Notes under the pieces: model-generated
Told to the model about the DNA's origin: nothing
The model's database searches: none
The model's input: only the letters and a program-made list of their open reading frames with translations
From: Dehalococcoidia bacterium
Lineage (GTDB): Bacteria > Chloroflexota > Dehalococcoidia > Lucifugimonadales > Australimonadaceae
Assembly: GCA_965248495.1 (NCBI GenBank)
Contig: CBDFJL010000003.1
Location: forward strand, 1,608,301 to 1,672,300
DNA length: 64,000 bases
Direction of reading: 5' to 3'
In this document: positions 1 to 64,000 of the stretch, in pieces
Layout: every line of letters starts with the position of its first letter
Numbering within the stretch: the first letter of the stretch is position 1
Program-made: the position numbers and the translations under genes

Positions 1-1
1 T

Positions 2-1000
2 CGCTTTGCCGATGACAGCGTCATGGTGCGGATGTTCGAACGGAGGCTTGAGAACCCAAGCCTCGACCCCGGCCTAAAGAAGCCCGAGAATTGGCCCGCT
101 GGTCTCGCCGCGGAGTATGGCGCCGACCATGGGGTCAGCAGTGCCCGCAGTCATAGAGAAAAGGTGGGTACGGCGTTTCGCGAGCTCCGCAAGGCGATCG
201 ACGATTTCAAACCCGACATCGTCTTGATCTGGAGTAAGGAGCAGCTCGAGAACTTCGCCGAGGACTGCATGCCGCCGTTCTGTATCTACGCCTATGACGA
301 GATGGAGTTCCGGCCCCACGAGCGGTACAAGAGCCAGGACGTCGGAGAGACCATCTGGGGCGAGAGCCTGGACGCCACCGTCAAGATCGAAGGGCACCGA
401 TTAGCGGCCAAGTACCTCACCACCAAGCTAATGGAGCAAAACTTCGACATGGCCTACGCGTACAAACCCTTGCATGTGGCCACGTTGGCGCACACGTTCG
501 AGGGCCTGCTGACGCATCTCGACTGGGACCGTAAGGGCTTCCCCTACCCCGTGGTGCCGTTCTACGTCAACGCGTACGGACACTGGCACCTCACGAACAA
601 AGGATTCTCTCGGGAGGGTGAGCTGAACCCTCCTGCGCCGTCACCGCAGCGATGCTTCGAGTTGGGCCGGGCCACGGCCCGAATCCTGCGGGACAGCCCG
701 TGGCGCGTGGCGATCATCGCCGGCTCGAGCTGGTCGCACGCTCACGTCACGCCCATGAATGACTTTCTGTACCCAGATGTTGAAGGAGACCGAAGGCTGT
801 TCCAAGCCCTGGAAGCCGCGGACTATCTATCTTGGGGACAACTCGAACTGGAGGACATGGTCCGGTCGGGCCGGCAAGAGGTCCTGAGTTGGGTGGCGCT
901 TGCCGGCGCGATGGAAGAGCTTCAGCTACGACCGAAGTATCTGGATTTCAGCGAGACTTGGATCTTCAATTCGACCAAAGTGACCGCGGTCTTCCAGTAG
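2..1000 (+). CDS. LigB-superfamily (class III extradiol dioxygenase subunit B-like) protein, 5' end cut by the window edge
   Basis: The frame stays open to the window edge (codons from nt 2 read RFADDSVMVRMF...). This aligns with about residue 20 onward of the paralog at 5095..6120. Blocks DFKPDIVLIW, HTFEGLLTHLDWD, GSSWSHAH and EVLSWVALAGAM align by eye with remembered LigB blocks PDVVILVYNDH, DVDHG, GGMSHQ and GVELVMW. Confidence 0.7.
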   Translation, partial: RFADDSVMVRMFERRLENPSLDPGLKKPENWPAGLAAEYGADHGVSSARSHREKVGTAFRELRKAIDDFKPDIVLIWSKEQLENFAEDCMPPFCIYAYDEMEFRPHERYKSQDVGETIWGESLDATVKIEGHRLAAKYLTTKLMEQNFDMAYAYKPLHVATLAHTFEGLLTHLDWDRKGFPYPVVPFYVNAYGHWHLTNKGFSREGELNPPAPSPQRCFELGRATARILRDSPWRVAIIAGSSWSHAHVTPMNDFLYPDVEGDRRLFQALEAADYLSWGQLELEDMVRSGRQEVLSWVALAGAMEELQLRPKYLDFSETWIFNSTKVTAVFQ

Positions 1001-1031
1001 CGACTCCAAGAAGGCCTAGAAGGGACTGGCG

Positions 1032-1424
1032 ATGAGAATAGAGTTGACGTTGCCCCGCTGGTTGCTGTTGCTCAGCTCCCCCATCATCATCGGACTGGGA
1101 ATTGCCGGCTTCTTCTCTGCATGGGGTACCGATGACCCGGCTACTTTGGACGGCTCGAAGGCGATCGCGTTACTGGTGCTGGGTGCCTTCGTCCTCTGGG
1201 TTGGTGTGTCGTGGTCCTATGACGTCCGCAAGACCGTCACGAGCATCTTGGGAATCATCCTCGTGGTCGCAGGAGCGGTTGGCGCCATCTGGGGAGGACA
1301 GGATTCATCCAACTTGGGTATCACCCACATCAACAGGCCCTGGGAGGCCTCGCTCTACCTGGTCATGGGCATCGCGTACCTTATCGCGGCCAGATGGCCG
1401 CGCCCGTTCGACTACCACGATTGA
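1032..1424 (+). CDS. small ~4-TM membrane protein (possibly DUF4383-like), paralog of 7724..8221
   Basis: 130 aa and strongly hydrophobic. The C-terminal motif SSNLGITHINRPWEA...WPRPFDY is shared with the 7724..8221 product. It starts 31 nt after the LigB-like gene and is followed by a strong terminator. Confidence 0.65.
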   Translation: MRIELTLPRWLLLLSSPIIIGLGIAGFFSAWGTDDPATLDGSKAIALLVLGAFVLWVGVSWSYDVRKTVTSILGIILVVAGAVGAIWGGQDSSNLGITHINRPWEASLYLVMGIAYLIAARWPRPFDYHD

Positions 1425-1456
1425 ATGAAATAGTCCGAGCCAGGCACGGATAACTG

Positions 1457-1494
1457 AAAAGGAGGCCCGCGAGCAACTCGCGGGCCTCCTTTTC
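1457..1494. terminator. bidirectional intrinsic terminator
   Basis: Perfect 13-bp stem ggaggcccgcgag (1461-1473) / ctcgcgggcctcc (1477-1489) with loop caa. It is flanked by aaaa upstream and tttt downstream and lies between convergent genes. Confidence 0.85.
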
Positions 1495-1528
1495 CTTTTA
1501 CACGGATGCGGGAGCGGACTTCGAAGCG

Positions 1529-3301
1529 CTAGAACGAACGGAAGCGGGGCAGGACGATTCCCCGGAGGATAGCGGCCATGACCAACAGGAGGCCGACGAC
1601 GAGCACCGACAGGGCGGCGGCTTGACCCAACTCGTTCGCAGAGAGCTTGTTCCAGACGAGCACTCCAAGCACCTTGTTCTCCGTGGTGCCCAAGAAGAGT
1701 GCCAGGGTGAACTCACGAAAACCCAAGAAGAAGATGAGGATGAACCCGACCATCATGCTTGGCGCCAGCAGTGGTACGACAATGCGCCGGAAGGTCTGCA
1801 ACCAGGTGGCGCCGCTGGTCATGGACACCTCCTCAAGCGACTTGTCGAGCTGTGTGATCCCGGCCACGTTGATTCGGTAGGCGAGGGAAATCCGGAAGGC
1901 GAACACGAGTATCAACACCCAGACCGTCCCATACAAAGGAACCCATTTCGAGATAGTCAGGTAGAAAATCAAGAACGAAAACCCGGCGATCACGCTCGGA
2001 ATCGCGACGGAGGAGGAGGCGACTAGGTCCAGGACCCGCTTGCCCCGCATATGGCTCCGGACAACGATCCACGCAACGGTCGCGGAAACCACCGCGACGA
2101 TGGTCGCGGCCCCGAAGGCGACTACGAACGTGTTCCGGAGGGCTGGCAAGAAGTCTCCCTGGGAGAGCACGGTCCGGTAGGACTCGAGGCTCACCGTGCC
2201 CAACGCTTCGAAGGATGGTGCCGCGAACCTGTCCAGCAGACTTGCCCACACTAAGATCGAGAACGGGGCCACCACCTGGAAGAATGCATAGAGGCCGATG
2301 AATCCATAGGCTGGGTAGGCCCACCTTCCCAACCGCATGCGCTGGGGCCGGTATCCCTTGCCGGTTACCGTTGCGAACCGGTTGGCCTGGCCTGTAACGC
2401 GCGAGTAGAAGTAGAAGAGCATGAAGGTGAAGGCCAGGAAGCTAAAGGAATACGCTGCTACCTCACCGTACCGCGGGAAGTCTCCAACAGGATTCAGCGC
2501 GAAGAATACGTTAGACGCGAATACCTGACGTCCAGCGCCGAGCCCAAGCACTAGCGGCACCTCGAAGGACTCAATGGCGAAGATCATCATAAGGATGAGG
2601 ACGCTCAAGATACTCGGCCTCAGGATAGGCAGAGTCACGCGCCGAATGGTGGTAAGGGTGCTCGCACCCGAAGCGGCACTCGCCTCTTCAAGTCCCGAGT
2701 CCATGCTTCGCAGCGATGCACTCATGAGGAGGAACGCCAACGTCGACATCCCGAGCCCCTGTACCCAGATCATGGCGTAGGTTGTGAATACGTCGAAGGG
2801 ACCGCTGTCAGCGAAAGGCGTGACGGCCCGGATAGCGACGTTGAGGAGACCGTTGTTCTCGCCCAAGAGGAAGATCCACGCCAACGCCGTCACGATACCC
2901 GGCATCATGATGGGAACCAGAGCGAGAACGTAGATGCCGGTGCGGTAACGCAGCTGCGTTCGTTCGACAAGCCAGGCCAGAGTAATCCCAATGGTGAACC
3001 CCACCGCCACCGATCCTATGGCAAAGATGCCAGTGTCCCAGAAGACGGTGAGGGCGCTTGCCTTACTGTAGGCCGTTGGGAAGTTTGTGAGACTGAAGCC
3101 CGACTGTGCTTCGAAAGGCAGGTAGTCGGGGGGTCCACGGAACGCGGTAAAGACGTTGGTCAGTAACGGGATGCCAATGAGATAAAGGACGATAACGACT
3201 GCGAGGGTCATCAGCAGCACGTCCGCGCTGAGGCGACCGGACAGCCGAATCTGGCGAATCCTTGACCACTTCAGTGCAGGCAATGCGTACATAAATCTCA
3301 A
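1529..3301 (-). CDS. ABC importer permease, fused two-domain type (FbpB/ThiP-like)
   Basis: 590 aa with about 12 TM segments. Two EAA-type loops are present: LEEASAASGASTLTTIRRVTLPILRPS and LEEVSMTSGATWLQTFRRIVVPLLAPS. It lies directly downstream of a binding-protein gene. Confidence 0.85.
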   Translation of the reverse strand: MRFMYALPALKWSRIRQIRLSGRLSADVLLMTLAVVIVLYLIGIPLLTNVFTAFRGPPDYLPFEAQSGFSLTNFPTAYSKASALTVFWDTGIFAIGSVAVGFTIGITLAWLVERTQLRYRTGIYVLALVPIMMPGIVTALAWIFLLGENNGLLNVAIRAVTPFADSGPFDVFTTYAMIWVQGLGMSTLAFLLMSASLRSMDSGLEEASAASGASTLTTIRRVTLPILRPSILSVLILMMIFAIESFEVPLVLGLGAGRQVFASNVFFALNPVGDFPRYGEVAAYSFSFLAFTFMLFYFYSRVTGQANRFATVTGKGYRPQRMRLGRWAYPAYGFIGLYAFFQVVAPFSILVWASLLDRFAAPSFEALGTVSLESYRTVLSQGDFLPALRNTFVVAFGAATIVAVVSATVAWIVVRSHMRGKRVLDLVASSSVAIPSVIAGFSFLIFYLTISKWVPLYGTVWVLILVFAFRISLAYRINVAGITQLDKSLEEVSMTSGATWLQTFRRIVVPLLAPSMMVGFILIFFLGFREFTLALFLGTTENKVLGVLVWNKLSANELGQAAALSVLVVGLLLVMAAILRGIVLPRFRSF

Positions 3302-3431
3302 GCCGGCCGCGCGTTAGGCTTCGCGGTCAAACTGGGCGACCGCAATGCCGCAACATTCGCCAATCGTGGCGGCGGCCCGGCTTCACGATGGTCGTGCCGC
3401 AGGACCGCCGCCTCCGTCTTTCTTGTCTGCC

Positions 3432-4577
3432 TTACTGGCCGAGGACGAACTCTCGGATCTTGGCCGCCATACTCGATCGCTCTTTCCAGTTCGCGTCGCT
3501 CTCAAAGACGAACGTCTGCCCGGAAGCATCCATCTGGTCCCTAATTTCATTGTCCTGGTCAGCTCCAACTCGAATGGAGGCACTCTCCTCCCACGTGGCT
3601 GCTTGGCCGTCTGGTGAGCCAAGCCAGTGATTGAAGAGTCGAGCCACGTTGGGGTGTGGTGCGTCCCTCGTGATCGGCATACCGACCCGTGCCACGCCGT
3701 GTTCTCCGGCAAAGAAATAGTCGACAGGCGCTCCGTCTCGCCCCGATTGGATCGCACTGCCCAGAGAGCCGAAGAATAGGAGCTCTTTCTCCCCTGTCTC
3801 GAGGAGCTCGACGTACGCGTTGCTCAGCGTCAGATCCGCTTCTTCCGCGATCCGCTTAGCAAGCTGTTGGGCCTCTTCTAGCCCCCGTTCAAGGGCGACG
3901 AAGCCGAAGCCGAAGAAGTAGAGGAATGGGCTGGCAGCGATCTTGCCCTTCCACCTCGGGTCCAGGAAATCCTCAAAGCTCTGGGGTAGGTCACTGGCGT
4001 CGACCAGGTCTGTGTTGTACTCGTGGGCATACACAAAGTCCGAGTAGACCGGCAGGCAGCCGCCCCCCATGACGTACTCCCCGGTGAAGCCCAGCAGATC
4101 CCAATCTACATCGCCAGAGCACGCCAGATAACCCCTGTCGATTAAGCTCGAGGCCACGCCGGCAGAGGCCGTCAAGATGTCTGACGTCACCTTGTTTGCT
4201 TGGTACTCGGCAATGATCTTCGTCGGCCGTTCAGGCGTCGTGGCGGTCTGGATATTGATCTTTATACCAGGGAACTTGTCAGCGAACGGGCCCTCGGCCA
4301 GATTCCGCATGGCGTCACCCTGGGTCAGGATGGTCAGCTCCCCTTCGGCCTTAGCCTTCTCGTAGAGCTCGGCGATCCTGTCGGCACTGGTCGGGGCGGG
4401 CACACTAGTCGCTGTGGGCGCCGGCCCTGAGTCCGCGGGAGTGGTCGGCGTAGCCGTAGGCTGTGGGGCTGGGCTAGTCGGTGTCGGGTCTGAGCCTCCA
4501 CAGGAGGCCAGCACGAGGAGCCCTATCGCGACGAGCACCATTATCCAAAGAGGTCGGAAGCCATTGAGGCTGCGCAT
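3432..4577 (-). CDS. ABC transporter substrate-binding lipoprotein
   Basis: Signal peptide plus lipobox (LLVLASCGG), then a Pro/Thr/Ala-rich linker and a periplasmic-binding-protein-like body. I chose the start at ATG 4577 (MRSLNGF) because GGGGAG lies 6 nt upstream. The track ORF extends to 4628. Confidence 0.75.
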   Translation of the reverse strand: MRSLNGFRPLWIMVLVAIGLLVLASCGGSDPTPTSPAPQPTATPTTPADSGPAPTATSVPAPTSADRIAELYEKAKAEGELTILTQGDAMRNLAEGPFADKFPGIKINIQTATTPERPTKIIAEYQANKVTSDILTASAGVASSLIDRGYLACSGDVDWDLLGFTGEYVMGGGCLPVYSDFVYAHEYNTDLVDASDLPQSFEDFLDPRWKGKIAASPFLYFFGFGFVALERGLEEAQQLAKRIAEEADLTLSNAYVELLETGEKELLFFGSLGSAIQSGRDGAPVDYFFAGEHGVARVGMPITRDAPHPNVARLFNHWLGSPDGQAATWEESASIRVGADQDNEIRDQMDASGQTFVFESDANWKERSSMAAKIREFVLGQ

Positions 4578-4623
4578 TGTCATCTCCCCTTGTCCGGGCG
4601 TGCGCTCGGACACGAATGGGGAG

Positions 4624-4653
4624 AACATAGATGCGACGGCTTTACGGTGTCAA
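4624..4653 (-). promoter_or_regulatory. candidate sigma-70 promoter of the ABC importer operon
   Basis: On the minus strand: TTGACA (4653-4648), 18-nt spacer, TATGTT (4629-4624). This sits about 45 nt upstream of the 4577 start, and an AT-rich tract (4690-4745) lies just upstream. Confidence 0.45.
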
Positions 4654-5094
4654 GCGGCGCTGGAATTACGACATACCGCGATGGGCCCTAAAAGTGTGTT
4701 CGATTTCACAACTAATTTCCTTCACGATCAAATTTCGATGAGCCATGCGCAGCGGGCACCGCGGTTCGTCGCTGGTAGCGACCGTGAGTACATCAGGGCG
4801 ACGGCACGTATACCGGCGAACGCTACGCGCGCTTGCCCTTGATCGCGTCGTGCGGCCTCTCCAAACGCCTGAGCCAGTTCAGCGTCCTGGAAGACGCTCG
4901 TGAAATCGTGGGCAGGCAGGGGGCAAGCAGCAATGCGAGCCATTGGGAGGTGCCACGGGGCCGAACCACCTCTGTTTCCGGGCGTTCAGCGCTCGATTAG
5001 ACAAGCGCCAGGGCGTGGTCTATCGTCCCCATGGTGCCATCGGCGCTGGAATCGGCTACGAGTTCGGCTAAGAATTACGAATAAGGAGGACAAC

Positions 5095-6120
5095 GTGGCT
5101 GAGATCTTAGGTTTGGCAACCACTGATTTCCCATTCTTACGCGCAGCAGACGGCAACATGACGGGGGTACTGAAGGGCGCCTTAGCCCGTGGGGTCCACT
5201 ACACGACTGAGACGAAGGATCCGGCCAACTGGCCCGAGCAGATGCGCCGCGAGTGGGGAGATGACGAAGGGCTAGCGGTCGGCAAAGAGAAGCGCGCAAA
5301 GCAGATCGAGCAGTTCCGTAAGCTGCGAGCAGCCCTCGACGAGTTCAAGCCCGACTTCATACTCATGTGGTCGAAGGACAACCGAGAGAGTCTGGGGAAC
5401 GGTTCCCTACCACCCTTTTGGATTCAGGCTCACACCAGCACCGAGGTCAAGCCCGGACTCTCTTTCTTTGGAGAGGACCCGGACAAGGTTGTCACGATCA
5501 AGGGACACCAAGAAGGAGCGTTCTACCTGATCAATGGCCTGCAGGAGACGGGCTTTGACGTCACCTATTCTCTAGAACCCAAACACGCCAATGGTCTCGC
5601 GCACACCTTCGTAGGAATTCTCACCCACCTGGACTGGGACAAGCATGAGTACGCCATTCCCGCAGTCCCCGTCTCCATCAACCCGTTCGCGAATCGAGAG
5701 CGAGGAGGGGACGGGTTGTCGCCCATCAACCCCACGGACCCATGGCCTCTGTCACCGAAACGGGCATTCGATCTGGGACGGGCCACAGCTCGCGTTCTCA
5801 GAGCCAGCCCATGGCGCGTAGCCCTGGTAGCCGGGGTGGGCTGGTCCCACGCCCAAAACACCAGCTGGGACCACCAATGGGTCCACCCCGACATTGAATC
5901 GGACCGGCGCTTTCACGAGCAGTGGAAGAGCAACCAGTTCGACAAGTGGGGCGAGATCACTTACAAGGAGCTCGAAGACACGGCGAACTGGGAGTTGCTG
6001 AACTTCATCTGCCTAGCCGGCGCCATGACTGAGCTCGGGGCAAAGGTCGTTCACAGCGACATGCAGGAGAACTGGGCGTTTAACTCCAACTGGGTCAATA
6101 CGATCTTCTCCGTGGCGTAA
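5095..6120 (+). CDS. LigB-superfamily (class III extradiol dioxygenase subunit B-like) protein
   Basis: GTG start at 5095 is preceded by AAGGAGG (5083-5089). The track ORF from 4900 is an unsupported N-terminal extension. It is a paralog of 2..1000 and has blocks GLAHTFVGILTHLDWD, GVGWSHAQ and NWELLNFICLAGAM. Confidence 0.7.
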   Translation: MAEILGLATTDFPFLRAADGNMTGVLKGALARGVHYTTETKDPANWPEQMRREWGDDEGLAVGKEKRAKQIEQFRKLRAALDEFKPDFILMWSKDNRESLGNGSLPPFWIQAHTSTEVKPGLSFFGEDPDKVVTIKGHQEGAFYLINGLQETGFDVTYSLEPKHANGLAHTFVGILTHLDWDKHEYAIPAVPVSINPFANRERGGDGLSPINPTDPWPLSPKRAFDLGRATARVLRASPWRVALVAGVGWSHAQNTSWDHQWVHPDIESDRRFHEQWKSNQFDKWGEITYKELEDTANWELLNFICLAGAMTELGAKVVHSDMQENWAFNSNWVNTIFSVA

Positions 6121-6301
6121 TCCTATGCGACCCGTGGTCGTGTCCACGGCTGCCCAGGCGCCCTCGACCTTGTGGTGCTCCGCGGCGCCCTTTAGCGCTT
6201 AGTCGGGGTTGGTGTCGTGCGAGCGATGCCGCCCTCCTAACCCAGCGCTCAACGAGGAGCACCCGACGAGATTCGCCAGGTGAAGAGCAGCCGGCGGCGA
6301 T

Positions 6302-6330
6302 TTGGCCACCTGCGGGTGTCGTGATACGAT
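6302..6330 (+). promoter_or_regulatory. candidate promoter of the Rieske oxygenase gene
   Basis: TTGGCC (6302-6307), 17-nt spacer, TACGAT (6325-6330). AAGGAGG follows at 6354-6360 and the ATG at 6366. Confidence 0.3.
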
Positions 6331-6365
6331 TCGCCCAGGTCTAGCCTGTCAGACAAGGAGGCACC

Positions 6366-7718
6366 ATGGCTGGTAACGGTGTCCACACAGAAGAAGCGCG
6401 CAGCAACGTAACGCTGGCCAACGCCTACAAGGGCGGTGTGTTCGACCTCGTCCCGAGGCTCGGGTATCGAGAGTATTGGCACCCCGGCATTCTCGTAGCC
6501 GACGTTGGCCGAAAGCCGGTGTCGCTCAAGATGTTGGGTGACGACATCGTGTTCTTCCGTGACGAGCATGGTGGTGTCGCTGCGCTGACCGACTACTGCC
6601 CCCACCGCGGTGCGCGCCTATCAGGCGGCTGGAGAGTCACACCGGGAGGAGGTGCGGCACCCGGGAAGATGAACAACGAGTTCAAGGGGTTCATCACCTG
6701 CCCTTACCACGGGTTCACCTACAACAGCACCGGGCAATGTGTCGCGGCGCTCACCGACGGACCGGAGTCACGACTGCAACCGGTGCTCCGGGCTCGCCAC
6801 TACCCCACGCAGGTACACCGAGGGGTGGTCTGGGTCTGGATGGGCGAGACCGAACCGGTCCCCTTGGAAGAGGATGTCCCTGACTATTTCTGGGACGACG
6901 ATGTCATCGACAAGATCAATATCCGGGTCTGGCCGATGAACTGGACCCTAACCGTAGAGAACTCACAGGACTCTCACGAAGGCAAAGTTCACCGGGGGAG
7001 TCTTCGAAGGGTGTGGTCGCTTGGCCTGTTCCGGAAGCAGGGTGCGTTCTGGGGAGGAGCCAGGGTCGTCGAAGAGGGGAAGAACTACGTCTACGTTGTT
7101 CCTATTGGCGCGGGGCAAACGGCTGCCTCGCGAACCCCTCAGGCCTTCTACCCTGTCCTCGGGAAGGTGTGGCCGAGGCATATTTGGTGGCGTCGTTTGG
7201 GACGTGGGGCCGGTCAACGGACGACTCGGTTTGACCCCGACCGTAAGGGCGGGATATTAAGGCTCCCTGCGATGGCCTCGCCGGGGATCCCTGCCACGAA
7301 CGTGCACCTCCGCTGGGCGGTGCCCGTAGACGAGGACTCGTGCCGGATGTGGACCTTCACGCTGACACGCCAGTCGTTCCGTACGGGGCCGTTCGGACTG
7401 TCGCGCTTCCTTGGGCGCATGTGGTGGAGGTTCATGTACAACACCTGGTATATCTATGGGTTTATCCAGGGCGTAAACGAGCTGGAAGACATGCCGATCC
7501 AAAGTATCGGGACGCTTGACCCTAACAAGCAGCAGACGATGGGCCCCTCTGACGCGGCCAATGCCTTCTGGCGACGCCGGATGCCGTTCAAGTCGCGTGA
7601 CTACGAACGCGTTTGGAGCGTCCAAGAGGCGAAAGCGGGCGAACTAGCAGCCAAGGAAGACCTCCAGCTCGAGGACGTTCAGCCCGCCACACCCGCGCCG
7701 GCCGTATCCAGGAGCTGA
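6366..7718 (+). CDS. Rieske [2Fe-2S] non-heme-iron oxygenase (alpha-subunit type; VanA/KshA/PaO-like)
   Basis: Rieske ligand motifs CPHRG and CPYHG are present. A mononuclear-iron region reads NWTLTVENSQDSHEGKVH. The RBS is good, and no reductase or ferredoxin gene is adjacent. Confidence 0.85.
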   Translation: MAGNGVHTEEARSNVTLANAYKGGVFDLVPRLGYREYWHPGILVADVGRKPVSLKMLGDDIVFFRDEHGGVAALTDYCPHRGARLSGGWRVTPGGGAAPGKMNNEFKGFITCPYHGFTYNSTGQCVAALTDGPESRLQPVLRARHYPTQVHRGVVWVWMGETEPVPLEEDVPDYFWDDDVIDKINIRVWPMNWTLTVENSQDSHEGKVHRGSLRRVWSLGLFRKQGAFWGGARVVEEGKNYVYVVPIGAGQTAASRTPQAFYPVLGKVWPRHIWWRRLGRGAGQRTTRFDPDRKGGILRLPAMASPGIPATNVHLRWAVPVDEDSCRMWTFTLTRQSFRTGPFGLSRFLGRMWWRFMYNTWYIYGFIQGVNELEDMPIQSIGTLDPNKQQTMGPSDAANAFWRRRMPFKSRDYERVWSVQEAKAGELAAKEDLQLEDVQPATPAPAVSRS

Positions 7719-7723
7719 CGCCG

Positions 7724-8221
7724 ATGTCCGGTGATTTTCTGCCGCTGATAGGCGCGCCACGCACTAAGGAAGAGGCCCAGATGGCGTGGCCTCTGCGCTA
7801 CTCCTATTGGTGGGTCCCGCGCAGAGCGCTGATGGTCGTTGGCTTCGGCATGGTGGTCGTCGGGATCGTGAGTCTGTTCCAAGAGTGGGAATCGACCGAT
7901 GCCACGATCTACATGAACACGGCAAAGTCGTCGATACTCATACCCACCGGAGCCGTTGTCTACTGGATAGGCGAGGTGTGGTCTTCATCATGGAAACGCA
8001 GCGTCGCCAGCGGGTTAGCCATCGCATACGTGGTGCTCGGACTGTTAGGAATCATCGCTGGAGACACCAGCAGTAACCTGGGCTTTACTCACATCAACCG
8101 TCCGTGGGAAGCCACGATCTGGTTAGGCCTAGGAGCCTGGACGGCCATTACTGTCTGGTGGCCGAGGCGCATGTTCGACTACCCCTGGGCTACGGGGACG
8201 TCGTCCGGCATCAAAACGTAG
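7724..8221 (+). CDS. small ~4-TM membrane protein, paralog of 1032..1424
   Basis: Shares SSNLGFTHINRPWEA...WPRRMFDY with the 1032..1424 product. ATG 7724 lies 5 nt after the Rieske stop. ATG 7781 is an alternative start, with AAGGAAGAGG upstream. The track ORF from 7613 overlaps the Rieske gene. Confidence 0.6.
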   Translation: MSGDFLPLIGAPRTKEEAQMAWPLRYSYWWVPRRALMVVGFGMVVVGIVSLFQEWESTDATIYMNTAKSSILIPTGAVVYWIGEVWSSSWKRSVASGLAIAYVVLGLLGIIAGDTSSNLGFTHINRPWEATIWLGLGAWTAITVWWPRRMFDYPWATGTSSGIKT

Positions 8222-8319
8222 CCTCGGCGCCAGTTCTCGCCGTCTAGGGTAAAGTTGCCGCAGGTCGCTCCCGCTCCGATCGCAGCCGTTGTCAAGCGGG
8301 AGCCTGAAAGGGGTGTTCG

Positions 8320-9297
8320 ATGCCACTTACGGAAGAAGGCCTTGCCCACATTCCGGGCCTCATGAGCCGCTGGGTTAGACTCGCCAGCGGGGCGCGGGCT
8401 CACTATGTGACGGCGGGCGACACTGGACCAGCCGTGGTCCTGCTCCATGGGGGCGCGACCGGTGCCTCGGGCAGCGCCGTTTGGCGAAACCTCGCGCCCT
8501 TTCTCGGCGCGAACGGGTTCCGGGTCTATTGCCCCGACGTGCCAGGGTTCGGACTCGCCGACACGCGGGAGGAATTTTGGCCGGTCGACGGCGCACTGAG
8601 CCACATGGCGTTCATCAACGAGTTTGTCGATTCCCTGTGCCTCGACGAGTTCCACCTCTCGGGAAACTCCATGGGCTGCGCCAACACGATCAACTACACG
8701 CTTGCCCACCCGGCGCGGGTCAAGAGCTTCATCCTGATCAACGGGGCCGTCGGCAACTTGGTCGATGCCAGCCAGCACGTGAGCTCGGGAATCAGCCTGC
8801 CCCGGTTCGAGGGCACCGAAGCGTCGATGCGCGCGCACCTTGGGCCGCTGACACACAAGAAACTGGACCCGCCAGACGAGGTGGTCCAGATGCGAACCGA
8901 CGCGGCCAATCGGCAAAAGGATGCGACCGCAGCCTTCCGGTCAGCCGGCCAGCGCATCGCGGCTGATCCCAGCCTCAGCCAGGTGCTCAGCACGAAGGGC
9001 CGGTTGGACCAGCTCGCGATCCCAGGGCTCTACCTGTTCGGCCGTCAAGATGACCTCTCGCCCCTAGAGAACGGCTACCACCAGGAAGACGTGCTTCCAA
9101 ACGTCCAGTTCTTCTACCCAGACGAGTGCGGCCACGTAGGACAGCAGGACCAGCCGGAGATGTTCCAACGGGTCTTCTTGGAGTTCTTCAGGGACGGCAC
9201 GGTCAGCCGGAAGACCGCCGAGTGGGCGAGCGTTTCCGCGCGTCGCCCAGAGAACCCGGCTCTGGTCGAGCAGATGGTTGCGACGCCCGCCGGTTAG
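8320..9297 (+). CDS. alpha/beta hydrolase, meta-cleavage-product (C-C bond) hydrolase-like
   Basis: Nucleophile elbow GNSMGC, with Asp (GRQDDL) and His (ECGHVG) of the triad. It is a paralog of 34408..35424 (roughly 55% identity by eye) and shares its C-terminal tail. Confidence 0.8.
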   Translation: MPLTEEGLAHIPGLMSRWVRLASGARAHYVTAGDTGPAVVLLHGGATGASGSAVWRNLAPFLGANGFRVYCPDVPGFGLADTREEFWPVDGALSHMAFINEFVDSLCLDEFHLSGNSMGCANTINYTLAHPARVKSFILINGAVGNLVDASQHVSSGISLPRFEGTEASMRAHLGPLTHKKLDPPDEVVQMRTDAANRQKDATAAFRSAGQRIAADPSLSQVLSTKGRLDQLAIPGLYLFGRQDDLSPLENGYHQEDVLPNVQFFYPDECGHVGQQDQPEMFQRVFLEFFRDGTVSRKTAEWASVSARRPENPALVEQMVATPAG

Positions 9298-9343
9298 TGC
9301 CTGTCGAGGGACATAGGCACAAGCGTGCCCCTCCGTCCTCTCG

Positions 9344-9775
9344 CTAGCCGGCAGGCCAGCCCCGTTTGGCCAGGGCCTCGGCCAGCGAGGCTTGTTCACG
9401 CTCGCCCACGCTAACGATGGGTGTGTGAGCGGCCGCGAGGGCCTCGATCGCTCCAGTCTGCTCGAGATCACCGGCTAGCAGAGGCTCAGCCGACAAGCTC
9501 CGATCGACCCTGAGGCGACAGTAGACATCCCAGAGGGGCTCGGTGTGCCAAAACGGATCAAGTTCGGGACCCGCTGAAGGAGACGGTGGGCCGGCTACCG
9601 TGGCAACGCCATAGATGCCTGGCTCTGGCTCGTCACTCCAGAGCATGACGGTGTCGCCGGACCCAATCGCACCCGCGGGCCCGATGACCGGCCAGAGGAT
9701 CTCCGGCAGCACATTCAAGGCGCGCGGTAGGTCGTACCGTGCGGGGTCGGCTGTGAAGATCCACCATCGTGCCAT
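9344..9775 (-). CDS. EVE/PUA-like domain protein (tentative)
   Basis: About 143 aa from MARWWIF. The pattern W-x-F...P..YD...GD.V.LW....GIYG.A.V...P....FW resembles EVE (DUF55) domains as I recall them. Confidence 0.45.
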   Translation of the reverse strand: MARWWIFTADPARYDLPRALNVLPEILWPVIGPAGAIGSGDTVMLWSDEPEPGIYGVATVAGPPSPSAGPELDPFWHTEPLWDVYCRLRVDRSLSAEPLLAGDLEQTGAIEALAAAHTPIVSVGEREQASLAEALAKRGWPAG

Positions 9776-9898
9776 AAGGCGTCGACCATACACGACTCAG
9801 ACCACGTGAGGCCTATCTTTATCGAAGCGCTGGCCCCGATGGTAGTCGGCGCTATGGGGAGAGCTTCACGCAGCACGCAGCGACTACGGAGGGCTTCA

Positions 9899-10405
9899 AT
9901 GGGCATGTTCTTAACCGACGAACAGGAGAGGTTGGCGAACGAGATAGCGGCGCTGCTCATCGAGCGTGGCGACACGGTCGCCGTAGCCGAGGGGACGACT
10001 GGCGGATTGATCTCGGCGGCACTCCTGTCAGTGGCGGGTGCCTCTCGCTACTATGCCGGTGGAGGCGTTCTCTACACGCTTGGCTCGCGTATCGCCCTCG
10101 CCGGAGCGCCCCCAGAACAGTACGCCAACTACCAAGGCACGACTCCAGAAATGCTCGCCTCGCTTGCTGAATCGATGCGCCTGCGCCTCGATGCGACGTG
10201 GTCCATAGCCGAGTCCGGCCTTGCTGGCCCGACGGGCGGCCGCTCCGGCGCCCCTCCAGGGCGCACGACCATCAGCGTTGCTGGCCCCGTGGCACGCACC
10301 GATGTCATCGAGACTGGTCTCTCCGACCGGAAGGCGAACATGGTCGAGTTCACGACCCGTAGCCTGCTCTTCCTGAGCCGCGCCGTGCGAGAGGCCGACG
10401 CCTAG
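9899..10405 (+). CDS. CinA C-terminal domain / PncC-type nicotinamide-nucleotide amidohydrolase family protein
   Basis: VAVAEGTTGGLISAALLSVAGASRYY resembles the ESCTGG motif region of the CinA family. The size fits about 168 aa from MGMF. The track ORF from GTG 9806 is probably too long. Confidence 0.7.
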   Translation: MGMFLTDEQERLANEIAALLIERGDTVAVAEGTTGGLISAALLSVAGASRYYAGGGVLYTLGSRIALAGAPPEQYANYQGTTPEMLASLAESMRLRLDATWSIAESGLAGPTGGRSGAPPGRTTISVAGPVARTDVIETGLSDRKANMVEFTTRSLLFLSRAVREADA

Positions 10406-10445
10406 CTTCCTCGTGGGGTCGAGGCCTGGCGAGAGAGACGCCCCG

Positions 10446-11177
10446 TTAGGGGACGTCCATCCGCTGGAGGCGCCGGACCGTCAGCAGCGCGAAGACCACC
10501 GTCACTCCTACCGCTCCGACCACCGCCGCCGGGAACTCTATAGCGCGGCCCCCGATGCTGCCGAAGGTCTGGTCGTCGAGACCGTGGAGAATGCCCAAGG
10601 TATAGCCGCGCACGCTCAGGTAGCGGACTCCGCTGAGGAAGGTGGCCAGGAGACCTTCCCAAAGGAACACATAGACCAGGGCGAAGCCCAGAGCTCGGGC
10701 GGTTATCAGCCCAGCCCAGGTGAACATGGCGGCGTAGGCCACGACTCCGGCGAATAGCGCTGCCACCGTGGCCAGAGCCGCCCGTGTGCCGCCGCCATCA
10801 AGGGCGATCAGCGTCACCGCCGCCCCGGTGACGACGAGCAAAGGAGCCGCGATAACGATGGACGCCAACAGTTTGGGCAGAACGATGGCGCCACGACTCA
10901 CCGGCTTCAGTACCAGGACGTTGAGCGTGCGGTCCTCCAGCTCGTTGCCAAAGGCCGCCGTGGCCAGGCTCATCACCACGATGGGCATGATCCCGGCGAT
11001 GATGATGCCGTCCAGAATCGTGTCGATGAAGTTTGCGCTGAACTCCTGGTCGTCCGAGGCGAAGGCGTTCAGAATCAGTGCGAGACCCACGGGCAATGCC
11101 GACAGGACAAGTATCAGAAGGAGCCGGTTGCGGCCCGCCAGCTGGCGCAGCGAGAGCCTCAGCATGAGGCTCATCAT
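10446..11177 (-). CDS. ABC-2 type transporter permease
   Basis: 243 aa with about 6 TM segments. Its start overlaps the stop of the upstream ATPase gene by 4 nt. Confidence 0.7.
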   Translation of the reverse strand: MMSLMLRLSLRQLAGRNRLLLILVLSALPVGLALILNAFASDDQEFSANFIDTILDGIIIAGIMPIVVMSLATAAFGNELEDRTLNVLVLKPVSRGAIVLPKLLASIVIAAPLLVVTGAAVTLIALDGGGTRAALATVAALFAGVVAYAAMFTWAGLITARALGFALVYVFLWEGLLATFLSGVRYLSVRGYTLGILHGLDDQTFGSIGGRAIEFPAAVVGAVGVTVVFALLTVRRLQRMDVP

Positions 11178-12121
11178 CGCTGCACCACGTAGCTGAAGAC
11201 GCTCTCCAGAGACTCGTCCAGCGGCTCGACCCGGTAGAGGCGTGTCTTGGCCTCTTGGGCCAGCTTTGCGATTGATCGTTGCAGGACGGCCACGTCCCTG
11301 CTGAGCACGATCAGCGAACCGTCGGGGTCCACCGACACTGAGTCGACGGCAGGCAGCGCCATGAGTGCCGCCGCGACGGCCCGAGGCGCCTCGGCCGCTA
11401 CGCGGACCTTATAGGGACGCTCATCCAGCTTTTCGCGGATGGCCCGGAAGTTGCCCGCCGCCGCCAGCTTGCCGCTGACGACCAGCAAGATCCGATCGGC
11501 CAGGGTCTCCACCTCCTCCAGGATGTGCGAAGAGATGAGGATGGTTTTTCCCTCGTCCCCCAACCTGCGCATGAGGTCCTGAAACTCGACACGCTGTCGA
11601 GGGTCGGTGCCGTTGAGCGGCTCGTCGAGGATGAGCAACTCGGGGTCGTGGACTATGGCGGCTGCGAGCCGCATACGCTGGCGCATGCCCCGCGAATAGG
11701 TGCCGAGAGCCCGATGTTGAGCGTCTGCCAGGTTCACGATGCCGACCGCCCAGTCCACCTGTGCCTGGACGTTCTTCACCCTCTGCATCCGAGCGGAGAA
11801 TTCCACAAGCTCACGGCCGGTAAGGAAGCTGTAGACCGCCTCGTGCTCGGACATGACACCGATTCGACGATAGAGTCCGCTGTTCCCGCGTACAGGTTCG
11901 CCAAGTATCCGTATGTCGCCCTTGGACAGCTTGGCCAGCCCGGACATCATGTGGAGAAGGGTGGTCTTGCCTGCGCCGTTCGGGCCCAGAAGTCCGGTGA
12001 CGCCAGGGAAGACATGGAACGAAACGTCGTTGACCGCCACGACGCTGCCGAACCACTTCGACACGCCATCGACTTCGATAGTTGGGCCGGGGCTGGAGGC
12101 TGAGCCGAGGCGCGTTGTCAT
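11174..12121 (-). CDS. ABC transporter ATP-binding protein
   Basis: Walker A GLLGPNGAGKTT, signature YSRGMRQR and Walker B LLILDEP. Confidence 0.9.
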   Translation of the reverse strand: MTTRLGSASSPGPTIEVDGVSKWFGSVVAVNDVSFHVFPGVTGLLGPNGAGKTTLLHMMSGLAKLSKGDIRILGEPVRGNSGLYRRIGVMSEHEAVYSFLTGRELVEFSARMQRVKNVQAQVDWAVGIVNLADAQHRALGTYSRGMRQRMRLAAAIVHDPELLILDEPLNGTDPRQRVEFQDLMRRLGDEGKTILISSHILEEVETLADRILLVVSGKLAAAGNFRAIREKLDERPYKVRVAAEAPRAVAAALMALPAVDSVSVDPDGSLIVLSRDVAVLQRSIAKLAQEAKTRLYRVEPLDESLESVFSYVVQR

Positions 12122-13071
12122 GCCCGGATCCTTCGGTATCTCAGCCAGAGCAGCAACATCGGGCCAGCAGTGAAGAAGACGTAGAAGGTGATGGGGATCG
12201 AATCGTGGAGCTCTGCGGCGGCCTTGAGGGAGGCGCCGTCATTCTCGGTGTCGAAGATCATGTCGTTGATGCGGATTGGCACATCTCGAATGCTGATGAG
12301 CGCGAACCACTTCGCCGCTTCGCCGGTCACCGGCTCGCGCCCGGAGTCACACACGAAATCGGTCGAACCGTCGCCGCGCCTGACTTCGCGGCACTCCTCG
12401 GTGCTGGTCAGACCGTCGGCGACACCCGTCGAGATGAAAAAGAGGCCGATGACGAAGGCGGCGGCATAGGCGCGGCGGTTCGTGAGGGAGGCGACGGCCA
12501 GGGGCACGGCGGTGATGAAGAGCGCCACCAGCACGCCCGCTCCGAGGAACCGGGGGACGTCGGTCCAGTTGTCCTTGATGTACTCCCAGGGGCTACTCGC
12601 CGAAAGGATCAGCCCCACTTGGAGGATGATCTGCCCGGAGTACGCCAAGGCGAGCACGATGACGAAGAAGGCCAGGAACCGCCCGAGGAGGTAGTCGGTG
12701 GGCGTCAGGGGCCGGACCAGATAGAGGTGGATCACGTTGTCGCGACGGTCGGAGACGAGAAGCTCGGGTGCAGAGATTGCGCCGAAAAGCAGCAGGATGA
12801 TGGATACGACCTGGTAGTAGTCCCCGGTGCTCGGAAGGAAATCCGCGGCTGGCTCGGCCACGGACAGGATGATGACGAAGATGAGAGCGGGGACTATGGC
12901 CCCGAGAAAGAGCAGCGCGGGTAGGACCTTGGCGCGAGGTCCCCGGCCGATGCCGAGTACCGTGCGCACGCCGTTTTCGAAGATCGCCCTCCTGGCGCGC
13001 GAGCGGCCCTCCCGGGGGCCATCGTAGCGCTGGTAGCCAAGGTTGTAGACCTCACCCTGCGGCTGCATCAC
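12118..13071 (-). CDS. ABC-2 type transporter permease
   Basis: 317 aa, multi-TM, with a Cys-containing extracytoplasmic loop. It overlaps the genes on both sides. Confidence 0.7.
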   Translation of the reverse strand: MMQPQGEVYNLGYQRYDGPREGRSRARRAIFENGVRTVLGIGRGPRAKVLPALLFLGAIVPALIFVIILSVAEPAADFLPSTGDYYQVVSIILLLFGAISAPELLVSDRRDNVIHLYLVRPLTPTDYLLGRFLAFFVIVLALAYSGQIILQVGLILSASSPWEYIKDNWTDVPRFLGAGVLVALFITAVPLAVASLTNRRAYAAAFVIGLFFISTGVADGLTSTEECREVRRGDGSTDFVCDSGREPVTGEAAKWFALISIRDVPIRINDMIFDTENDGASLKAAAELHDSIPITFYVFFTAGPMLLLWLRYRRIRA

Positions 13072-14059
13072 CGTCTCCGCCTTGGAAGATCTCGGTCAGG
13101 GTGTGGCGATACGGGGCCAACCGGCGGAGCCGGGCGTCGGCTTCGGCCACGGCGTCGCGGACGGCGTCATAGACCGCATCATCCGCCCGCTCCACGACCA
13201 ACGCGGCTCCCTGCACCTTCACCACCACGCCTCGTTTGGCGAGCGCAGCGATGACTTCGTCCTGGCGGTCGTCCACCTCGATGTGTAGGTCCTCAGTCTC
13301 CTGGGTGAACAGAGAGACGGCGCCCTCCTGGGCCACGTGACCTCCTTCCAGCACGATGAGCCGGTCGGCCGTTCGCTCAATGTCGCCCATCAGGTGGGTG
13401 GAGAGCACGATGCTGATGCCAAAATCGCGGCCGGTACGCCGGATCAAATCCAGCATCTCTTCGCGCCCGCCAGGGTCGAGGCCCGCCGTCGGCTCGTCCA
13501 GCAGGATCAGGATTGGGTCGTGGACCAGGGCCTGGGCGAGCTTCACGCGTTGTTTCATACCGGTGGAGTACTCGCCGATCTGCCGGTAGCGCTCCTCGTC
13601 CAAGCCCACGTGGCGCAGGGTATCGGCCGCGCGGGTACGGGCATGGGAGGGCGGCAGGCCGCTGACCTGGGCCATGTGCATCAGAAACTCGGAGGCGGTG
13701 ATATTCGAGGGCAAGGCCTCGTATTCCGGCATATAGCCGAGACGGGCCCTGCCTTCAATGGTCTGGTACGGCTCGTCGCCCATCACCCTGGCCGAGCCCG
13801 ACGTGGGGCGAATGAGGCCCAGGAAGAGTTTAATAACGGTGCTCTTGCCGGCACCATTAGGGCCGAGTAGCCCGGTCACACCCTCGTGGACCTGGAACGT
13901 GGCGGACTCCAGAGCGATCGTGGCACCGTAGTGCTTGGTCAGGCTCTCGGCTTCGAGGAGGGGTGGCACGCGCGCAAGTATGGGCAGCTTTGCCCCCCGA
14001 GTCCATGGGTATCGCTTTGGTGTCGTCAGGCGCCAAGCGCGGCGCTTGTGGGCGGGCAC
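13052..14059 (-). CDS. ABC transporter ATP-binding protein
   Basis: Walker A GLLGPNGAGKST, signature YSTGMKQR and Walker B ILLDEP. The start is uncertain: GTG 14059 or the in-frame GTG 13969 (VPPLLEAESL). Confidence 0.9.
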   Translation of the reverse strand: MPAHKRRAWRLTTPKRYPWTRGAKLPILARVPPLLEAESLTKHYGATIALESATFQVHEGVTGLLGPNGAGKSTVIKLFLGLIRPTSGSARVMGDEPYQTIEGRARLGYMPEYEALPSNITASEFLMHMAQVSGLPPSHARTRAADTLRHVGLDEERYRQIGEYSTGMKQRVKLAQALVHDPILILLDEPTAGLDPGGREEMLDLIRRTGRDFGISIVLSTHLMGDIERTADRLIVLEGGHVAQEGAVSLFTQETEDLHIEVDDRQDEVIAALAKRGVVVKVQGAALVVERADDAVYDAVRDAVAEADARLRRLAPYRHTLTEIFQGGDGDAAAG

Positions 14060-14149
14060 GGCCTACGTCATAGACTCTCGGTGGCGGATCACCAGCGGGT
14101 GGGACCGGCGAGCGTAGATGATCAAGTCCACAGTGGGTAACTATCCCCT

Positions 14150-15457
14150 ATGAGCAACCAGGGCCCTTCCAGCCGGGGTCTCGTCCGTACGCTCAGTGCG
14201 TTCCGCATTCCGGGCTACCCGTATCTGTGGGTCAATGCCATGTCGGGCTCCATCGGGTTCATGACCTACAGCATGGGGCAGGGCTGGCTCATCCTCGAGT
14301 TGACCGACCGACCGGCCCTCGTTGGGCTTGCTCCAGGTATCACCGGCGTCGTCATGCTCCTTCTCGGCCCGCTGGGTGGCGTGTTGAGCGACCGTGGGGA
14401 CAGGCGGACGCTGCTCCTGCTGAGCCACCTTTGCATGGGGTCGCTGACGGCGGCTCTGGGGCTGCTGGCAATCGCGGGTGTGCCCGATGTGGTCCGACTG
14501 GGCTACGTGTTCGGTCTGTCGGCTGTCATGGGGGCGGTTCGTGCCGTCCAGATGCCGTCCCGCGGTGGACTGACCTTTGACCTGGTTGGTCCGGCACTCA
14601 TTGTGAACGTCGTGGCGCTCCAGTTCCTGGCCGTCAACCTGTCGGGCATTATCGGACCGCTCGCCGGAGGGTTCGTTCTTGCCGCGTGGGGGCCTGGCCC
14701 GTTCTTCCTCATCGTCGGAGGCATCACGACACTGGGCGCGACGTTGCTGCTCTTCATGCGCACACCGCAGAGGTTGAGCACGACTGGTGGCTCGTTCCTC
14801 ACCAACCTCACGGAGGGATTGTCCTACGCGCTCCGCGACCGACAGGTCCGTGCCGTCCTCTGGGTCGTGATGTTCACCGAGATGTTTGGGTTCGGCGTGC
14901 TCTTCATGCTGCCGGTGGTGGTCAGCGACGTCCTGCATGCGGATGCGCGGGCGCTTGGCTACCTCCAGGCGGCCTTCGGGGCGGGCGGCATCGTGGGTAC
15001 CTTGGCCATCGCCACCGTGGGTGACGTCCGGTCCAGAGGCTGGGTCTTCATGGGCTCCGCCTTCGGGTTCAGTGTGTTCGTCGTCGCCTTCGCCCTCTCC
15101 CACAGCCTGCTCGTTTCGCTCGTCCTCTTCGGTGCGGCTGGGGCTGCCGGCGTGGTCTACGACATCATGGGCAACAGTCTCGTCCAGACCATGGTCCCGA
15201 ATGCCATGCGCGGGCGGGTTCTGGGCCTGCACTCGACCCTCTTGAGTGGCGTCAATCTTGGCTCCGTGGCCATGGGCGGCCTTGCCGAGCTCCGTGGGGT
15301 CTCGTTCGCCGTCGGGCTGCTTGCCTCGTTCGCAGCTGGCAACGCGCTCCGTCTCATTCCCGTCGCACGCGGCATCTCGGCGCGGAGCCTCTCGGGTGAA
15401 TCACCCCCGGGGGCCGAGCCCACGGGGCAGGGCACTGACGTCGCCGGCATTGGATGA
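14150..15457 (+). CDS. MFS transporter (EntS/MFS_3-like)
   Basis: 435 aa with about 12 TM segments, an Arg-containing loop after TM2 (LSDRGDRR), and typical MFS composition. Confidence 0.85.
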   Translation: MSNQGPSSRGLVRTLSAFRIPGYPYLWVNAMSGSIGFMTYSMGQGWLILELTDRPALVGLAPGITGVVMLLLGPLGGVLSDRGDRRTLLLLSHLCMGSLTAALGLLAIAGVPDVVRLGYVFGLSAVMGAVRAVQMPSRGGLTFDLVGPALIVNVVALQFLAVNLSGIIGPLAGGFVLAAWGPGPFFLIVGGITTLGATLLLFMRTPQRLSTTGGSFLTNLTEGLSYALRDRQVRAVLWVVMFTEMFGFGVLFMLPVVVSDVLHADARALGYLQAAFGAGGIVGTLAIATVGDVRSRGWVFMGSAFGFSVFVVAFALSHSLLVSLVLFGAAGAAGVVYDIMGNSLVQTMVPNAMRGRVLGLHSTLLSGVNLGSVAMGGLAELRGVSFAVGLLASFAAGNALRLIPVARGISARSLSGESPPGAEPTGQGTDVAGIG

Positions 15458-15480
15458 AACGCGCCCGCCTTGACTCCGTC

Positions 15481-17028
15481 CTAGTTCGCCGGGGACGACT
15501 CGTACAGGGACGTTTGTGGGTAGGAGGCGTACCACCCGAACCAGAACGCGCTGTGCGACGGCAGCCTCGCCAGCCGCGCGTCGCTGCCCCCTACTGGTGA
15601 CAGGCTCTCCTCGGTCGCTGCCCACTCACGCCCCGTTCGGTCGCGGAGAATGGGCGGCCCGGAGCCCCGCTCCAGGAAGTCCTCCTCGAACTCGGCTTCA
15701 CCTCGCAGGTAGGCTCGGCCACCGGAGCCCCCCGGCTCGACCACGACGACGACCGGCGTCCCGCCGATGGCGTCGTTGATGACCGGCGTGGTCAGCTCGC
15801 CCAGCACGTAGGCCCGCGCATCGCTTCCCAACAGGACGCCGAGCACCTCCTCCTTGGGGGCGACAGCGTCGCTCTGGACCCAGACGGGGAACATGGTCCC
15901 GGGGTTGGCTCGGTAGTCGTAGTAGATGGACTGACTGTCCGACTCGGGTGCGTAGGAGGACGAATCGTAGACGCCCGTCTCCGCCGACAGGACGGTCGTC
16001 CGCGGATGCTGGGCGAGCCACGCCGCCCAGGTGGTCACCACCACGGGAAAGCGCTCGAGCTTGATCCCACTGCCCACGAGGGGCCCGACGACCGGCTCGC
16101 CCGTGAACTGCCGCCATAGCGTGCCCGTGACGCGGTCGTACATGAGCTTGTTGCTCCGGTAGAGCAAGCCTGACGTGCCGAACTCGAACGGCTCGTTGCT
16201 GATCTCGGGGACCTCGGTGGAATACACGATTCCAGTGCCGCAGAGCGTTCAGTACGCAAGGGCGAAGTGCGCACCCCCGAGCACGTCATTCGCCATCTCG
16301 TGCGCATTCAGGATGCGGAGCGGGTAGGCGCGGTGCTCATCGTCGATCGAGAGCCCGAATACGCGGTCCGTCGGCCTGAGGTACGTAGCCTCGGCCGGGG
16401 CGATATGGGGCGGCATCCGCAGGTCGGGTATGCCATCCCTGGGGACTCCGCCCCAGACGACCTCTTCCAGTCTGATGTCGTGTTTCACACCTCGCGGGAG
16501 GAAGGCGCCCATGCTGGGATCGATGAGCGCATAGAGCGCGCCTTTCCACGCTGCGAAATCCTCGGGTCCGGCCACCTCCTCGTGTTCGCCCAGCCACGTG
16601 ATCCAGTCGCGCGACTCGCCGGCCAGCCGTTCCAGCGCTAGTTGGACCAGCTGAGTGACGTCGAGCCGACGCACGGCGGGCGAGTAGAGCATCTCGACAA
16701 GCACGGGAATGAACTGCGTGTCGCCTGAAGCGCCCATTCGTACTATGGGCCCAAGGTCGCCGTTGGAAGCACTGGATACCGCGGACCACATCAGGTCGCT
16801 CGCCGAGCCCTCGGGGATGAGCGTGGGCACCTGCGTTGGTGTCGGGCTCAGCGTTGGCGTCGGGCTCAGCGTTGGCGCCGCGCTCGGCGTTGGCGTCGGG
16901 CTCAGCGTTGGCGCCGGTGTGGGCACCGAATTGCCACACGCTGTCAGGGCCAGCGCGAGACCGAGCAGGACCACGCCAGCCACGATAGGCAATCCCACGG
17001 GCGGCAATCGATGTCGTGCCAAGGTCAT
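15481..17028 (-). CDS. DUF3179 family lipoprotein interrupted by a single in-frame TGA (selenocysteine candidate or pseudogene)
   Basis: ORFs 16249..17028 and 15481..16227 are in the same frame. The joined sequence reads ...PRDGIPDL...RAYPLRILNAHEMANDVLGGAHFALAY-TGA-TLCGTGIVYS...FGTSGLLYRSNKLMYDRVTGTLWRQ, which matches the remembered DUF3179 pattern (DGIP, AYP, HE.VND, YCPLC, SG.LY.S.L.MYDR.T.S.W.Q). The N-terminus has lipobox LALTAC and a PT-rich linker. Confidence 0.6.
16218..16234 (-). promoter_or_regulatory. candidate SECIS-like hairpin downstream of the in-frame TGA
   Basis: In the mRNA, 14 nt after UGA, comes UGGAAU-CGUGU-AUUCCA (6-bp stem, 5-nt loop containing GU). A lower CGG/CCG stem with a 3-nt bulge is possible. 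Confidence 0.3.
16833..16922. repeat. 18-bp tandem repeat x5 inside the DUF3179 linker
   Basis: Units gcgttggYgtcgggctca occur at 16833, 16851, 16869 (diverged), 16887 and 16905. They encode PTLSPT-type hexapeptide repeats on the minus strand. Confidence 0.85.
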
Positions 17029-17221
17029 CGCTAGAGTCTACGATTGCGGTGGCGCCTCGGTTCGTGATCGCGCGGCATCCGGCCGAAAGCTGACCATCTA
17101 CTGTTGCGAGACGGCGACCAGGGCTGGCGAAGGGGCGTCGGTGGGCGTGGCGATCTGCGACCGCCGCAGCGCGGACCCGAAGCGTAGAATCGCTCACCTA
17201 CGTTCGATTCGTGAGGATGCC

Positions 17222-18145
17222 ATGTCCCTCGCCCCCCACCGCATGGACTACCTGCCCCTGGTTGACCGACCGACGATCAAGTGGCCGAACGACGCGCGGC
17301 TCGCGTTCTGGGTATCACCGAACGTCGAGCACTACGAGTACATGCCGGCGCCCAACCCGGTACGAAACCCCTGGCCCCGCACGCCGTACCCGGACGTGCA
17401 GCAGTACTCGTTACGCGACTACGGCAACCGGGTTGGTTTCTGGCGCATGGTGGACGTCCTCGACAAGCACGATATTCGTGCCACGGTCTCGTTGAATGTC
17501 GCCGTGCTGGAGCACTTCCCGGAGGTCGCCGAGGCGATGGTGAGCCGGGACTACGACTTCATGTACCACGGGACCTATAACACGCGTTACCTGCTCACCC
17601 AGACTCCGGACGAAGAGCGCGAGTTCTACCGTGATGGCATCGAGACGGTGAAGCGTCACACTGGCAAAACGATGAAGGGGATGCTCGGCCCGGCGATCAG
17701 CAACACGATTCACACTCCCGATCTCATGGCCGAGGCGGGGCTCGTCTACCACACCGATTGGTTTCACGATGACCAACCGATGCCCATCCGAGTAAAGACG
17801 GGCAAGCTGATCTCCGTGCCGTACTCGCTGCTGTTGAACGACGCGCCGCTGAGCCGCAGCCCGTACGACGCGGATACGTTCGTGGACATGTGCAAGCGTC
17901 AGTTTGACGTGCTGTACCGAGAGGGCGAACTGAGCGGACGGGTCATGTGCATCGCGCTGCACCCGTACGTCATGGGTCAGCCTCATCGCATCAGGCAGCT
18001 CGACGAGGTGTTGCGGTACATCAGGTCGCACGAGGGGGTCTGGCACACGACCGCGGACGACATCGCCGACTACTACATCGAGAACTACTACGATCAGGCC
18101 GTGGCCCATGCCGAGCAGCTTGGCGCCGCTGGGAGGAGCTCGTAA
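17222..18145 (+). CDS. polysaccharide deacetylase-fold protein, PuuE (allantoinase)-like
   Basis: RDYGNRVGFWRMVDVLDKHDIRATV and ...CIALHPYVMGQPHR resemble the PuuE/CE4 fold. ATG 17222 follows GAGGA. The track ORF from 16709 is an extension over the divergent intergenic region. Confidence 0.7.
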   Translation: MSLAPHRMDYLPLVDRPTIKWPNDARLAFWVSPNVEHYEYMPAPNPVRNPWPRTPYPDVQQYSLRDYGNRVGFWRMVDVLDKHDIRATVSLNVAVLEHFPEVAEAMVSRDYDFMYHGTYNTRYLLTQTPDEEREFYRDGIETVKRHTGKTMKGMLGPAISNTIHTPDLMAEAGLVYHTDWFHDDQPMPIRVKTGKLISVPYSLLLNDAPLSRSPYDADTFVDMCKRQFDVLYREGELSGRVMCIALHPYVMGQPHRIRQLDEVLRYIRSHEGVWHTTADDIADYYIENYYDQAVAHAEQLGAAGRSS

Positions 18146-19050
18146 TGCCGGCCGAGCGTCGGGCGGGCATGGACCACCCGCACTACCCGTGGTCACCACT
18201 CCCAGCGCGTCCGGCATTGCGATGGCCGGATGCCGCTCGGCTCGCCATCGGGGTCATTGTCGTACTGGAACATGTCGAATGGGAGCCGCAAGAAGGCACG
18301 TACCAATCTCCCACGGTCGGCATGCCGAACTTTCCTTCCATCGCGCAGTCTTCGCTTCGTGAGTATGGACACCGCGTCGGTATTTTCCGATTGTTGGACC
18401 TGCTCGAAAGGCATGGGCTCAAGCCCACGGTCGCAATGGACCAGACCACCGCCGAGCACTACCCGTTTCTCGTCGAGCACGTAGCCAAGCGAGGCCACGA
18501 GATCATCGCTCACGGCGTCGCTCGTACACAGATGGTCACCAGCAACATGACCGAGGCCGAGGAGCGGGAGTACATTCGCGCGTCGATTGCTTCTGTCGAG
18601 CGCGCGACGGGCCGTCGCCCCGCCGGCTGGTTCGGGCCGGATTATGGTGAGTCGGAACGGACGCCGCAGCTGCTCGCCGCCGAGGGTATCACCTACGTAT
18701 GCGACTGGCCAAACGATGAGCAGCCGTACCGCATGGCGACACCCTCAGGGGAACTGCACGCACTGCCGCCTTCATACGACCTCGACGATCACGTTGCGCT
18801 CATGGAACGCGGCCTGCCCATCGGTGCTTACGCCGACCTGCTGAGGTATGCCGCCGACCAACTCCACGAGGACGGGGCGCAGAGCGGCCGGCTCATGCTG
18901 CCTGTACTCCGGCCCTGGCTCATCGGCCAGCCCTTCCGTGCGTCCCATCTCGATGAGGCCCTTGGCCACGTCATGGGAATGCCCGGGGTCTGGGCGGCAT
19001 ACGGCTCGGAGATCATCGACTGGTATCGGGAGCACTCGGCCTCTGCATAG
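18145..19050 (+). CDS. polysaccharide deacetylase-fold protein, PuuE (allantoinase)-like
   Basis: REYGHRVGIFRLLDLLERHGLKPTV and GHEIIAHG (a PuuE-like H-x4-H motif). Its start overlaps the previous stop (TAATG). Confidence 0.75.
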   Translation: MPAERRAGMDHPHYPWSPLPARPALRWPDAARLAIGVIVVLEHVEWEPQEGTYQSPTVGMPNFPSIAQSSLREYGHRVGIFRLLDLLERHGLKPTVAMDQTTAEHYPFLVEHVAKRGHEIIAHGVARTQMVTSNMTEAEEREYIRASIASVERATGRRPAGWFGPDYGESERTPQLLAAEGITYVCDWPNDEQPYRMATPSGELHALPPSYDLDDHVALMERGLPIGAYADLLRYAADQLHEDGAQSGRLMLPVLRPWLIGQPFRASHLDEALGHVMGMPGVWAAYGSEIIDWYREHSASA

Positions 19051-19086
19051 GGACGCGATTGAGGAACGACACAAGAGGTGGACGCC

Positions 19087-19737
19087 ATGGCAACGGAAAG
19101 CATCGTTTTCGGCAAGGACTTCTTCACCATCAACCCGAGCCGCACGGCGCTCATCGTCATCGACATGCAGAACGCATTCGTGGCCGAGGACGGCACTTAC
19201 CAGAGCGCCGAGGCACGCCAGATGATCCCGCGTCTCGAGAAGCTCATCGCCTTCGCGCGCGAGCACCGGCTGCCGCTGATCTGGACGCAGTCCGACCACC
19301 GCCCGCCCTACGGCGGCATCCTGCTGCGTAAGTTCCCCGCCATCCGCGAGGACCGCGTGTTGTGGAAAGACGACCCTTCGTTCGAGCTTTACGCTGACAT
19401 GTCGCAGCCGTTGGACGACGAGTACCGCGTCGTGAAGCACAAGTACGACGCCTTCTTCGAGACCGACCTCGATGCCATCCTGCGCAACAATGACATCACG
19501 ACGGTGATCATCACCGGCACCGCCACGAACGTCTGTTGCGAGTCAACCGCACGGTCGGCTTTCTTCCGCGACTACAACGTGGTGTTTCCCAGCGACTGCA
19601 ACGGTACCTTCGACCCGGAGATGCAGGCGGCCACACTCAAGACCATCGACATGTTCTTCGGTCGCGTGCTACCACTCGAGGAATTGCTCACCGAGATGGC
19701 GGAGATGCTGCCCGCCGCGAGGGCGAGTCAGGCATAG
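19087..19737 (+). CDS. isochorismatase-family cysteine hydrolase (amidase type, NicF/RutB/CSHase-like)
   Basis: ALIVIDMQNAF, and TGTATNVCCESTARSA carrying the catalytic Cys. ATG 19087 follows AAGAGGTGG. GTG 19078 is an alternative start. Confidence 0.85.
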   Translation: MATESIVFGKDFFTINPSRTALIVIDMQNAFVAEDGTYQSAEARQMIPRLEKLIAFAREHRLPLIWTQSDHRPPYGGILLRKFPAIREDRVLWKDDPSFELYADMSQPLDDEYRVVKHKYDAFFETDLDAILRNNDITTVIITGTATNVCCESTARSAFFRDYNVVFPSDCNGTFDPEMQAATLKTIDMFFGRVLPLEELLTEMAEMLPAARASQA

Positions 19738-19809
19738 GGCGCACGCGACGGTCCACCGGCCATTCTTCCAGTGGCCACGGTAGCCGAAGGCCGGCGCGGA
19801 CGGTGCTCG

Positions 19810-21291
19810 TCAGTCTGCGCGCGATACCCGCGTCGCATCCCGCCTCACCTTGCCGTCGGGCGTGAACAGCCCCGGCCACCTGGCCCGCAGCTCCTCAGCC
19901 TCGGCCTGTGTCTTGCGAGCGACGGCTGGGAACGTGTCGATCCGATCGTAGGGCCGGCAGGCGTCGATGATCATGCGATTGTTGTAGTAACGGCCGCCGC
20001 CGCCTTCGCCGGCGTAGGACATGGGGTCCAACGACGTACTCCACATCCGCCGGACCACGTCGATGTCGTCGGTCACCTCCGTGCGGGTGCATAGCGCCCA
20101 CAGGACCTCGTTCGTGTCGGTCGGGTCGATGTCGTCGTCGACGACGACGACGAAGCGGTTGGCGTAGGCGCCGGAGTGTACCGACGTCGCTGCGTGACCG
20201 ACCTGCTTCGCATGGCCTGGGTAAAGCTGCTTGATGGCGATGACGTTGAACAGCCGGCCGCCCCCCGCTTCGTGGGACCAGGCCCCGACGATGCCAGGGA
20301 TGCCAGCGCGCTCCATCTCGCTCCAGAGCAGGGCGGCGCGCATCGGGCTGCGGAAGTAGGTGTTGTCGTTGGGCGGCTTGCCTGGCAGGCAGCCGAGGAC
20401 GATGGGATCGTTGCGCCAGAGGACCGACGTGACGTTGATGATCGGCATGTCCCGCTCGCCCCCGGCGTAGTAGCCGGTCCACTCACCGAAGGGGCCTTCG
20501 GGGTGCGTCTGGTCCGGCGGTATCTCGCCCTCGATCACGAGCTCCGCGGTGGCGGGGACAGGCAGGCCGGTCTGGGGTGCGGCGATGACCTCCAATGGCT
20601 CCCCTCGGATGCCGCCTGCAACGGCGAACTCGTCGACGCCGTAGTCGACCTCGATGCCGCCGAGAACGAGGAGCAACGGGTCGTGCCCGAACGAGACGGC
20701 GACCGGGCAGGCCTGGCCTCGGGCCCAGTACTTATCGCGGATGAGACGGCCGTGCTTCCCTGGCGAAATCATGATGCCAAGCGTCTTGCTGTCGTGGACC
20801 TGAATCCGATACGTCCCGGCGTTGACCCACCCCGTGTCCGGGTCCCTGGTCATGACGATGCAGCCGGTACCGAGAAACTTGCCGCCGTCCTCGGTGTGCC
20901 AGAACGGCGCGGGGAATCGGGTGACGTCGATTTCGTCGCCGGTTGCGCGATTCTCCAGCACCGGGCCACCCTCGACGAGGCGTGGCGCCAGGGGCTTCAG
21001 ACTCTCGAGCCGGTCGCGCCACTCCCGGACGAACTCCCGCCGCGAGAGCCCCGTGGGCAGGCCGAGCGTCAGCAGCACGCGAGGCAGGGACGTGAGGACG
21101 TTCGCGACCAGCCGGTGGCCCTCCGGGTGGCCCTTGACGCGCTCGAACAGCAGGGCGGGGTTCTCCATGTCCCATTGGAACAGGTCGACCAGCCCCCCGA
21201 GCTCCAAGTGCGGGTCGGCACCTTCGACGCGGGTCAGCTCGCCCAGCTCCTCGACTCGTTCGATCCACTCGCGCAGGTCACTGACGGCCAT
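19810..21291 (-). CDS. UbiD-family (prFMN-dependent) reversible decarboxylase
   Basis: 493 aa. The N-terminus LREWIERVEELGELTRVEG and the overall length and sequence are typical of UbiD/Fdc1/HmfF-type enzymes. A ubiX partner lies 5 kb away. Confidence 0.9.
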   Translation of the reverse strand: MAVSDLREWIERVEELGELTRVEGADPHLELGGLVDLFQWDMENPALLFERVKGHPEGHRLVANVLTSLPRVLLTLGLPTGLSRREFVREWRDRLESLKPLAPRLVEGGPVLENRATGDEIDVTRFPAPFWHTEDGGKFLGTGCIVMTRDPDTGWVNAGTYRIQVHDSKTLGIMISPGKHGRLIRDKYWARGQACPVAVSFGHDPLLLVLGGIEVDYGVDEFAVAGGIRGEPLEVIAAPQTGLPVPATAELVIEGEIPPDQTHPEGPFGEWTGYYAGGERDMPIINVTSVLWRNDPIVLGCLPGKPPNDNTYFRSPMRAALLWSEMERAGIPGIVGAWSHEAGGGRLFNVIAIKQLYPGHAKQVGHAATSVHSGAYANRFVVVVDDDIDPTDTNEVLWALCTRTEVTDDIDVVRRMWSTSLDPMSYAGEGGGGRYYNNRMIIDACRPYDRIDTFPAVARKTQAEAEELRARWPGLFTPDGKVRRDATRVSRAD

Positions 21292-21298
21292 GACGTGC

Positions 21299-21745
21299 CT
21301 ACTCCGATCCCAGCTCGGCGGCGATACACCGGCTGAACTCGCGGCGGGTTTCCTCCGCCTTCCGTTTGACGACAGAGTTGCCGAGCGCGGCCAGGCGACC
21401 GAAGAGCGCGAAGTCGATCGAGTAGCGCACCTGGGTCCCGGCCTGCGCCTCGTCCAGTTCGAGCGAGAGCCTGTTCAGCTTCAAGCGGTTGCCCATGCGG
21501 TCCTGGCCGCTGCCGGTCACGACGACCCGCTTGGCCTCGACAGCTTCCTCTACCGCTAGGTCGATGTCCATCGCCACGCTGAACGGGCCCACCCGTTGGA
21601 CCATCCGAGCCCGGTAGCCGCCATCGTCCAGGGCCTGGATATCCTCGCAGCCCGGCAGGCAGCGGCCGACTCGTGGGAGGTCCCAGAACAGCGCCCAAAC
21701 CTCGCTGGGTGCCGCGCTCACCGTGAAACTGTCGCTGAGTTCCAA
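21299..21745 (-). CDS. SRPBCC-fold CoxG-like protein
   Basis: 148 aa. FTVSAAPSEVWALFWDLPRVGRCLPGCE is typical of the CoxG/carbon monoxide dehydrogenase subunit G family. Confidence 0.75.
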   Translation of the reverse strand: MELSDSFTVSAAPSEVWALFWDLPRVGRCLPGCEDIQALDDGGYRARMVQRVGPFSVAMDIDLAVEEAVEAKRVVVTGSGQDRMGNRLKLNRLSLELDEAQAGTQVRYSIDFALFGRLAALGNSVVKRKAEETRREFSRCIAAELGSE

Positions 21746-21754
21746 ACCGCACTC

Positions 21755-22750
21755 CTAGCCGTGGGCCTTGATGACGTCCTCGGCGAAGCGCTGAAGATAC
21801 TCCTTGCGCTCCTCCAGCGTCTTCGGCATGTTGTAGAAGCTGATGTTGACGAAGTCCACGCCCTGCTCGCCGAGCGCCGAGAAGCCCTCGACGCAGTCCT
21901 GGCCGTTGCCCACCACCGCCCAGTCCTCGACGCTCGATTCCGAGCTGATGTTGATGCGGACCATCGTGTCCTCCTGCATGTCCCACGAGCTATACATGCG
22001 GTAGGAGGACTCGGCAGCGTCGCGGGCCTCGTCCAGCGCCTTTCGCCTGTCAGCCGCAAAGGCCACGCCGCGCGAGGCTGTGACACGCCCGTCGCCCAGC
22101 CCTGCTTTCGCGCGCTCGTCGCGGTACGCCGCCACGAGGACGGGCAGGTCGTCAAAGCCGACCTGCGGCGCCAAATAGCAGGCGTCGGCGATGCGGCCTG
22201 CCCTGCGCACCGCGCCATCGCTTTGGCACGCGATCCAGATGGGCGGGTGCGGCTGTTGGACCGGGAGAAACCCCATCTTGGCCCCGCGTAGCTGCCAGTA
22301 GGTGCCCTCGTAATCGACCTCTTCGCCGGACCACAACCGCTTGATGACCTCGATGGACTCCACGAGCCGGGGCACGCGGTCCTTGCGCGTGGCCCCAACA
22401 GCCGCCAGCTCCGCCTCCCGGTAGCCGATGCCGACGCCGAAGATCACCCGGCCTTTGGAGATCTGGTCGAGGGTCGCGACGTCCTCGGCGACCTGAACGG
22501 GGTTGTGCAGCGGCAGCAACAGGATGCCGGTCAGCAGGCGCATGTCGCCCGTTTCCGGGGCCAGCCGGGCCAGCATCTGGAAAGGCTGCGGCCAGATCGT
22601 TGGGTGAGAGACCCAGTGCTGGGGCATCGTCGCCGTCGAGAAGCCCGCGTCCCGGGCAACGTGGCATATTTCGACCAGGTCGTCGATCTGCTCGTGCAGG
22701 GGTCGTGTGCGGTCGGTCAGGAAGGACCGGAGATACAGGCCGTACTCCAT
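21755..22750 (-). CDS. LLM-class (luciferase-like) flavin/F420-dependent oxidoreductase
   Basis: LLLPLHNPVQVAEDVATLDQISKGRVIFGVGIGY. ATG 22750 (MEYGLYL) is the likely start, and the track ORF reaches 22825. Confidence 0.8.
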   Translation of the reverse strand: MEYGLYLRSFLTDRTRPLHEQIDDLVEICHVARDAGFSTATMPQHWVSHPTIWPQPFQMLARLAPETGDMRLLTGILLLPLHNPVQVAEDVATLDQISKGRVIFGVGIGYREAELAAVGATRKDRVPRLVESIEVIKRLWSGEEVDYEGTYWQLRGAKMGFLPVQQPHPPIWIACQSDGAVRRAGRIADACYLAPQVGFDDLPVLVAAYRDERAKAGLGDGRVTASRGVAFAADRRKALDEARDAAESSYRMYSSWDMQEDTMVRINISSESSVEDWAVVGNGQDCVEGFSALGEQGVDFVNISFYNMPKTLEERKEYLQRFAEDVIKAHG

Positions 22751-22886
22751 GAGCTCCAAGGACGCCTTTTCAGGGTAGAGCGAGGCTATCACGGCGCCAA
22801 CGCTAGGGTCAGCCCTTGTAGGCATCGACGGCCCCGATTAGCATCGCGTTCAACCGGCCACCGGCCGACAAGCGTGGTCCACCTTC

Positions 22887-23759
22887 ATGAAACCCTTCAG
22901 GCTCCACGAACCGACCTCAGCACAGGAGGCCGTGTCCCTGCTCAGCGAGCGCGGAGACACCGCGAGGCTCTATGCGGGCGGCACCGAGCTTCTGCTCGCT
23001 ATGAGGAGCGGCCTGCTCGTGTGCGACGACCTGGTCAACGTGAAGACGGTCGACGGGCTTCGCGACATCGGCGTCGACGACGGGACGCTAGTTATCGGGG
23101 CCGCGGCGACGCACCGCGAGATCGAGTTCTCTCCCGTCGTGCGCGAGCATTTCCCCCTGCTGGCCGAGGTCGAGCACTTGGTGGCCAACGTTCGGGTCCG
23201 CAACACCGGCACGCTCGCCGGGAACTTGTGCTTCGCCGACCCGCACTCCGACCCCGCGACGCTGCTGCTGCTGTACGACGCTGAGGTCGAGATCGCCGGA
23301 CCCTCCAGCTCCCGGCGCATTCGGCTGGCGGACCTCCAGGTGGGTCCGTACGAGACGGCGCTGGCCGCCGACGAGATGGTCGTGCGCGTGCGCGTGCCGA
23401 GCGCCCCACGCGGCGCGGCCGACGCCTATCGTAAGTTCGGTCTCCACCAGCGGCCGACGATCGGCGTGGGTGCGATGTTGCGGGTCGAGGATGGCGTGCT
23501 ATCGGACGTGCGGCTGTCGCTGGGCTGCGTCTCGCCCGTCCCGAGACGGCTGCCGGACGCCGAGGCGGTCCTCATGGGCGAGCGGGTCGACGCCTTGAGC
23601 GAGGGCTCGTCCGTGGTCAGCGAAGCGGGCCGGCTGGCGGCAGCCGCGGCGGACGCGGTCGACGACCTGCACGGCCGCGCCGACTACAAGGAGCACCTCG
23701 TCGGCGTGCTCGCCGGACGCGTGCTCAGCGATGCGCTCTCCCGCCTGGGAGCGAGCTGA
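22887..23759 (+). CDS. molybdenum hydroxylase FAD-binding (medium, CoxM/XdhB-like) subunit, set 1
   Basis: LYAGGTELLLAMR FAD-binding motif and a C-terminal CO-dehydrogenase flavoprotein-like region (DDLHGRADYKEHL). Confidence 0.85.
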   Translation: MKPFRLHEPTSAQEAVSLLSERGDTARLYAGGTELLLAMRSGLLVCDDLVNVKTVDGLRDIGVDDGTLVIGAAATHREIEFSPVVREHFPLLAEVEHLVANVRVRNTGTLAGNLCFADPHSDPATLLLLYDAEVEIAGPSSSRRIRLADLQVGPYETALAADEMVVRVRVPSAPRGAADAYRKFGLHQRPTIGVGAMLRVEDGVLSDVRLSLGCVSPVPRRLPDAEAVLMGERVDALSEGSSVVSEAGRLAAAAADAVDDLHGRADYKEHLVGVLAGRVLSDALSRLGAS

Positions 23760-23760
23760 G

Positions 23761-24237
23761 GTGCCGGCGTTGACCCGCATCGCCGTCGAGTTCGAGCTGA
23801 ACGGCTCGCCCGCACGCATCGAGGTCGAGCCCCACGTCGCGCTCATCGATTTGCTGCGTGGCCCGCTCGGGCTCACCGGGACCAAGCGCTCGTGCGAGGT
23901 ACAGGTGTGCGGGGCGTGCACGGTCCTCGTCGACGGCCTGCCCGTGAGCTCCTGCACGCTGCCCGCCTTCGAGGTCCGCGGCACGCGCGTACTGACCGTC
24001 GAGGGACTTGCGCACGATTCGTTGGGTGCGTCGTTGACGGAGGCCTTCGCGGAGAGCGCAGCCTTCCAGTGCGGCTTTTGCACCCCGGGCATGCTCCTGG
24101 CGGCCAAAGCGCTCTTGGACAGCGTGCCGGAGCCGACTGAAGCGCAGGTCGTCGACTACCTCGGGGGCAACGTCTGCCGCTGCACCGGGTACAAGAAGAT
24201 CGTCGAAGCCGTCGTCGACGCAGGCCGACGCCCATGA
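23761..24237 (+). CDS. molybdenum hydroxylase [2Fe-2S] (small, CoxS-like) subunit, set 1
   Basis: Cys clusters CEVQVCGACTV, CGFCTPGM and CRCTGY. GTG 23761 lies 2 nt after the previous stop, with GGGAGCGAG upstream. Confidence 0.9.
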   Translation: MPALTRIAVEFELNGSPARIEVEPHVALIDLLRGPLGLTGTKRSCEVQVCGACTVLVDGLPVSSCTLPAFEVRGTRVLTVEGLAHDSLGASLTEAFAESAAFQCGFCTPGMLLAAKALLDSVPEPTEAQVVDYLGGNVCRCTGYKKIVEAVVDAGRRP

Positions 24238-26498
24238 CCCAGCGAGAGCTCAACACGGTCGGCCGCTCCGTGCGCCGGGTGGACGCCGACGACAAGTTGT
24301 CGGGCCGGGCCCTGTTCGCGGGCGACCTGACCGTGCCCGGCGCCGCCCATGCGAAGCTGGTCCCCAGCGAGTTGCCGCACGCCAGGATCAAGCGGCTGGA
24401 CGTGTCGAAGGCGCGCGCGCTGCCTGGCGTCTACGCCGTGCTGACCGCGGCCGAGCTGGTGAACATGGAGACCCACTACGGGTCGGACCGCAAGGACCGC
24501 CCCATCGTCGCGATGGACAAGGTGCGCTTCCAGGGCGAGCCCATCGCGGCGATCGCGGCGGTCGACCTCGCGACCGCGGAGGCGGCCGTTGAGCTCGTCG
24601 AGGTCGACTACGAGGAACTGCCGCCGGTGCTCGGCATCAACGAAGCGCTCGCGTCCGGCGGAGAGCCCGTCCAGGGCACGAACGTCTGCCACGAGTACGC
24701 CATCGAGTGGGGGCAGGTGGAGAGCGCGCTGGCTGGGTGCGACCACGTCTTCGAGGACGAGTTCACGTTTCCCATGGTCTACCACTACGCCATGGAGCCC
24801 CACACCTGCATTGCACACTTCGAGGGCGACCGCATCCGGCTCTGGACGTCGGCGCAGCACCCGTTTCTCGTGCGAGAGGAGATCGCGCGCATCTTCCGCT
24901 TGCGGCTCGATCAGGTGCAGGTGGTCGTGCCCTACGTGGGCGGCGGCTACGGCAGCAAGTCGTACACGAAGATCGAGCCGCTGGTCGCCGCGCTCAGCCG
25001 CGAGGCCGGGCGACCGGTCAGGCTCGGGCTCACCGTCGAGGAGGCGATGAAGACGGTGCGCCGCCACTCGGCGACGGCGACCGTCCGCACGGGCGTGAAG
25101 AGCGACGGCACCTTCGTCGCGCGAGACACACGCGTGTACGTGGACACGGGCGCCTACACCGACAACGGCGTGCGCGTCACCGAGCGCATCGCGGACCGCA
25201 TTACAGGGCCGTACCGCTTCGAGCACCTGCGCACGCGCGCGACGGGGTTGTTCACCAACACCACGCCCGCCGGCTCGTTCAGGTCCATCGGTGGCCCCCA
25301 GGCGGCCTGGGCCTGCGAGTCCCAGGTCGACATCATCGCCAGCGCGCTCGGCATCGACCCACTGGAGCTGCGGCTCAAGAACCTCGTGCGCTCAGGCGAA
25401 GAGGTCCTGCGGGGCCGCCGCCCGCTCGAAGCAGACCTCGCGGGACCGCTCCGCCAGGTCGCCGACGACTTTGGCTGGGGTGCCTACAAGCCGCAGCCGA
25501 CCGCGCCGCACCTCAAGCGGGGTGTCGGCCTCGCGTGCTCCGTGACCAACTCCGGCGCAAGCCCCATCTCGACCGCCCTCGCGCGGCTGCACGCCGACGG
25601 CAGCGCGAGCGTCCACGTTGGCACCACTGAGCTCGGCCAGGGCTCGCGCTCGGCTCTTGCCCAGATCGCCGCCGAGGAGCTTCGCCTGCCCCTGGAGTCG
25701 GTGCGTATGGTCGCCGCGGACACCGACGCGGTGCCCTATGACCGCTCGACGGGCGCGAGCCGGTCTACCACGCTCATGGGCCTTGCTGTCCACGACGCCG
25801 CAGCCGAGGTCCGCGACCAGCTGCTCAGGCTCGCCACCGAGTACCTCGAGGCGCCTTCCGAGCAGGTGGCGCTTGCCGATGCGTGGGCGGCCTTTGGCGA
25901 CGAGAGGGTTACGTACTCCGCGCTGATAAGGGAGATGTTCGGTGGGCCTGGAGGCGAGCTGATGGGGCGCGGCTACGTGACGCCCCGCCACCCCTCCGGC
26001 AAGCTGCGAGAGGACCCGATTTTCTGGGAGGTTAGCATGGGGTTCGCGGAGGTCGAGGTGGACGAATTGACCGGATTGGTGCGTATCCTGCGCTACACCT
26101 CGGTCGCCGACCCCGGCAAGGCCATCAACCCCAAGCAGGTCGAGGGGCAGGACGAAGGTGCCGCGATGCAGGCCATCGGCCACACACTCTTCGAAGAGAT
26201 GGTGTACGAGGACGGTCAGCTGATGAACGCGAACCTCGTCGACTATCGAGTGCCGACGTTCGCCGACCTGCCGTCGAGCTTCGAGACGGTACTGATCGAG
26301 CGGGGTGATGGCCCCGGTCCGTACGGTGCCAAGGGTGTCGGCGAAGGTGGGATCGTGGCCGTGGCACCGGCGGTGGCGAACGCGGTGTTCAACGCGACCG
26401 GCGCCCGCATCACCGACCTCCCCCTGACGCCGGAGCGGGTCTGGCGCGCCATCCGCGCCGTGAAAGCGCGCGCAGGGAAGGAGCAGGCCGATGCGTAG
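24234..26498 (+). CDS. molybdopterin-binding large subunit (xanthine dehydrogenase/aldehyde oxidase family), set 1
   Basis: 754 aa with GGGYGSK and AGSFRSIGGPQ blocks. It has an ATGA overlap with the small-subunit gene. Confidence 0.9.
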   Translation: MTQRELNTVGRSVRRVDADDKLSGRALFAGDLTVPGAAHAKLVPSELPHARIKRLDVSKARALPGVYAVLTAAELVNMETHYGSDRKDRPIVAMDKVRFQGEPIAAIAAVDLATAEAAVELVEVDYEELPPVLGINEALASGGEPVQGTNVCHEYAIEWGQVESALAGCDHVFEDEFTFPMVYHYAMEPHTCIAHFEGDRIRLWTSAQHPFLVREEIARIFRLRLDQVQVVVPYVGGGYGSKSYTKIEPLVAALSREAGRPVRLGLTVEEAMKTVRRHSATATVRTGVKSDGTFVARDTRVYVDTGAYTDNGVRVTERIADRITGPYRFEHLRTRATGLFTNTTPAGSFRSIGGPQAAWACESQVDIIASALGIDPLELRLKNLVRSGEEVLRGRRPLEADLAGPLRQVADDFGWGAYKPQPTAPHLKRGVGLACSVTNSGASPISTALARLHADGSASVHVGTTELGQGSRSALAQIAAEELRLPLESVRMVAADTDAVPYDRSTGASRSTTLMGLAVHDAAAEVRDQLLRLATEYLEAPSEQVALADAWAAFGDERVTYSALIREMFGGPGGELMGRGYVTPRHPSGKLREDPIFWEVSMGFAEVEVDELTGLVRILRYTSVADPGKAINPKQVEGQDEGAAMQAIGHTLFEEMVYEDGQLMNANLVDYRVPTFADLPSSFETVLIERGDGPGPYGAKGVGEGGIVAVAPAVANAVFNATGARITDLPLTPERVWRAIRAVKARAGKEQADA

Positions 26499-27096
26499 AA
26501 TCATCGTCGCCATCACCGGCTCGTCGGCGCCCATCTATGGCGTCTCGACGCTCCAAGCCCTCAACGCGAGCCCCGACGTCGAGACGCACCTCGTGCTCTC
26601 CGAGGGGGCCCGCGCCTCCATCCACCACGAGGCGCCTGGCTGGACTATCGACGGCATCACCGCGCTGGCGGACGTTGCGTACGACCCGCGCGACATGGCC
26701 GCGAGCATCTCCAGCGGCTCGTTTCAGACCGACGGCATGGTCGTCGTGCCCTGCTCGATGAAGACGCTGTCGGCCATCGCCAACGCCTACTCGGCGGACC
26801 TCATCGCCAGGGCCGCCGACGTGTGCCTCAAGGAGCGCCGGCGCCTGGTCGTCGTCCCACGCGAGACGCCGCTGAACCGCGCCCACCTCCTCAACATGCT
26901 CGCGGTCAACGACATGGGGGGCGTGGTGCTGCCGCCGGTCCCTGGCTTCTACGGGCGTCCTGAAACCGTCCAGGACGTCGTCAACCACACGGTGGGCAAG
27001 CTACTGGACGTTCTCGGCGTGCCCCACCATCTGTTCCAGCGATGGGGCGGCGGGGAGGCTGCCGATGTCGAAATCGGTCGGGAACCGACTTCCTGA
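26491..27096 (+). CDS. ubiX: UbiX flavin prenyltransferase
   Basis: IIVAITGSSAPIYG, SSGSFQTDGMVVVPCSMKTLSAIA, KERRRLVVVPRETPL and PPVPGFY closely match remembered UbiX/Pad1. Its start overlaps the large-subunit stop by 8 nt. Confidence 0.9.
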   Translation: MRRIIVAITGSSAPIYGVSTLQALNASPDVETHLVLSEGARASIHHEAPGWTIDGITALADVAYDPRDMAASISSGSFQTDGMVVVPCSMKTLSAIANAYSADLIARAADVCLKERRRLVVVPRETPLNRAHLLNMLAVNDMGGVVLPPVPGFYGRPETVQDVVNHTVGKLLDVLGVPHHLFQRWGGGEAADVEIGREPTS

Positions 27097-27493
27097 GCGC
27101 CTCCTCGCGGCGCTGGCCGCCGGGCACAGCGACAAGGTGCTGGTTGCAGCGACGCTTGACGACCAGGGCTGGCCACACCCGTCGCTCCTGGCCGCCGCGT
27201 CGGTCGAGCCGACTGGGGAGCGGACGCTGCGCGTCACGCTGGCCGAGGCCAGCCGGACCGCCGTCAATCTCGCCCGTGACGGGAAGCTCACTCTCGTGTT
27301 CGTCGACCCCGACATGGTCTACTACCTCAAGGTGCGTGCCGCCTCCGGGACCACGAACGAGGGCGATGGGCTGGTGAGCTTCGAGGCCCTTGTCGAAGAC
27401 GTGCTGGCCGACACGCCCGCGCCCGACGAGGCTGGCTCAGTCATTAGCACTGGGATAACCTTCCGCCACGCTGCCCCTGGGCAAGCTGGCTGA
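27065..27493 (+). CDS. small PNPOx-like (FMN-binding split-barrel) protein, tentative
   Basis: 142 aa with GGGGAGG 6 nt upstream of the ATG. It overlaps the ubiX end by 32 nt. Composition and pattern resemble the pyridoxamine-phosphate-oxidase-like fold, but I recognised no firm motif. Confidence 0.45.
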   Translation: MSKSVGNRLPERLLAALAAGHSDKVLVAATLDDQGWPHPSLLAAASVEPTGERTLRVTLAEASRTAVNLARDGKLTLVFVDPDMVYYLKVRAASGTTNEGDGLVSFEALVEDVLADTPAPDEAGSVISTGITFRHAAPGQAG

Positions 27494-27512
27494 AAGCCCC
27501 GGGGTACCCAAT

Positions 27513-28382
27513 ATGTATAGGTTTGAATATGCCCAGGCGGGGACCATCGACGAGGCCACCCAACTGCTCTCCGGTGAGAGCGACGCGCTGGTGCTCGCCG
27601 GGGGAACGGCAGCCGTAGTCCTGCTGAACCTTGGCCTGCTGCGGCCGAGCCTCGTCGTCGACATCGGTGGCATCGGTGGCCTGCATGGGGCAGGGGAGGC
27701 CGGCGGCGCCTATCGCCTCGGTGCGTTGACGAGCATACGTGAGATCGAGACTTCCGAGCGGGTCAAGGGTCGCTACCCGGTGCTCGCCGAGGCCGCGGCG
27801 CAGGTGGGCAGCGTCCGCGTCCGTAACGCCGCCACCGTCGGCGGCGCCATCGCCTACGGCGAGCCGCAGACCGACGTGCCCGTGGCCCTGGTTGCGCTGG
27901 GCGCATCCGTCGAGCTGGCCTCGCGGGATGGTCGGCGGAGCATGCCGCTGGCGGACTTCTTTCACGCCCCCTACGAGACCGACCTCGCGCCCGGCGAGCT
28001 GGTGACCGAGGTCACGGTTCCGCCCATGGGCTCAGGGACAGGCGGCTGCCATGTGAAGTTCACCATCGGTTCCATGGAGCACAAGCCGGTGGCCAACGTG
28101 TCGGCGATCGTTCGGCTGGACGCTGCGGGAGCATGCGAAGACGTGCGCATCGTCGCCGGCGCCGTCGGGCCAACGCCGTTCGTCGCGCAGCGGGCGGCGT
28201 CGATGCTGCGGGGCGCGAAGCCGTCCGACCGCGAGATCGAGCAAGCTGCGCAGGCGGCCAGCGAGGATGTCGAGCCCATCGACGACCTGCGGGGCTCTGT
28301 GTGGTACAAGCGCCGCATCGTGAAGGTGCTGGTGGAAAGGGGGCTGCGGTGCGCGATGCTCCGAGCGAAAGCCACAAAGTAG
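27513..28382 (+). CDS. molybdenum hydroxylase FAD-binding (medium) subunit, set 2
   Basis: LAGGTAAVVLLNLG, and the C-terminal DDLRGSVWYKRRI. Confidence 0.85.
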   Translation: MYRFEYAQAGTIDEATQLLSGESDALVLAGGTAAVVLLNLGLLRPSLVVDIGGIGGLHGAGEAGGAYRLGALTSIREIETSERVKGRYPVLAEAAAQVGSVRVRNAATVGGAIAYGEPQTDVPVALVALGASVELASRDGRRSMPLADFFHAPYETDLAPGELVTEVTVPPMGSGTGGCHVKFTIGSMEHKPVANVSAIVRLDAAGACEDVRIVAGAVGPTPFVAQRAASMLRGAKPSDREIEQAAQAASEDVEPIDDLRGSVWYKRRIVKVLVERGLRCAMLRAKATK

Positions 28383-30676
28383 TCGGCACGTCTCCACCGA
28401 CGCTCGAGGCCGCGGACAAGGCCACCGGGCGCACTGTCTATCTGCCCGACTTCGACGTGCCCGGCATGGCGCATGCCAAGGTACTCAGGAGCCCGTTTGC
28501 CCACGCGCGGCTCGTCTCCATCGACGCCTCCCGTGCGAACGCGCTGGACGGCGTGGTCTGCGTGCTCACACGCGAGGAGCTGCTGGCCGACCCCCGTGTC
28601 GAGGCCATGTACGGCTACGTGTTCCGGGACTCGCCGATCGTCGCGCTGGACCGCGTGCGCTACCAGGGGGACATCGTCGCGGTGGTGGTGGCCGATGAGC
28701 TCCAGACCGCTGAGGAGGCGCTGGAGCTCGTCGACGTTGAGTACGAGGAGCTGCCCTACGTCTTGGACGCCGAGCAGGCGATGGAGCCGGGTGCGCCCCT
28801 CGTCCACGACGAGATGCTGCCCATCGCCTCGGAGCTGCACCCGGTCGACGGCACCAACATCTGCCACCGAACGACGCTGGAGACCGGCGACGTGGCGAAG
28901 GGCTTCGCGGAGGCCTACGCAATCTTCGAGGACATGTACGAAGCGCCGCCCGTCCAGCACTGCGCTTTGGAGTTGCACGCCGTCATCGCCGACGTGCGAG
29001 ACGACGCCATGACGGTGTGGACGAATTGCCAGGCACCGTTCCCCTTGCGAACGGAGCTGGAGCGCATCTTCAAGCGCCCGGCTCGCGTCATCGTGTCCTA
29101 CGTTGGCGGCGGCTTCGGCAGCAAGAGCCGCGACCGCATCGAGGCGGTGGTCGCCGCTGCGTCCAATCTGGCCCGACGCCCGGTCCGCTTGGTGCTGACC
29201 CAGGAGGAGACCTTCCTCGGGGGGTACATTCGGCCCGCCTTCAAGTGCTGGATCAAGACCGGAGTGAAGGGCGACGGCACCATCGTGGCCCGCCAGTACC
29301 GCTTCGTGACCGACGTCGGCGGCTACGCCATCACGGGGGCGCGGAGCGCCAACAATACCGTCAAGGTCGCCACGGGCCCGTATCGCATCCCCAACGTGTT
29401 CGTCGAGTGCTTCGCGGTGTACACCAACAAGCCTCCGTCGGCTCCCTACCGGGGCCTGCCGACCACCCAGCACACGATGGCCTACGAGTCCCAGCTGGAC
29501 CGCATCGCACACGAGTTGGGCATCGACCCGGTGGAAATCCGGATGCGCAATCTGCTGGTCGAGGGTGACGTGCATGTCACTGGGGACCTCATCCGCTCGT
29601 CCCACGCCAAGGAGTGCCTGGCACAGACCGTCGAGGCCCTGGGCGAGCGCCCATCTCCACCGACGGCGGGCGTGCTGCGCGGTCGCGGCTTCTCCAGCAC
29701 CATCAAATACACCCTGACCCCGCCGCGGAGCTCCGTCGAGTCGGAGGCAGTCGTCGCGCTGGGGACGGACGGTGTTTACGAAGTGCGCGTCGCGACGGTG
29801 AACATCGGGCAGGGGTCCGATACCACGATGGCGCAGATCGCGGCCGAGGCCCTCGGCGCGACGCTGGCCGACATGCGGGTCGTCCACAGCGACACCGGGT
29901 TGGTTCCCCCCGACACGAGCACCACGGCCAGCCGGTCGACCTTCCACATGGGCAACGCGGTCCTCGATGCCGCGACCAAGCTGCGCGCGGAGATCATCGA
30001 CGTCTCGTCGGCGCTGCTCGAAGAGGAGGCGGAGGCCCTCGCGCTTGACGGCTCAGCCGTCCGAGTCGCTGCCGCCCCCGAGCGCCGCATCGGCCTCGTC
30101 GAGTTGGTGGAGGCGCAGGGCGGTCCGCTATCGATGTCCGGCGAGTGCGAGGTTGGCGGCACCTACGTTGACGCCGAAGGCCGCAGCTACCCGATCAGCT
30201 CCACCTTCTGGACCTTCGCGTCGGCCGGCGCTGACGTGGAGGTGTCCATGGAAACGGGTGAGGTTCGTCTGACCAAGGTCTCCTCCGCGGCGAACGTCGG
30301 CAAGGCCATCAACCCCGTGTCGGTCCACAGGCAGATCGAGGGAGGACTCGGCATGGAGCTGGGCCCGACGCTCTTTGAGCGGCTCGTGTGGGACGACACG
30401 GGCCAGTTGTTGACCTCGTCGCTGCTGGACTACCCGCTGCCGACGATGTCGACGATGCCCGAGTACGCGACCGCGCTCGTCGAGCCCCACTTCGAGGGCG
30501 GCCCATACGGCGCCAAGGGCATGGGAGAGGTTGGGTCCGTGGTGCTGCCGGCCGCCGTCCTGAACGCAGTCTACGACGCCACGGGTGTGCTCTTCCACAG
30601 CGTCCCATTGGACCCGGAGACCGTGCTGCGGGCGCTAGCGGAGGCCGCGGGCGAAGCCCCGGAGGAGCTCAAATGA
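28349..30676 (+). CDS. molybdopterin-binding large subunit (xanthine dehydrogenase family), set 2
   Basis: GTG 28349 follows GGAAAGGGGG. Blocks include GGGFGSK and APYRGLP. The track ORF from 28133 overlaps the FAD-subunit gene. Confidence 0.9.
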   Translation: MRDAPSESHKVVGTSPPTLEAADKATGRTVYLPDFDVPGMAHAKVLRSPFAHARLVSIDASRANALDGVVCVLTREELLADPRVEAMYGYVFRDSPIVALDRVRYQGDIVAVVVADELQTAEEALELVDVEYEELPYVLDAEQAMEPGAPLVHDEMLPIASELHPVDGTNICHRTTLETGDVAKGFAEAYAIFEDMYEAPPVQHCALELHAVIADVRDDAMTVWTNCQAPFPLRTELERIFKRPARVIVSYVGGGFGSKSRDRIEAVVAAASNLARRPVRLVLTQEETFLGGYIRPAFKCWIKTGVKGDGTIVARQYRFVTDVGGYAITGARSANNTVKVATGPYRIPNVFVECFAVYTNKPPSAPYRGLPTTQHTMAYESQLDRIAHELGIDPVEIRMRNLLVEGDVHVTGDLIRSSHAKECLAQTVEALGERPSPPTAGVLRGRGFSSTIKYTLTPPRSSVESEAVVALGTDGVYEVRVATVNIGQGSDTTMAQIAAEALGATLADMRVVHSDTGLVPPDTSTTASRSTFHMGNAVLDAATKLRAEIIDVSSALLEEEAEALALDGSAVRVAAAPERRIGLVELVEAQGGPLSMSGECEVGGTYVDAEGRSYPISSTFWTFASAGADVEVSMETGEVRLTKVSSAANVGKAINPVSVHRQIEGGLGMELGPTLFERLVWDDTGQLLTSSLLDYPLPTMSTMPEYATALVEPHFEGGPYGAKGMGEVGSVVLPAAVLNAVYDATGVLFHSVPLDPETVLRALAEAAGEAPEELK

Positions 30677-31158
30677 ACGTGGAGCTGACGGTGAACGGCG
30701 AGCAGCACCGGGTCGACGTCGAACCGTGGCGCACGCTGCTATCGGTGTTGCGGGAAGACCTCGGCCTGACGGGGACCAAGAGCTACTGCTACTCGGGGGC
30801 GTGCGGCGCCTGCACGGTGCTGCTGGACGGTGAGTCGGCTTCGGCCTGCAGCCTCCTGGCGCCGCAGGTGCGTGGCCGGGCGGTGACGACGATTGAGGGG
30901 CTCACGCCCCTGGGTGAAGAGCCAACGTCCCAGGGCGCCCTCCACCCTATCCAACAGGCGTACATCGACCACTGGGGCTTGCAGTGTGGTTACTGCACGC
31001 CGGGCATGGTGTTGCTGACGAAGGCGCTGCTCGATGCCAATCCACACCCGACGGACGAGGAGATCGTCCGCCACATGAGTGGGAACATCTGTCGCTGCAC
31101 GGGCTACGCCGGGATCATGGAGTCGGTCCGCGCTGCTGCGGCCGCGCTGGGAGGCTGA
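30673..31158 (+). CDS. molybdenum hydroxylase [2Fe-2S] (small) subunit, set 2
   Basis: CYSGACGACTV, CGYCTPGM and CRCTGY. ATGA overlap with the large-subunit stop. Confidence 0.9.
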   Translation: MNVELTVNGEQHRVDVEPWRTLLSVLREDLGLTGTKSYCYSGACGACTVLLDGESASACSLLAPQVRGRAVTTIEGLTPLGEEPTSQGALHPIQQAYIDHWGLQCGYCTPGMVLLTKALLDANPHPTDEEIVRHMSGNICRCTGYAGIMESVRAAAAALGG

Positions 31159-31161
31159 GCC

Positions 31162-32213
31162 ATGGACGTCTATCGGCGCATCGTTCGGCCTATTCTGTTC
31201 CGGCTGACCGCGGACCAAGCGCATGGCCTCGCGAGGCTGGTGCTGCGGCTCGGGCCACTATGGCGGCTCATCGGGCTCTCATCTCGCTCCGGCAGCCCCC
31301 GGCTAAGGACGACGATGCACACGCCGATGGGGGAGCTCGCACTGGATAGCCCCATCGGCCTCGCCCCGGGACTCGACAAGGACGGACAGTTCATTCCGGC
31401 GTTGTCTCAGCTCGGCTTCGGGTACCTGGTCGTGGGCTCCATTACTAAGGAGCCGCGTCCCGGCAACCCGTTTCCGCGCCTCGTCCGCTACCCCGATACC
31501 GAGGCGATCGCCAACTCGATGGGGTTGCCAAGCCAGGGCCTGGATCTGGCCATCGAGACGCTTCGCCGCCGGCCCCGGACACGGGCAAAGGTCATTGGCA
31601 GCGTTGCGGGCTTCACGCTCGAAGAGCTGCTGGAGTGCGCCGAGCGCGTCGAGCCTTATGTCGATGCCGTGGAGATCGGGCTGGTCTGCCCGAACACGAC
31701 TCCGGAGGAGCGACTGGAGGAGCTGAGGCTCTTCACCGAGCTGGCGGAGACGCTGGCCGAGCGCCGACGCAAGCCGCTCTTCATCAAGCTGCCCCCCTAT
31801 TTCAACGATGCCGACCGGGACCGTGTCATGGCAATGTTGGACGTGTGCGTCCGGGTCGGCGTCGACGGGGTCAGTCTCCAGGGCAATGGCCGTACCCAGG
31901 AGCCCAGGCTTGGCACGGGGCAGGGCTCGCTTTCGGGCCGGCCGGCGCTGGCTGTACGCTACGCATCACGTGCGAGGTGGCGGACCGCAGCCAGGGGAAG
32001 CTGCTGATTCGCGTCTCGGGCGGCATCTTCACCGGCGCGGAGGCCGCCGAGGTGCTGAGGCAGGGCGCGGACGCTGTGGAGTTCTACACCGCCCTCGTCT
32101 ACCGGGGATGGAACGCCGCCAACGCGATGGCCAGGGAGCTCGACGCCGAGATGAAGCGCGTGGGCGCGGCCCATCCCGCCGACCTCCGGTCGAATCCCCT
32201 GGGCGCGCGCTGA
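31162..32213 (+). pseudogene. dihydroorotate dehydrogenase (PyrD, class-2-like N-terminus) homolog split by a 1-nt frameshift near 31950
   Basis: Frame 1 gives MDVYRRIVRPILFRLTADQAHG...GLAPGLDKDG...VGSITKEPRPGNP...GLVCPNT...GSLSGRPALA. Frame 0 then continues TLRITCEVADRSQGKLLIRVSGGIFTGAEAAEVLRQGADAVEFYTALVY. Together they make a full-length DHODH-like protein. Confidence 0.7.
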
Positions 32214-32214
32214 C

Positions 32215-33000
32215 CTAGGCGCCGGGCAGCTCCGCCAGCTGACTGAGGTAGGCCCAGAGTCCGCTCTGCGCGTGGGTCCGCGCCGAGGTCTCGCCTGGCT
32301 CCCGCTTGAAGTGAGGCAGACTGCTTCGCATCATTGACGATGCGACCCAGTCGTCCACGTCTTCGGTGCTGAGGTGAGGGTGGTCGGGGCCCCCGGCGCA
32401 GCGCGCATACCAATTCATCTTTGCCTGCTCCTCCAGCTCCAGCATGGTGACGACGGCATCTTCCAGCGAAGCGCCCACGGTGATGGCGCCGTGGCCTCGA
32501 AGCAACATGGCCCTCCCGGATCCCATATACCCGGCCACCTCTATGCCGTCCTCCTCGGTGACGATGAGCTGGGAGCGCGGGTATAGGGGGAGCGGGTCGC
32601 GGACGAGGACGTTGCCCTCGTTGCACATAGGGACCAGGTCGCCACCGAGAACGCTGGCCAGGGTGGCAAAGCGTGGGTGCACGTGGACCACCGCCTCGAT
32701 CTCTGGGTGTGAGCGGAACATGCACGCGTGGAGCATGACCTCGCTGACCTGGCTGATGCCCGGTGGGCCCTCGATGAGGTTGGCCCCGAGGTCGCAGACG
32801 ACCATGTCCTCGGGCCTCATGAGGGCCAGTGCGTCGACTGCGTAGCCTCTGCCCTTCGTTACGAACTGGTCGGGAGCGCCGGGGACTCGCACGGATGCGT
32901 GGCCCAGCGACGCCAGCACGCCTTGCGCCATGCCGGTCTGCGCTAGCATGCGATTGGCGCTGGCGGTCTGCGCTTTTACTTCCAGCAAGTCGTCGGGCAT
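32215..33000 (-). CDS. class II aldolase/adducin-family protein
   Basis: 261 aa. The SEVMLHACMFRSHPEIEAVVHVHP metal-His region is typical of the family. Confidence 0.8.
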   Translation of the reverse strand: MPDDLLEVKAQTASANRMLAQTGMAQGVLASLGHASVRVPGAPDQFVTKGRGYAVDALALMRPEDMVVCDLGANLIEGPPGISQVSEVMLHACMFRSHPEIEAVVHVHPRFATLASVLGGDLVPMCNEGNVLVRDPLPLYPRSQLIVTEEDGIEVAGYMGSGRAMLLRGHGAITVGASLEDAVVTMLELEEQAKMNWYARCAGGPDHPHLSTEDVDDWVASSMMRSSLPHFKREPGETSARTHAQSGLWAYLSQLAELPGA

Positions 33001-33111
33001 GGCGCACCTCTGATGGCTTAGTGGGTGGCGGCGGCGCGCGCCGCCGGTGAGAGCGTATCCGATTTCGAATCGTGACTGGCGTGCCCCCGCGCGAGCGCGG
33101 CGATGCCCCGG

Positions 33112-34269
33112 CTAGGCCTGCTCGCCAAGCCAATCTGCGAGCACCGCGTCGGTGTGCTCGCCCAGGCGGGGTGAGGGCCCAGCGGGCCCGGTCTCGGCTT
33201 CAGAAAACCGGAAGGGCGTGTTGGCGACGCGCCAGGTACCAAGCTGGGTGTGTGGGACCTCCGCGATCATGCCGCGCGAGACGACCTGCGGGTCCACAGC
33301 CAGCTGCCCGACGTCGGTGACCGGACCCGCAGGTACGCCGACCGCGCTCAGCCGCCGCAGCCACTCCTCGGTTGGATTCTCCGCGAAGGCTGCGTCCAGC
33401 ACCTCCTCCAGCGCGGTGCGGTTGGCGACCCTGGAGCGGTTGTCGCTGAACCGCGAGTCGTCCGCGAGGGTCGGGCGCGCGATGGCGGCGCAGAAGGCGC
33501 GCCAGAGTTGTGGGTCGTCGGAGAGCAGGGCCACGACGACCTGACCGTCGGCAGTGTCGAAGGTCTGGAATGGCGCGGCGGCCGGGTGTCGGGAGCCGAT
33601 GCGGCCCGGCACCTCCCCCGTGGCGAAGTACCGCCCCAGCGGATTCTCCATGAGCGTCACCTGACAGTCGAGCATGGCCGTGTCGATGTACTGACCCCGC
33701 CCGGTGGCGCTCCGTTGATACAACGCCGTCGTTATGGACAGCGCCGCGAATAGCCCCGCGAGGCTGTCGCCCAGCGATACGCCCGGCCGCAACGGCGCAC
33801 CCCCGGCCTCGCCAGTCACGCTCATCAGTCCGCCCATCGCCTGGACGACGGCGTCCAGCGCGGGGAGCTGCGCGTACGGCCCCTCCTGGCCGAAGCCGGT
33901 GATGGATGCGTAGACCAACCGCGGGTTGTCGCTGGCGAGGTCTGCGTACCCCAGGCCCAGGCGTCCCAGGGTTCCCGGCGCGTAGTTCTCGACGAGCACG
34001 TCGGCCTTCGCGGCCAGCCGCTTGAACGTCTCGCGGTCAGCGTCGTCGAAGATATCCAGGCTGACGGCGCGCTTGCCGCGGTTGACGCTTACGAAGTACG
34101 ACGTGTCATCGCCAACGAGCGGGCCAAGCCGCCGGGCCAGGTCTCCGCCTGGTGGGCGCTCGATCTTCACGACGTCGGCCCCCAGATCCGCCAGCAGCAT
34201 GGTGCAGAACGGGCCGGACAGTATCCGGCTCACGTCGAGCACCTTGATATCGCGAAGCGGTCCGTTCAT
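33112..34269 (-). CDS. family III CoA-transferase (CaiB/BaiF/Frc type)
   Basis: IKVLDVSRILSGPFCTMLLADLGADVVKIERP. ATG 34269 (MNGPLRD) is chosen as the start, and the track ORF reaches 34380. Confidence 0.85.
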   Translation of the reverse strand: MNGPLRDIKVLDVSRILSGPFCTMLLADLGADVVKIERPPGGDLARRLGPLVGDDTSYFVSVNRGKRAVSLDIFDDADRETFKRLAAKADVLVENYAPGTLGRLGLGYADLASDNPRLVYASITGFGQEGPYAQLPALDAVVQAMGGLMSVTGEAGGAPLRPGVSLGDSLAGLFAALSITTALYQRSATGRGQYIDTAMLDCQVTLMENPLGRYFATGEVPGRIGSRHPAAAPFQTFDTADGQVVVALLSDDPQLWRAFCAAIARPTLADDSRFSDNRSRVANRTALEEVLDAAFAENPTEEWLRRLSAVGVPAGPVTDVGQLAVDPQVVSRGMIAEVPHTQLGTWRVANTPFRFSEAETGPAGPSPRLGEHTDAVLADWLGEQA

Positions 34270-34407
34270 GGAGACATCGTGCGGCGTGCCTGCGCGCGGG
34301 GTCGCTGATTTGTTGCGGCGGCTCTCTGCTGGCCGAACCGCAAGCGGGGCGGCACGTCGTTCGTGCCACCCCGCCTTCAATCGCGGTTGGGTCCGCTCAG
34401 TCGGCCG

Positions 34408-35424
34408 CTAGCCGGCCGGCGTCGCGGCGACCTGCTCGACCAGCTTGGGGTTTTCCGCGCGCCGGGTGGAGACGCCCGCCCAGTCTGCGGTCTTCCGGCT
34501 GACCTTGCCGTCACGGAAGAACTCCAGGAACGCCTGGTTGAACATCTCGGGTTGGTCGGTCTGGCCCTGGTGGCCACACTCGTCCGGGTAGAAGAACTGG
34601 ATGTTGTCGAACCCGACGTCCTCCTGCATGAACCCGTTCTCCACGGGGATGAGGACGTCCTGCTTCCCGTAGAGGTAGATGCCGGGGATGGTGAGCTTGT
34701 TGAAGCGGTCCTTGGTGCTCATCCGCGAGGACAGGTTCGGGTCGTTGAGCAGCCCATCGCGGGCCTTAGCGTTGGCCTCGAACGACTGCTTTTGACGGAT
34801 CGCGGCGTTGTTGCGCATCGTGATCAGCTCGGGCCAGATCGCGGACTGCGCGTAGATGATGCCCTCCATGAGGGTGCGCATGCTGGCTTCGGTGAAGTCG
34901 TAGTCAGGACGCACGTAGTCCGGGTTTGCGCTGTACTTGGAGTCCTTGCCGTCCACCCTCAGCGCGGGGTCCACGAGGTCGCCAACGCCGCCGGCGATGA
35001 GCCCGAAGCTCAGGATCCGGTCGGTGTGGTGCATCACGGTCTGCACGGTGTTGGTGCAACCCATTGAGTTGCCAGCCACGTGGAACTTGTCGATGCACAT
35101 TGCATCCGCGAAGTCGATGACGAACTGGACGTGGCTGAGCGTGCCCAGTGTTGGCCAGTACGCCTCGCGCGTGTCCGCCAGGCCGAAGCCGGGCATGTCC
35201 GGGCAGTAGACGCGGAAGCCATTGGCGCCCAGGAACGGGGCCATGAAGCGCCACCCCGCTGTGCCGGAGGAGCCGTTGATGCCGCCGTGGAGCAGAATGA
35301 TCGCGGGCCCCGTGTCGCCGGCGGTCATGTAGTGGGCCTTGGCGCCGTTGGCCAAGCGGACCCACCGGCTTGCCAGCCCTTCGACGTGAACGATGCCTTC
35401 TTCGGTAATTTCCATTTGCGTCAC
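34408..35424 (-). CDS. alpha/beta hydrolase, meta-cleavage-product hydrolase-like (paralog of 8320..9297)
   Basis: GNSMGC elbow, GKQDVL Asp and ECGHQG His. The C-terminal tail VSRKTADWAGVSTRRAENPKLVEQVAATPAG is shared with the paralog. Confidence 0.8.
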   Translation of the reverse strand: MTQMEITEEGIVHVEGLASRWVRLANGAKAHYMTAGDTGPAIILLHGGINGSSGTAGWRFMAPFLGANGFRVYCPDMPGFGLADTREAYWPTLGTLSHVQFVIDFADAMCIDKFHVAGNSMGCTNTVQTVMHHTDRILSFGLIAGGVGDLVDPALRVDGKDSKYSANPDYVRPDYDFTEASMRTLMEGIIYAQSAIWPELITMRNNAAIRQKQSFEANAKARDGLLNDPNLSSRMSTKDRFNKLTIPGIYLYGKQDVLIPVENGFMQEDVGFDNIQFFYPDECGHQGQTDQPEMFNQAFLEFFRDGKVSRKTADWAGVSTRRAENPKLVEQVAATPAG

Positions 35425-35663
35425 TCCTTGGCCTTGTCGGCCCCGCTTTCGGCTCGTCGAGCCGTCCGATGCTGCTGACTCCGATGGCCCGGTACCGCCC
35501 CAAAACGGCCCTAGGCGTCGGCTGAGGGTCGCAGGCTAGCGCTTGGCGGTTGCGTGGTCAACCAACGGGAGGCGGGGCCCGCTCCAGCCGGGCCGTCACT
35601 ACGCCGGTTTGTCGCCCTTCAGCGTGATGCGGTGCATGACGCGGCGGTACCCTTGGGCGTCGC

Positions 35664-38534
35664 CTATGGCGCCTGGCCGATGACGTCTCCCGCCTTGAGG
35701 CGCTCCAGGTAGGTGGCGACGGTCTGTGCCGAGATGGCGAATCCCACGCCCTCGATGCTGACGTCGACGAACTTCGCCGACACGATGCCGATCACGCGGC
35801 CCTGAAGGTCCACCAGCGGCCCGCCGCTGTTGCCGGGGTTCACCGCGGCATCCGTCTGGAGCCAGACGATGCTGCGCCCCGGGTCGTTTTTGACGGCCGA
35901 CACGAGGCCCTGGGTGATGGTCAGATCGTCGGTCCCGAGCGGGAAGCCGATGGCGAGCGCAAGGGTACCGAGCCTCGTCTCCACGCCCACGCCCAACTCC
36001 ACGGGCGCCAGGGCGGCCTCCGGCTCGACTTTGAGCACGGCGATGTCGCGGATGAGGTCACGGCCGACCACCGTCGCCTCCAGCTCCGTGCCGTCGTCTA
36101 GCCTCACGGTGATCTCGGCGGCGTCGACGATAACGTGATCGTTGGTTACCACGAGCCCGTCGGCGTCGACGATGAACCCGGAGCCCAGCCCGAGGTCCGT
36201 CTCGATGCGGACGATGGAGCTGCGCACCGCCGCGGTTACGTCGGCGATGGTCAGGTCCACCGGCTGTGTGTCGCTGGACAACTGGAGCACGGCCGCGCTG
36301 ACGGCCACACCCGCGGTCCGAGGGAGCCACCGAGGGTCGATATCGTTGGACTCGTTGTCGGTCAGGCGCTGGACGTCGGTGCCGTCAGCGTCCATGACGT
36401 ACAGCTCTTGGTTTTCGTCCCTGTCGGAATAGAAGACGATCCGGTCGCCGTCGGGCGACCAGGACGGGCTGCGGTCCTCCGCGTCGGTGTCCGTGAGGTT
36501 GACCACGTCCGTCCCGTCGGTGTCCATGGCGTAGATGTCGTCGCTGTCGTCACGGTTCGACGCGAACAGGATCCTGCGGCCATTGGGTGACCACGCCGGG
36601 GACGTATCGTTCTTCGGGTGGTTGGTCAGGCGGCGATCGCCCGTGCCGTCGGCGCGGATGACGTGGATGTGCCCGCGTTCGCCCTCCGGGGTCCAGTCGT
36701 AGACGATGAACGTGCCGTCGGGAGACCAGGCGGGGACGAAGGCGTCGCCATCCGGGTCGTTGAGGAGCCTGGTCGCATTGCCGCCGTCGGCGTCTATGAC
36801 GTAGAGCTCGCGCAGGTCCTGTTCCAGGTCCAAACGCACGAAAGCGATCTTGGTGCCGTCGGGCGACCACGAGGGGTAGATATGGCCGACGGTCGGCTCG
36901 TTCTCGACCAGGACCACGGTCCACGCCTGTTCGTCGTCGGTCAGCACGATGCCGGTGCCGAGGGCGAAGGCATCGTAGGCCAGGCGGCGGCCGTCGGGCG
37001 ACCAGGAGTAGAGGAACTTGCGCGCCGGAGTTGACGTGATGCGCTGAGGGTCCGACCCATCGGCGCTCATGACGTAGATATCGAATTGGTCATCCTCCCG
37101 GTCGGAGAGGAAGGAGATGCGGTCCGGAAGAACGGTGACTTTGGCGGAGGCGCTCTTCGTGACGCCGCCGACGGTGGCCGACACCTCGATCGCGTCCGTG
37201 AACTCACCGGCCTCGTCTCCCGCGGCGAAGAGCCCATCGGCGTCGATACTGCCGCCGTCGCTCGCGGCCCACTGGAGGGGCGTCGATATGCGGTTCCCGA
37301 ACCGGTCGCCCGCCGCTGCCACCAGCTGCTGCGTCATGCCCAGGCCGAGCTTGATACCCGGCGGGCCGACGACAACCTGCGTTAGCTGTCCCGGCGCGAC
37401 CGTCACCGGGGCCACCGCCGTGAGGGTCGTGTCGCCCAGCTTGGCGGTGACCTCTATGCTCGGCCCGTAGGCGCCCGCGGAAGTGGGGGCGGCGAGCGTG
37501 CCGTCAGCGGCCACCGCGATGTCCTGTAGGGTGCTGCGCCAGGTGACCTCAACGTCGGGCAGCGGATTGTCGTCAGCGTCGGTAGCCACCACCTCCAGCG
37601 CCAGCGATTCGCCAGCGACGACGTCGATCGAGGCCGGCTCGATGCGCACTCGCGATAGCGGACCTGGGGCGATGGTGAACTTGGCAACGCCCGTCACGGC
37701 GCCATCGCCGGTCCCGAGGCCCACCATGACCTCGAACGTGCCCGCGACCGGCCCCGCCGTGAGGAGGCCGTCGCCGGTGACCGCGTTGGCATCGCCCTCG
37801 ACCGACCACACGATGGCCTCGCCTTCGACCTGGTTCCCGAACTCGTCGAGAACCTGTGCTTCCAGCCGGAGCTCAGCCCCGATGTCGAGTGAGCCGTCGA
37901 GGCTGGCGACCTCGATGCGTGCCGGCTGCGATGGCGCAATGACGATGTCCGCCGCCGCCGACAGGCCATCCCCCGAGCTCACGGCCGCGATGACCGCGTC
38001 GGCGAACGTCCCCGCCTGGCGGCCTGCCGTGAACAGCCCGGTGGCGTCCACCGTGCCGGCGCTCGATGCCGACCACGTGACGTCGGCGTCGACGGCGTTG
38101 CCGAAGGCGTCGAGCACCTGAGCAGCAAAGCGGTGCTGGGCGCCTGCGGCGATGGGTCCGTTAGCGGACTCGACCGACAGTTCGGCGGCCGGGCCGGGCG
38201 CCACGACGATGAGCCCGGCGCGCGTCGCCGAGTCGGGCCCGGCGCCGGTGGACGCCGTCAGCGTCACGTCATACGTTCCGGCCAACGTATAGCGGTGCGC
38301 GGGGCTCTGCTCGCTCGACGACCCACCGTCACCGAACTCCCAACCCCAGGCCGTAGGCTCGCCGAGCGACGTGTCGGTGAACTGGACGGTGAGTGGCGCC
38401 GCTCCGCTTGTCGGCGATGCGTCGAAGCCGGAGCTTGGGGGCGAGCCGGACGAGCAGGCCGCGAGGGCAAGTGCCGCGAGAGTGAGGACCGCCAGTATCG
38501 GCGCGCGAGCCTTGCCCAACCACCACCTCCCCAA
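35664..38534 (-). CDS. large secreted lipoprotein: PKD domain, ~4 Ig-like repeats, PD40/TolB-type beta-propeller repeats and a C-terminal trypsin-like (S1C) serine protease
   Basis: Lipobox LALAAC. PKD-like segment PLTVQFTDTS...YDVTLT. Four repeats of about 90 aa with AQVLDxFGN cores. Repeated P(S/A)WSPDG...DIY motifs. Protease triad TNDHV / RDIAVLKV / GNSGGPL. I recognised no PDZ domain. Confidence 0.8.
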   Translation of the reverse strand: MGRWWLGKARAPILAVLTLAALALAACSSGSPPSSGFDASPTSGAAPLTVQFTDTSLGEPTAWGWEFGDGGSSSEQSPAHRYTLAGTYDVTLTASTGAGPDSATRAGLIVVAPGPAAELSVESANGPIAAGAQHRFAAQVLDAFGNAVDADVTWSASSAGTVDATGLFTAGRQAGTFADAVIAAVSSGDGLSAAADIVIAPSQPARIEVASLDGSLDIGAELRLEAQVLDEFGNQVEGEAIVWSVEGDANAVTGDGLLTAGPVAGTFEVMVGLGTGDGAVTGVAKFTIAPGPLSRVRIEPASIDVVAGESLALEVVATDADDNPLPDVEVTWRSTLQDIAVAADGTLAAPTSAGAYGPSIEVTAKLGDTTLTAVAPVTVAPGQLTQVVVGPPGIKLGLGMTQQLVAAAGDRFGNRISTPLQWAASDGGSIDADGLFAAGDEAGEFTDAIEVSATVGGVTKSASAKVTVLPDRISFLSDREDDQFDIYVMSADGSDPQRITSTPARKFLYSWSPDGRRLAYDAFALGTGIVLTDDEQAWTVVLVENEPTVGHIYPSWSPDGTKIAFVRLDLEQDLRELYVIDADGGNATRLLNDPDGDAFVPAWSPDGTFIVYDWTPEGERGHIHVIRADGTGDRRLTNHPKNDTSPAWSPNGRRILFASNRDDSDDIYAMDTDGTDVVNLTDTDAEDRSPSWSPDGDRIVFYSDRDENQELYVMDADGTDVQRLTDNESNDIDPRWLPRTAGVAVSAAVLQLSSDTQPVDLTIADVTAAVRSSIVRIETDLGLGSGFIVDADGLVVTNDHVIVDAAEITVRLDDGTELEATVVGRDLIRDIAVLKVEPEAALAPVELGVGVETRLGTLALAIGFPLGTDDLTITQGLVSAVKNDPGRSIVWLQTDAAVNPGNSGGPLVDLQGRVIGIVSAKFVDVSIEGVGFAISAQTVATYLERLKAGDVIGQAP

Positions 38535-38786
38535 GCAAAAACGACCGTCAGCGTACTACACGGCGTGCGGACGCCGGCCTGACGCCGCCGTGCAGGCCAC
38601 GCTGGAGCCGCCGCGAGAAACGCCAACCATGAAACGCGCTCGCACTACGGCGCCCTTGCGGGCATAAGCTCTTAGGCTCTGGAGGTCACGGGCGCGCAAC
38701 GGACTGTCTTCCTGAGCGCGTACCAGAACCGCAAACGGCCCACCCTTGCGGAGCAGACGGAGGACGTTCTTGCCCGGTTCGACGAC

Positions 38787-39005
38787 ATGCTCGCCAGCAG
38801 CAGCATGGTTCGGACCAACGTGGTGTTTTACGACGTCGTCTGCGACCCCAGCGTCAGCGACTCGGAGTTCCACGACGTCGTTATGCCCGCGCTGAGCGTC
38901 TACTACGATGCGTGTGGCGACGCCAAGCCCGCCGTCGGGCCCGCGCGCTTCGCTCGGCTTCTCGGCGGTGCGCTGGTGGAAATGACCATGGTCGCGGCGG
39001 ACTGA
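38787..39005 (+). CDS. RidA/YjgF/L-PSP-like fragment (possibly degraded gene)
   Basis: EQTEDVLARFDDMLASS...VVFYDV...GGALVEMTMVAAD resembles the C-terminal two-thirds of RidA. The frame is open from 38676, but there is no ATG or GTG before 38787. Confidence 0.35.
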   Translation: MLASSSMVRTNVVFYDVVCDPSVSDSEFHDVVMPALSVYYDACGDAKPAVGPARFARLLGGALVEMTMVAAD

Positions 39006-39016
39006 GCCCGACGCGC

Positions 39017-40318
39017 ATGCTGTCGATCTCCAACCGCGTCGCGGAGCGTTCACCCTTCTACTACGGCTGGGTGATTGCAGTCGTGGTTGGGCTCATCAGC
39101 CTCGCCGGCGTCTCGGCCAGCCCGGCGATCCTCGGCATCTTCTTCACGGACATGGCGGACGAGTTCGGATGGTCGCGGACGATGATGTCCGGAAGCATCG
39201 CCGCGGGCACGGTGCTCATCATCCCTGCAGCGCCGTTGTCTGGGCGGCTTGTCGATCGATACGGGCCACGGCCTATTGTGGTTGGCGGCGGCGCAGTCGT
39301 GACGCTCTGTCTGTTCGGCCTGTCGTACACCGACTCCGTGTTCAGCTTCTATGCGCTGCTGAGCATCGGATTCGGAGTGAACGCCGGTATCACGAGGGTC
39401 GCGGTCAACGCCGTCGTCGCCCAATGGTTCGTCCACTACCGTGGCCGGGCGATGGCCGTGATGAGCATGTTCCTGGGTCTCGGTTTCGTGATCATGCCGA
39501 TCTTGGCCGCGCTGGTCATCGACCAGTGGGGCTGGCGAGCAGGGTGGCGTTCTCTGGCCCTGGCAACGTTCTTGGCATCCGTCCCCGCGAGCCAGTTGCT
39601 CCTGCGCCGGCAGCCGTCCGACGTGGGCCAGCTGGTCGACGGCTTGACGAGTGCGACCGCCGCCAGCGCGACCGGCACCCAAGAGTACGTCGACGACGAG
39701 GTCCAGTGGACGTCGCGGGACGCGGTACGCACGGCCGCCTTCTGGATAGTGCTCGTCAGCCTTAGCACCATCGCCATCGCCATCCTAGGGTTGGCGGTCC
39801 ACGTGGTACCCCACCTGGTGGACCAAGGCGTCAGCCTGAGGCTCGCAGCCCTCACGTTCAGCTTCGCGGGCGCCACGATGCTCCTGTCGAGCTTCATGTG
39901 GGGTTGGTTCCTCGACCGCTTCCCTGCTCGGACTGCCTTCCTCGCAGCTTCGGTACTCGTCATCCTCTTTACCCTGCTCGCCATGGTGGCGCGATCGGAG
40001 TGGATGGTGGTGCCGCTGGGGGTGACCATGGGGCTCGGCTTCGGCGGGTTTGGGATGGTACAGCGCACGATCTACGCCAACTACTTTGGCCGGCAGTCCG
40101 CTGGAACGATTCTGGGGTTGGCCGTGCCGTTCATCGCCATCGCGCAGGGCGGCGGTACGTTGATCGCGGGAGCCGCCTACGACCTCTTTGGCGATTACAC
40201 GCAGGTGTTTCTTCTATTCATCGGGCTCATGGTGTTGTCCATGGGCCTCATGTACACCGTGCGTAAGCCGATGAAGCCGGCCACCGTCCAGCCTGGCGTG
40301 GCACACGGGGCGCTATAG
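39017..40318 (+). CDS. MFS transporter (OFA/monocarboxylate-like)
   Basis: About 433 aa from MLSISNR with 12 predicted TM segments. The track ORF from 38912 adds an Arg-rich extension. Confidence 0.8.
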   Translation: MLSISNRVAERSPFYYGWVIAVVVGLISLAGVSASPAILGIFFTDMADEFGWSRTMMSGSIAAGTVLIIPAAPLSGRLVDRYGPRPIVVGGGAVVTLCLFGLSYTDSVFSFYALLSIGFGVNAGITRVAVNAVVAQWFVHYRGRAMAVMSMFLGLGFVIMPILAALVIDQWGWRAGWRSLALATFLASVPASQLLLRRQPSDVGQLVDGLTSATAASATGTQEYVDDEVQWTSRDAVRTAAFWIVLVSLSTIAIAILGLAVHVVPHLVDQGVSLRLAALTFSFAGATMLLSSFMWGWFLDRFPARTAFLAASVLVILFTLLAMVARSEWMVVPLGVTMGLGFGGFGMVQRTIYANYFGRQSAGTILGLAVPFIAIAQGGGTLIAGAAYDLFGDYTQVFLLFIGLMVLSMGLMYTVRKPMKPATVQPGVAHGAL

Positions 40319-40996
40319 CCCGGCCGGGACGTCGATCTCGCGCAGGTCCGGCGCGATGGTCAGCGGGGCCTCGGTCAGCGCTTGCACGGCCTCCGGCGAC
40401 CAGCCGGGCGCGATCTCGCGCAGCGCAAAGCCGTCGGGTGTGACGTCGAAGACCCCCAGCGTGGTCGCGACCCGCTGCACGACTCCTTGCGCGGTGAGCG
40501 GCAGCGAGCACCGGCGCTTCAGCCGTGGCGCGCCATCGCGTGTCGTGTGCTCCATGGCCACGAGGACGCGCTTGGCGCCCACCGCCAGGTCCATGGCGCC
40601 GCCGATGCCGCCGCCTCGGCGCCCGGCGAGCTTCCAGTTGGCCAGGTCGCCGTTCTCCGCGACCTCGTAGGCACCCATGACGGTGACGTCCACGTAGCCC
40701 GCGCGGATGAGCGCGAACGACGTGGCGTGCTCGACGATGGCCATCCCCGGTTGGGCCAGTACGTAGGTACCGCCCGCGTTGACCAGGTGGTAGTCGGCCT
40801 CGTCGGCCGTCGCCTCAGGGCCGTAGCCGATGACGCCGTTCTCCGCATGGAGCGTCACCCGGTTCTCCGGGGCGATGAAATTGGCGCAGAGCGTCGGCAG
40901 GCCGATGCCCAGGTTCACCACCCAACCGTCCTCGAACTCCTGCGCCAGGCGGTAAGCCAGGGCGTTCCTGCTCAGCGGAGCCGGCGTCGAGGTCAT
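40313..40996 (-). CDS. 3-oxoacid CoA-transferase subunit B
   Basis: WVVNLGIGLPT and ENGVIG motifs. ATGA overlap with the subunit A stop. The start MTSTPAP is at 40996. Confidence 0.85.
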   Translation of the reverse strand: MTSTPAPLSRNALAYRLAQEFEDGWVVNLGIGLPTLCANFIAPENRVTLHAENGVIGYGPEATADEADYHLVNAGGTYVLAQPGMAIVEHATSFALIRAGYVDVTVMGAYEVAENGDLANWKLAGRRGGGIGGAMDLAVGAKRVLVAMEHTTRDGAPRLKRRCSLPLTAQGVVQRVATTLGVFDVTPDGFALREIAPGWSPEAVQALTEAPLTIAPDLREIDVPAGL

Positions 40997-41709
40997 GAGC
41001 TGGAGCCCGCCCCGTCCCACAACCCCTCGGGCGCGGGCGGAATCTGAACGATCCGATCGACCACGATGCCCGGTGTGTGTACCGCATCGGGGTCGATCTC
41101 GCCGGGCTCACACACGGGCTCCTCGACCTCGACGATGGTCGTGCGGGCCGCCATGGCCATGATGGGACCGAAGTTTCGCTGCGCCAGGCGGAACTGGAGA
41201 TTCCCCGTGGTGTCGGCGCGGTGCGCTCGGAGCAGCGCGTAGTCGGCGGTCAGTGGGTGTTCGAGCAGGTAGTCGCGGCCGTCGATGGTGCGCTGCTCCT
41301 TGCCCTCCGCCACCTCGGTGCCGACCCCGGTCGGCGTGTAGAACGCGCCAATGCCCGCGCCGCCTGCCCGGATGCGCTCGGCGAGCGTCCCCTGGGGCAT
41401 GAGCTCGGTCTCGATCTCGCCGGCCTCGACGATCCTTTCGAAGGGCAGGCGGCCGTCACCCGAGCGCGCGCTGAACGCGCTTACCATGCGCCGTACACGT
41501 CCGGCCTCGATTAGCGAGCCGGGGTGGACCGCTCCTGAGGCGACGCCGGGGGAGTTGAAGATGCACGTCAGGTCTCTGGCGCCCTGTTCGAGCAGGGCAC
41601 GGATGAGGTTCCGCGGCGTGCCCGGCCCGGTGAACCCCGAGATCATGACGGTCGCGCCGTCGGGGATGTCGGCGACCGCGTCGGCCATTGTCGGAAGGAC
41701 TTTGCTCAT
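40993..41709 (-). CDS. 3-oxoacid CoA-transferase subunit A
   Basis: DGATVMISGFTGPGTPRNLI and ELMPQGTLAERIRAGGAGI are typical of ScoA/AtoD. Confidence 0.85.
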   Translation of the reverse strand: MSKVLPTMADAVADIPDGATVMISGFTGPGTPRNLIRALLEQGARDLTCIFNSPGVASGAVHPGSLIEAGRVRRMVSAFSARSGDGRLPFERIVEAGEIETELMPQGTLAERIRAGGAGIGAFYTPTGVGTEVAEGKEQRTIDGRDYLLEHPLTADYALLRAHRADTTGNLQFRLAQRNFGPIMAMAARTTIVEVEEPVCEPGEIDPDAVHTPGIVVDRIVQIPPAPEGLWDGAGSSS

Positions 41710-41785
41710 GGCTTGCCGTGGCCCCGCCTGGGCGGGCCACGCAGTCTACGCTTCGGTGGGCCCGTGGCGACCGCGCGGGGTCGGG

Positions 41786-43222
41786 CTACGGCTGGACGTT
41801 GAGGACGTCGTCCCGGACGTTGACGACGAAGCGCCAGGTCGCGCCCGCATCGTCGCTGCGGTAGAGGAGGTAGCCGTCGGTCTCGGCGTAGACGACGCTG
41901 GGGTTGGAGGGCGCGAACACGATCTCGCGGAACGGGGCTGGCGCGGTCGCCACCACACTGACGCTCCCGAGGCCGTTGGTCGAGCGGCGCAGCCGGCTCT
42001 GGCTCGCGAACACGACGAGGCTCGAGTTCTGCGGCGACACCGCGATGGGCCCGTTTACCTGATGGATGGCGCTCTGCGACCACGTGGCGCCTGCGTCGCG
42101 CGATACCCAGCCGAAGTAAGTGCCGTCTTCGTTCGCGTACAGCACGTTACCGTCGGCTGAGACGGCGAAGCTGCCGATGGCCTTGGTCCGGAGCTCAGCG
42201 GCAAAGGGGGTCCACGTGACGCCGGCGTCGGTGCTCCTGATGAACCCGACGTTCTGGCTCCGGTCCTCCCAGTTCGTACCGAAGGTGATCAGGGTCGACG
42301 GTTCGTTTGGCACGGTTGTCATGATGATGTAGCCGTTGCGCCCGTCGTTGGGCCCGACCTCGATCCGCTGCCAGTTCTCGCCTCCGTCGACTGTGCGGAA
42401 TATGCCTCCGGGGAAGTAGCCGCTGCCGCCCGTGTAGCTCGGCTCGCCACCCTCTAACCCTGCGATCGCTATGTTGGCATCGGTCGGGTGGAAGCGCACG
42501 GAGGTCACACGCGAGGTGGTGAACCCGCAGTTAAGCCGTGTCCACGACCCACCGCCGTCGGTGCTCTTGTAGAGGCCGGCGTTGACGCGAGGCCCGGCCG
42601 GCGGGCTTGGTGAATCGAGCGTCGCGGCCATCAGGACGGACGGGTCGCTCGGCGCGAAGGCGATATCCCATACCTCTGAGTAGCCTGTGCCTGCGTCGTC
42701 GGTGCCCAGGCCGGCGCGCAGCCGCGTCCACGTCGTACCGCCGTCCGTGGTCCTGACGAAGCCGTTGCGCTCGGTGCCGAGGACCACGATATCGGCATCG
42801 CGCGGGTGAACGGTGAGCGAGCGGAAGACGCTATCGCTGTCCTGTGGGCGGTTTGGCTCCGACGGTCCCGAGACGATTTGCGCGTTGACCGGTTGGCGGC
42901 ACGCCTCGACGGTGGCGGTAGGGGTCGGCACCAGCGTTGGTGTGGGGGCCACGGTCGGTGTCGCAGTCGGCGTTAGGGTCGGCGTCGGTGTCGTAGTCGG
43001 GGTTGGTGCCGCAGCCAGTGTTGACGGCGCCTCGCGTTGCAGGGGCCGCGACGTTGGCGTTGGGCTCGGGTCGACTCCGCGAGTCGGCGTTGGTGCCGCA
43101 GTCGGTGTTGGCGTCGCCTCGCGTTGCAGGGGCTGCGATATCGACGTGGGCGTTGCCGCCCTTGCGCAGCCGGCGACGGCCAGGGCGAGGGCGAAGATCG
43201 CGGCGCGGCGCCAGGTACTCAT
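41786..43222 (-). CDS. BNR/Asp-box repeat beta-propeller lipoprotein (Ycf48/sialidase-like fold)
   Basis: Lipobox LAVAGC and a PT-rich repeated linker. At least 6 Asp-boxes are present: TDGGTTW, TDGGGSW, VDGGENW, TDAGVTW, RDAGATW and DDAGATW. Confidence 0.75.
   Translation of the reverse strand: MSTWRRAAIFALALAVAGCARAATPTSISQPLQREATPTPTAAPTPTRGVDPSPTPTSRPLQREAPSTLAAAPTPTTTPTPTLTPTATPTVAPTPTLVPTPTATVEACRQPVNAQIVSGPSEPNRPQDSDSVFRSLTVHPRDADIVVLGTERNGFVRTTDGGTTWTRLRAGLGTDDAGTGYSEVWDIAFAPSDPSVLMAATLDSPSPPAGPRVNAGLYKSTDGGGSWTRLNCGFTTSRVTSVRFHPTDANIAIAGLEGGEPSYTGGSGYFPGGIFRTVDGGENWQRIEVGPNDGRNGYIIMTTVPNEPSTLITFGTNWEDRSQNVGFIRSTDAGVTWTPFAAELRTKAIGSFAVSADGNVLYANEDGTYFGWVSRDAGATWSQSAIHQVNGPIAVSPQNSSLVVFASQSRLRRSTNGLGSVSVVATAPAPFREIVFAPSNPSVVYAETDGYLLYRSDDAGATWRFVVNVRDDVLNVQP
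43002..43160. repeat. ~87-bp tandem duplication inside the BNR lipoprotein linker
   Basis: The two copies begin at about 43002 and 43089 and share ggtgccgcag..gcctcgcgttgcagggg. They encode PLQREA(T/P)...PTPT twice. Confidence 0.75.
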
Positions 43223-43334
43223 GTGCCAACACTGCCGCGCTCAGGCGCCGCCCACAAGACGGTGCGCCCCCAGATCGGCCACGTGCCAGCCTGCCTAGCA
43301 GGATGCGGGCAGCGGCGGAGCGGACGAAGCGGAC

Positions 43335-43394
43335 CCCTAAGCGAAATGAGGCCCTAGGTGAAATGAGGCCCGAGACGCCCTACGTGAAATGAGG
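43335..43394. repeat. three copies of a 17-nt direct repeat CCCTA[AGC]G[CT]GAAATGAGG
   Basis: Copies lie at 43335-43351 and 43352-43368 (abutting), then a 9-nt spacer, then 43378-43394. The third copy contains the stop codon and last codons of the enolase-family gene. Confidence 0.85.
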
Positions 43395-44588
43395 GTTGAA
43401 TATCTGACCCCCGGCGTCCGCTATGTCGCGAACGATGGAGTGAACGCGCTGGTGCATGATGTACTCCCAGTCCAGCTCCACCCCCAAGCCCGGACCTTGC
43501 GGTACCGGCACGTGCCCGTGCTCGTCGACGTGCTCGAACTCGTCGAGGTAGGCGGGCTCGTAGATGGGAGGTTTTGTCCTCTTGACCTTGGGGTTCAGAA
43601 GGCCAAGCTCGTAGTAGTTCGTGTTGCGGACGGCCGCGATGCAATGGCGGTGCGCCAGGCCTCCGCCGTGGAACTCGACGTCGAGCCCGAAGCCCTCCGC
43701 TGCGTGGGCGACCTTCATGGCGCCGGTGATGCCTCCGTCTTCGTAGGCGCCCGTGCGAACGAAGTCGGTCCCGCCGTTGACGATGAAGTCGACGTGGTGC
43801 TCCAGGCCGAAGACGTGCTCAGCCTGGAGGAGCGGGGTCTTGATCAACTCGCGGAGCTTGCGGTGGCCGAATATCGACACGCCGCCGTCCCGGTAGGGGT
43901 CTTCGAGCCAGAAGAACCGCGCCTCGTCGCACGCACGCCCGACCTTGAGCGCATCGGCCCACGTCACGAGCTCGCACGCCGGGTCGATCATGAGGTCGAT
44001 GTCGTCGCCAACCCGCTTGCGGACCTCGTGGACCGTGGCCGTCTCGCGCGAGACAGGACCCTGCCCCCAACCGTGGATCTTGAAGGCCGGGTACCCCAGC
44101 GACTTCGCCTGCACGGCGAAGTCCGCGTACGCCTCGGGGCTGCTGAGCCCGCCGTTCTCATCGCCGTGATACGTGCTCGCGTAGGCGGGTAGGGAGTCCT
44201 TATAGCCGCCGAGTAGCTGGTAGATCGGGGCGCCGTAGTACTTGCCCGCGAAGTCCCAGAGGGCCACGTCGACCATGGAGATAGCGGTCCGGTCCGTATG
44301 GCGCAGCCCGCGCTTGAGGTCGTTGTAGATTCGCTCGCGCTCAAGCGGGTTCTTGCCCAGCACGTAGTGCGCGACCGTGTCCAGATAGTGGGACGCGCGC
44401 TGGACGTCGCCGGCCGGGTACTCGCCGACGATGCCGATGTCGGTGTGGAGCCGGAAGATGGTCGGGTTGTTCGTGAGGACGCTGCCGGGCTCATACACCT
44501 GATTGAAGCCGGCGTAGTCGGTCCCGAGGTCCTCTATCTTGTGCTCGAACACGACGAGCTCGAGTTTGGTCACCTTCGGCTCGGCCAT
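43380..44588 (-). CDS. enolase-superfamily enzyme (mandelate racemase/muconate lactonizing/acid-sugar dehydratase type)
   Basis: MVDVALWDFAGK, KIHGWG, LMIDPA and WLEDP blocks. ATG 44588 is preceded by GGGAGG. The track ORF to 44924 is an extension. Confidence 0.85.
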   Translation of the reverse strand: MAEPKVTKLELVVFEHKIEDLGTDYAGFNQVYEPGSVLTNNPTIFRLHTDIGIVGEYPAGDVQRASHYLDTVAHYVLGKNPLERERIYNDLKRGLRHTDRTAISMVDVALWDFAGKYYGAPIYQLLGGYKDSLPAYASTYHGDENGGLSSPEAYADFAVQAKSLGYPAFKIHGWGQGPVSRETATVHEVRKRVGDDIDLMIDPACELVTWADALKVGRACDEARFFWLEDPYRDGGVSIFGHRKLRELIKTPLLQAEHVFGLEHHVDFIVNGGTDFVRTGAYEDGGITGAMKVAHAAEGFGLDVEFHGGGLAHRHCIAAVRNTNYYELGLLNPKVKRTKPPIYEPAYLDEFEHVDEHGHVPVPQGPGLGVELDWEYIMHQRVHSIVRDIADAGGQIFNPHFT

Positions 44589-44775
44589 GGTGTGCCTCCC
44601 GCCCCGGATGGCCCGCATGTTAGCAAAGGGGACGAATGCGGGGCGTCTAGCGGGCCCGCCCGACTTTCGTACTACGTATTTGGCGCCGTCCGGTCGTCGC
44701 CGTGTGCCCGATTGACCCGCACGATGGGAGGTAGCAACTCGATCAAGATTCGCATTGGCAAATTGGGGGATAGAC

Positions 44776-45486
44776 ATGGGACAACCTAGCATTGGCTTGG
44801 TCCGCGCCACCGGCTTGACGCTCGTGGCCCTCGCAGTGGCGGTCGGTGTCGCGCTGGTCGGCATCTCGACGGTGACGACGGACGTACCGTTCGGACAGCT
44901 CCTCGTGGAGATCGCGCAGGACACCGGCTACACCGTCGGAATGGCCGCCGCAATCGCCGCGGGCGCGATGATCGCCATCGCCGGCGGCCTGCTCTACTCG
45001 GTGCTCCGGTGGTGGGACCCAGCGCTGGCCATGGTCGGCGCCATCGGGTTCGCCCTCGCGGGCCTGGTGCTCGCGGGTGTCGGGACTGCGGGCCTGGCTC
45101 TCGGCGACTCCGCCGCGGCCATGCTCTTGGTGACGAGCCCACAGGAGGCCGCGGCCCTGGCTACCAGCGCCGTGCCACTGGCACAGCTGATCGACAAGGG
45201 GTGGTACGTGGGCGCCACGACCTTCCTGCCGATGGGGCTTGGCGCGTTCGGCCTGGTGGTCGCGCGCTCGGGGATGATGCCCCGCGCGTTGGGCGCCGTG
45301 GCCATTGCCATCGCGGCGCTGCTGCCCTTCGCATGGGCAAATGATAGCGTCGCTACCGCGGGCGCCGGTGCGACCATTGCGTGGTTGGTGGCGATCGGCT
45401 CGTGGGTGATAGTCCAGGGCGTTCGGCAGTCGCCCATGGTGACCGTCGCGGCGCCGGACTTCGAGCAGGCACTCACCGCCAACTAG
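44776..45486 (+). CDS. integral membrane protein (possibly DUF4386-like)
   Basis: About 236 aa with multiple Ala/Gly-rich TM helices. ATG 44776 is preceded by GGGGGA. TTG 44755 is an alternative start. Confidence 0.5.
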   Translation: MGQPSIGLVRATGLTLVALAVAVGVALVGISTVTTDVPFGQLLVEIAQDTGYTVGMAAAIAAGAMIAIAGGLLYSVLRWWDPALAMVGAIGFALAGLVLAGVGTAGLALGDSAAAMLLVTSPQEAAALATSAVPLAQLIDKGWYVGATTFLPMGLGAFGLVVARSGMMPRALGAVAIAIAALLPFAWANDSVATAGAGATIAWLVAIGSWVIVQGVRQSPMVTVAAPDFEQALTAN

Positions 45487-45513
45487 AGTTGGCGGCTGAC
45501 TCAGGCGCTCTTC

Positions 45514-45549
45514 GATGGGGGCGGACCGCTGTGGCGGCCCGCCCCCATC
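45514..45549 (+). terminator. GC-rich hairpin after the membrane-protein gene (terminator-like, no U-tract)
   Basis: gatgggggcgg / ccgcccccatc (11 bp) plus inner ccgc/gcgg around tetraloop tgtg, with one A-C mismatch. Confidence 0.4.
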
Positions 45550-45768
45550 GCGTTCGTGGCCACGGCGGGCCATCGCGCGTCTGTCGCCCGAACCGCTCGG
45601 TCCCTCAGGACAGGCTCCGCGAAGGCCCGCTGGGTATCCGCACCAACCCGGCATCGCCTTCGGTGGACGCCTTCCGAGACCGATGGTAGAAAGAGACCAA
45701 ACCCCTGCCGCACTGGCGTCGTATCACTTAGTGATGGGCGTCGGAGGCGTGCTTGAGAAGACATCAGG

Positions 45769-46353
45769 TTGAACGAAGGCCTGCCAGAGCCGCCGGATTC
45801 CGTGCTCGTAGCTCGCGTCGTCCAGGGCGACAGTGCGTCGATGGACGAGCTGTACAGCCGCTACCGGCAGGCGGTGTTCAGCATGTGCTACGGCATCCTG
45901 CGCGATTACGGCTCGGCAGAGGACATCACGCAAGAGGTCTTCCTCTCGCTGTGGACCCGGGCCGCGTCCTTTGATCCTGAACGAGGGGTATTCCGCCACT
46001 GGTTCCTGCACCTCGCCCACAACCGCATTATCGATGAGTTGCGCAGGCGCCGTCGCCATGCCCAGCACGCTTCGGACCGCGAGCCGGAGGACGTGGCGCT
46101 GGGGCTGGTGGCGCCTGGCGATACGGCCGACATGGCGATCAGCGCCGTGATGTTCGGCGACGTGAAAGAGGTGCTGTTGATGCTCCCTGAGGAGCAGCGA
46201 GTGGCCGTGGTCATGGCCTACCTGCACGGCGCCACCCAACAGGAGATCGCGGACCGCACGGAGGTCCCATTGGGCACGGTGAAGACGAGGATCCGGCTCG
46301 GGCTCATCAAGCTGCGGCAATCGCTGCGGCAACCCATGGGCGAGGAGGCGTAA
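45769..46353 (+). CDS. ECF-type RNA polymerase sigma-70 family factor
   Basis: Region 2 reads YSRYRQAVFSMCYGILRDYGSAEDITQEVFLSLW. Region 4 reads QQEIADRTEVPLGTVKTRIRLGLIKLRQ. TTG start. Confidence 0.85.
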   Translation: MNEGLPEPPDSVLVARVVQGDSASMDELYSRYRQAVFSMCYGILRDYGSAEDITQEVFLSLWTRAASFDPERGVFRHWFLHLAHNRIIDELRRRRRHAQHASDREPEDVALGLVAPGDTADMAISAVMFGDVKEVLLMLPEEQRVAVVMAYLHGATQQEIADRTEVPLGTVKTRIRLGLIKLRQSLRQPMGEEA

Positions 46354-47178
46354 GTGGAGCGCGAGCCCAGCGACCCCATCGAGGCGCTGCTGCCCGGCTA
46401 CGCGCTGAATGCGCTTGACCCGGACGATCGCCTGCGCGTAGAGCGCGCGCTGGAGCGCGAGCCCCGCTATCAGGAGGTGCTTCGCGACTACCTGGAGGGC
46501 GCTGCCGCGCTGGCGCGGGGCTTCGAGTCCGTCGTGCCCTCCGCGTCGGTGAGGGCACGACCCGCGCCCCGTGATGCGGACACCTCGGGGGCGGACCTCC
46601 CATCGGTGGCCGCAGCCACGCCGGCTCCCCGCCGGGCGTGGGCCCTGCGAACGCTCAGCGGGGTGGCTGCCGTCCTCTTCGTCTCCATCGTTGGCTTCGG
46701 CGTCACGATGTCCATGCAGCAGGGCCGGATCGATGACCTCGAGACCGAAATGGCGGAAACGGAGCAGAGCGTGGAGGATCAGCGCACGTTGGCCTACTTC
46801 AGCACACTGCCCAACGTCGAGACAACGGTCATGAAGCCCGTGGCGACCCCGGTCTCCCTCGCTTCCGCAACGACCGTCGGGCCCCGCGCGATGCTCATGA
46901 TTGACCCTGACTCGAATGCCGCGCTACTGGTTGCGTTGAACCTAGACCCGCTTGGGCCCCAACAGGTCTACCGGACCTGGCTCTGGGACCGTGAGGGCCG
47001 TGCCACCCACCTGGCCTCCTTCGATGTCGACGCGTCCGGGTTCGCGCAGCTCTACATGCACGCGTCCGACGCCATGGAGGCGGGGCGTGGCATCAGCGTG
47101 GGGTCTGCGACGCTGAACGCAGGCACGGTGGCGGACGACAGGACCATCCTGGTGGGCCGCATCGACCAGGCTCAGTAG
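46354..47178 (+). CDS. anti-sigma factor (single-pass, RskA-like C-terminal domain)
   Basis: The GTG start is directly adjacent to the sigma stop. It has an N-terminal anti-sigma helix region, one TM segment (VAAVLFVSIVGFGV), and the extracytoplasmic segment YRTWLWDREGRATHLASFDV. Confidence 0.7.
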   Translation: MEREPSDPIEALLPGYALNALDPDDRLRVERALEREPRYQEVLRDYLEGAAALARGFESVVPSASVRARPAPRDADTSGADLPSVAAATPAPRRAWALRTLSGVAAVLFVSIVGFGVTMSMQQGRIDDLETEMAETEQSVEDQRTLAYFSTLPNVETTVMKPVATPVSLASATTVGPRAMLMIDPDSNAALLVALNLDPLGPQQVYRTWLWDREGRATHLASFDVDASGFAQLYMHASDAMEAGRGISVGSATLNAGTVADDRTILVGRIDQAQ

Positions 47179-47229
47179 CCCGCTCGGGCTGGGCCAATCC
47201 ACCTTCTCACTTCACGCGTAGAACAAGGC

Positions 47230-47393
47230 AGAGGCACCGCTCTCAGAATCTCCTGATAGCCCCCTGCTTGGGAGTGATCGAGAGCACCGGCCCTCTCGTT
47301 GCGGTGTTCGGGTGGAGCCGGCTTGCCAAGGGCCGGGCGCCTCTCTCCGAAGGGTTGGGCCTATCCGCAACGGGAGGGCCACCTTGTGCCTCT
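47230..47393. other. block of nested inverted repeats in a convergent intergenic region (structured RNA or terminator complex candidate)
   Basis: P1 pairs 47230-47237 with 47386-47393 (8 bp). P2 pairs 47239-47244 with 47280-47285 (6 bp) plus inner 47250-47253 / 47271-47274. P3 pairs 47289-47304 with 47365-47380 (16 bp, one G-U) and has an inner 47318-47322 / 47332-47336 stem. Confidence 0.3.
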
Positions 47394-47423
47394 CACTCCG
47401 CCGGTAGGCGCCTCCGCTTGAGG

Positions 47424-47789
47424 CTACGGGCTGGTCAGCAACTCCAGCGAGTGCCCGTTCGGGTCCGCGAAATAGACGCCGCGCCCCCCGCGCCGGTGAT
47501 TGATCTCGCCGTCGTCCTGGGCGAAGGGCTGTGAGCCGAACGTCGTGCCGGACTCCCGGATGCGCTCGAAGATCTGGTCGAACTCCTGCTCGCTGACCTG
47601 GAAGGCGTAGTGGTGGTGCTCGAAGTCCTCGCGATTGTCGAAGTCCATGCTGAAGTTGTCGTCGACCCGAACCGGAGCGAAGTGCCCCATTGGCCCTTCG
47701 TAGGTGAGGCCCATGACGTCGGCGAAGAACCTGGCGGATGCCTCTTTGTCTTTGGCGGGGACGATGGTGTGGTTGAGGTGGATTGCCAT
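47424..47789 (-). CDS. VOC-family (glyoxalase/bleomycin-resistance/dioxygenase fold) protein
   Basis: 121 aa. Contains LNHTIVPAKDKEASARFFADVMGL and HHYAFQVSEQEFD. Confidence 0.8.
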   Translation of the reverse strand: MAIHLNHTIVPAKDKEASARFFADVMGLTYEGPMGHFAPVRVDDNFSMDFDNREDFEHHHYAFQVSEQEFDQIFERIRESGTTFGSQPFAQDDGEINHRRGGRGVYFADPNGHSLELLTSP

Positions 47790-47882
47790 GGCGCATACCT
47801 CGCTTCATCGGGGCGTTTTCAGGCAGGCTAAGGCGCAGGCCCATCGGCGTCAAGCGAGCGTTCGTCCCGGTGTCGCGAGCCG

Positions 47883-49034
47883 CTATGGCGTCGATGACGC
47901 GCCGAGGCGGGCCGGTGAAAAGGGATCGAGGGGGTAGTCGCTTTTGCCGCGGGCAATCAGCTGCGCCAGGTAGCGGCCGGTGACCAGACACGGGAGGATG
48001 CCCTTGCGCCCGTGCCCCGTCGCCAGGTAGAGCGCGCGCCAGCCGGGGACCGCGCCAATGATCGGGAGGCCGTCGCCGGAAATGGGCCGCAGGCACGCGG
48101 TGACGCGCTCGATCGCCAGGCCATCCGTGCGCGGCGCCAACCGCCGGGTCGCCTCGAGGATGCTTGCGGTGGCCTCGTCCGTCGTCTCTGCCGAGAAGCC
48201 GGCTTCCTCCTCGGTGGTCCCAGCGTAGATCGTGCCGTTGGGCTTCGGAAGCACGTATCCGCTGCCGTGGAAGATGGCGTGACGCGGCATCACCGGCGGG
48301 CCTTTGAGGTGCACGATTTGACCGCGCAGAGGGATAACCGGCACCTCCATGCCCATCCACGGCCCAGCCATCTGCGACCAAGGGCCCGCCGCGACCACGA
48401 CCGCCTGTCCCGCGTAACTGGCCGCGCCCGCGATGACTCCCGTCGCGCGATCGCCCTCGCGAAGCAGACCCGTGACCTCGCCTCGAACAATCGAGGCGCC
48501 GTTGCTCTCCGCCGCGCCCGCCAACGCACGGGCGAATGGCGCGGTCTCGACCTGCGCTTCCTTAGTGTGAATGGCGCCGAGGACCCCTGCCGGAAGCCAC
48601 GAGTCGATCGCCGCGACGGCGACGGCGTCTAGCCACTCGGCGGGCATGCCGATGCCGCGCTGGAGGTCGACCTGCGGCTGTAACGCCTCCGCCTCGGCCT
48701 CGTCAAACGCCGGACGCAGGACCGTCGTATCGGCCAGGTCGTAGTCGATCCCGGACTCCTCCAGCAGCGCGGGGGCCATGCTGCGGTGCAGGCGCAGCCC
48801 CTCGGCGCAGAACTCGGCGAAGGGGTCGGCGCCAGCCATCGCGGGGTCGAGCTGCGAGCGGCCTGCGGGGCTTAGCTCCCCCGCGGCCGTGCCCGAGGCG
48901 TTGGTGGCGACGCCGTCGCGCTCCACGATGATGACGCGGGCGTGGTGGTCCGCACCGAGGAAGAAGGCGACGGCGGTCCCAATGACTCCACCGCCGACGA
49001 TGATGACATCGGCTGAGCGCGCATCCGACGTCAT
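47883..49034 (-). CDS. FAD-dependent oxidoreductase (DAO family: glycine/D-amino-acid/sarcosine oxidase-like)
   Basis: The dinucleotide fold DVIIVGGGVIGTAVAFFL begins after ATG 49034, which makes an ATGA overlap with the upstream gene. The track ORF to 49556 is an extension. Confidence 0.85.
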   Translation of the reverse strand: MTSDARSADVIIVGGGVIGTAVAFFLGADHHARVIIVERDGVATNASGTAAGELSPAGRSQLDPAMAGADPFAEFCAEGLRLHRSMAPALLEESGIDYDLADTTVLRPAFDEAEAEALQPQVDLQRGIGMPAEWLDAVAVAAIDSWLPAGVLGAIHTKEAQVETAPFARALAGAAESNGASIVRGEVTGLLREGDRATGVIAGAASYAGQAVVVAAGPWSQMAGPWMGMEVPVIPLRGQIVHLKGPPVMPRHAIFHGSGYVLPKPNGTIYAGTTEEEAGFSAETTDEATASILEATRRLAPRTDGLAIERVTACLRPISGDGLPIIGAVPGWRALYLATGHGRKGILPCLVTGRYLAQLIARGKSDYPLDPFSPARLGASSTP

Positions 49035-49549
49035 CCGGATAGGCGCTCGCCCTGGTATTGGCCGGCGTAGGGCATGGCCGTGGCAGCGTCCAGTGTCAGG
49101 AAGACCAGCTGGAGTATTCGTGCGCCTTGCGCGACGCGGAACCCCGCTTGGTTGTACACGACCATGAGCGCCTGGGAGCGTCCCTGGTACCCGGCGTCCC
49201 ATACGGCGTTGTGCACCGCGACGCCGCTGCGCAGCAGACTGGAACGCGGCTTGCCGAGCGCCATGACGTGTTCGGGCAAGCGGACCGCCTCGCTCAGCGT
49301 CACTAGGTAGGGGCCAGGTGGCAGGTCGACGTAGCCTTCCCCATCGAAGGTCAGCACGCTGGTGTCGGGCAGCCGGCGCTCGACGTTGGAGCGTCCGATG
49401 CGCCCGCCGGAGCCGTAGGTCGCGACGGTGTCGAGTGTCATGTCGAAGCCGTTCGCCTGCAGCTGGGCGTCGAGATCGGAGTAGCCGGACACGAGGGGTT
49501 CGGGGGACTCGATGAGCGCCTTGATTTGCTGATGGGAGAGGACGCTCAA
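49031..49549 (-). CDS. dCTP deaminase/dUTPase-superfamily protein
   Basis: 172 aa with a TTG start. The N-terminus SVLSHQQIKALIE and the segment GVAVHNAVWDAGYQG...ARILQLVF are typical of the Dcd-like fold. Confidence 0.7.
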   Translation of the reverse strand: MSVLSHQQIKALIESPEPLVSGYSDLDAQLQANGFDMTLDTVATYGSGGRIGRSNVERRLPDTSVLTFDGEGYVDLPPGPYLVTLSEAVRLPEHVMALGKPRSSLLRSGVAVHNAVWDAGYQGRSQALMVVYNQAGFRVAQGARILQLVFLTLDAATAMPYAGQYQGERLSG

Positions 49550-49769
49550 AAGGCACCGCCGGAGGGAATCGTCGGCATGGTAGAGGAGGAGGTGGAGGGT
49601 GTCAAAACGTGACGAGGGCCGGTATGGTTGTGGTTCGCCCAGCCTCCTACAGGGGGCGTCCAGTTTGCTGGTTTTCCATTTGCGATATCCGTCGCCAGGC
49701 GACCTGCTTGGGCTGGATGCTTACGGATTACGCCTATGAGAGAGCAGTCCAAAGTCCCATGGATTTCGC

Positions 49770-49799
49770 TTGACTCCGGTTCCGTTCAACTCCTAGCAT
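49770..49799 (+). promoter_or_regulatory. candidate sigma-70 promoter of the DUF5679 minigene
   Basis: TTGACT (49770-49775), 18-nt spacer, TAGCAT (49794-49799). GGAGGAG follows at 49832-49838 and the ATG at 49847. Confidence 0.45.
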
Positions 49800-49846
49800 C
49801 ACCGTTGGCGCCAAACCCCCAACCCCACTTCGGAGGAGCGTTCCCA

Positions 49847-49990
49847 ATGATCGGTTACTGCATGAAATGCCGCGGCGAAGTCGAGATGCAAGAGACGAAG
49901 ACGGTCATGATGAAGAACGGACGCCCAGCGACCGAGGGGCGGTGCCCAGCCTGCAGCACCAGGATGTATCGACTGGGGAAAGAGCGCTAG
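49847..49990 (+). CDS. DUF5679-type small zinc-ribbon protein
   Basis: 47 aa: MIGYCMKCRGEVEMQETKTVMMKNGRPATEGRCPACSTRMYRLGKER. It has two CxxC pairs and the conserved MKNGRPA core. The RBS is strong and a terminator follows. Confidence 0.7.
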   Translation: MIGYCMKCRGEVEMQETKTVMMKNGRPATEGRCPACSTRMYRLGKER

Positions 49991-50012
49991 GCGCCACGGA
50001 ACGATGAGCGAA

Positions 50013-50040
50013 GGGGCCCGCCCGGCGGGCCCCTTTTCGT
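50013..50040 (+). terminator. intrinsic terminator
   Basis: ggggcccgc / gcgggcccc 9-bp stem with loop ccg, followed by ttttcgtt. Confidence 0.85.
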
Positions 50041-50157
50041 TGCTCGGGCGAGCGACCGGGAAACGCCGCCATTCGGCGGATTCAGGCAAGGTCGCGGCCC
50101 CGCGGACGGCTATAATAGCGGGGTCGTCGAAGGTGGCCGAGCACGGGAGGCTTGGGC

Positions 50158-51105
50158 GTGGATATCACCCTACGGGGCGTCGAGATTGGCGGGCTTCAGA
50201 TTCGCTTCTATTCGGTAGCGATCCTGCTGGGGCTGTTCGCCGGTATAGCGCTGGGCCAGTGGCTGGCGAAGCGCTATCGCGAGGACCCAGCGCACGCGGT
50301 GAACATCGCAGTGCTCGGGGCCATCTTCGGCATCATCGGCGCGCGCCTCTACCACGTATTCGACCAGCAGGAGTGGCCGCGCTACCGCGACAACCCTGCC
50401 GAAATCTTCGCGGTGTGGAATGGTGGCATCGGCATCTTCGGAGCCTTTGTCGGCGCAGTCTTCGCGCTCGTCGTCTACACGTACTTCAAGGCCGAGCTCC
50501 GCCGCTACGCATCGGTCCCGTTCAGCGTGCCGGTTTTGGTGCGCCGCCGACCACCGGTGAGCACCATCAACTGGCTGGACATAGCGGCGCCGGCCTTCCT
50601 GCTGGGCCAGGCCATCGGGCGCTGGGGCAACTACTTCAACCAGGAGCTGTTCGGGAAGCCGACGGACCTGCCCTGGGCCGTGACCATCCCGACTGACCAG
50701 GTGGCCAGGGAGGCGCCCGAGTTCCTCGGTTTCAACACGTTCCACCCGCTGTTCGCCTACGAGTCGCTGCTGAACTTCCTGGGCGTCGCGATAATCGTGT
50801 TCGTGATCTTCCGGCTGGGTCCGCGGCTGCGCCCGGGGGACTCGCTGTCCATGTACATGATGTGGTACCCGGTCGTCCGCTTTTCGCTGGAGTTCCTGCG
50901 CACGGACCCGTGGGAGCAGGGGGGAATCCCCATGGCCCAGATCGTGTCCGTGGCCATGTTCGCGTTTGGCGCCGGCTCATTTGCCTACCGCCACCTGCGT
51001 GCGGCCCCGGAGCCCAAGGCGGCGCTGCCGGGCGACGGAGCCCCACGCTCTCGGTCGGCCGAGCGCCGCCGCCGTCGGCGGACACCGCAGGATAACGGTG
51101 CCTGA
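50158..51105 (+). CDS. lgt: prolipoprotein diacylglyceryl transferase
   Basis: GARLYHV, WNGGIGIFGA and GQAIGRWGNYFNQELFGKPTDLPWAV. GTG 50158 lies 7 nt after GGGAGG. TTG 50152 is an alternative start. A TATAAT hexamer sits at 50111-50116. Confidence 0.85.
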   Translation: MDITLRGVEIGGLQIRFYSVAILLGLFAGIALGQWLAKRYREDPAHAVNIAVLGAIFGIIGARLYHVFDQQEWPRYRDNPAEIFAVWNGGIGIFGAFVGAVFALVVYTYFKAELRRYASVPFSVPVLVRRRPPVSTINWLDIAAPAFLLGQAIGRWGNYFNQELFGKPTDLPWAVTIPTDQVAREAPEFLGFNTFHPLFAYESLLNFLGVAIIVFVIFRLGPRLRPGDSLSMYMMWYPVVRFSLEFLRTDPWEQGGIPMAQIVSVAMFAFGAGSFAYRHLRAAPEPKAALPGDGAPRSRSAERRRRRRTPQDNGA

Positions 51106-52033
51106 CCCGGCGCGAGTGCTGGTGACCGGAGGCGCTGGGCTCATCGGGTCCCACTTGGTCGATGCGCTCGTGGAGCGTGGGTACGAGACTGCCGTCCTCG
51201 ACTCACTGGCCAGCGGCAGCGAAGCTAACCTCAATAGCAAAGCGACCTCGTATCGCGTCGACATTCGAGATGCGGCAGGCGTTGACCAGGCCTTCGCCGA
51301 GTTTCGCCCCGAGGCGGTGAGCCACCACGCGGCGCAGGTCAGCGTTTCCGCCTCGGCACGCGACCCCAAAGCCGACGCTGACGTCAACATCGGCGGGTCG
51401 CTGACCATCCTCGATGCATGCCTGCGCCACGGGGTCCGGCACCTCACCTTCGCATCCACGGGAGGTGCCCTCTACGGCGAGCCGGACGCTGTCCCGTGCG
51501 ACGAGGCCACCCCGATTCGCCCGCTGTCACCCTATGGCGCTGCGAAGGCCGCCGTCGAGGGCTACCTGTGGGTCTACCGGCAGACCTGGGGCTTGCCCTG
51601 TGTCGCGCTCAGGTACGCCAACGTCTACGGGCCGCGCCAGTCGTCCGATGGCGAGGCCGGGGTCGTCGCCATCTTCGCCGCGCGCATGCTTCGGGGTGAG
51701 GCGCCGGTGGTCTTTGGCACCGGCGAGGCCCTGCGCGACTACGTCTACGTTGGCGACGTGGTCGCGGCGAACCTGTCTGCGGTCGAGCGGGGTTTCGTCG
51801 GCGCCTACAACGTGGGCACCGGCGTGACCACCTCGGTCAACGAGATCGCCGCGCTGGTCGCGGATGCCACGGGGTACGGGGGGCCCATCGAGCACGCGCC
51901 CGCAAGGCCCGGCGACGTGGAGCGCATCGCGTTGGACGCCTCAGCGTTTGGCCGGGAGGCCGGTTGGCGGCCGCTGATGGGGCTGCGCGAGGGCATCGAG
52001 CGCACGGTCGCGCACCTGCGTACCGCGGGCTAG
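51098..52033 (+). CDS. NAD-dependent epimerase/dehydratase (UDP-glucose 4-epimerase-like SDR)
   Basis: VLVTGGAGLIGSH Rossmann motif and YGAAK catalytic motif. The start is GTG 51098 or 51116, and it overlaps the end of lgt. Confidence 0.85.
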   Translation: MPDPARVLVTGGAGLIGSHLVDALVERGYETAVLDSLASGSEANLNSKATSYRVDIRDAAGVDQAFAEFRPEAVSHHAAQVSVSASARDPKADADVNIGGSLTILDACLRHGVRHLTFASTGGALYGEPDAVPCDEATPIRPLSPYGAAKAAVEGYLWVYRQTWGLPCVALRYANVYGPRQSSDGEAGVVAIFAARMLRGEAPVVFGTGEALRDYVYVGDVVAANLSAVERGFVGAYNVGTGVTTSVNEIAALVADATGYGGPIEHAPARPGDVERIALDASAFGREAGWRPLMGLREGIERTVAHLRTAG

Positions 52034-52036
52034 GGC

Positions 52037-53881
<1,845 letters not shown>

Positions 53882-53926
53882 TGCGCCGAACAGCGTAGCA
53901 GGCGCTCAGCGGCGGGGGAAAGCTGG

Positions 53927-54664
53927 CTAGTCCTCCTCGGGCAGAAGGCTTGCGGCGGCCTCATCGACAATCCACGTGACGTCGCCGTCGCCCGCGCGCA
54001 CGAGCGAAGCGGGCACGACCGTCGTCTCGGGTTCGGGATGCAACACCTGGCGGAGGGCGCGGGCCTTGTTCTCGCCCACGACGAAGAACAGGGCCCGCCG
54101 GGCATCGTTGATCAAAGTGATCGTGGCGGTGATGCGCACGGTGCCTGAGGAGAGATGGTTGGCCGCGAAGAGCGCGTTTCGCTCGCCGATGGCCGGCGAG
54201 CCGGGGAACAATGAGGCCGTGTGTCCGTCCTCCCCGAGCCCAAGCAGAATCAGGTCCATTCGGGGCTCGGCCCCTTGCGCAAAGAGCGCTCTGAGCGCCC
54301 GTTCCGCGAGCCCGGCCGATTCCTCCGGTGTCACCCCTTCGGTGACGATGGGCCAGACGTTGGCCGCGGGCACGGCGACGTGGGCCAGGAGCTCCTCATG
54401 GGCGAGGCGCCCGTTGCTGCCGGGGTCGGTGGGAGGCACCCAGCGCTCGTCGCCCCAGAAGACGTGGGTACGCTCCCATGGCATCCGCTCCAGGTAGGGA
54501 GGCCGAGCGAGTGTCCGGTAGAGCAGGGTAGGGGTCGAGCCGCCGGAGAGGGCTACGACGAAGCGGCCGCTCTTCTCGACGCTCTGAATCGCCGCGCCCA
54601 GAACGGCGTCGGCGGCCGCACTCGCCGCCGCCTGTGCTGTCGGCAGGACCAAGATGTCGGGCAT
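53927..54664 (-). CDS. pgl: 6-phosphogluconolactonase
   Basis: RFVVALSGGSTP, HVFWGDERWVP and LGLGEDGHTASLFPG. The start is ATG 54664. Confidence 0.85.
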   Translation of the reverse strand: MPDILVLPTAQAAASAAADAVLGAAIQSVEKSGRFVVALSGGSTPTLLYRTLARPPYLERMPWERTHVFWGDERWVPPTDPGSNGRLAHEELLAHVAVPAANVWPIVTEGVTPEESAGLAERALRALFAQGAEPRMDLILLGLGEDGHTASLFPGSPAIGERNALFAANHLSSGTVRITATITLINDARRALFFVVGENKARALRQVLHPEPETTVVPASLVRAGDGDVTWIVDEAAASLLPEED

Positions 54665-54668
54665 GGCG

Positions 54669-56135
54669 CTACGCGCGCTCAGCGCAGGTGTGGAGCCAGA
54701 CGTGCCCCGTCTCGGCAATGAGCGCCTCGGCGGCCGCGGGCCCCCACGAGCCGCGGGGGTAGGCATGCTGTGGCGCGCCGGCTGCTCCCCAGGCCTCCAG
54801 CAGCGGGTCCACGATGGCCCACGCCTCCGCGATCTGGTCGCCTCGGATGAACAACGAGGCATCGCCCGCGAGCGCGTCTTGGAGCAGCCGCTCGTAGGCC
54901 TCGGGGATGCTCTGGTCGGCAAATGACGACCCGTAGTGGAACTCCATGTCCTGCGGCTGCGTGATCGTCCCCGCGTCGGGCACCTTGACCTGGAAGCGCA
55001 AGTGGACGCCCTCGTTCGGTTGCAGGCAGAGGCCGAGCAGGTTCGCCTGCGGTTCTTCGGAGCCATTGCCGAGGTCGAAAAGCGCGTGTGGGGGGCTCCG
55101 GAACTGGACCACCACCTCAGTCACCTTCGTCGCCATGGCCTTGCCCGAGCGTAGGTAGAAGGGCACGCCCTGCCAGCGCCAGGTGTCCAAGTAGAGCCGG
55201 AGCGCGGCGTACGTTGGCGTCTTGGAGTCGGGCGAGACACCGTCAGCGGCAAGGTAGCCGTCGTACTGGCCTGCGACGGCATTTCGTGCCGCCTCCTCAG
55301 GCGACGACCACCGCCGCACGGCTTCCAACACCTTCACCTTCTCATTCCGTAGTGACGTCGCTGTCATGACCGTCGGCGGCTCCATCGCGACCATGGTGAG
55401 GATTTGGAGCAAGTGGTTTTGGACCATGTCCCGCAAGGCCCCGGAGCCGTCGTAGTAGCCGGCACGGGTACCGACGTCGACGTCTTCACCAACGGTGATC
55501 TGGACCTGCTCGATGTAGTTCCGGTTCCAGATCGGCTCGAAAATGGTGTTGGCGAAACGGAAGACGAGGAGGTTCTGCACCGTCTCCTTGCCCAGATAGT
55601 GGTCGATGCGGAACACCTGATCCTCATCGAAGGCTGCGTGGACGACACGGTCAAGCGCATTGGCGGACGCACCGTCGTGCCCGAATGGCTTCTCGATTAC
55701 GACGCGCCGGTACCCGTTGGCCGACTTCGCCATGCCTGCGTTGGCGAGGTTGGCGACCGCCGGCTCGTACAGCCCTGGCGCGATGGACAGATAGTAGAGC
55801 CGATCGGCCTCGGCCTCGCCCTGTTCGATCTCGTCCGTGATGACGCGGTCCAGTTTCACGAGGTCTTCGGGCTTTGTCAGGTCGCCCTGCACGAACCAGA
55901 TCCGCCGGACAAACTCATTCCAGGTGTCCTCCTCGCAGACAAGGTCCGCGTAGCCCTGCATGGAATCCCACACGGATGCGCAGTAGGTGGCCCGGGTCAG
56001 CTGTCCGCGTGCGAAGCCGACGATCTTGACGTCGTCGGGGAGCCGGCCCTTGCACTTCAGTGTGAAGAGCGCGGGCATCAGCTTGTGGCGGGCGAGGTCG
56101 CCCGTCGCCCCGAAGATGACGAGGGTCGTGCTCAC
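54669..56135 (-). CDS. zwf: glucose-6-phosphate dehydrogenase
   Basis: VIFGATGDLARHKL and RIDHYLGKE. GTG 56135 overlaps the gnd stop (GTGA). Confidence 0.95.
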   Translation of the reverse strand: MSTTLVIFGATGDLARHKLMPALFTLKCKGRLPDDVKIVGFARGQLTRATYCASVWDSMQGYADLVCEEDTWNEFVRRIWFVQGDLTKPEDLVKLDRVITDEIEQGEAEADRLYYLSIAPGLYEPAVANLANAGMAKSANGYRRVVIEKPFGHDGASANALDRVVHAAFDEDQVFRIDHYLGKETVQNLLVFRFANTIFEPIWNRNYIEQVQITVGEDVDVGTRAGYYDGSGALRDMVQNHLLQILTMVAMEPPTVMTATSLRNEKVKVLEAVRRWSSPEEAARNAVAGQYDGYLAADGVSPDSKTPTYAALRLYLDTWRWQGVPFYLRSGKAMATKVTEVVVQFRSPPHALFDLGNGSEEPQANLLGLCLQPNEGVHLRFQVKVPDAGTITQPQDMEFHYGSSFADQSIPEAYERLLQDALAGDASLFIRGDQIAEAWAIVDPLLEAWGAAGAPQHAYPRGSWGPAAAEALIAETGHVWLHTCAERA

Positions 56136-57040
56136 GCACGCCTCCGGACGGCGTGGCCGCCGAACTGGTTGCGCATCGCCGCCAGCAGCTTGAACCCGAA
56201 CGGGTTCTCCTGGCGCGAGCGGAAACGGGCCTGGAGCGCGATGGAGATCACCGGCAGAGGCACCGCCAGCTCGATCGATTCCTCGACGGTCCAGCGCCCC
56301 TCTCCCGAGTCCTCCACCCACGGCTCCAGCGATTCGAGGCCCGGGTCCTCCTTGAGCGCGACGGCGGTCAGGTCGAGCAGCCAGGACCGGATCACGCTCC
56401 CGTAGCGCCATATCTCCGCGATCTGCGCGAGGTCGAGATCGAACTGCTCCTTGGCCTGCAACAGCTCGAAGCCCTCGGCGTACGCCTGCATCAACCCGTA
56501 CTCGATGCCGTTGTGAACCATCTTGGTGAAGTGGCCCGCGCCGGACGGACCGACGTGTGCGTACCCCTGCTCCGCGCTTGGCGCCAGGGTCTTGAAGGCG
56601 GGCTCGACGCGTGCGACCGCCTCGTCGGTCCCGCCCACCATCAGGCAGTAACCCTCGGTCAGGCCCCAGATGCCCCCGCTCACCCCCGCGTCGACGAAAT
56701 GGATGCCTTTCGCCTGCGTCTCATGCCCTCGGCGCATGGATTCCTTGTAGTTGGAGTTCCCGCCGTCGATGATGATGTCCCCGTTGTCGAGCACATCGGC
56801 CAGCGCCGCGACGGTTGCCTCGGTCGGGGCGCCCGATGGGACCATGATCCACACCGCGCGCGGCCGCTGGAGCTGGCTTGCGAACTCCTCCAACGAGGCG
56901 ATCGGGATGAGCCCTCGCTCGCCGAAGGAGGCGCGCGCGTCAGGGTCGCGATCGTAGGCGAGCACGCGGTGCCCGCCTTCATGCAGGCGCACGGCCATAT
57001 TGCCGCCCATTCGGCCCAGGCCGACCATTCCAATCTCCAT
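56132..57040 (-). CDS. gnd: 6-phosphogluconate dehydrogenase (decarboxylating), short ~300-aa form
   Basis: MVGLGRMGGNMA, GGNSNY and GAGHFTKMVHNGIEYG. The ATG is at 57040. Confidence 0.9.
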   Translation of the reverse strand: MEIGMVGLGRMGGNMAVRLHEGGHRVLAYDRDPDARASFGERGLIPIASLEEFASQLQRPRAVWIMVPSGAPTEATVAALADVLDNGDIIIDGGNSNYKESMRRGHETQAKGIHFVDAGVSGGIWGLTEGYCLMVGGTDEAVARVEPAFKTLAPSAEQGYAHVGPSGAGHFTKMVHNGIEYGLMQAYAEGFELLQAKEQFDLDLAQIAEIWRYGSVIRSWLLDLTAVALKEDPGLESLEPWVEDSGEGRWTVEESIELAVPLPVISIALQARFRSRQENPFGFKLLAAMRNQFGGHAVRRRA

Positions 57041-57096
57041 GAGTCCCCCTGGAGTCAGCGTCGGCTGCCCCGTTGGTTTATGCGCTCCTGGCTTAC

Positions 57097-59832
57097 TTAA
57101 GCGCCCTTCGCTATTTGGGCAGCGAGGTCGTTCACGGTCTTGGCCGGGTCGTCGCCGACGACCACCCGCGCCACCCGCCGGTCCTGGCTCAACAGTGCCC
57201 GCAGGTCGCCGTCGGCCTGCGCATCCGCCAGCACGCGGAACGAATAGCTGGTGCCGGGGATCGGCAGCGACTCGCCACCGTCGCCCACCAGTTGGATGAA
57301 CACGCCGGTGTTGGGGCCGGCCTTGTGCAGCTGGCCGGTCGAGTGGAGGTAGCGGGGCCCGTATCCGGCTGCTGCTGCGATCCCGAAGCGCTCCACCGTC
57401 GCACGGCGCACGCGCTCGATGGCGGCATCGAGCTCTGGGGTCTGCACCAGGTACGTCTGGAGCGAGAGGTAGTCGCCCGGCTTGACCGTCGCCAGCAGCT
57501 CGCCGACGCTCAGCGCGTCGTCCGGCGGCGGCAGCGCGCCGTCCCGCTCGTAGGCCTGCAAAGCCGCCTGGGCGATGTCCTTGGCGGCCTGGACGTTGGG
57601 CTGGTTGAAGGCGTGGACGCCGAGCAGTGCTCCGACGGTGGCCGTGGCGAACTCCCAGCGGTAGAGTTCGCCGCCGAGGTCGTACCAGTCGTCCAGGTCC
57701 AACCGCACGACCGGTTTTCCGGCGTCCGCCAGCGCCTTCACGTGCCGGTCCGTGGCCGTGTTGTCGTCCTCGGCGAGCCGGATGTAGGCGAAGAGCCGGT
57801 CGTCGTTGTAGGCCGACGGCTGGAGAGGCGGCTCGCCCGCAATGGGGATCACGCCCTTGCCGCTCTTGCCCAGGCTCTCTGCGATGAGCTGCTCGGTCCA
57901 GAAGCCCATCGCCGTGAGGGACGGCGAGGTCACGATCTCGATCTTGTCGATGCCGTCCTGTGCCAGCCCAGCGATGACGGCCCCGAGCCATGCACCGGGA
58001 TTCTCGGACGTCGACGGGGCCTCGCAGCGAGCCCGCATCTCGTCCACCGCGTTCAGGAACTGGCTCACGTCCATTCCCATGGCCGCGGCGGGGACGAGGC
58101 CGAAGAGCGACAGCCCAGAGAACCGGCCGCCGATGTCGGGAGGGTTGAGGAACACCCACCCGAAGCCTTCGTCGCGCCCGAGCGCCTCCAGCTTGGTGCC
58201 GGGGTCGGTGATGGCGACGAAGTTCGCTCCGGCGGCTTCCCGCCCCAGCACCTCGTCCACCTTGGCGCGGAAGTGGCGGTAGAACGAGGTCACCTCGATG
58301 GTTCCGCCGGACTTGGACGATACGAAGAACAGCGTGTGCGCCGGATCGATGGTGTCGGTAACCCGCTGGACCCAGCCCGGCTGCGTGGAGTCGAGCATGA
58401 TGAACTCGGGGCAGCCGTCGGCGGACCCGAAGACGCTGCGGTAGAGCTCTGGCGCGAACGCGCTCCCGCCCATGGCCAACAGCACCGCGTAGCGATAGCC
58501 GCCCGAGCGCACCTCGCCGGCGAAGGACTCGAGCGACCCCAGCTGCTCGCGCATGGTGTCCGCGAGGCGGAGCCATCCAAGGCGGTCCGTTATCTCGGTC
58601 GGGTCCGGGTCCCAAAGCGTGTGGTCGTGTGCCCAGATTCGCTCGGTCACGCCCTCATCGTCGACGCGCTTCAGTCCTTGTTCCACGGCCTGGGCTTGGT
58701 GCTCAAGAGAGGTGACAGGAAGATCGGCCAGCAGTGCGGACTTCTCCTCGATGCTCCCGACCAAGCTGTCGTAGGACTTTGCGAACGCCGCAACGCCGTC
58801 GGCGAGCAGCTTGGCCGTCACCGCCTGCATATCCACCCCGACTTTGGCCAGGGCGGCCAGGTTGGCCTGTGCGTCTGCTGCCTCATCGTCCAGCCGTACC
58901 GTGGCGTCGCCGTGGTCCAGCACGGCCTCGACGGTTGCGTCGGGCATGGTGTTGACGGTGTCCGGGCCGACGAGCTCGTCGAAATAGACGGTGTCGGGGA
59001 GCGAGGGGTCCTTGGTGCTCGTGCTGGCCCACAGAGGCCGCTGGACACGCGCACCGCGAGCGGCGAGCGTCTGGAAGCGCTCGGAGGCAAAGACCTGGCG
59101 GAACCGGGCGTAGGCGAGCTGGGCGTTGGCCACGGCGGCCTTGCCGAGGAGCGAGTTGGCATTCTTTGATCCGGCCGCCTCGAGCTCGCGGAGCTGCGCG
59201 TCGACCGCGGTATCCACGCGGCTGACGAAGAATGAGGCGACGGAAGCCACTCCCGATGAGTCTCCGCCCGCTGCCACGAAGTCTTCGAGCCCACCGAGGT
59301 ATGCGTCCATGACCTGCTCGTGGGAATCGAGCGCGAAGATCAGCGTGACGTTGACGTTGATGCCCTCGGAGATGAGCTGGCGTACCACCGGCACCCCCTC
59401 GGGTGTCGCCGGCACCTTGATCATGATGTTGGGGCGTCCCAGGGCCTTGAACAGGCGTCTCGCCTCGCGTATGGACCCATCCGTATCGTGGGCGAGGTGA
59501 GGCGGCAGCTCATAGGAGGCGTAACCGTCGACGCGGTCCGTGTGGTCGTAGACACCGCGAAGGATGTCAGCGGCGCCCTGAATGTCCTCGATGGTCAGGG
59601 TCTCGAATATCTGCCGGGGCGAATTGCCGGCCGCGATGAGCTCGGCGAGCGCCTCGTCATAATCGGTCGACCCAATAACTGCTCGCTCGAAGATGGTCGG
59701 GTTCGACGTCACGCCGGTTACGCCCTTGCGGACCAGCTCGCCAAGCTCACCTGAGGTCAACAGCCCCCGGCGGATGTTGTCGTACCAGACGGACTGTCCG
59801 AGCGTCTGGGCTCGGAGGATCGCGTTCTCCAT
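57097..59832 (-). CDS. bifunctional transaldolase / glucose-6-phosphate isomerase
   Basis: The N-terminal part reads GQSVWYDNIRRGLL...GVTSNPTIFE (transaldolase). The C-terminal ~550 aa form a PGI/SIS-type domain (LLAMGGSAFAPE, FFVSSKSGGT). The start is ATG 59832. Confidence 0.9.
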   Translation of the reverse strand: MENAILRAQTLGQSVWYDNIRRGLLTSGELGELVRKGVTGVTSNPTIFERAVIGSTDYDEALAELIAAGNSPRQIFETLTIEDIQGAADILRGVYDHTDRVDGYASYELPPHLAHDTDGSIREARRLFKALGRPNIMIKVPATPEGVPVVRQLISEGINVNVTLIFALDSHEQVMDAYLGGLEDFVAAGGDSSGVASVASFFVSRVDTAVDAQLRELEAAGSKNANSLLGKAAVANAQLAYARFRQVFASERFQTLAARGARVQRPLWASTSTKDPSLPDTVYFDELVGPDTVNTMPDATVEAVLDHGDATVRLDDEAADAQANLAALAKVGVDMQAVTAKLLADGVAAFAKSYDSLVGSIEEKSALLADLPVTSLEHQAQAVEQGLKRVDDEGVTERIWAHDHTLWDPDPTEITDRLGWLRLADTMREQLGSLESFAGEVRSGGYRYAVLLAMGGSAFAPELYRSVFGSADGCPEFIMLDSTQPGWVQRVTDTIDPAHTLFFVSSKSGGTIEVTSFYRHFRAKVDEVLGREAAGANFVAITDPGTKLEALGRDEGFGWVFLNPPDIGGRFSGLSLFGLVPAAAMGMDVSQFLNAVDEMRARCEAPSTSENPGAWLGAVIAGLAQDGIDKIEIVTSPSLTAMGFWTEQLIAESLGKSGKGVIPIAGEPPLQPSAYNDDRLFAYIRLAEDDNTATDRHVKALADAGKPVVRLDLDDWYDLGGELYRWEFATATVGALLGVHAFNQPNVQAAKDIAQAALQAYERDGALPPPDDALSVGELLATVKPGDYLSLQTYLVQTPELDAAIERVRRATVERFGIAAAAGYGPRYLHSTGQLHKAGPNTGVFIQLVGDGGESLPIPGTSYSFRVLADAQADGDLRALLSQDRRVARVVVGDDPAKTVNDLAAQIAKGA

Positions 59833-60311
59833 TAGCTTGCTCCCTGCCGCTGCCCGTTCGACTGGTACCGAGACTCGATGTCTCGGACTTTGCCAAGGCG
59901 GCGGATGTGTCGTTCTTCCCCCGAAAAGCGTGCGGAGACAAACGACGTAACGAGCTCGCGGGCAAGCGCCGGGCCGACGATGCGTGCGCCAACGCACAGC
60001 ACATTCATGTCGTCGTGCTCGACGCCCTGCCGGGCCGAGTAGGTATCGTGACACATGGCCGCCCGCACGCCCGAGACCTTGTTGGCGGCTATGCTGGCGC
60101 CAACGCCGCTGCCGCATACCAGAACGCCACGCTCGGCTCTGCCTGCGACGATAGCCTCGGCCACCGCCAGGGCGAAGTCCGGGTAGTCGTCCTGCGGGTC
60201 CAGTGTGTGGGCGCCGATGTCTTCGACGTCGTGTCCAGCTTCGGCCAACCAGGCCACGGCCTCGTTCTTCAACGCGAGGCCAGCATGGTCAGCGCCGATG
60301 GCGATACGCAC
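59832..60311 (-). CDS. rpiB: ribose-5-phosphate isomerase B
   Basis: IAIGADHAG and [20 protein letters not shown] 60311 follows AGGGGG. The stop overlaps the tal-pgi start (TAATG). Confidence 0.9.
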
Positions 60312-60623
60312 GGCTGCCCCCTGTGTGCCAGGCGCTCCAGCCTCATGATCGGCTGGCGCGCTACGGTCGTACGTTGCTGGATACGATGCATATCGTACGC
60401 TTGTGGTCCGCGCGGCGCGGCGTGTTCCCCCGACGCGTGAACGGCTGACCCCACCTTGGTGACGACGGTGCCAAAATAGCAGCGGCGCTATCGGGTGTAA
60501 ATGCATGCTTGCCCGTACCGTTTGCGGACCCTGTTTGTGCGTCGCCGTCTGCTTCACACGGCCCGGCCGACAGGAGTACGCTCCCCATGGTCATCGCGTC
60601 CGCGCCACGCGAGGGCGCGGCAT

Positions 60624-61970
60624 ATGAGCATGCACGACACGGGACCGCAGAACGGCCAGGGCAATCGCACGCGCAGACGCCTGCGCGTGCTTCTGACGCC
60701 CGGCATCGGCCTCAAGCGCTGGTTCGCGCTCGCGGTTTTGGGAGCGGCCCTGGTGCTGCTGGGCGTTGGGCTGGGCCTTGCGTCGCTGACCGACCTGTCG
60801 CTCGAAGTGACCGATTGGACGATTGAGTTCGGCCGGAAGCTGACGCTGGCGGGTGTGCTTCCGCTGTTTTGGCGGGCGGTCCTTTTCGGAGGGCTCGGCT
60901 TTCTCGTCTTCGCGGTGGGCGCCTTCGAGCTGTACCGGACGCTGCTCTCGGGCGCCACCTACGCGCGCCGGGGCGAAGGGGTGATCGAGAACCTCTCGGT
61001 GCAGAGGGTCCGCCGTCGCGGACCCCGGATCGTGGCCATGGGCGGTGGGACGGGCCTGTCGACGCTGTTGCGTGGCCTCAAGCACCACACGGAGAACCTG
61101 ACGGCGATCGTGACCGTTGCTGACGACGGCGGGAGCTCGGGCCGGCTGCGCGACGAGCTTGGCATCTCGCCACCCGGCGATGCGCGCCAGTGCCTCATCG
61201 CGCTGTCCGACTCGGAGCCCGAGTTGGAGCGCGCGTTGTCCTACCGCTTCGAGACCGGCGGCGAGCTCCACGGGCACAGCATGGGGAACCTGCTGTTGGC
61301 GGCGCTGGCCCACGACGGTGACCTGCATGAGGCGCTGCAGGCCGCTGCCAGACTGCTTGCGCTCAAAGGACAGGTAGTGCCGTCCACGAGGGCAGCGGAC
61401 CTGGTGCTGAAGGCTGAAACCGAGACTGGGGGCGTGCTCACGGGCGAGTCGGCTATTAGCCGTGCCATGGAGCCCATTGCGCACCTGTGGGTGGAGCCCA
61501 GGGACGCGGCGCCCAACAGCGTGGCGATCGATGCCATCGAAGCGGCCGACGCAATCGTCATCGGCCCCGGAAGCCTCTACACGAGCATCCTCCCCAACTT
61601 CCTCATACGGGGAATAGGACGGGCCGTCGACTCGTCGGCTGCACCCAAGATTTTCGTCTGCAACATCGCCACACAGGTGGGCGAGACCGAGGGGTTCAAT
61701 GCAGCGGACCATCTGCGGGTATTCGAGTCTCAGGCGGGCGTGCGCATCACCCACTTTCTAGCCAACGCCAGTCCGCGGCTCATCGCCCCAGAGTACCGCC
61801 AGGACCCGGTCCAACCGGAGGAGCCGTTGGACTTTGGCGGCGAGTTCCTGGCGCGGGACATGATCGATGAGCAACGATCGAGCCGGCATGACCCGGACAA
61901 ATTGGCGCGGGCCCTGCTGCCGATCGTGCGTGCCGGAGCCGCCCGCAGAGGCGTGCGCGCGCTGCGCTAA
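60624..61970 (+). CDS. YvcK/CofD-superfamily gluconeogenesis-factor-like protein with an N-terminal membrane extension
   Basis: IVAMGGGTGLSTLLRGLK and IVTVADDGGSSGRLR. About 125 N-terminal residues contain 3-4 hydrophobic helices. The start is ATG 60624. Confidence 0.85.
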   Translation: MSMHDTGPQNGQGNRTRRRLRVLLTPGIGLKRWFALAVLGAALVLLGVGLGLASLTDLSLEVTDWTIEFGRKLTLAGVLPLFWRAVLFGGLGFLVFAVGAFELYRTLLSGATYARRGEGVIENLSVQRVRRRGPRIVAMGGGTGLSTLLRGLKHHTENLTAIVTVADDGGSSGRLRDELGISPPGDARQCLIALSDSEPELERALSYRFETGGELHGHSMGNLLLAALAHDGDLHEALQAAARLLALKGQVVPSTRAADLVLKAETETGGVLTGESAISRAMEPIAHLWVEPRDAAPNSVAIDAIEAADAIVIGPGSLYTSILPNFLIRGIGRAVDSSAAPKIFVCNIATQVGETEGFNAADHLRVFESQAGVRITHFLANASPRLIAPEYRQDPVQPEEPLDFGGEFLARDMIDEQRSSRHDPDKLARALLPIVRAGAARRGVRALR

Positions 61971-62122
61971 GCCTGTCCTCCACGACCGGCTACTCCCAAT
62001 GGGTTAGGGGTTAGCCCCCAGCCGAACCGGGGAATGACCCTCAGGTACCTCCGTGCGGGCGGTGGTAGCGTGACGGTACCCCGGAAGCTCCGAGAGGCGG
62101 AGCCTCCACTGTGGAGAGAGCC

Positions 62123-62386
62123 ATGGAGCGCGCGTTCATCTACACGGACACCGAGGAGAGCCCGGCAGCCGAACAGCCCCCGACTGAGCGGCAGTTGGCC
62201 AAGGCCTACACCCCGGTTCAGATGCACTTCCTGTCGAGGCTGCAGCGGCTCGGTGACATCCGAGACGAAGCCAGCGACTCGGACGCGCTGACCGTCAAAC
62301 TCGTGGGTCGGGGTATCTACTCGATCTACCGCGAATGCATCGATGCCGGCGTGGGCGACGAAGCCCGCGGCATCCTCGGCATCTAG
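62123..62386 (+). CDS. hypothetical small acidic protein
   Basis: 87 aa from ATG 62123, with GGAGAG 4 nt upstream. GTG 62111 is an alternative start. GC3-rich codons, followed by a strong terminator. I recognised no family. Confidence 0.45.
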   Translation: MERAFIYTDTEESPAAEQPPTERQLAKAYTPVQMHFLSRLQRLGDIRDEASDSDALTVKLVGRGIYSIYRECIDAGVGDEARGILGI

Positions 62387-62408
62387 CCCCGGCCATCTTT
62401 CGGAATCG

Positions 62409-62445
62409 AAAAAGGACGCCGCGCGGCTGCGCGGCGTCCTTTTTG
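62409..62445. terminator. bidirectional intrinsic terminator
   Basis: aggacgccgcgc (62413-62424) / gcgcggcgtcct (62429-62440) with loop ggct. It is flanked by aaaaa and ttttt, between convergent genes. Confidence 0.9.
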
Positions 62446-62456
62446 TTCGCGACGCG

Positions 62457-63722
62457 CTACGGCGCTCGCATGCGAATGCCCAACGCGAGTAGGCCGCTAG
62501 CCGCCGTGAGCGAACCGGCGTAGACGAACACGGCCCGGACGGAGAACTCGTCAGCCACGAGGCCGGCGATCAGCGGTCCAAGTCCGGTGAACAGCGCGAG
62601 CGCCGAGTAGACGAGCGACACGGTCGTTGCTTGGACGCCGTCGCCCGCCATGTCGCAGGCGGCTGCCACCAGCATCGCGGTGGTGGAGAAGAGGAACGCA
62701 CCCGCCACGGCAAGCGCGATGAGGAAGAGAGGCCCCTCGCCGGCGGCGTACATGCCGAACAGGGCCGCTCCCAGCAAAAGCAGCGCGGGCACGATGACGA
62801 CCCGGCGCCCCAGCCGGTCGAGCAGATAGCCCATCACGGGCTGCGCCCCGATGCCCACGCCTTGCGCCAGCGCCACGTACAGGCCCACGGTGAGCGTGGA
62901 CTGGCCTAGGTCCTCCCTGACGTAGACCGGCAGGAACACGAATATGGCGGACTGACCCGCCCCGAAGCCGCCCGCCACGACCAGGACGGCCAGTATCTGA
63001 GGGTTGCGCAGGAGGCCGGCGGACGAGCGCAGGTAGCCCCGCACGCTCGTGGGGACCGACTCCATCTCGTAGTTCCGCGTCATCAGCCAGACGACGAACG
63101 CGGCGATGAGCGCTGGGACGATGGCTACCTGCAGCACCGATTGCCACGACATAGCCAGCAGCAGCGCTCCGGCAATCAGCGGGCCCAGGGTCTCGCCGAT
63201 GCTCGCGCCAGTGCCGTGTAGCGCGATGACGAGGCCACGCCGGTCCGAGAACACCTGAGACAACACCCCGAGAGCCGTCGGGTGCCACGCCGTGAAAAGA
63301 ACCGCCAGGATGCTCGCCCAAATCGTGGCGTCCAGGAGGCCCACTGAGCGGGCCATCGCGAACTGGAAGATGCCGATAAATACGAGAAGCGCCACGAGCA
63401 TGGGCGAGAAGTGGCGGCGATAGCGGTCCGCCAGGAAGCCCGCCGGCGCGTTCGCCAGGCCCCCAGCCACGGAGCGAGCGGTCGCGAGGGTCCCCAGCTC
63501 AGCGTTGCTCAGCCCCAGCGTGGCTTTGAGCTCGGGCAGGAGGACGAATAACCCGGAGGCGAATACGTGCTTGACGCCGTGCCCGCCTGCGAGTGCGAAC
63601 AGCAGTTTGCGGGGCTGTTGCCGCGCGGCCGCTACCTGGCTGGAAGCGATGGAGTGCCCCGACGCGCCGGCGTCGCCGCTGGCCGTGGCCGCGCCGAATT
63701 GGTCGTTAGCAGGAGGCGGCAC
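62457..63722 (-). CDS. MFS transporter
   Basis: 421 aa with about 12 TM segments. FLADRYRRH is the typical loop 2-3 motif. Confidence 0.8.
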   Translation of the reverse strand: MPPPANDQFGAATASGDAGASGHSIASSQVAAARQQPRKLLFALAGGHGVKHVFASGLFVLLPELKATLGLSNAELGTLATARSVAGGLANAPAGFLADRYRRHFSPMLVALLVFIGIFQFAMARSVGLLDATIWASILAVLFTAWHPTALGVLSQVFSDRRGLVIALHGTGASIGETLGPLIAGALLLAMSWQSVLQVAIVPALIAAFVVWLMTRNYEMESVPTSVRGYLRSSAGLLRNPQILAVLVVAGGFGAGQSAIFVFLPVYVREDLGQSTLTVGLYVALAQGVGIGAQPVMGYLLDRLGRRVVIVPALLLLGAALFGMYAAGEGPLFLIALAVAGAFLFSTTAMLVAAACDMAGDGVQATTVSLVYSALALFTGLGPLIAGLVADEFSVRAVFVYAGSLTAASGLLALGIRMRAP

Positions 63723-63786
63723 CTGACCATTCTAGCCGCTGGCGCCCCCTTGGAGGCCAGCTCCCCCAGCATGGTGGCGCGTCTGG

Positions 63787-64000
63787 CTAGCCGCGGTTCG
63801 TGGACCTGCGGCGCCGGCCGGTCCCTTCGTCGACCCAGAAGTAGACGTGGTTTTCGCTCCGACGAATCACGAGTGTCTTGTCCAAGTAACGGGCCGCGGC
63901 CCCCAGCCGGCGGCGCACCGCCGCGAGGCTCTCGCTGGCGCTGTTACCAAGCCTGCCTGCCCGCCCCGGCGTGACCTGCTCGATGTAGCCGACGTATTCG
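63787..64000 (-). CDS. hypothetical protein, 3' part only (start lies beyond the window)
   Basis: The minus-strand frame is open from the window edge to TAG at 63789-63787 (...EYVGYIEQVTPGRAG...ENHVYFWVDEGTGRRRRSTNRG) and has GC3-rich codons. It is absent from the track because there is no in-window start. Confidence 0.4.
   Translation of the reverse strand, partial: EYVGYIEQVTPGRAGRLGNSASESLAAVRRRLGAAARYLDKTLVIRRSENHVYFWVDEGTGRRRRSTNRG

Follow-up and report, generated by a model that had tools for sequence, protein, structure and literature searches.

We are highly confident that positions 15481 to 17028 of the minus strand hold one intact gene for a selenoprotein of the DUF3179 family (PF11376) and that the in-frame TGA within it is a selenocysteine (Sec) codon. 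The window, by which we mean the whole 64-kb stretch of DNA that was analyzed, carries this gene from an ATG at 17028 to a terminal TAG at 15483 to 15481. Two minus-strand open reading frames (ORFs), 16249 to 17028 and 15481 to 16227, lie in the same frame, and the TGA at 16251 to 16249 is the sole stop that intervenes. An earlier note on this DNA had described a single frame split only by the TGA, with GC3-rich coding character on both sides. The ORFs and the read-through translation bear out that description, and GC3 is 0.81 over the last 300 nt 5' of the TGA and 0.90 over the first 300 nt 3' of it. Around the TGA, the read-through translation is ...GGAHFALAY*TLCGTGIVYSTEV..., and the full read-through product has 515 residues, with Sec as residue 260.

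Domain layout of the gene

As read from the translation, the product begins with a lipoprotein signal peptide (residues 1 to 31; 16936 to 17028, minus strand) and continues into a Pro/Thr-rich linker (PTPAPTLSPTPTPSAAPTLSPTPTLSPTPT..., residues 32 to 70; 16819 to 16935, minus strand) that is variable and gapped in homologs. Next comes an N-terminal helical domain of residues ~71 to 196 (16441 to 16818, minus strand). A Pfam search with this domain returned no family. By tblastn, the domain is kept in the 122 fetched loci, and in a structural model of the homolog P0002 it is made up of helices with pLDDT values of >90.

The DUF3179 domain occupies residues 197 to 506 (15511 to 16440, minus strand). 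Its Pfam HMM scored 229.7 bits against a gathering cutoff of 27 (E = 6.8e-68), and the match spans the TGA and covers profile positions 1 to 292 of 292. Inside this domain lies the U-T-L-C motif (16240 to 16251, minus strand), which consists of Sec260 at the TGA, a Thr, a Leu, and Cys263, the last encoded by TGC at 16242 to 16240.

The TGA column in relatives

The earlier note had proposed that the TGA turns a CxxC motif into UxxC, and it had looked to DUF3179 homologs for Cys at this column and to relatives for the same TGA. When the read-through protein was aligned with 21 full-length homologs, the TGA did sit on the first Cys of a conserved AY-C-TL-C-G motif, and the column held Cys in 19 of the 21, Trp in one, and Asp in one. 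At the DNA level, we sampled the best 80 loci, taking one genome per GTDB species, from Dehalococcoidia, SAR202, and other Chloroflexota metagenome-assembled genomes (MAGs). Protein identity of these loci to the window ranged from 50 to 61%; the closest match in the genome collection was 61% identical, and the collection contained no near relative. Among plasmids, nothing matched the window. Every one of the 80 best-matching loci carried TGA at exactly the same column.

A second scan that started from Cys forms yielded 47 loci with TGA, 12 with TGC, and 2 with TGT, and the two scans together gave 128 loci of the TGA form. The Sec form dominates the sampled Dehalococcoidia/SAR202 loci. Furthermore, when the best 80 loci and the window were taken together, each of the 81 genes had this TGA as its sole in-frame stop, and the frame was open for at least 147 codons upstream and 241 to 297 codons downstream. 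Protein searches gave a misleading picture of the family, with high ranks taken by full-length homologs that were mostly Cys forms, because Sec forms enter protein sets as truncated sequences.

The closest relative of the window that we found, P0002, shares a VPEIxxEP insertion with it and has TGC at the TGA column, and the hairpin described below is broken in P0002 by a change from TAT to TAC. P0002 looks like a recent Sec-to-Cys conversion. Since the nearest relative found uses Cys, there is Sec-to-Cys turnover near the window's lineage.

Sec machinery and decoding of TGA

TGA ends 17 of the 50 ORFs called in the window and also terminates 27 of the 81 DUF3179 genes. It is therefore an ordinary terminator here, which argues against general codon reassignment. 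Within the 64-kb window, we detected no tRNA (ARAGORN), no homolog of SelA, SelB, or SelD (tblastn with E. coli K-12 queries), and no Rfam match at the gathering score. A scan of the window for GC3-rich ORF pairs split by TGA gave no other convincing selenoprotein candidate. Beside the orthologous genes in loci L001 to L060, ARAGORN found no tRNA(Sec) and reported only tRNA-Gly and tRNA-Ser.

Several genes that resembled Sec machinery in tblastn were rejected. "SelD-like" and "SelA-like" genes adjoining DUF3179 were seen in about 20 loci together; the former are ThiL, scoring above the cutoff of NCBIfam TIGR01379, and the latter resemble DgaE-family PLP lyases at scores below the cutoff. In L117, an AIRS-family protein scored under all of the cutoffs and is not Sec machinery either.

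Two of the TGA-form loci belong to genomes for which COG counts have been published. Locus L054 (MPMJ01000010.1) is from SAR202 bin16 and L033 (MPMM01000002.1) is from bin22, and Table S4 of Slaby et al. 2017 (PMC5649159) gives one SelB (COG3276) and one SelD (COG0709) for each. The same table gives one SelA (COG1921) for bin16 and two for bin22, although COG1921 counts also take in DgaE-like paralogs, so that the SelA figures are soft and those for SelB and SelD are more specific. Selenoproteins have also been reported from Chloroflexi in the literature.

These data bear on whether the UGA could be read as something other than Sec, either because a tRNA(Cys) that resembles tRNA(Sec) acts as an opal suppressor and inserts Cys or through a lineage-wide reassignment of UGA. 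Precedents come from PMC5389517, where a tRNA(Cys) that mimics tRNA(Sec) and may serve as an opal suppressor is described from deltaproteobacteria, and tRNA(Sec) of an unusual 8/4 type from Chloroflexi. However, the suppressor tRNA(Cys) is known from deltaproteobacteria and not from Chloroflexi, SelA and SelD are reported in TGA-form genomes, and the use of TGA as a terminator in the window and in the DUF3179 genes themselves speaks against reassignment. We therefore consider non-Sec decoding very improbable and keep Sec as the reading of this codon.

A conserved hairpin downstream of the TGA

The mRNA downstream of the UGA contains a candidate upper stem-loop of a Sec insertion sequence (SECIS) at 16218 to 16234 (minus strand), in the codons of T-G-I-V-Y-S-T, for which consensus folding, covariation, and synonymous constraint all provide evidence. 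UGGAAU (16234 to 16229) pairs with AUUCCA (16223 to 16218) around the loop CGUGU (16228 to 16224). The hairpin begins 14 nt after the UGA, its loop begins 20 nt after the UGA, and its nearly invariant form GGAAU-CGUGU-AUUCC lies 14 to 15 nt downstream. This is the hairpin that the earlier note had drawn, at the same positions. That note had also suggested a bulged lower stem of CGG and CCG. In the window, CGG (16240 to 16238) can pair with CCG (16217 to 16215) with a 3-nt bulge between, but across relatives only 63% of cells are paired in the lower stem, which is the weakly supported part of the structure. The whole SECIS candidate (16210 to 16251, minus strand) starts at the UGA and takes in an extended lower stem of CGG/CCG and further pairs, and it has a minimum free energy (MFE) of -8.9 kcal/mol.

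In the bacterial SECIS model of the 2026 review PMC13188914, the loop has 3 to 9 nt and the upper stem has 4 to 16 bp (Fig. [quoted passage not shown] The window falls within this model on every count, with a loop of 5 nt (CGUGU), a stem of 6 bp, G and then U at loop positions 2 and 3, a spacing of 20 nt, and the MFE given above for 16210 to 16251. The view that the spacing suits a bacterial SECIS element, also put forward earlier, thus agrees with the published range.

Folding of the single sequence did not distinguish the hairpin. The z-scores against shuffles were 0.18 and -0.25, such that the window's hairpin alone was no better than shuffled sequence, and the 17-nt hairpin by itself reached only -3.6 kcal/mol. 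It is the comparative evidence, and not single-sequence folding, that places the hairpin above chance. In a 58-column alignment of 80 sequences, GGAATCGTGTATTCC was almost invariant, whereas the neighboring ACN and GGN codons varied freely. Across 128 TGA loci, which comprise 102 distinct sequences, codons +6 to +10 (GGA ATC GTG TAT TCC) showed synonymous entropies of 0.54, 0.19, 0.08, 0.00, and 0.08 bits, compared with about 0.6 to 2.0 bits at other alignment positions where the residue is just as conserved. Tyr +9 was encoded by TAT in all of the sequences, while Tyr codons elsewhere in the same alignment were mixed.

The pairing itself showed covariation. The RNAalifold consensus was exactly the 6-bp stem. 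At the outermost pair (columns 21 and 37), 36 of the 80 sequences had CG, 28 had UA, 2 had GC, and 14 were broken; at the inner pair 24-34, AU was present in 68, GU in 11, and CG in 1. Locus L069 carries a compensatory change in which GGCAU is paired with AUGCC. Upper-stem pairs formed in 97% of cells across relatives, and pairing in the observed register reached 85.6% of cells, compared with 24 to 59% when the 3' partners were slid by 1 to 3 columns. In the Cys-form loci, the codons at the hairpin positions were varied and the hairpin cannot form (14 of 14). The hairpin is conserved with compensatory changes and is absent from these 14 Cys forms. At least 120 genome stretches matched the DNA pattern of TGA plus hairpin, and among the 80 matches listed, all were from Chloroflexota-type MAGs except for one Actinomycetes-labeled bin. 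The hairpin is under RNA-level selection. As read from the sequence, this constraint fixes five codons and hence the peptide G-I-V-Y-S.

A separate observation concerns P0003 (locus L081), which lies on a contig labeled with 2x coverage and has TGG at the TGA column together with an intact hairpin.

A recent nonsense mutation (TGC or TGT to TGA) in a dying pseudogene would account for the TGA by a single-base change from TGC, the very codon found in P0002, and the lack of visible Sec machinery within the 64-kb window would be in keeping with it. Such a mutation would not, however, place the same TGA in 80 of 80 best-matching genomes and 128 loci overall, with no further disruption in 81 of 81 genes. 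The window also keeps the exact consensus hairpin, every synonymous position included, and retains all family-invariant residues. Given this conservation, we regard a nonsense mutation as very unlikely and a maintained Sec codon as the better reading.

An assembly or sequencing error that masks a true TGC or TGG has still less in its favor. The TGG with an intact hairpin on the 2x-coverage contig indicates that errors or very recent changes do occur in data of this type. Even so, the TGA recurs in 128 independent assemblies that were made by differing methods, and an error would not fall next to a hairpin that is restricted to TGA forms, which leaves this explanation extremely unlikely.

Lipoprotein signal, predicted fold, and surroundings

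The translated N-terminus runs from a basic n-region through a hydrophobic core to the lipobox L-T-A-C31. Under a strict regular expression, at least 64 of the 81 orthologs had a hydrophobic stretch with the lipobox Cys, and this Cys was at least 90% conserved in alignment A3. The window also encodes Lgt at 50152 to 51105 (PF01790, E = 5.9e-60). Both marks of a lipoprotein, a lipobox of the form [LVI][ASTVI][GAS]C and an Lgt in the genome, are thus present, and the gene product is probably an exported, lipidated lipoprotein on the outer side of the membrane.

For the structure, the Cys homolog P0002 was modeled with AlphaFold2 to stand in for the window protein. The model (pLDDT, 86; pTM, 0.83) consists of the helical N-terminal domain and a beta-rich DUF3179 domain. 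A sequence search of the PDB returned nothing at an E value of ≤0.001 (best E = 0.6), and Foldseek of the model against the PDB likewise gave no match at an E value of ≤0.001. In BFVD, there was a match to one uncharacterized giant-virus protein. The predicted fold is without a relative among solved structures.

Two known folds were considered for this protein and rejected. A thioredoxin-fold oxidoreductase is at odds with the lack of a thioredoxin Pfam match, with the beta-rich DUF3179 model, and with the lack of a significant Foldseek match in the PDB. Several Rieske oxygenases were among the weak Foldseek matches, all at an E value of >0.3. A Rieske-type domain was rejected, as hhalign against the window's own Rieske protein gave a probability of 0.2% and the ligand set CxH...CxxH is absent. 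Our best guess for the UxxC site is a role in redox chemistry, as a selenylsulfide, or in metal binding. The genes near the DUF3179 gene in the window include ABC-2 transporter genes, an MFS transporter, and a polysaccharide deacetylase-like gene; synteny is not conserved, and these neighbors are absent beside the orthologs.

Automatic gene callers see two genes here, a 259-residue N-terminal lipoprotein and a 248-residue protein from GTG 16227, and a public protein collection holds the latter as P0001, but we dismiss this view almost entirely, since the break lies within one Pfam domain and one compact predicted fold (that of the Cys homolog), always at the Cys column, with the GTG "start" in the hairpin loop and a second fragment that has no signal peptide.

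Proposed mechanism and implications

We propose that the UGA would be read as Sec during translation, with the hairpin, which has G-U at loop positions 2 and 3, acting as a bacterial SECIS element. The element would recruit SelB with GTP and Sec-tRNA(Sec) to the ribosome, where Sec insertion would outcompete release factor 2. After its putative export and lipidation, the product would be a lipoprotein anchored to the outside of the cytoplasmic membrane, where its U-T-L-C motif would most likely form a redox-active selenylsulfide or bind metal.

A wider claim would be that, in the abundant marine SAR202/Dehalococcoidia, DUF3179 normally occurs in its Sec form, as a surface lipoprotein whose fold is new to solved structures. 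We offer this as a tentative idea that is rather unlikely to hold in full; an alternative, in which a tRNA(Sec)-like suppressor inserts Cys at the UGA, is less likely. If the Sec form were the normal state, selenium chemistry would take place outside the cytoplasm of the mostly aerobic, organic-matter-degrading SAR202/Dehalococcoidia, and DUF3179 would represent an unrecognized, widespread selenium-dependent activity, either in redox or in metal handling. In public protein sets, the Sec form of DUF3179 is systematically truncated at the UGA.

For annotation, standard gene callers split or truncate this gene and more than 100 Chloroflexota orthologs at the UGA. In the public protein collection, the window's own gene is cut down to 248 residues, with a supposed start at a GTG that lies in the SECIS loop. 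The consequence is that such loci should be annotated as single selenoprotein genes. These results should be useful for work on selenium in ocean Chloroflexota or on DUF3179 function, and they do not overturn current knowledge.

Comparison with known systems

The earlier note knew of no listing of DUF3179 as a selenoprotein family. Such listings exist: tables in PMC9312934 and PMC13188914 already give DUF3179 (PF11376) as a selenoprotein family with the motif UxxC/T. The examples in these tables are MBW1804167.1 (PMC9312934) and MDJ0986319.1 (PMC13188914), and for DUF3179 both reviews cite Zhang and Gladyshev 2007 (NAR 35:4952). The gene described here is a selenoprotein of a family already known and is not novel at the family level. 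It shares with the listed family the same Pfam domain, Sec at the first position of UxxC, Cys homologs, and a stem-loop after the UGA, and nothing in the definition differs.

The table rows in the two reviews do not say how prevalent the Sec form is in marine Dehalococcoidia/SAR202, nor do they describe the almost invariant hairpin of this family, GGAAUCGUGUAUUCC, or the lipoprotein signal. The present analysis adds detail to a family otherwise found as a table row in PMC9312934 and PMC13188914. Beyond those rows stand the prevalence of the Sec form, a nearly invariant family-specific SECIS candidate, the lipoprotein signal, and a predicted fold with no solved relative.

Like bacterial SECIS elements, of which E. 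coli fdhF is the prototype, the window hairpin is a stem-loop that follows shortly after the UGA within the coding sequence, and as in the bacterial model its apical loop is small, with G and then U near the 5' side. In E. coli, a 17-nt upper stem-loop that lies ~11 nt after the UGA suffices. The upper stem-loop of the window also has 17 nt, and it lies 14 nt after the UGA. Among the differences, its stem is short (5 invariant bp and 1 covarying bp) and its upper stem is without a bulged U. The sequence of the candidate is unlike that of fdhF.

Exported or periplasmic bacterial selenoproteins with UxxC or CxxU motifs exist, for example, proteins predicted from marine metagenomes that resemble thiol-disulfide oxidoreductases and contain Sec. 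The window protein resembles them in having Sec and Cys three residues apart and an export signal. It differs from the thiol-disulfide oxidoreductase-like selenoproteins in its predicted architecture, which is not a thioredoxin fold but a DUF3179 model composed mostly of beta-strands.

Apparent replacement of the Sec codon and variation in the hairpin

Among its relatives, the window protein is closest to P0002 (L082:10001-11596); the two are 60% identical and have the VPEIxxEP insertion in common. In P0002, the Sec column is occupied by TGC, and the hairpin is disrupted through a single synonymous change, TAT to TAC. P0002 looks like a recent Sec-to-Cys conversion in which the SECIS is decaying. 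A second protein, P0003 (L081:10001-11329), has TGG (Trp) at the Sec column, yet its hairpin is fully intact (CCGGAATCGTGTATTCCG). Going by the contig name, the coverage of this locus is 2x. The TGG is either a TGA misread through sequencing error or a very recent mutation.

When the hairpins were aligned, the orthologs at loci L071 and L038 kept the GGAAU/AUUCC stem and differed in their loops: L071 has ACACG (peptide GIHDS), and L038 has AGUCU. Because the L071 loop is missing the G-U, the element or the gene at this locus may be degenerating.

Paralogs and taxonomic spread

The TGA-plus-hairpin signature was found in two separate copies (L194 and L218) on the Dehalococcoidia chromosome OZ253584.1, and therefore Sec-form paralogs occur inside one genome. 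At L032 (CBDFGS010000012.1), a further DUF3179 paralog, corresponding to P0113, lies beside the Sec form on the same strand of the same 7-kb locus. This paralog has lost both motif residues (AY-D-VQ-T-G) and retains HExAND. The sole non-Chloroflexota title among the matches listed belongs to JAPOVR010000002.1 (L176 and L109), a sponge MAG titled "Actinomycetes bacterium COS1_bin_4"; that title could reflect mis-binning or horizontal transfer.

Annotation of the Sec gene and the overlapping ORF

In public protein sets, the DUF3179 gene of the window is represented by P0001, a 248-residue fragment (15481-16227, minus strand) whose annotated "start" is the GTG at 16227-16225, within the SECIS loop. 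This fragment is an annotation artefact caused by the Sec codon, and the same artefact probably affects the other TGA-form orthologs of the present set. On the opposite strand, a mechanically called ORF (16709-18145, plus strand) overlaps the 5' end of the gene. Its polysaccharide deacetylase match is confined to the C-terminal part, from about residue 237; translation probably begins at about 17.2 kb, the overlap being an artefact of high GC content. The GC content of the window is 66%.

Other genes in the window

A prolipoprotein diacylglyceryl transferase, Lgt, is encoded at 50152-51105 (plus strand; PF01790, E = 5.9e-60), and several window proteins have lipobox-like N termini (3432-4628, 35664-38534, and 41786-43222). 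The second of these is a putative lipoprotein of 956 residues (minus strand) with PKD domains, PD40 beta-propeller repeats, and a C-terminal trypsin-like protease domain. Transaldolase and phosphoglucose isomerase domains are fused in one long ORF (57097-60117, minus strand), which adjoins a putative glucose-6-phosphate dehydrogenase-like gene, so named from its translation.

Genes for the catabolism of aromatic or recalcitrant compounds are abundant in the window (23-1000, 6366-7718, and 19810-30676). They include a LigB-type dioxygenase, a Rieske oxygenase, UbiD, a UbiX-like flavoprotein, CoxG, and two molybdenum subunits of the aldehyde oxidase/xanthine dehydrogenase type; the translations also yielded a candidate luciferase-like monooxygenase. 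SAR202 bacteria have likewise been described as rich in genes of this kind.
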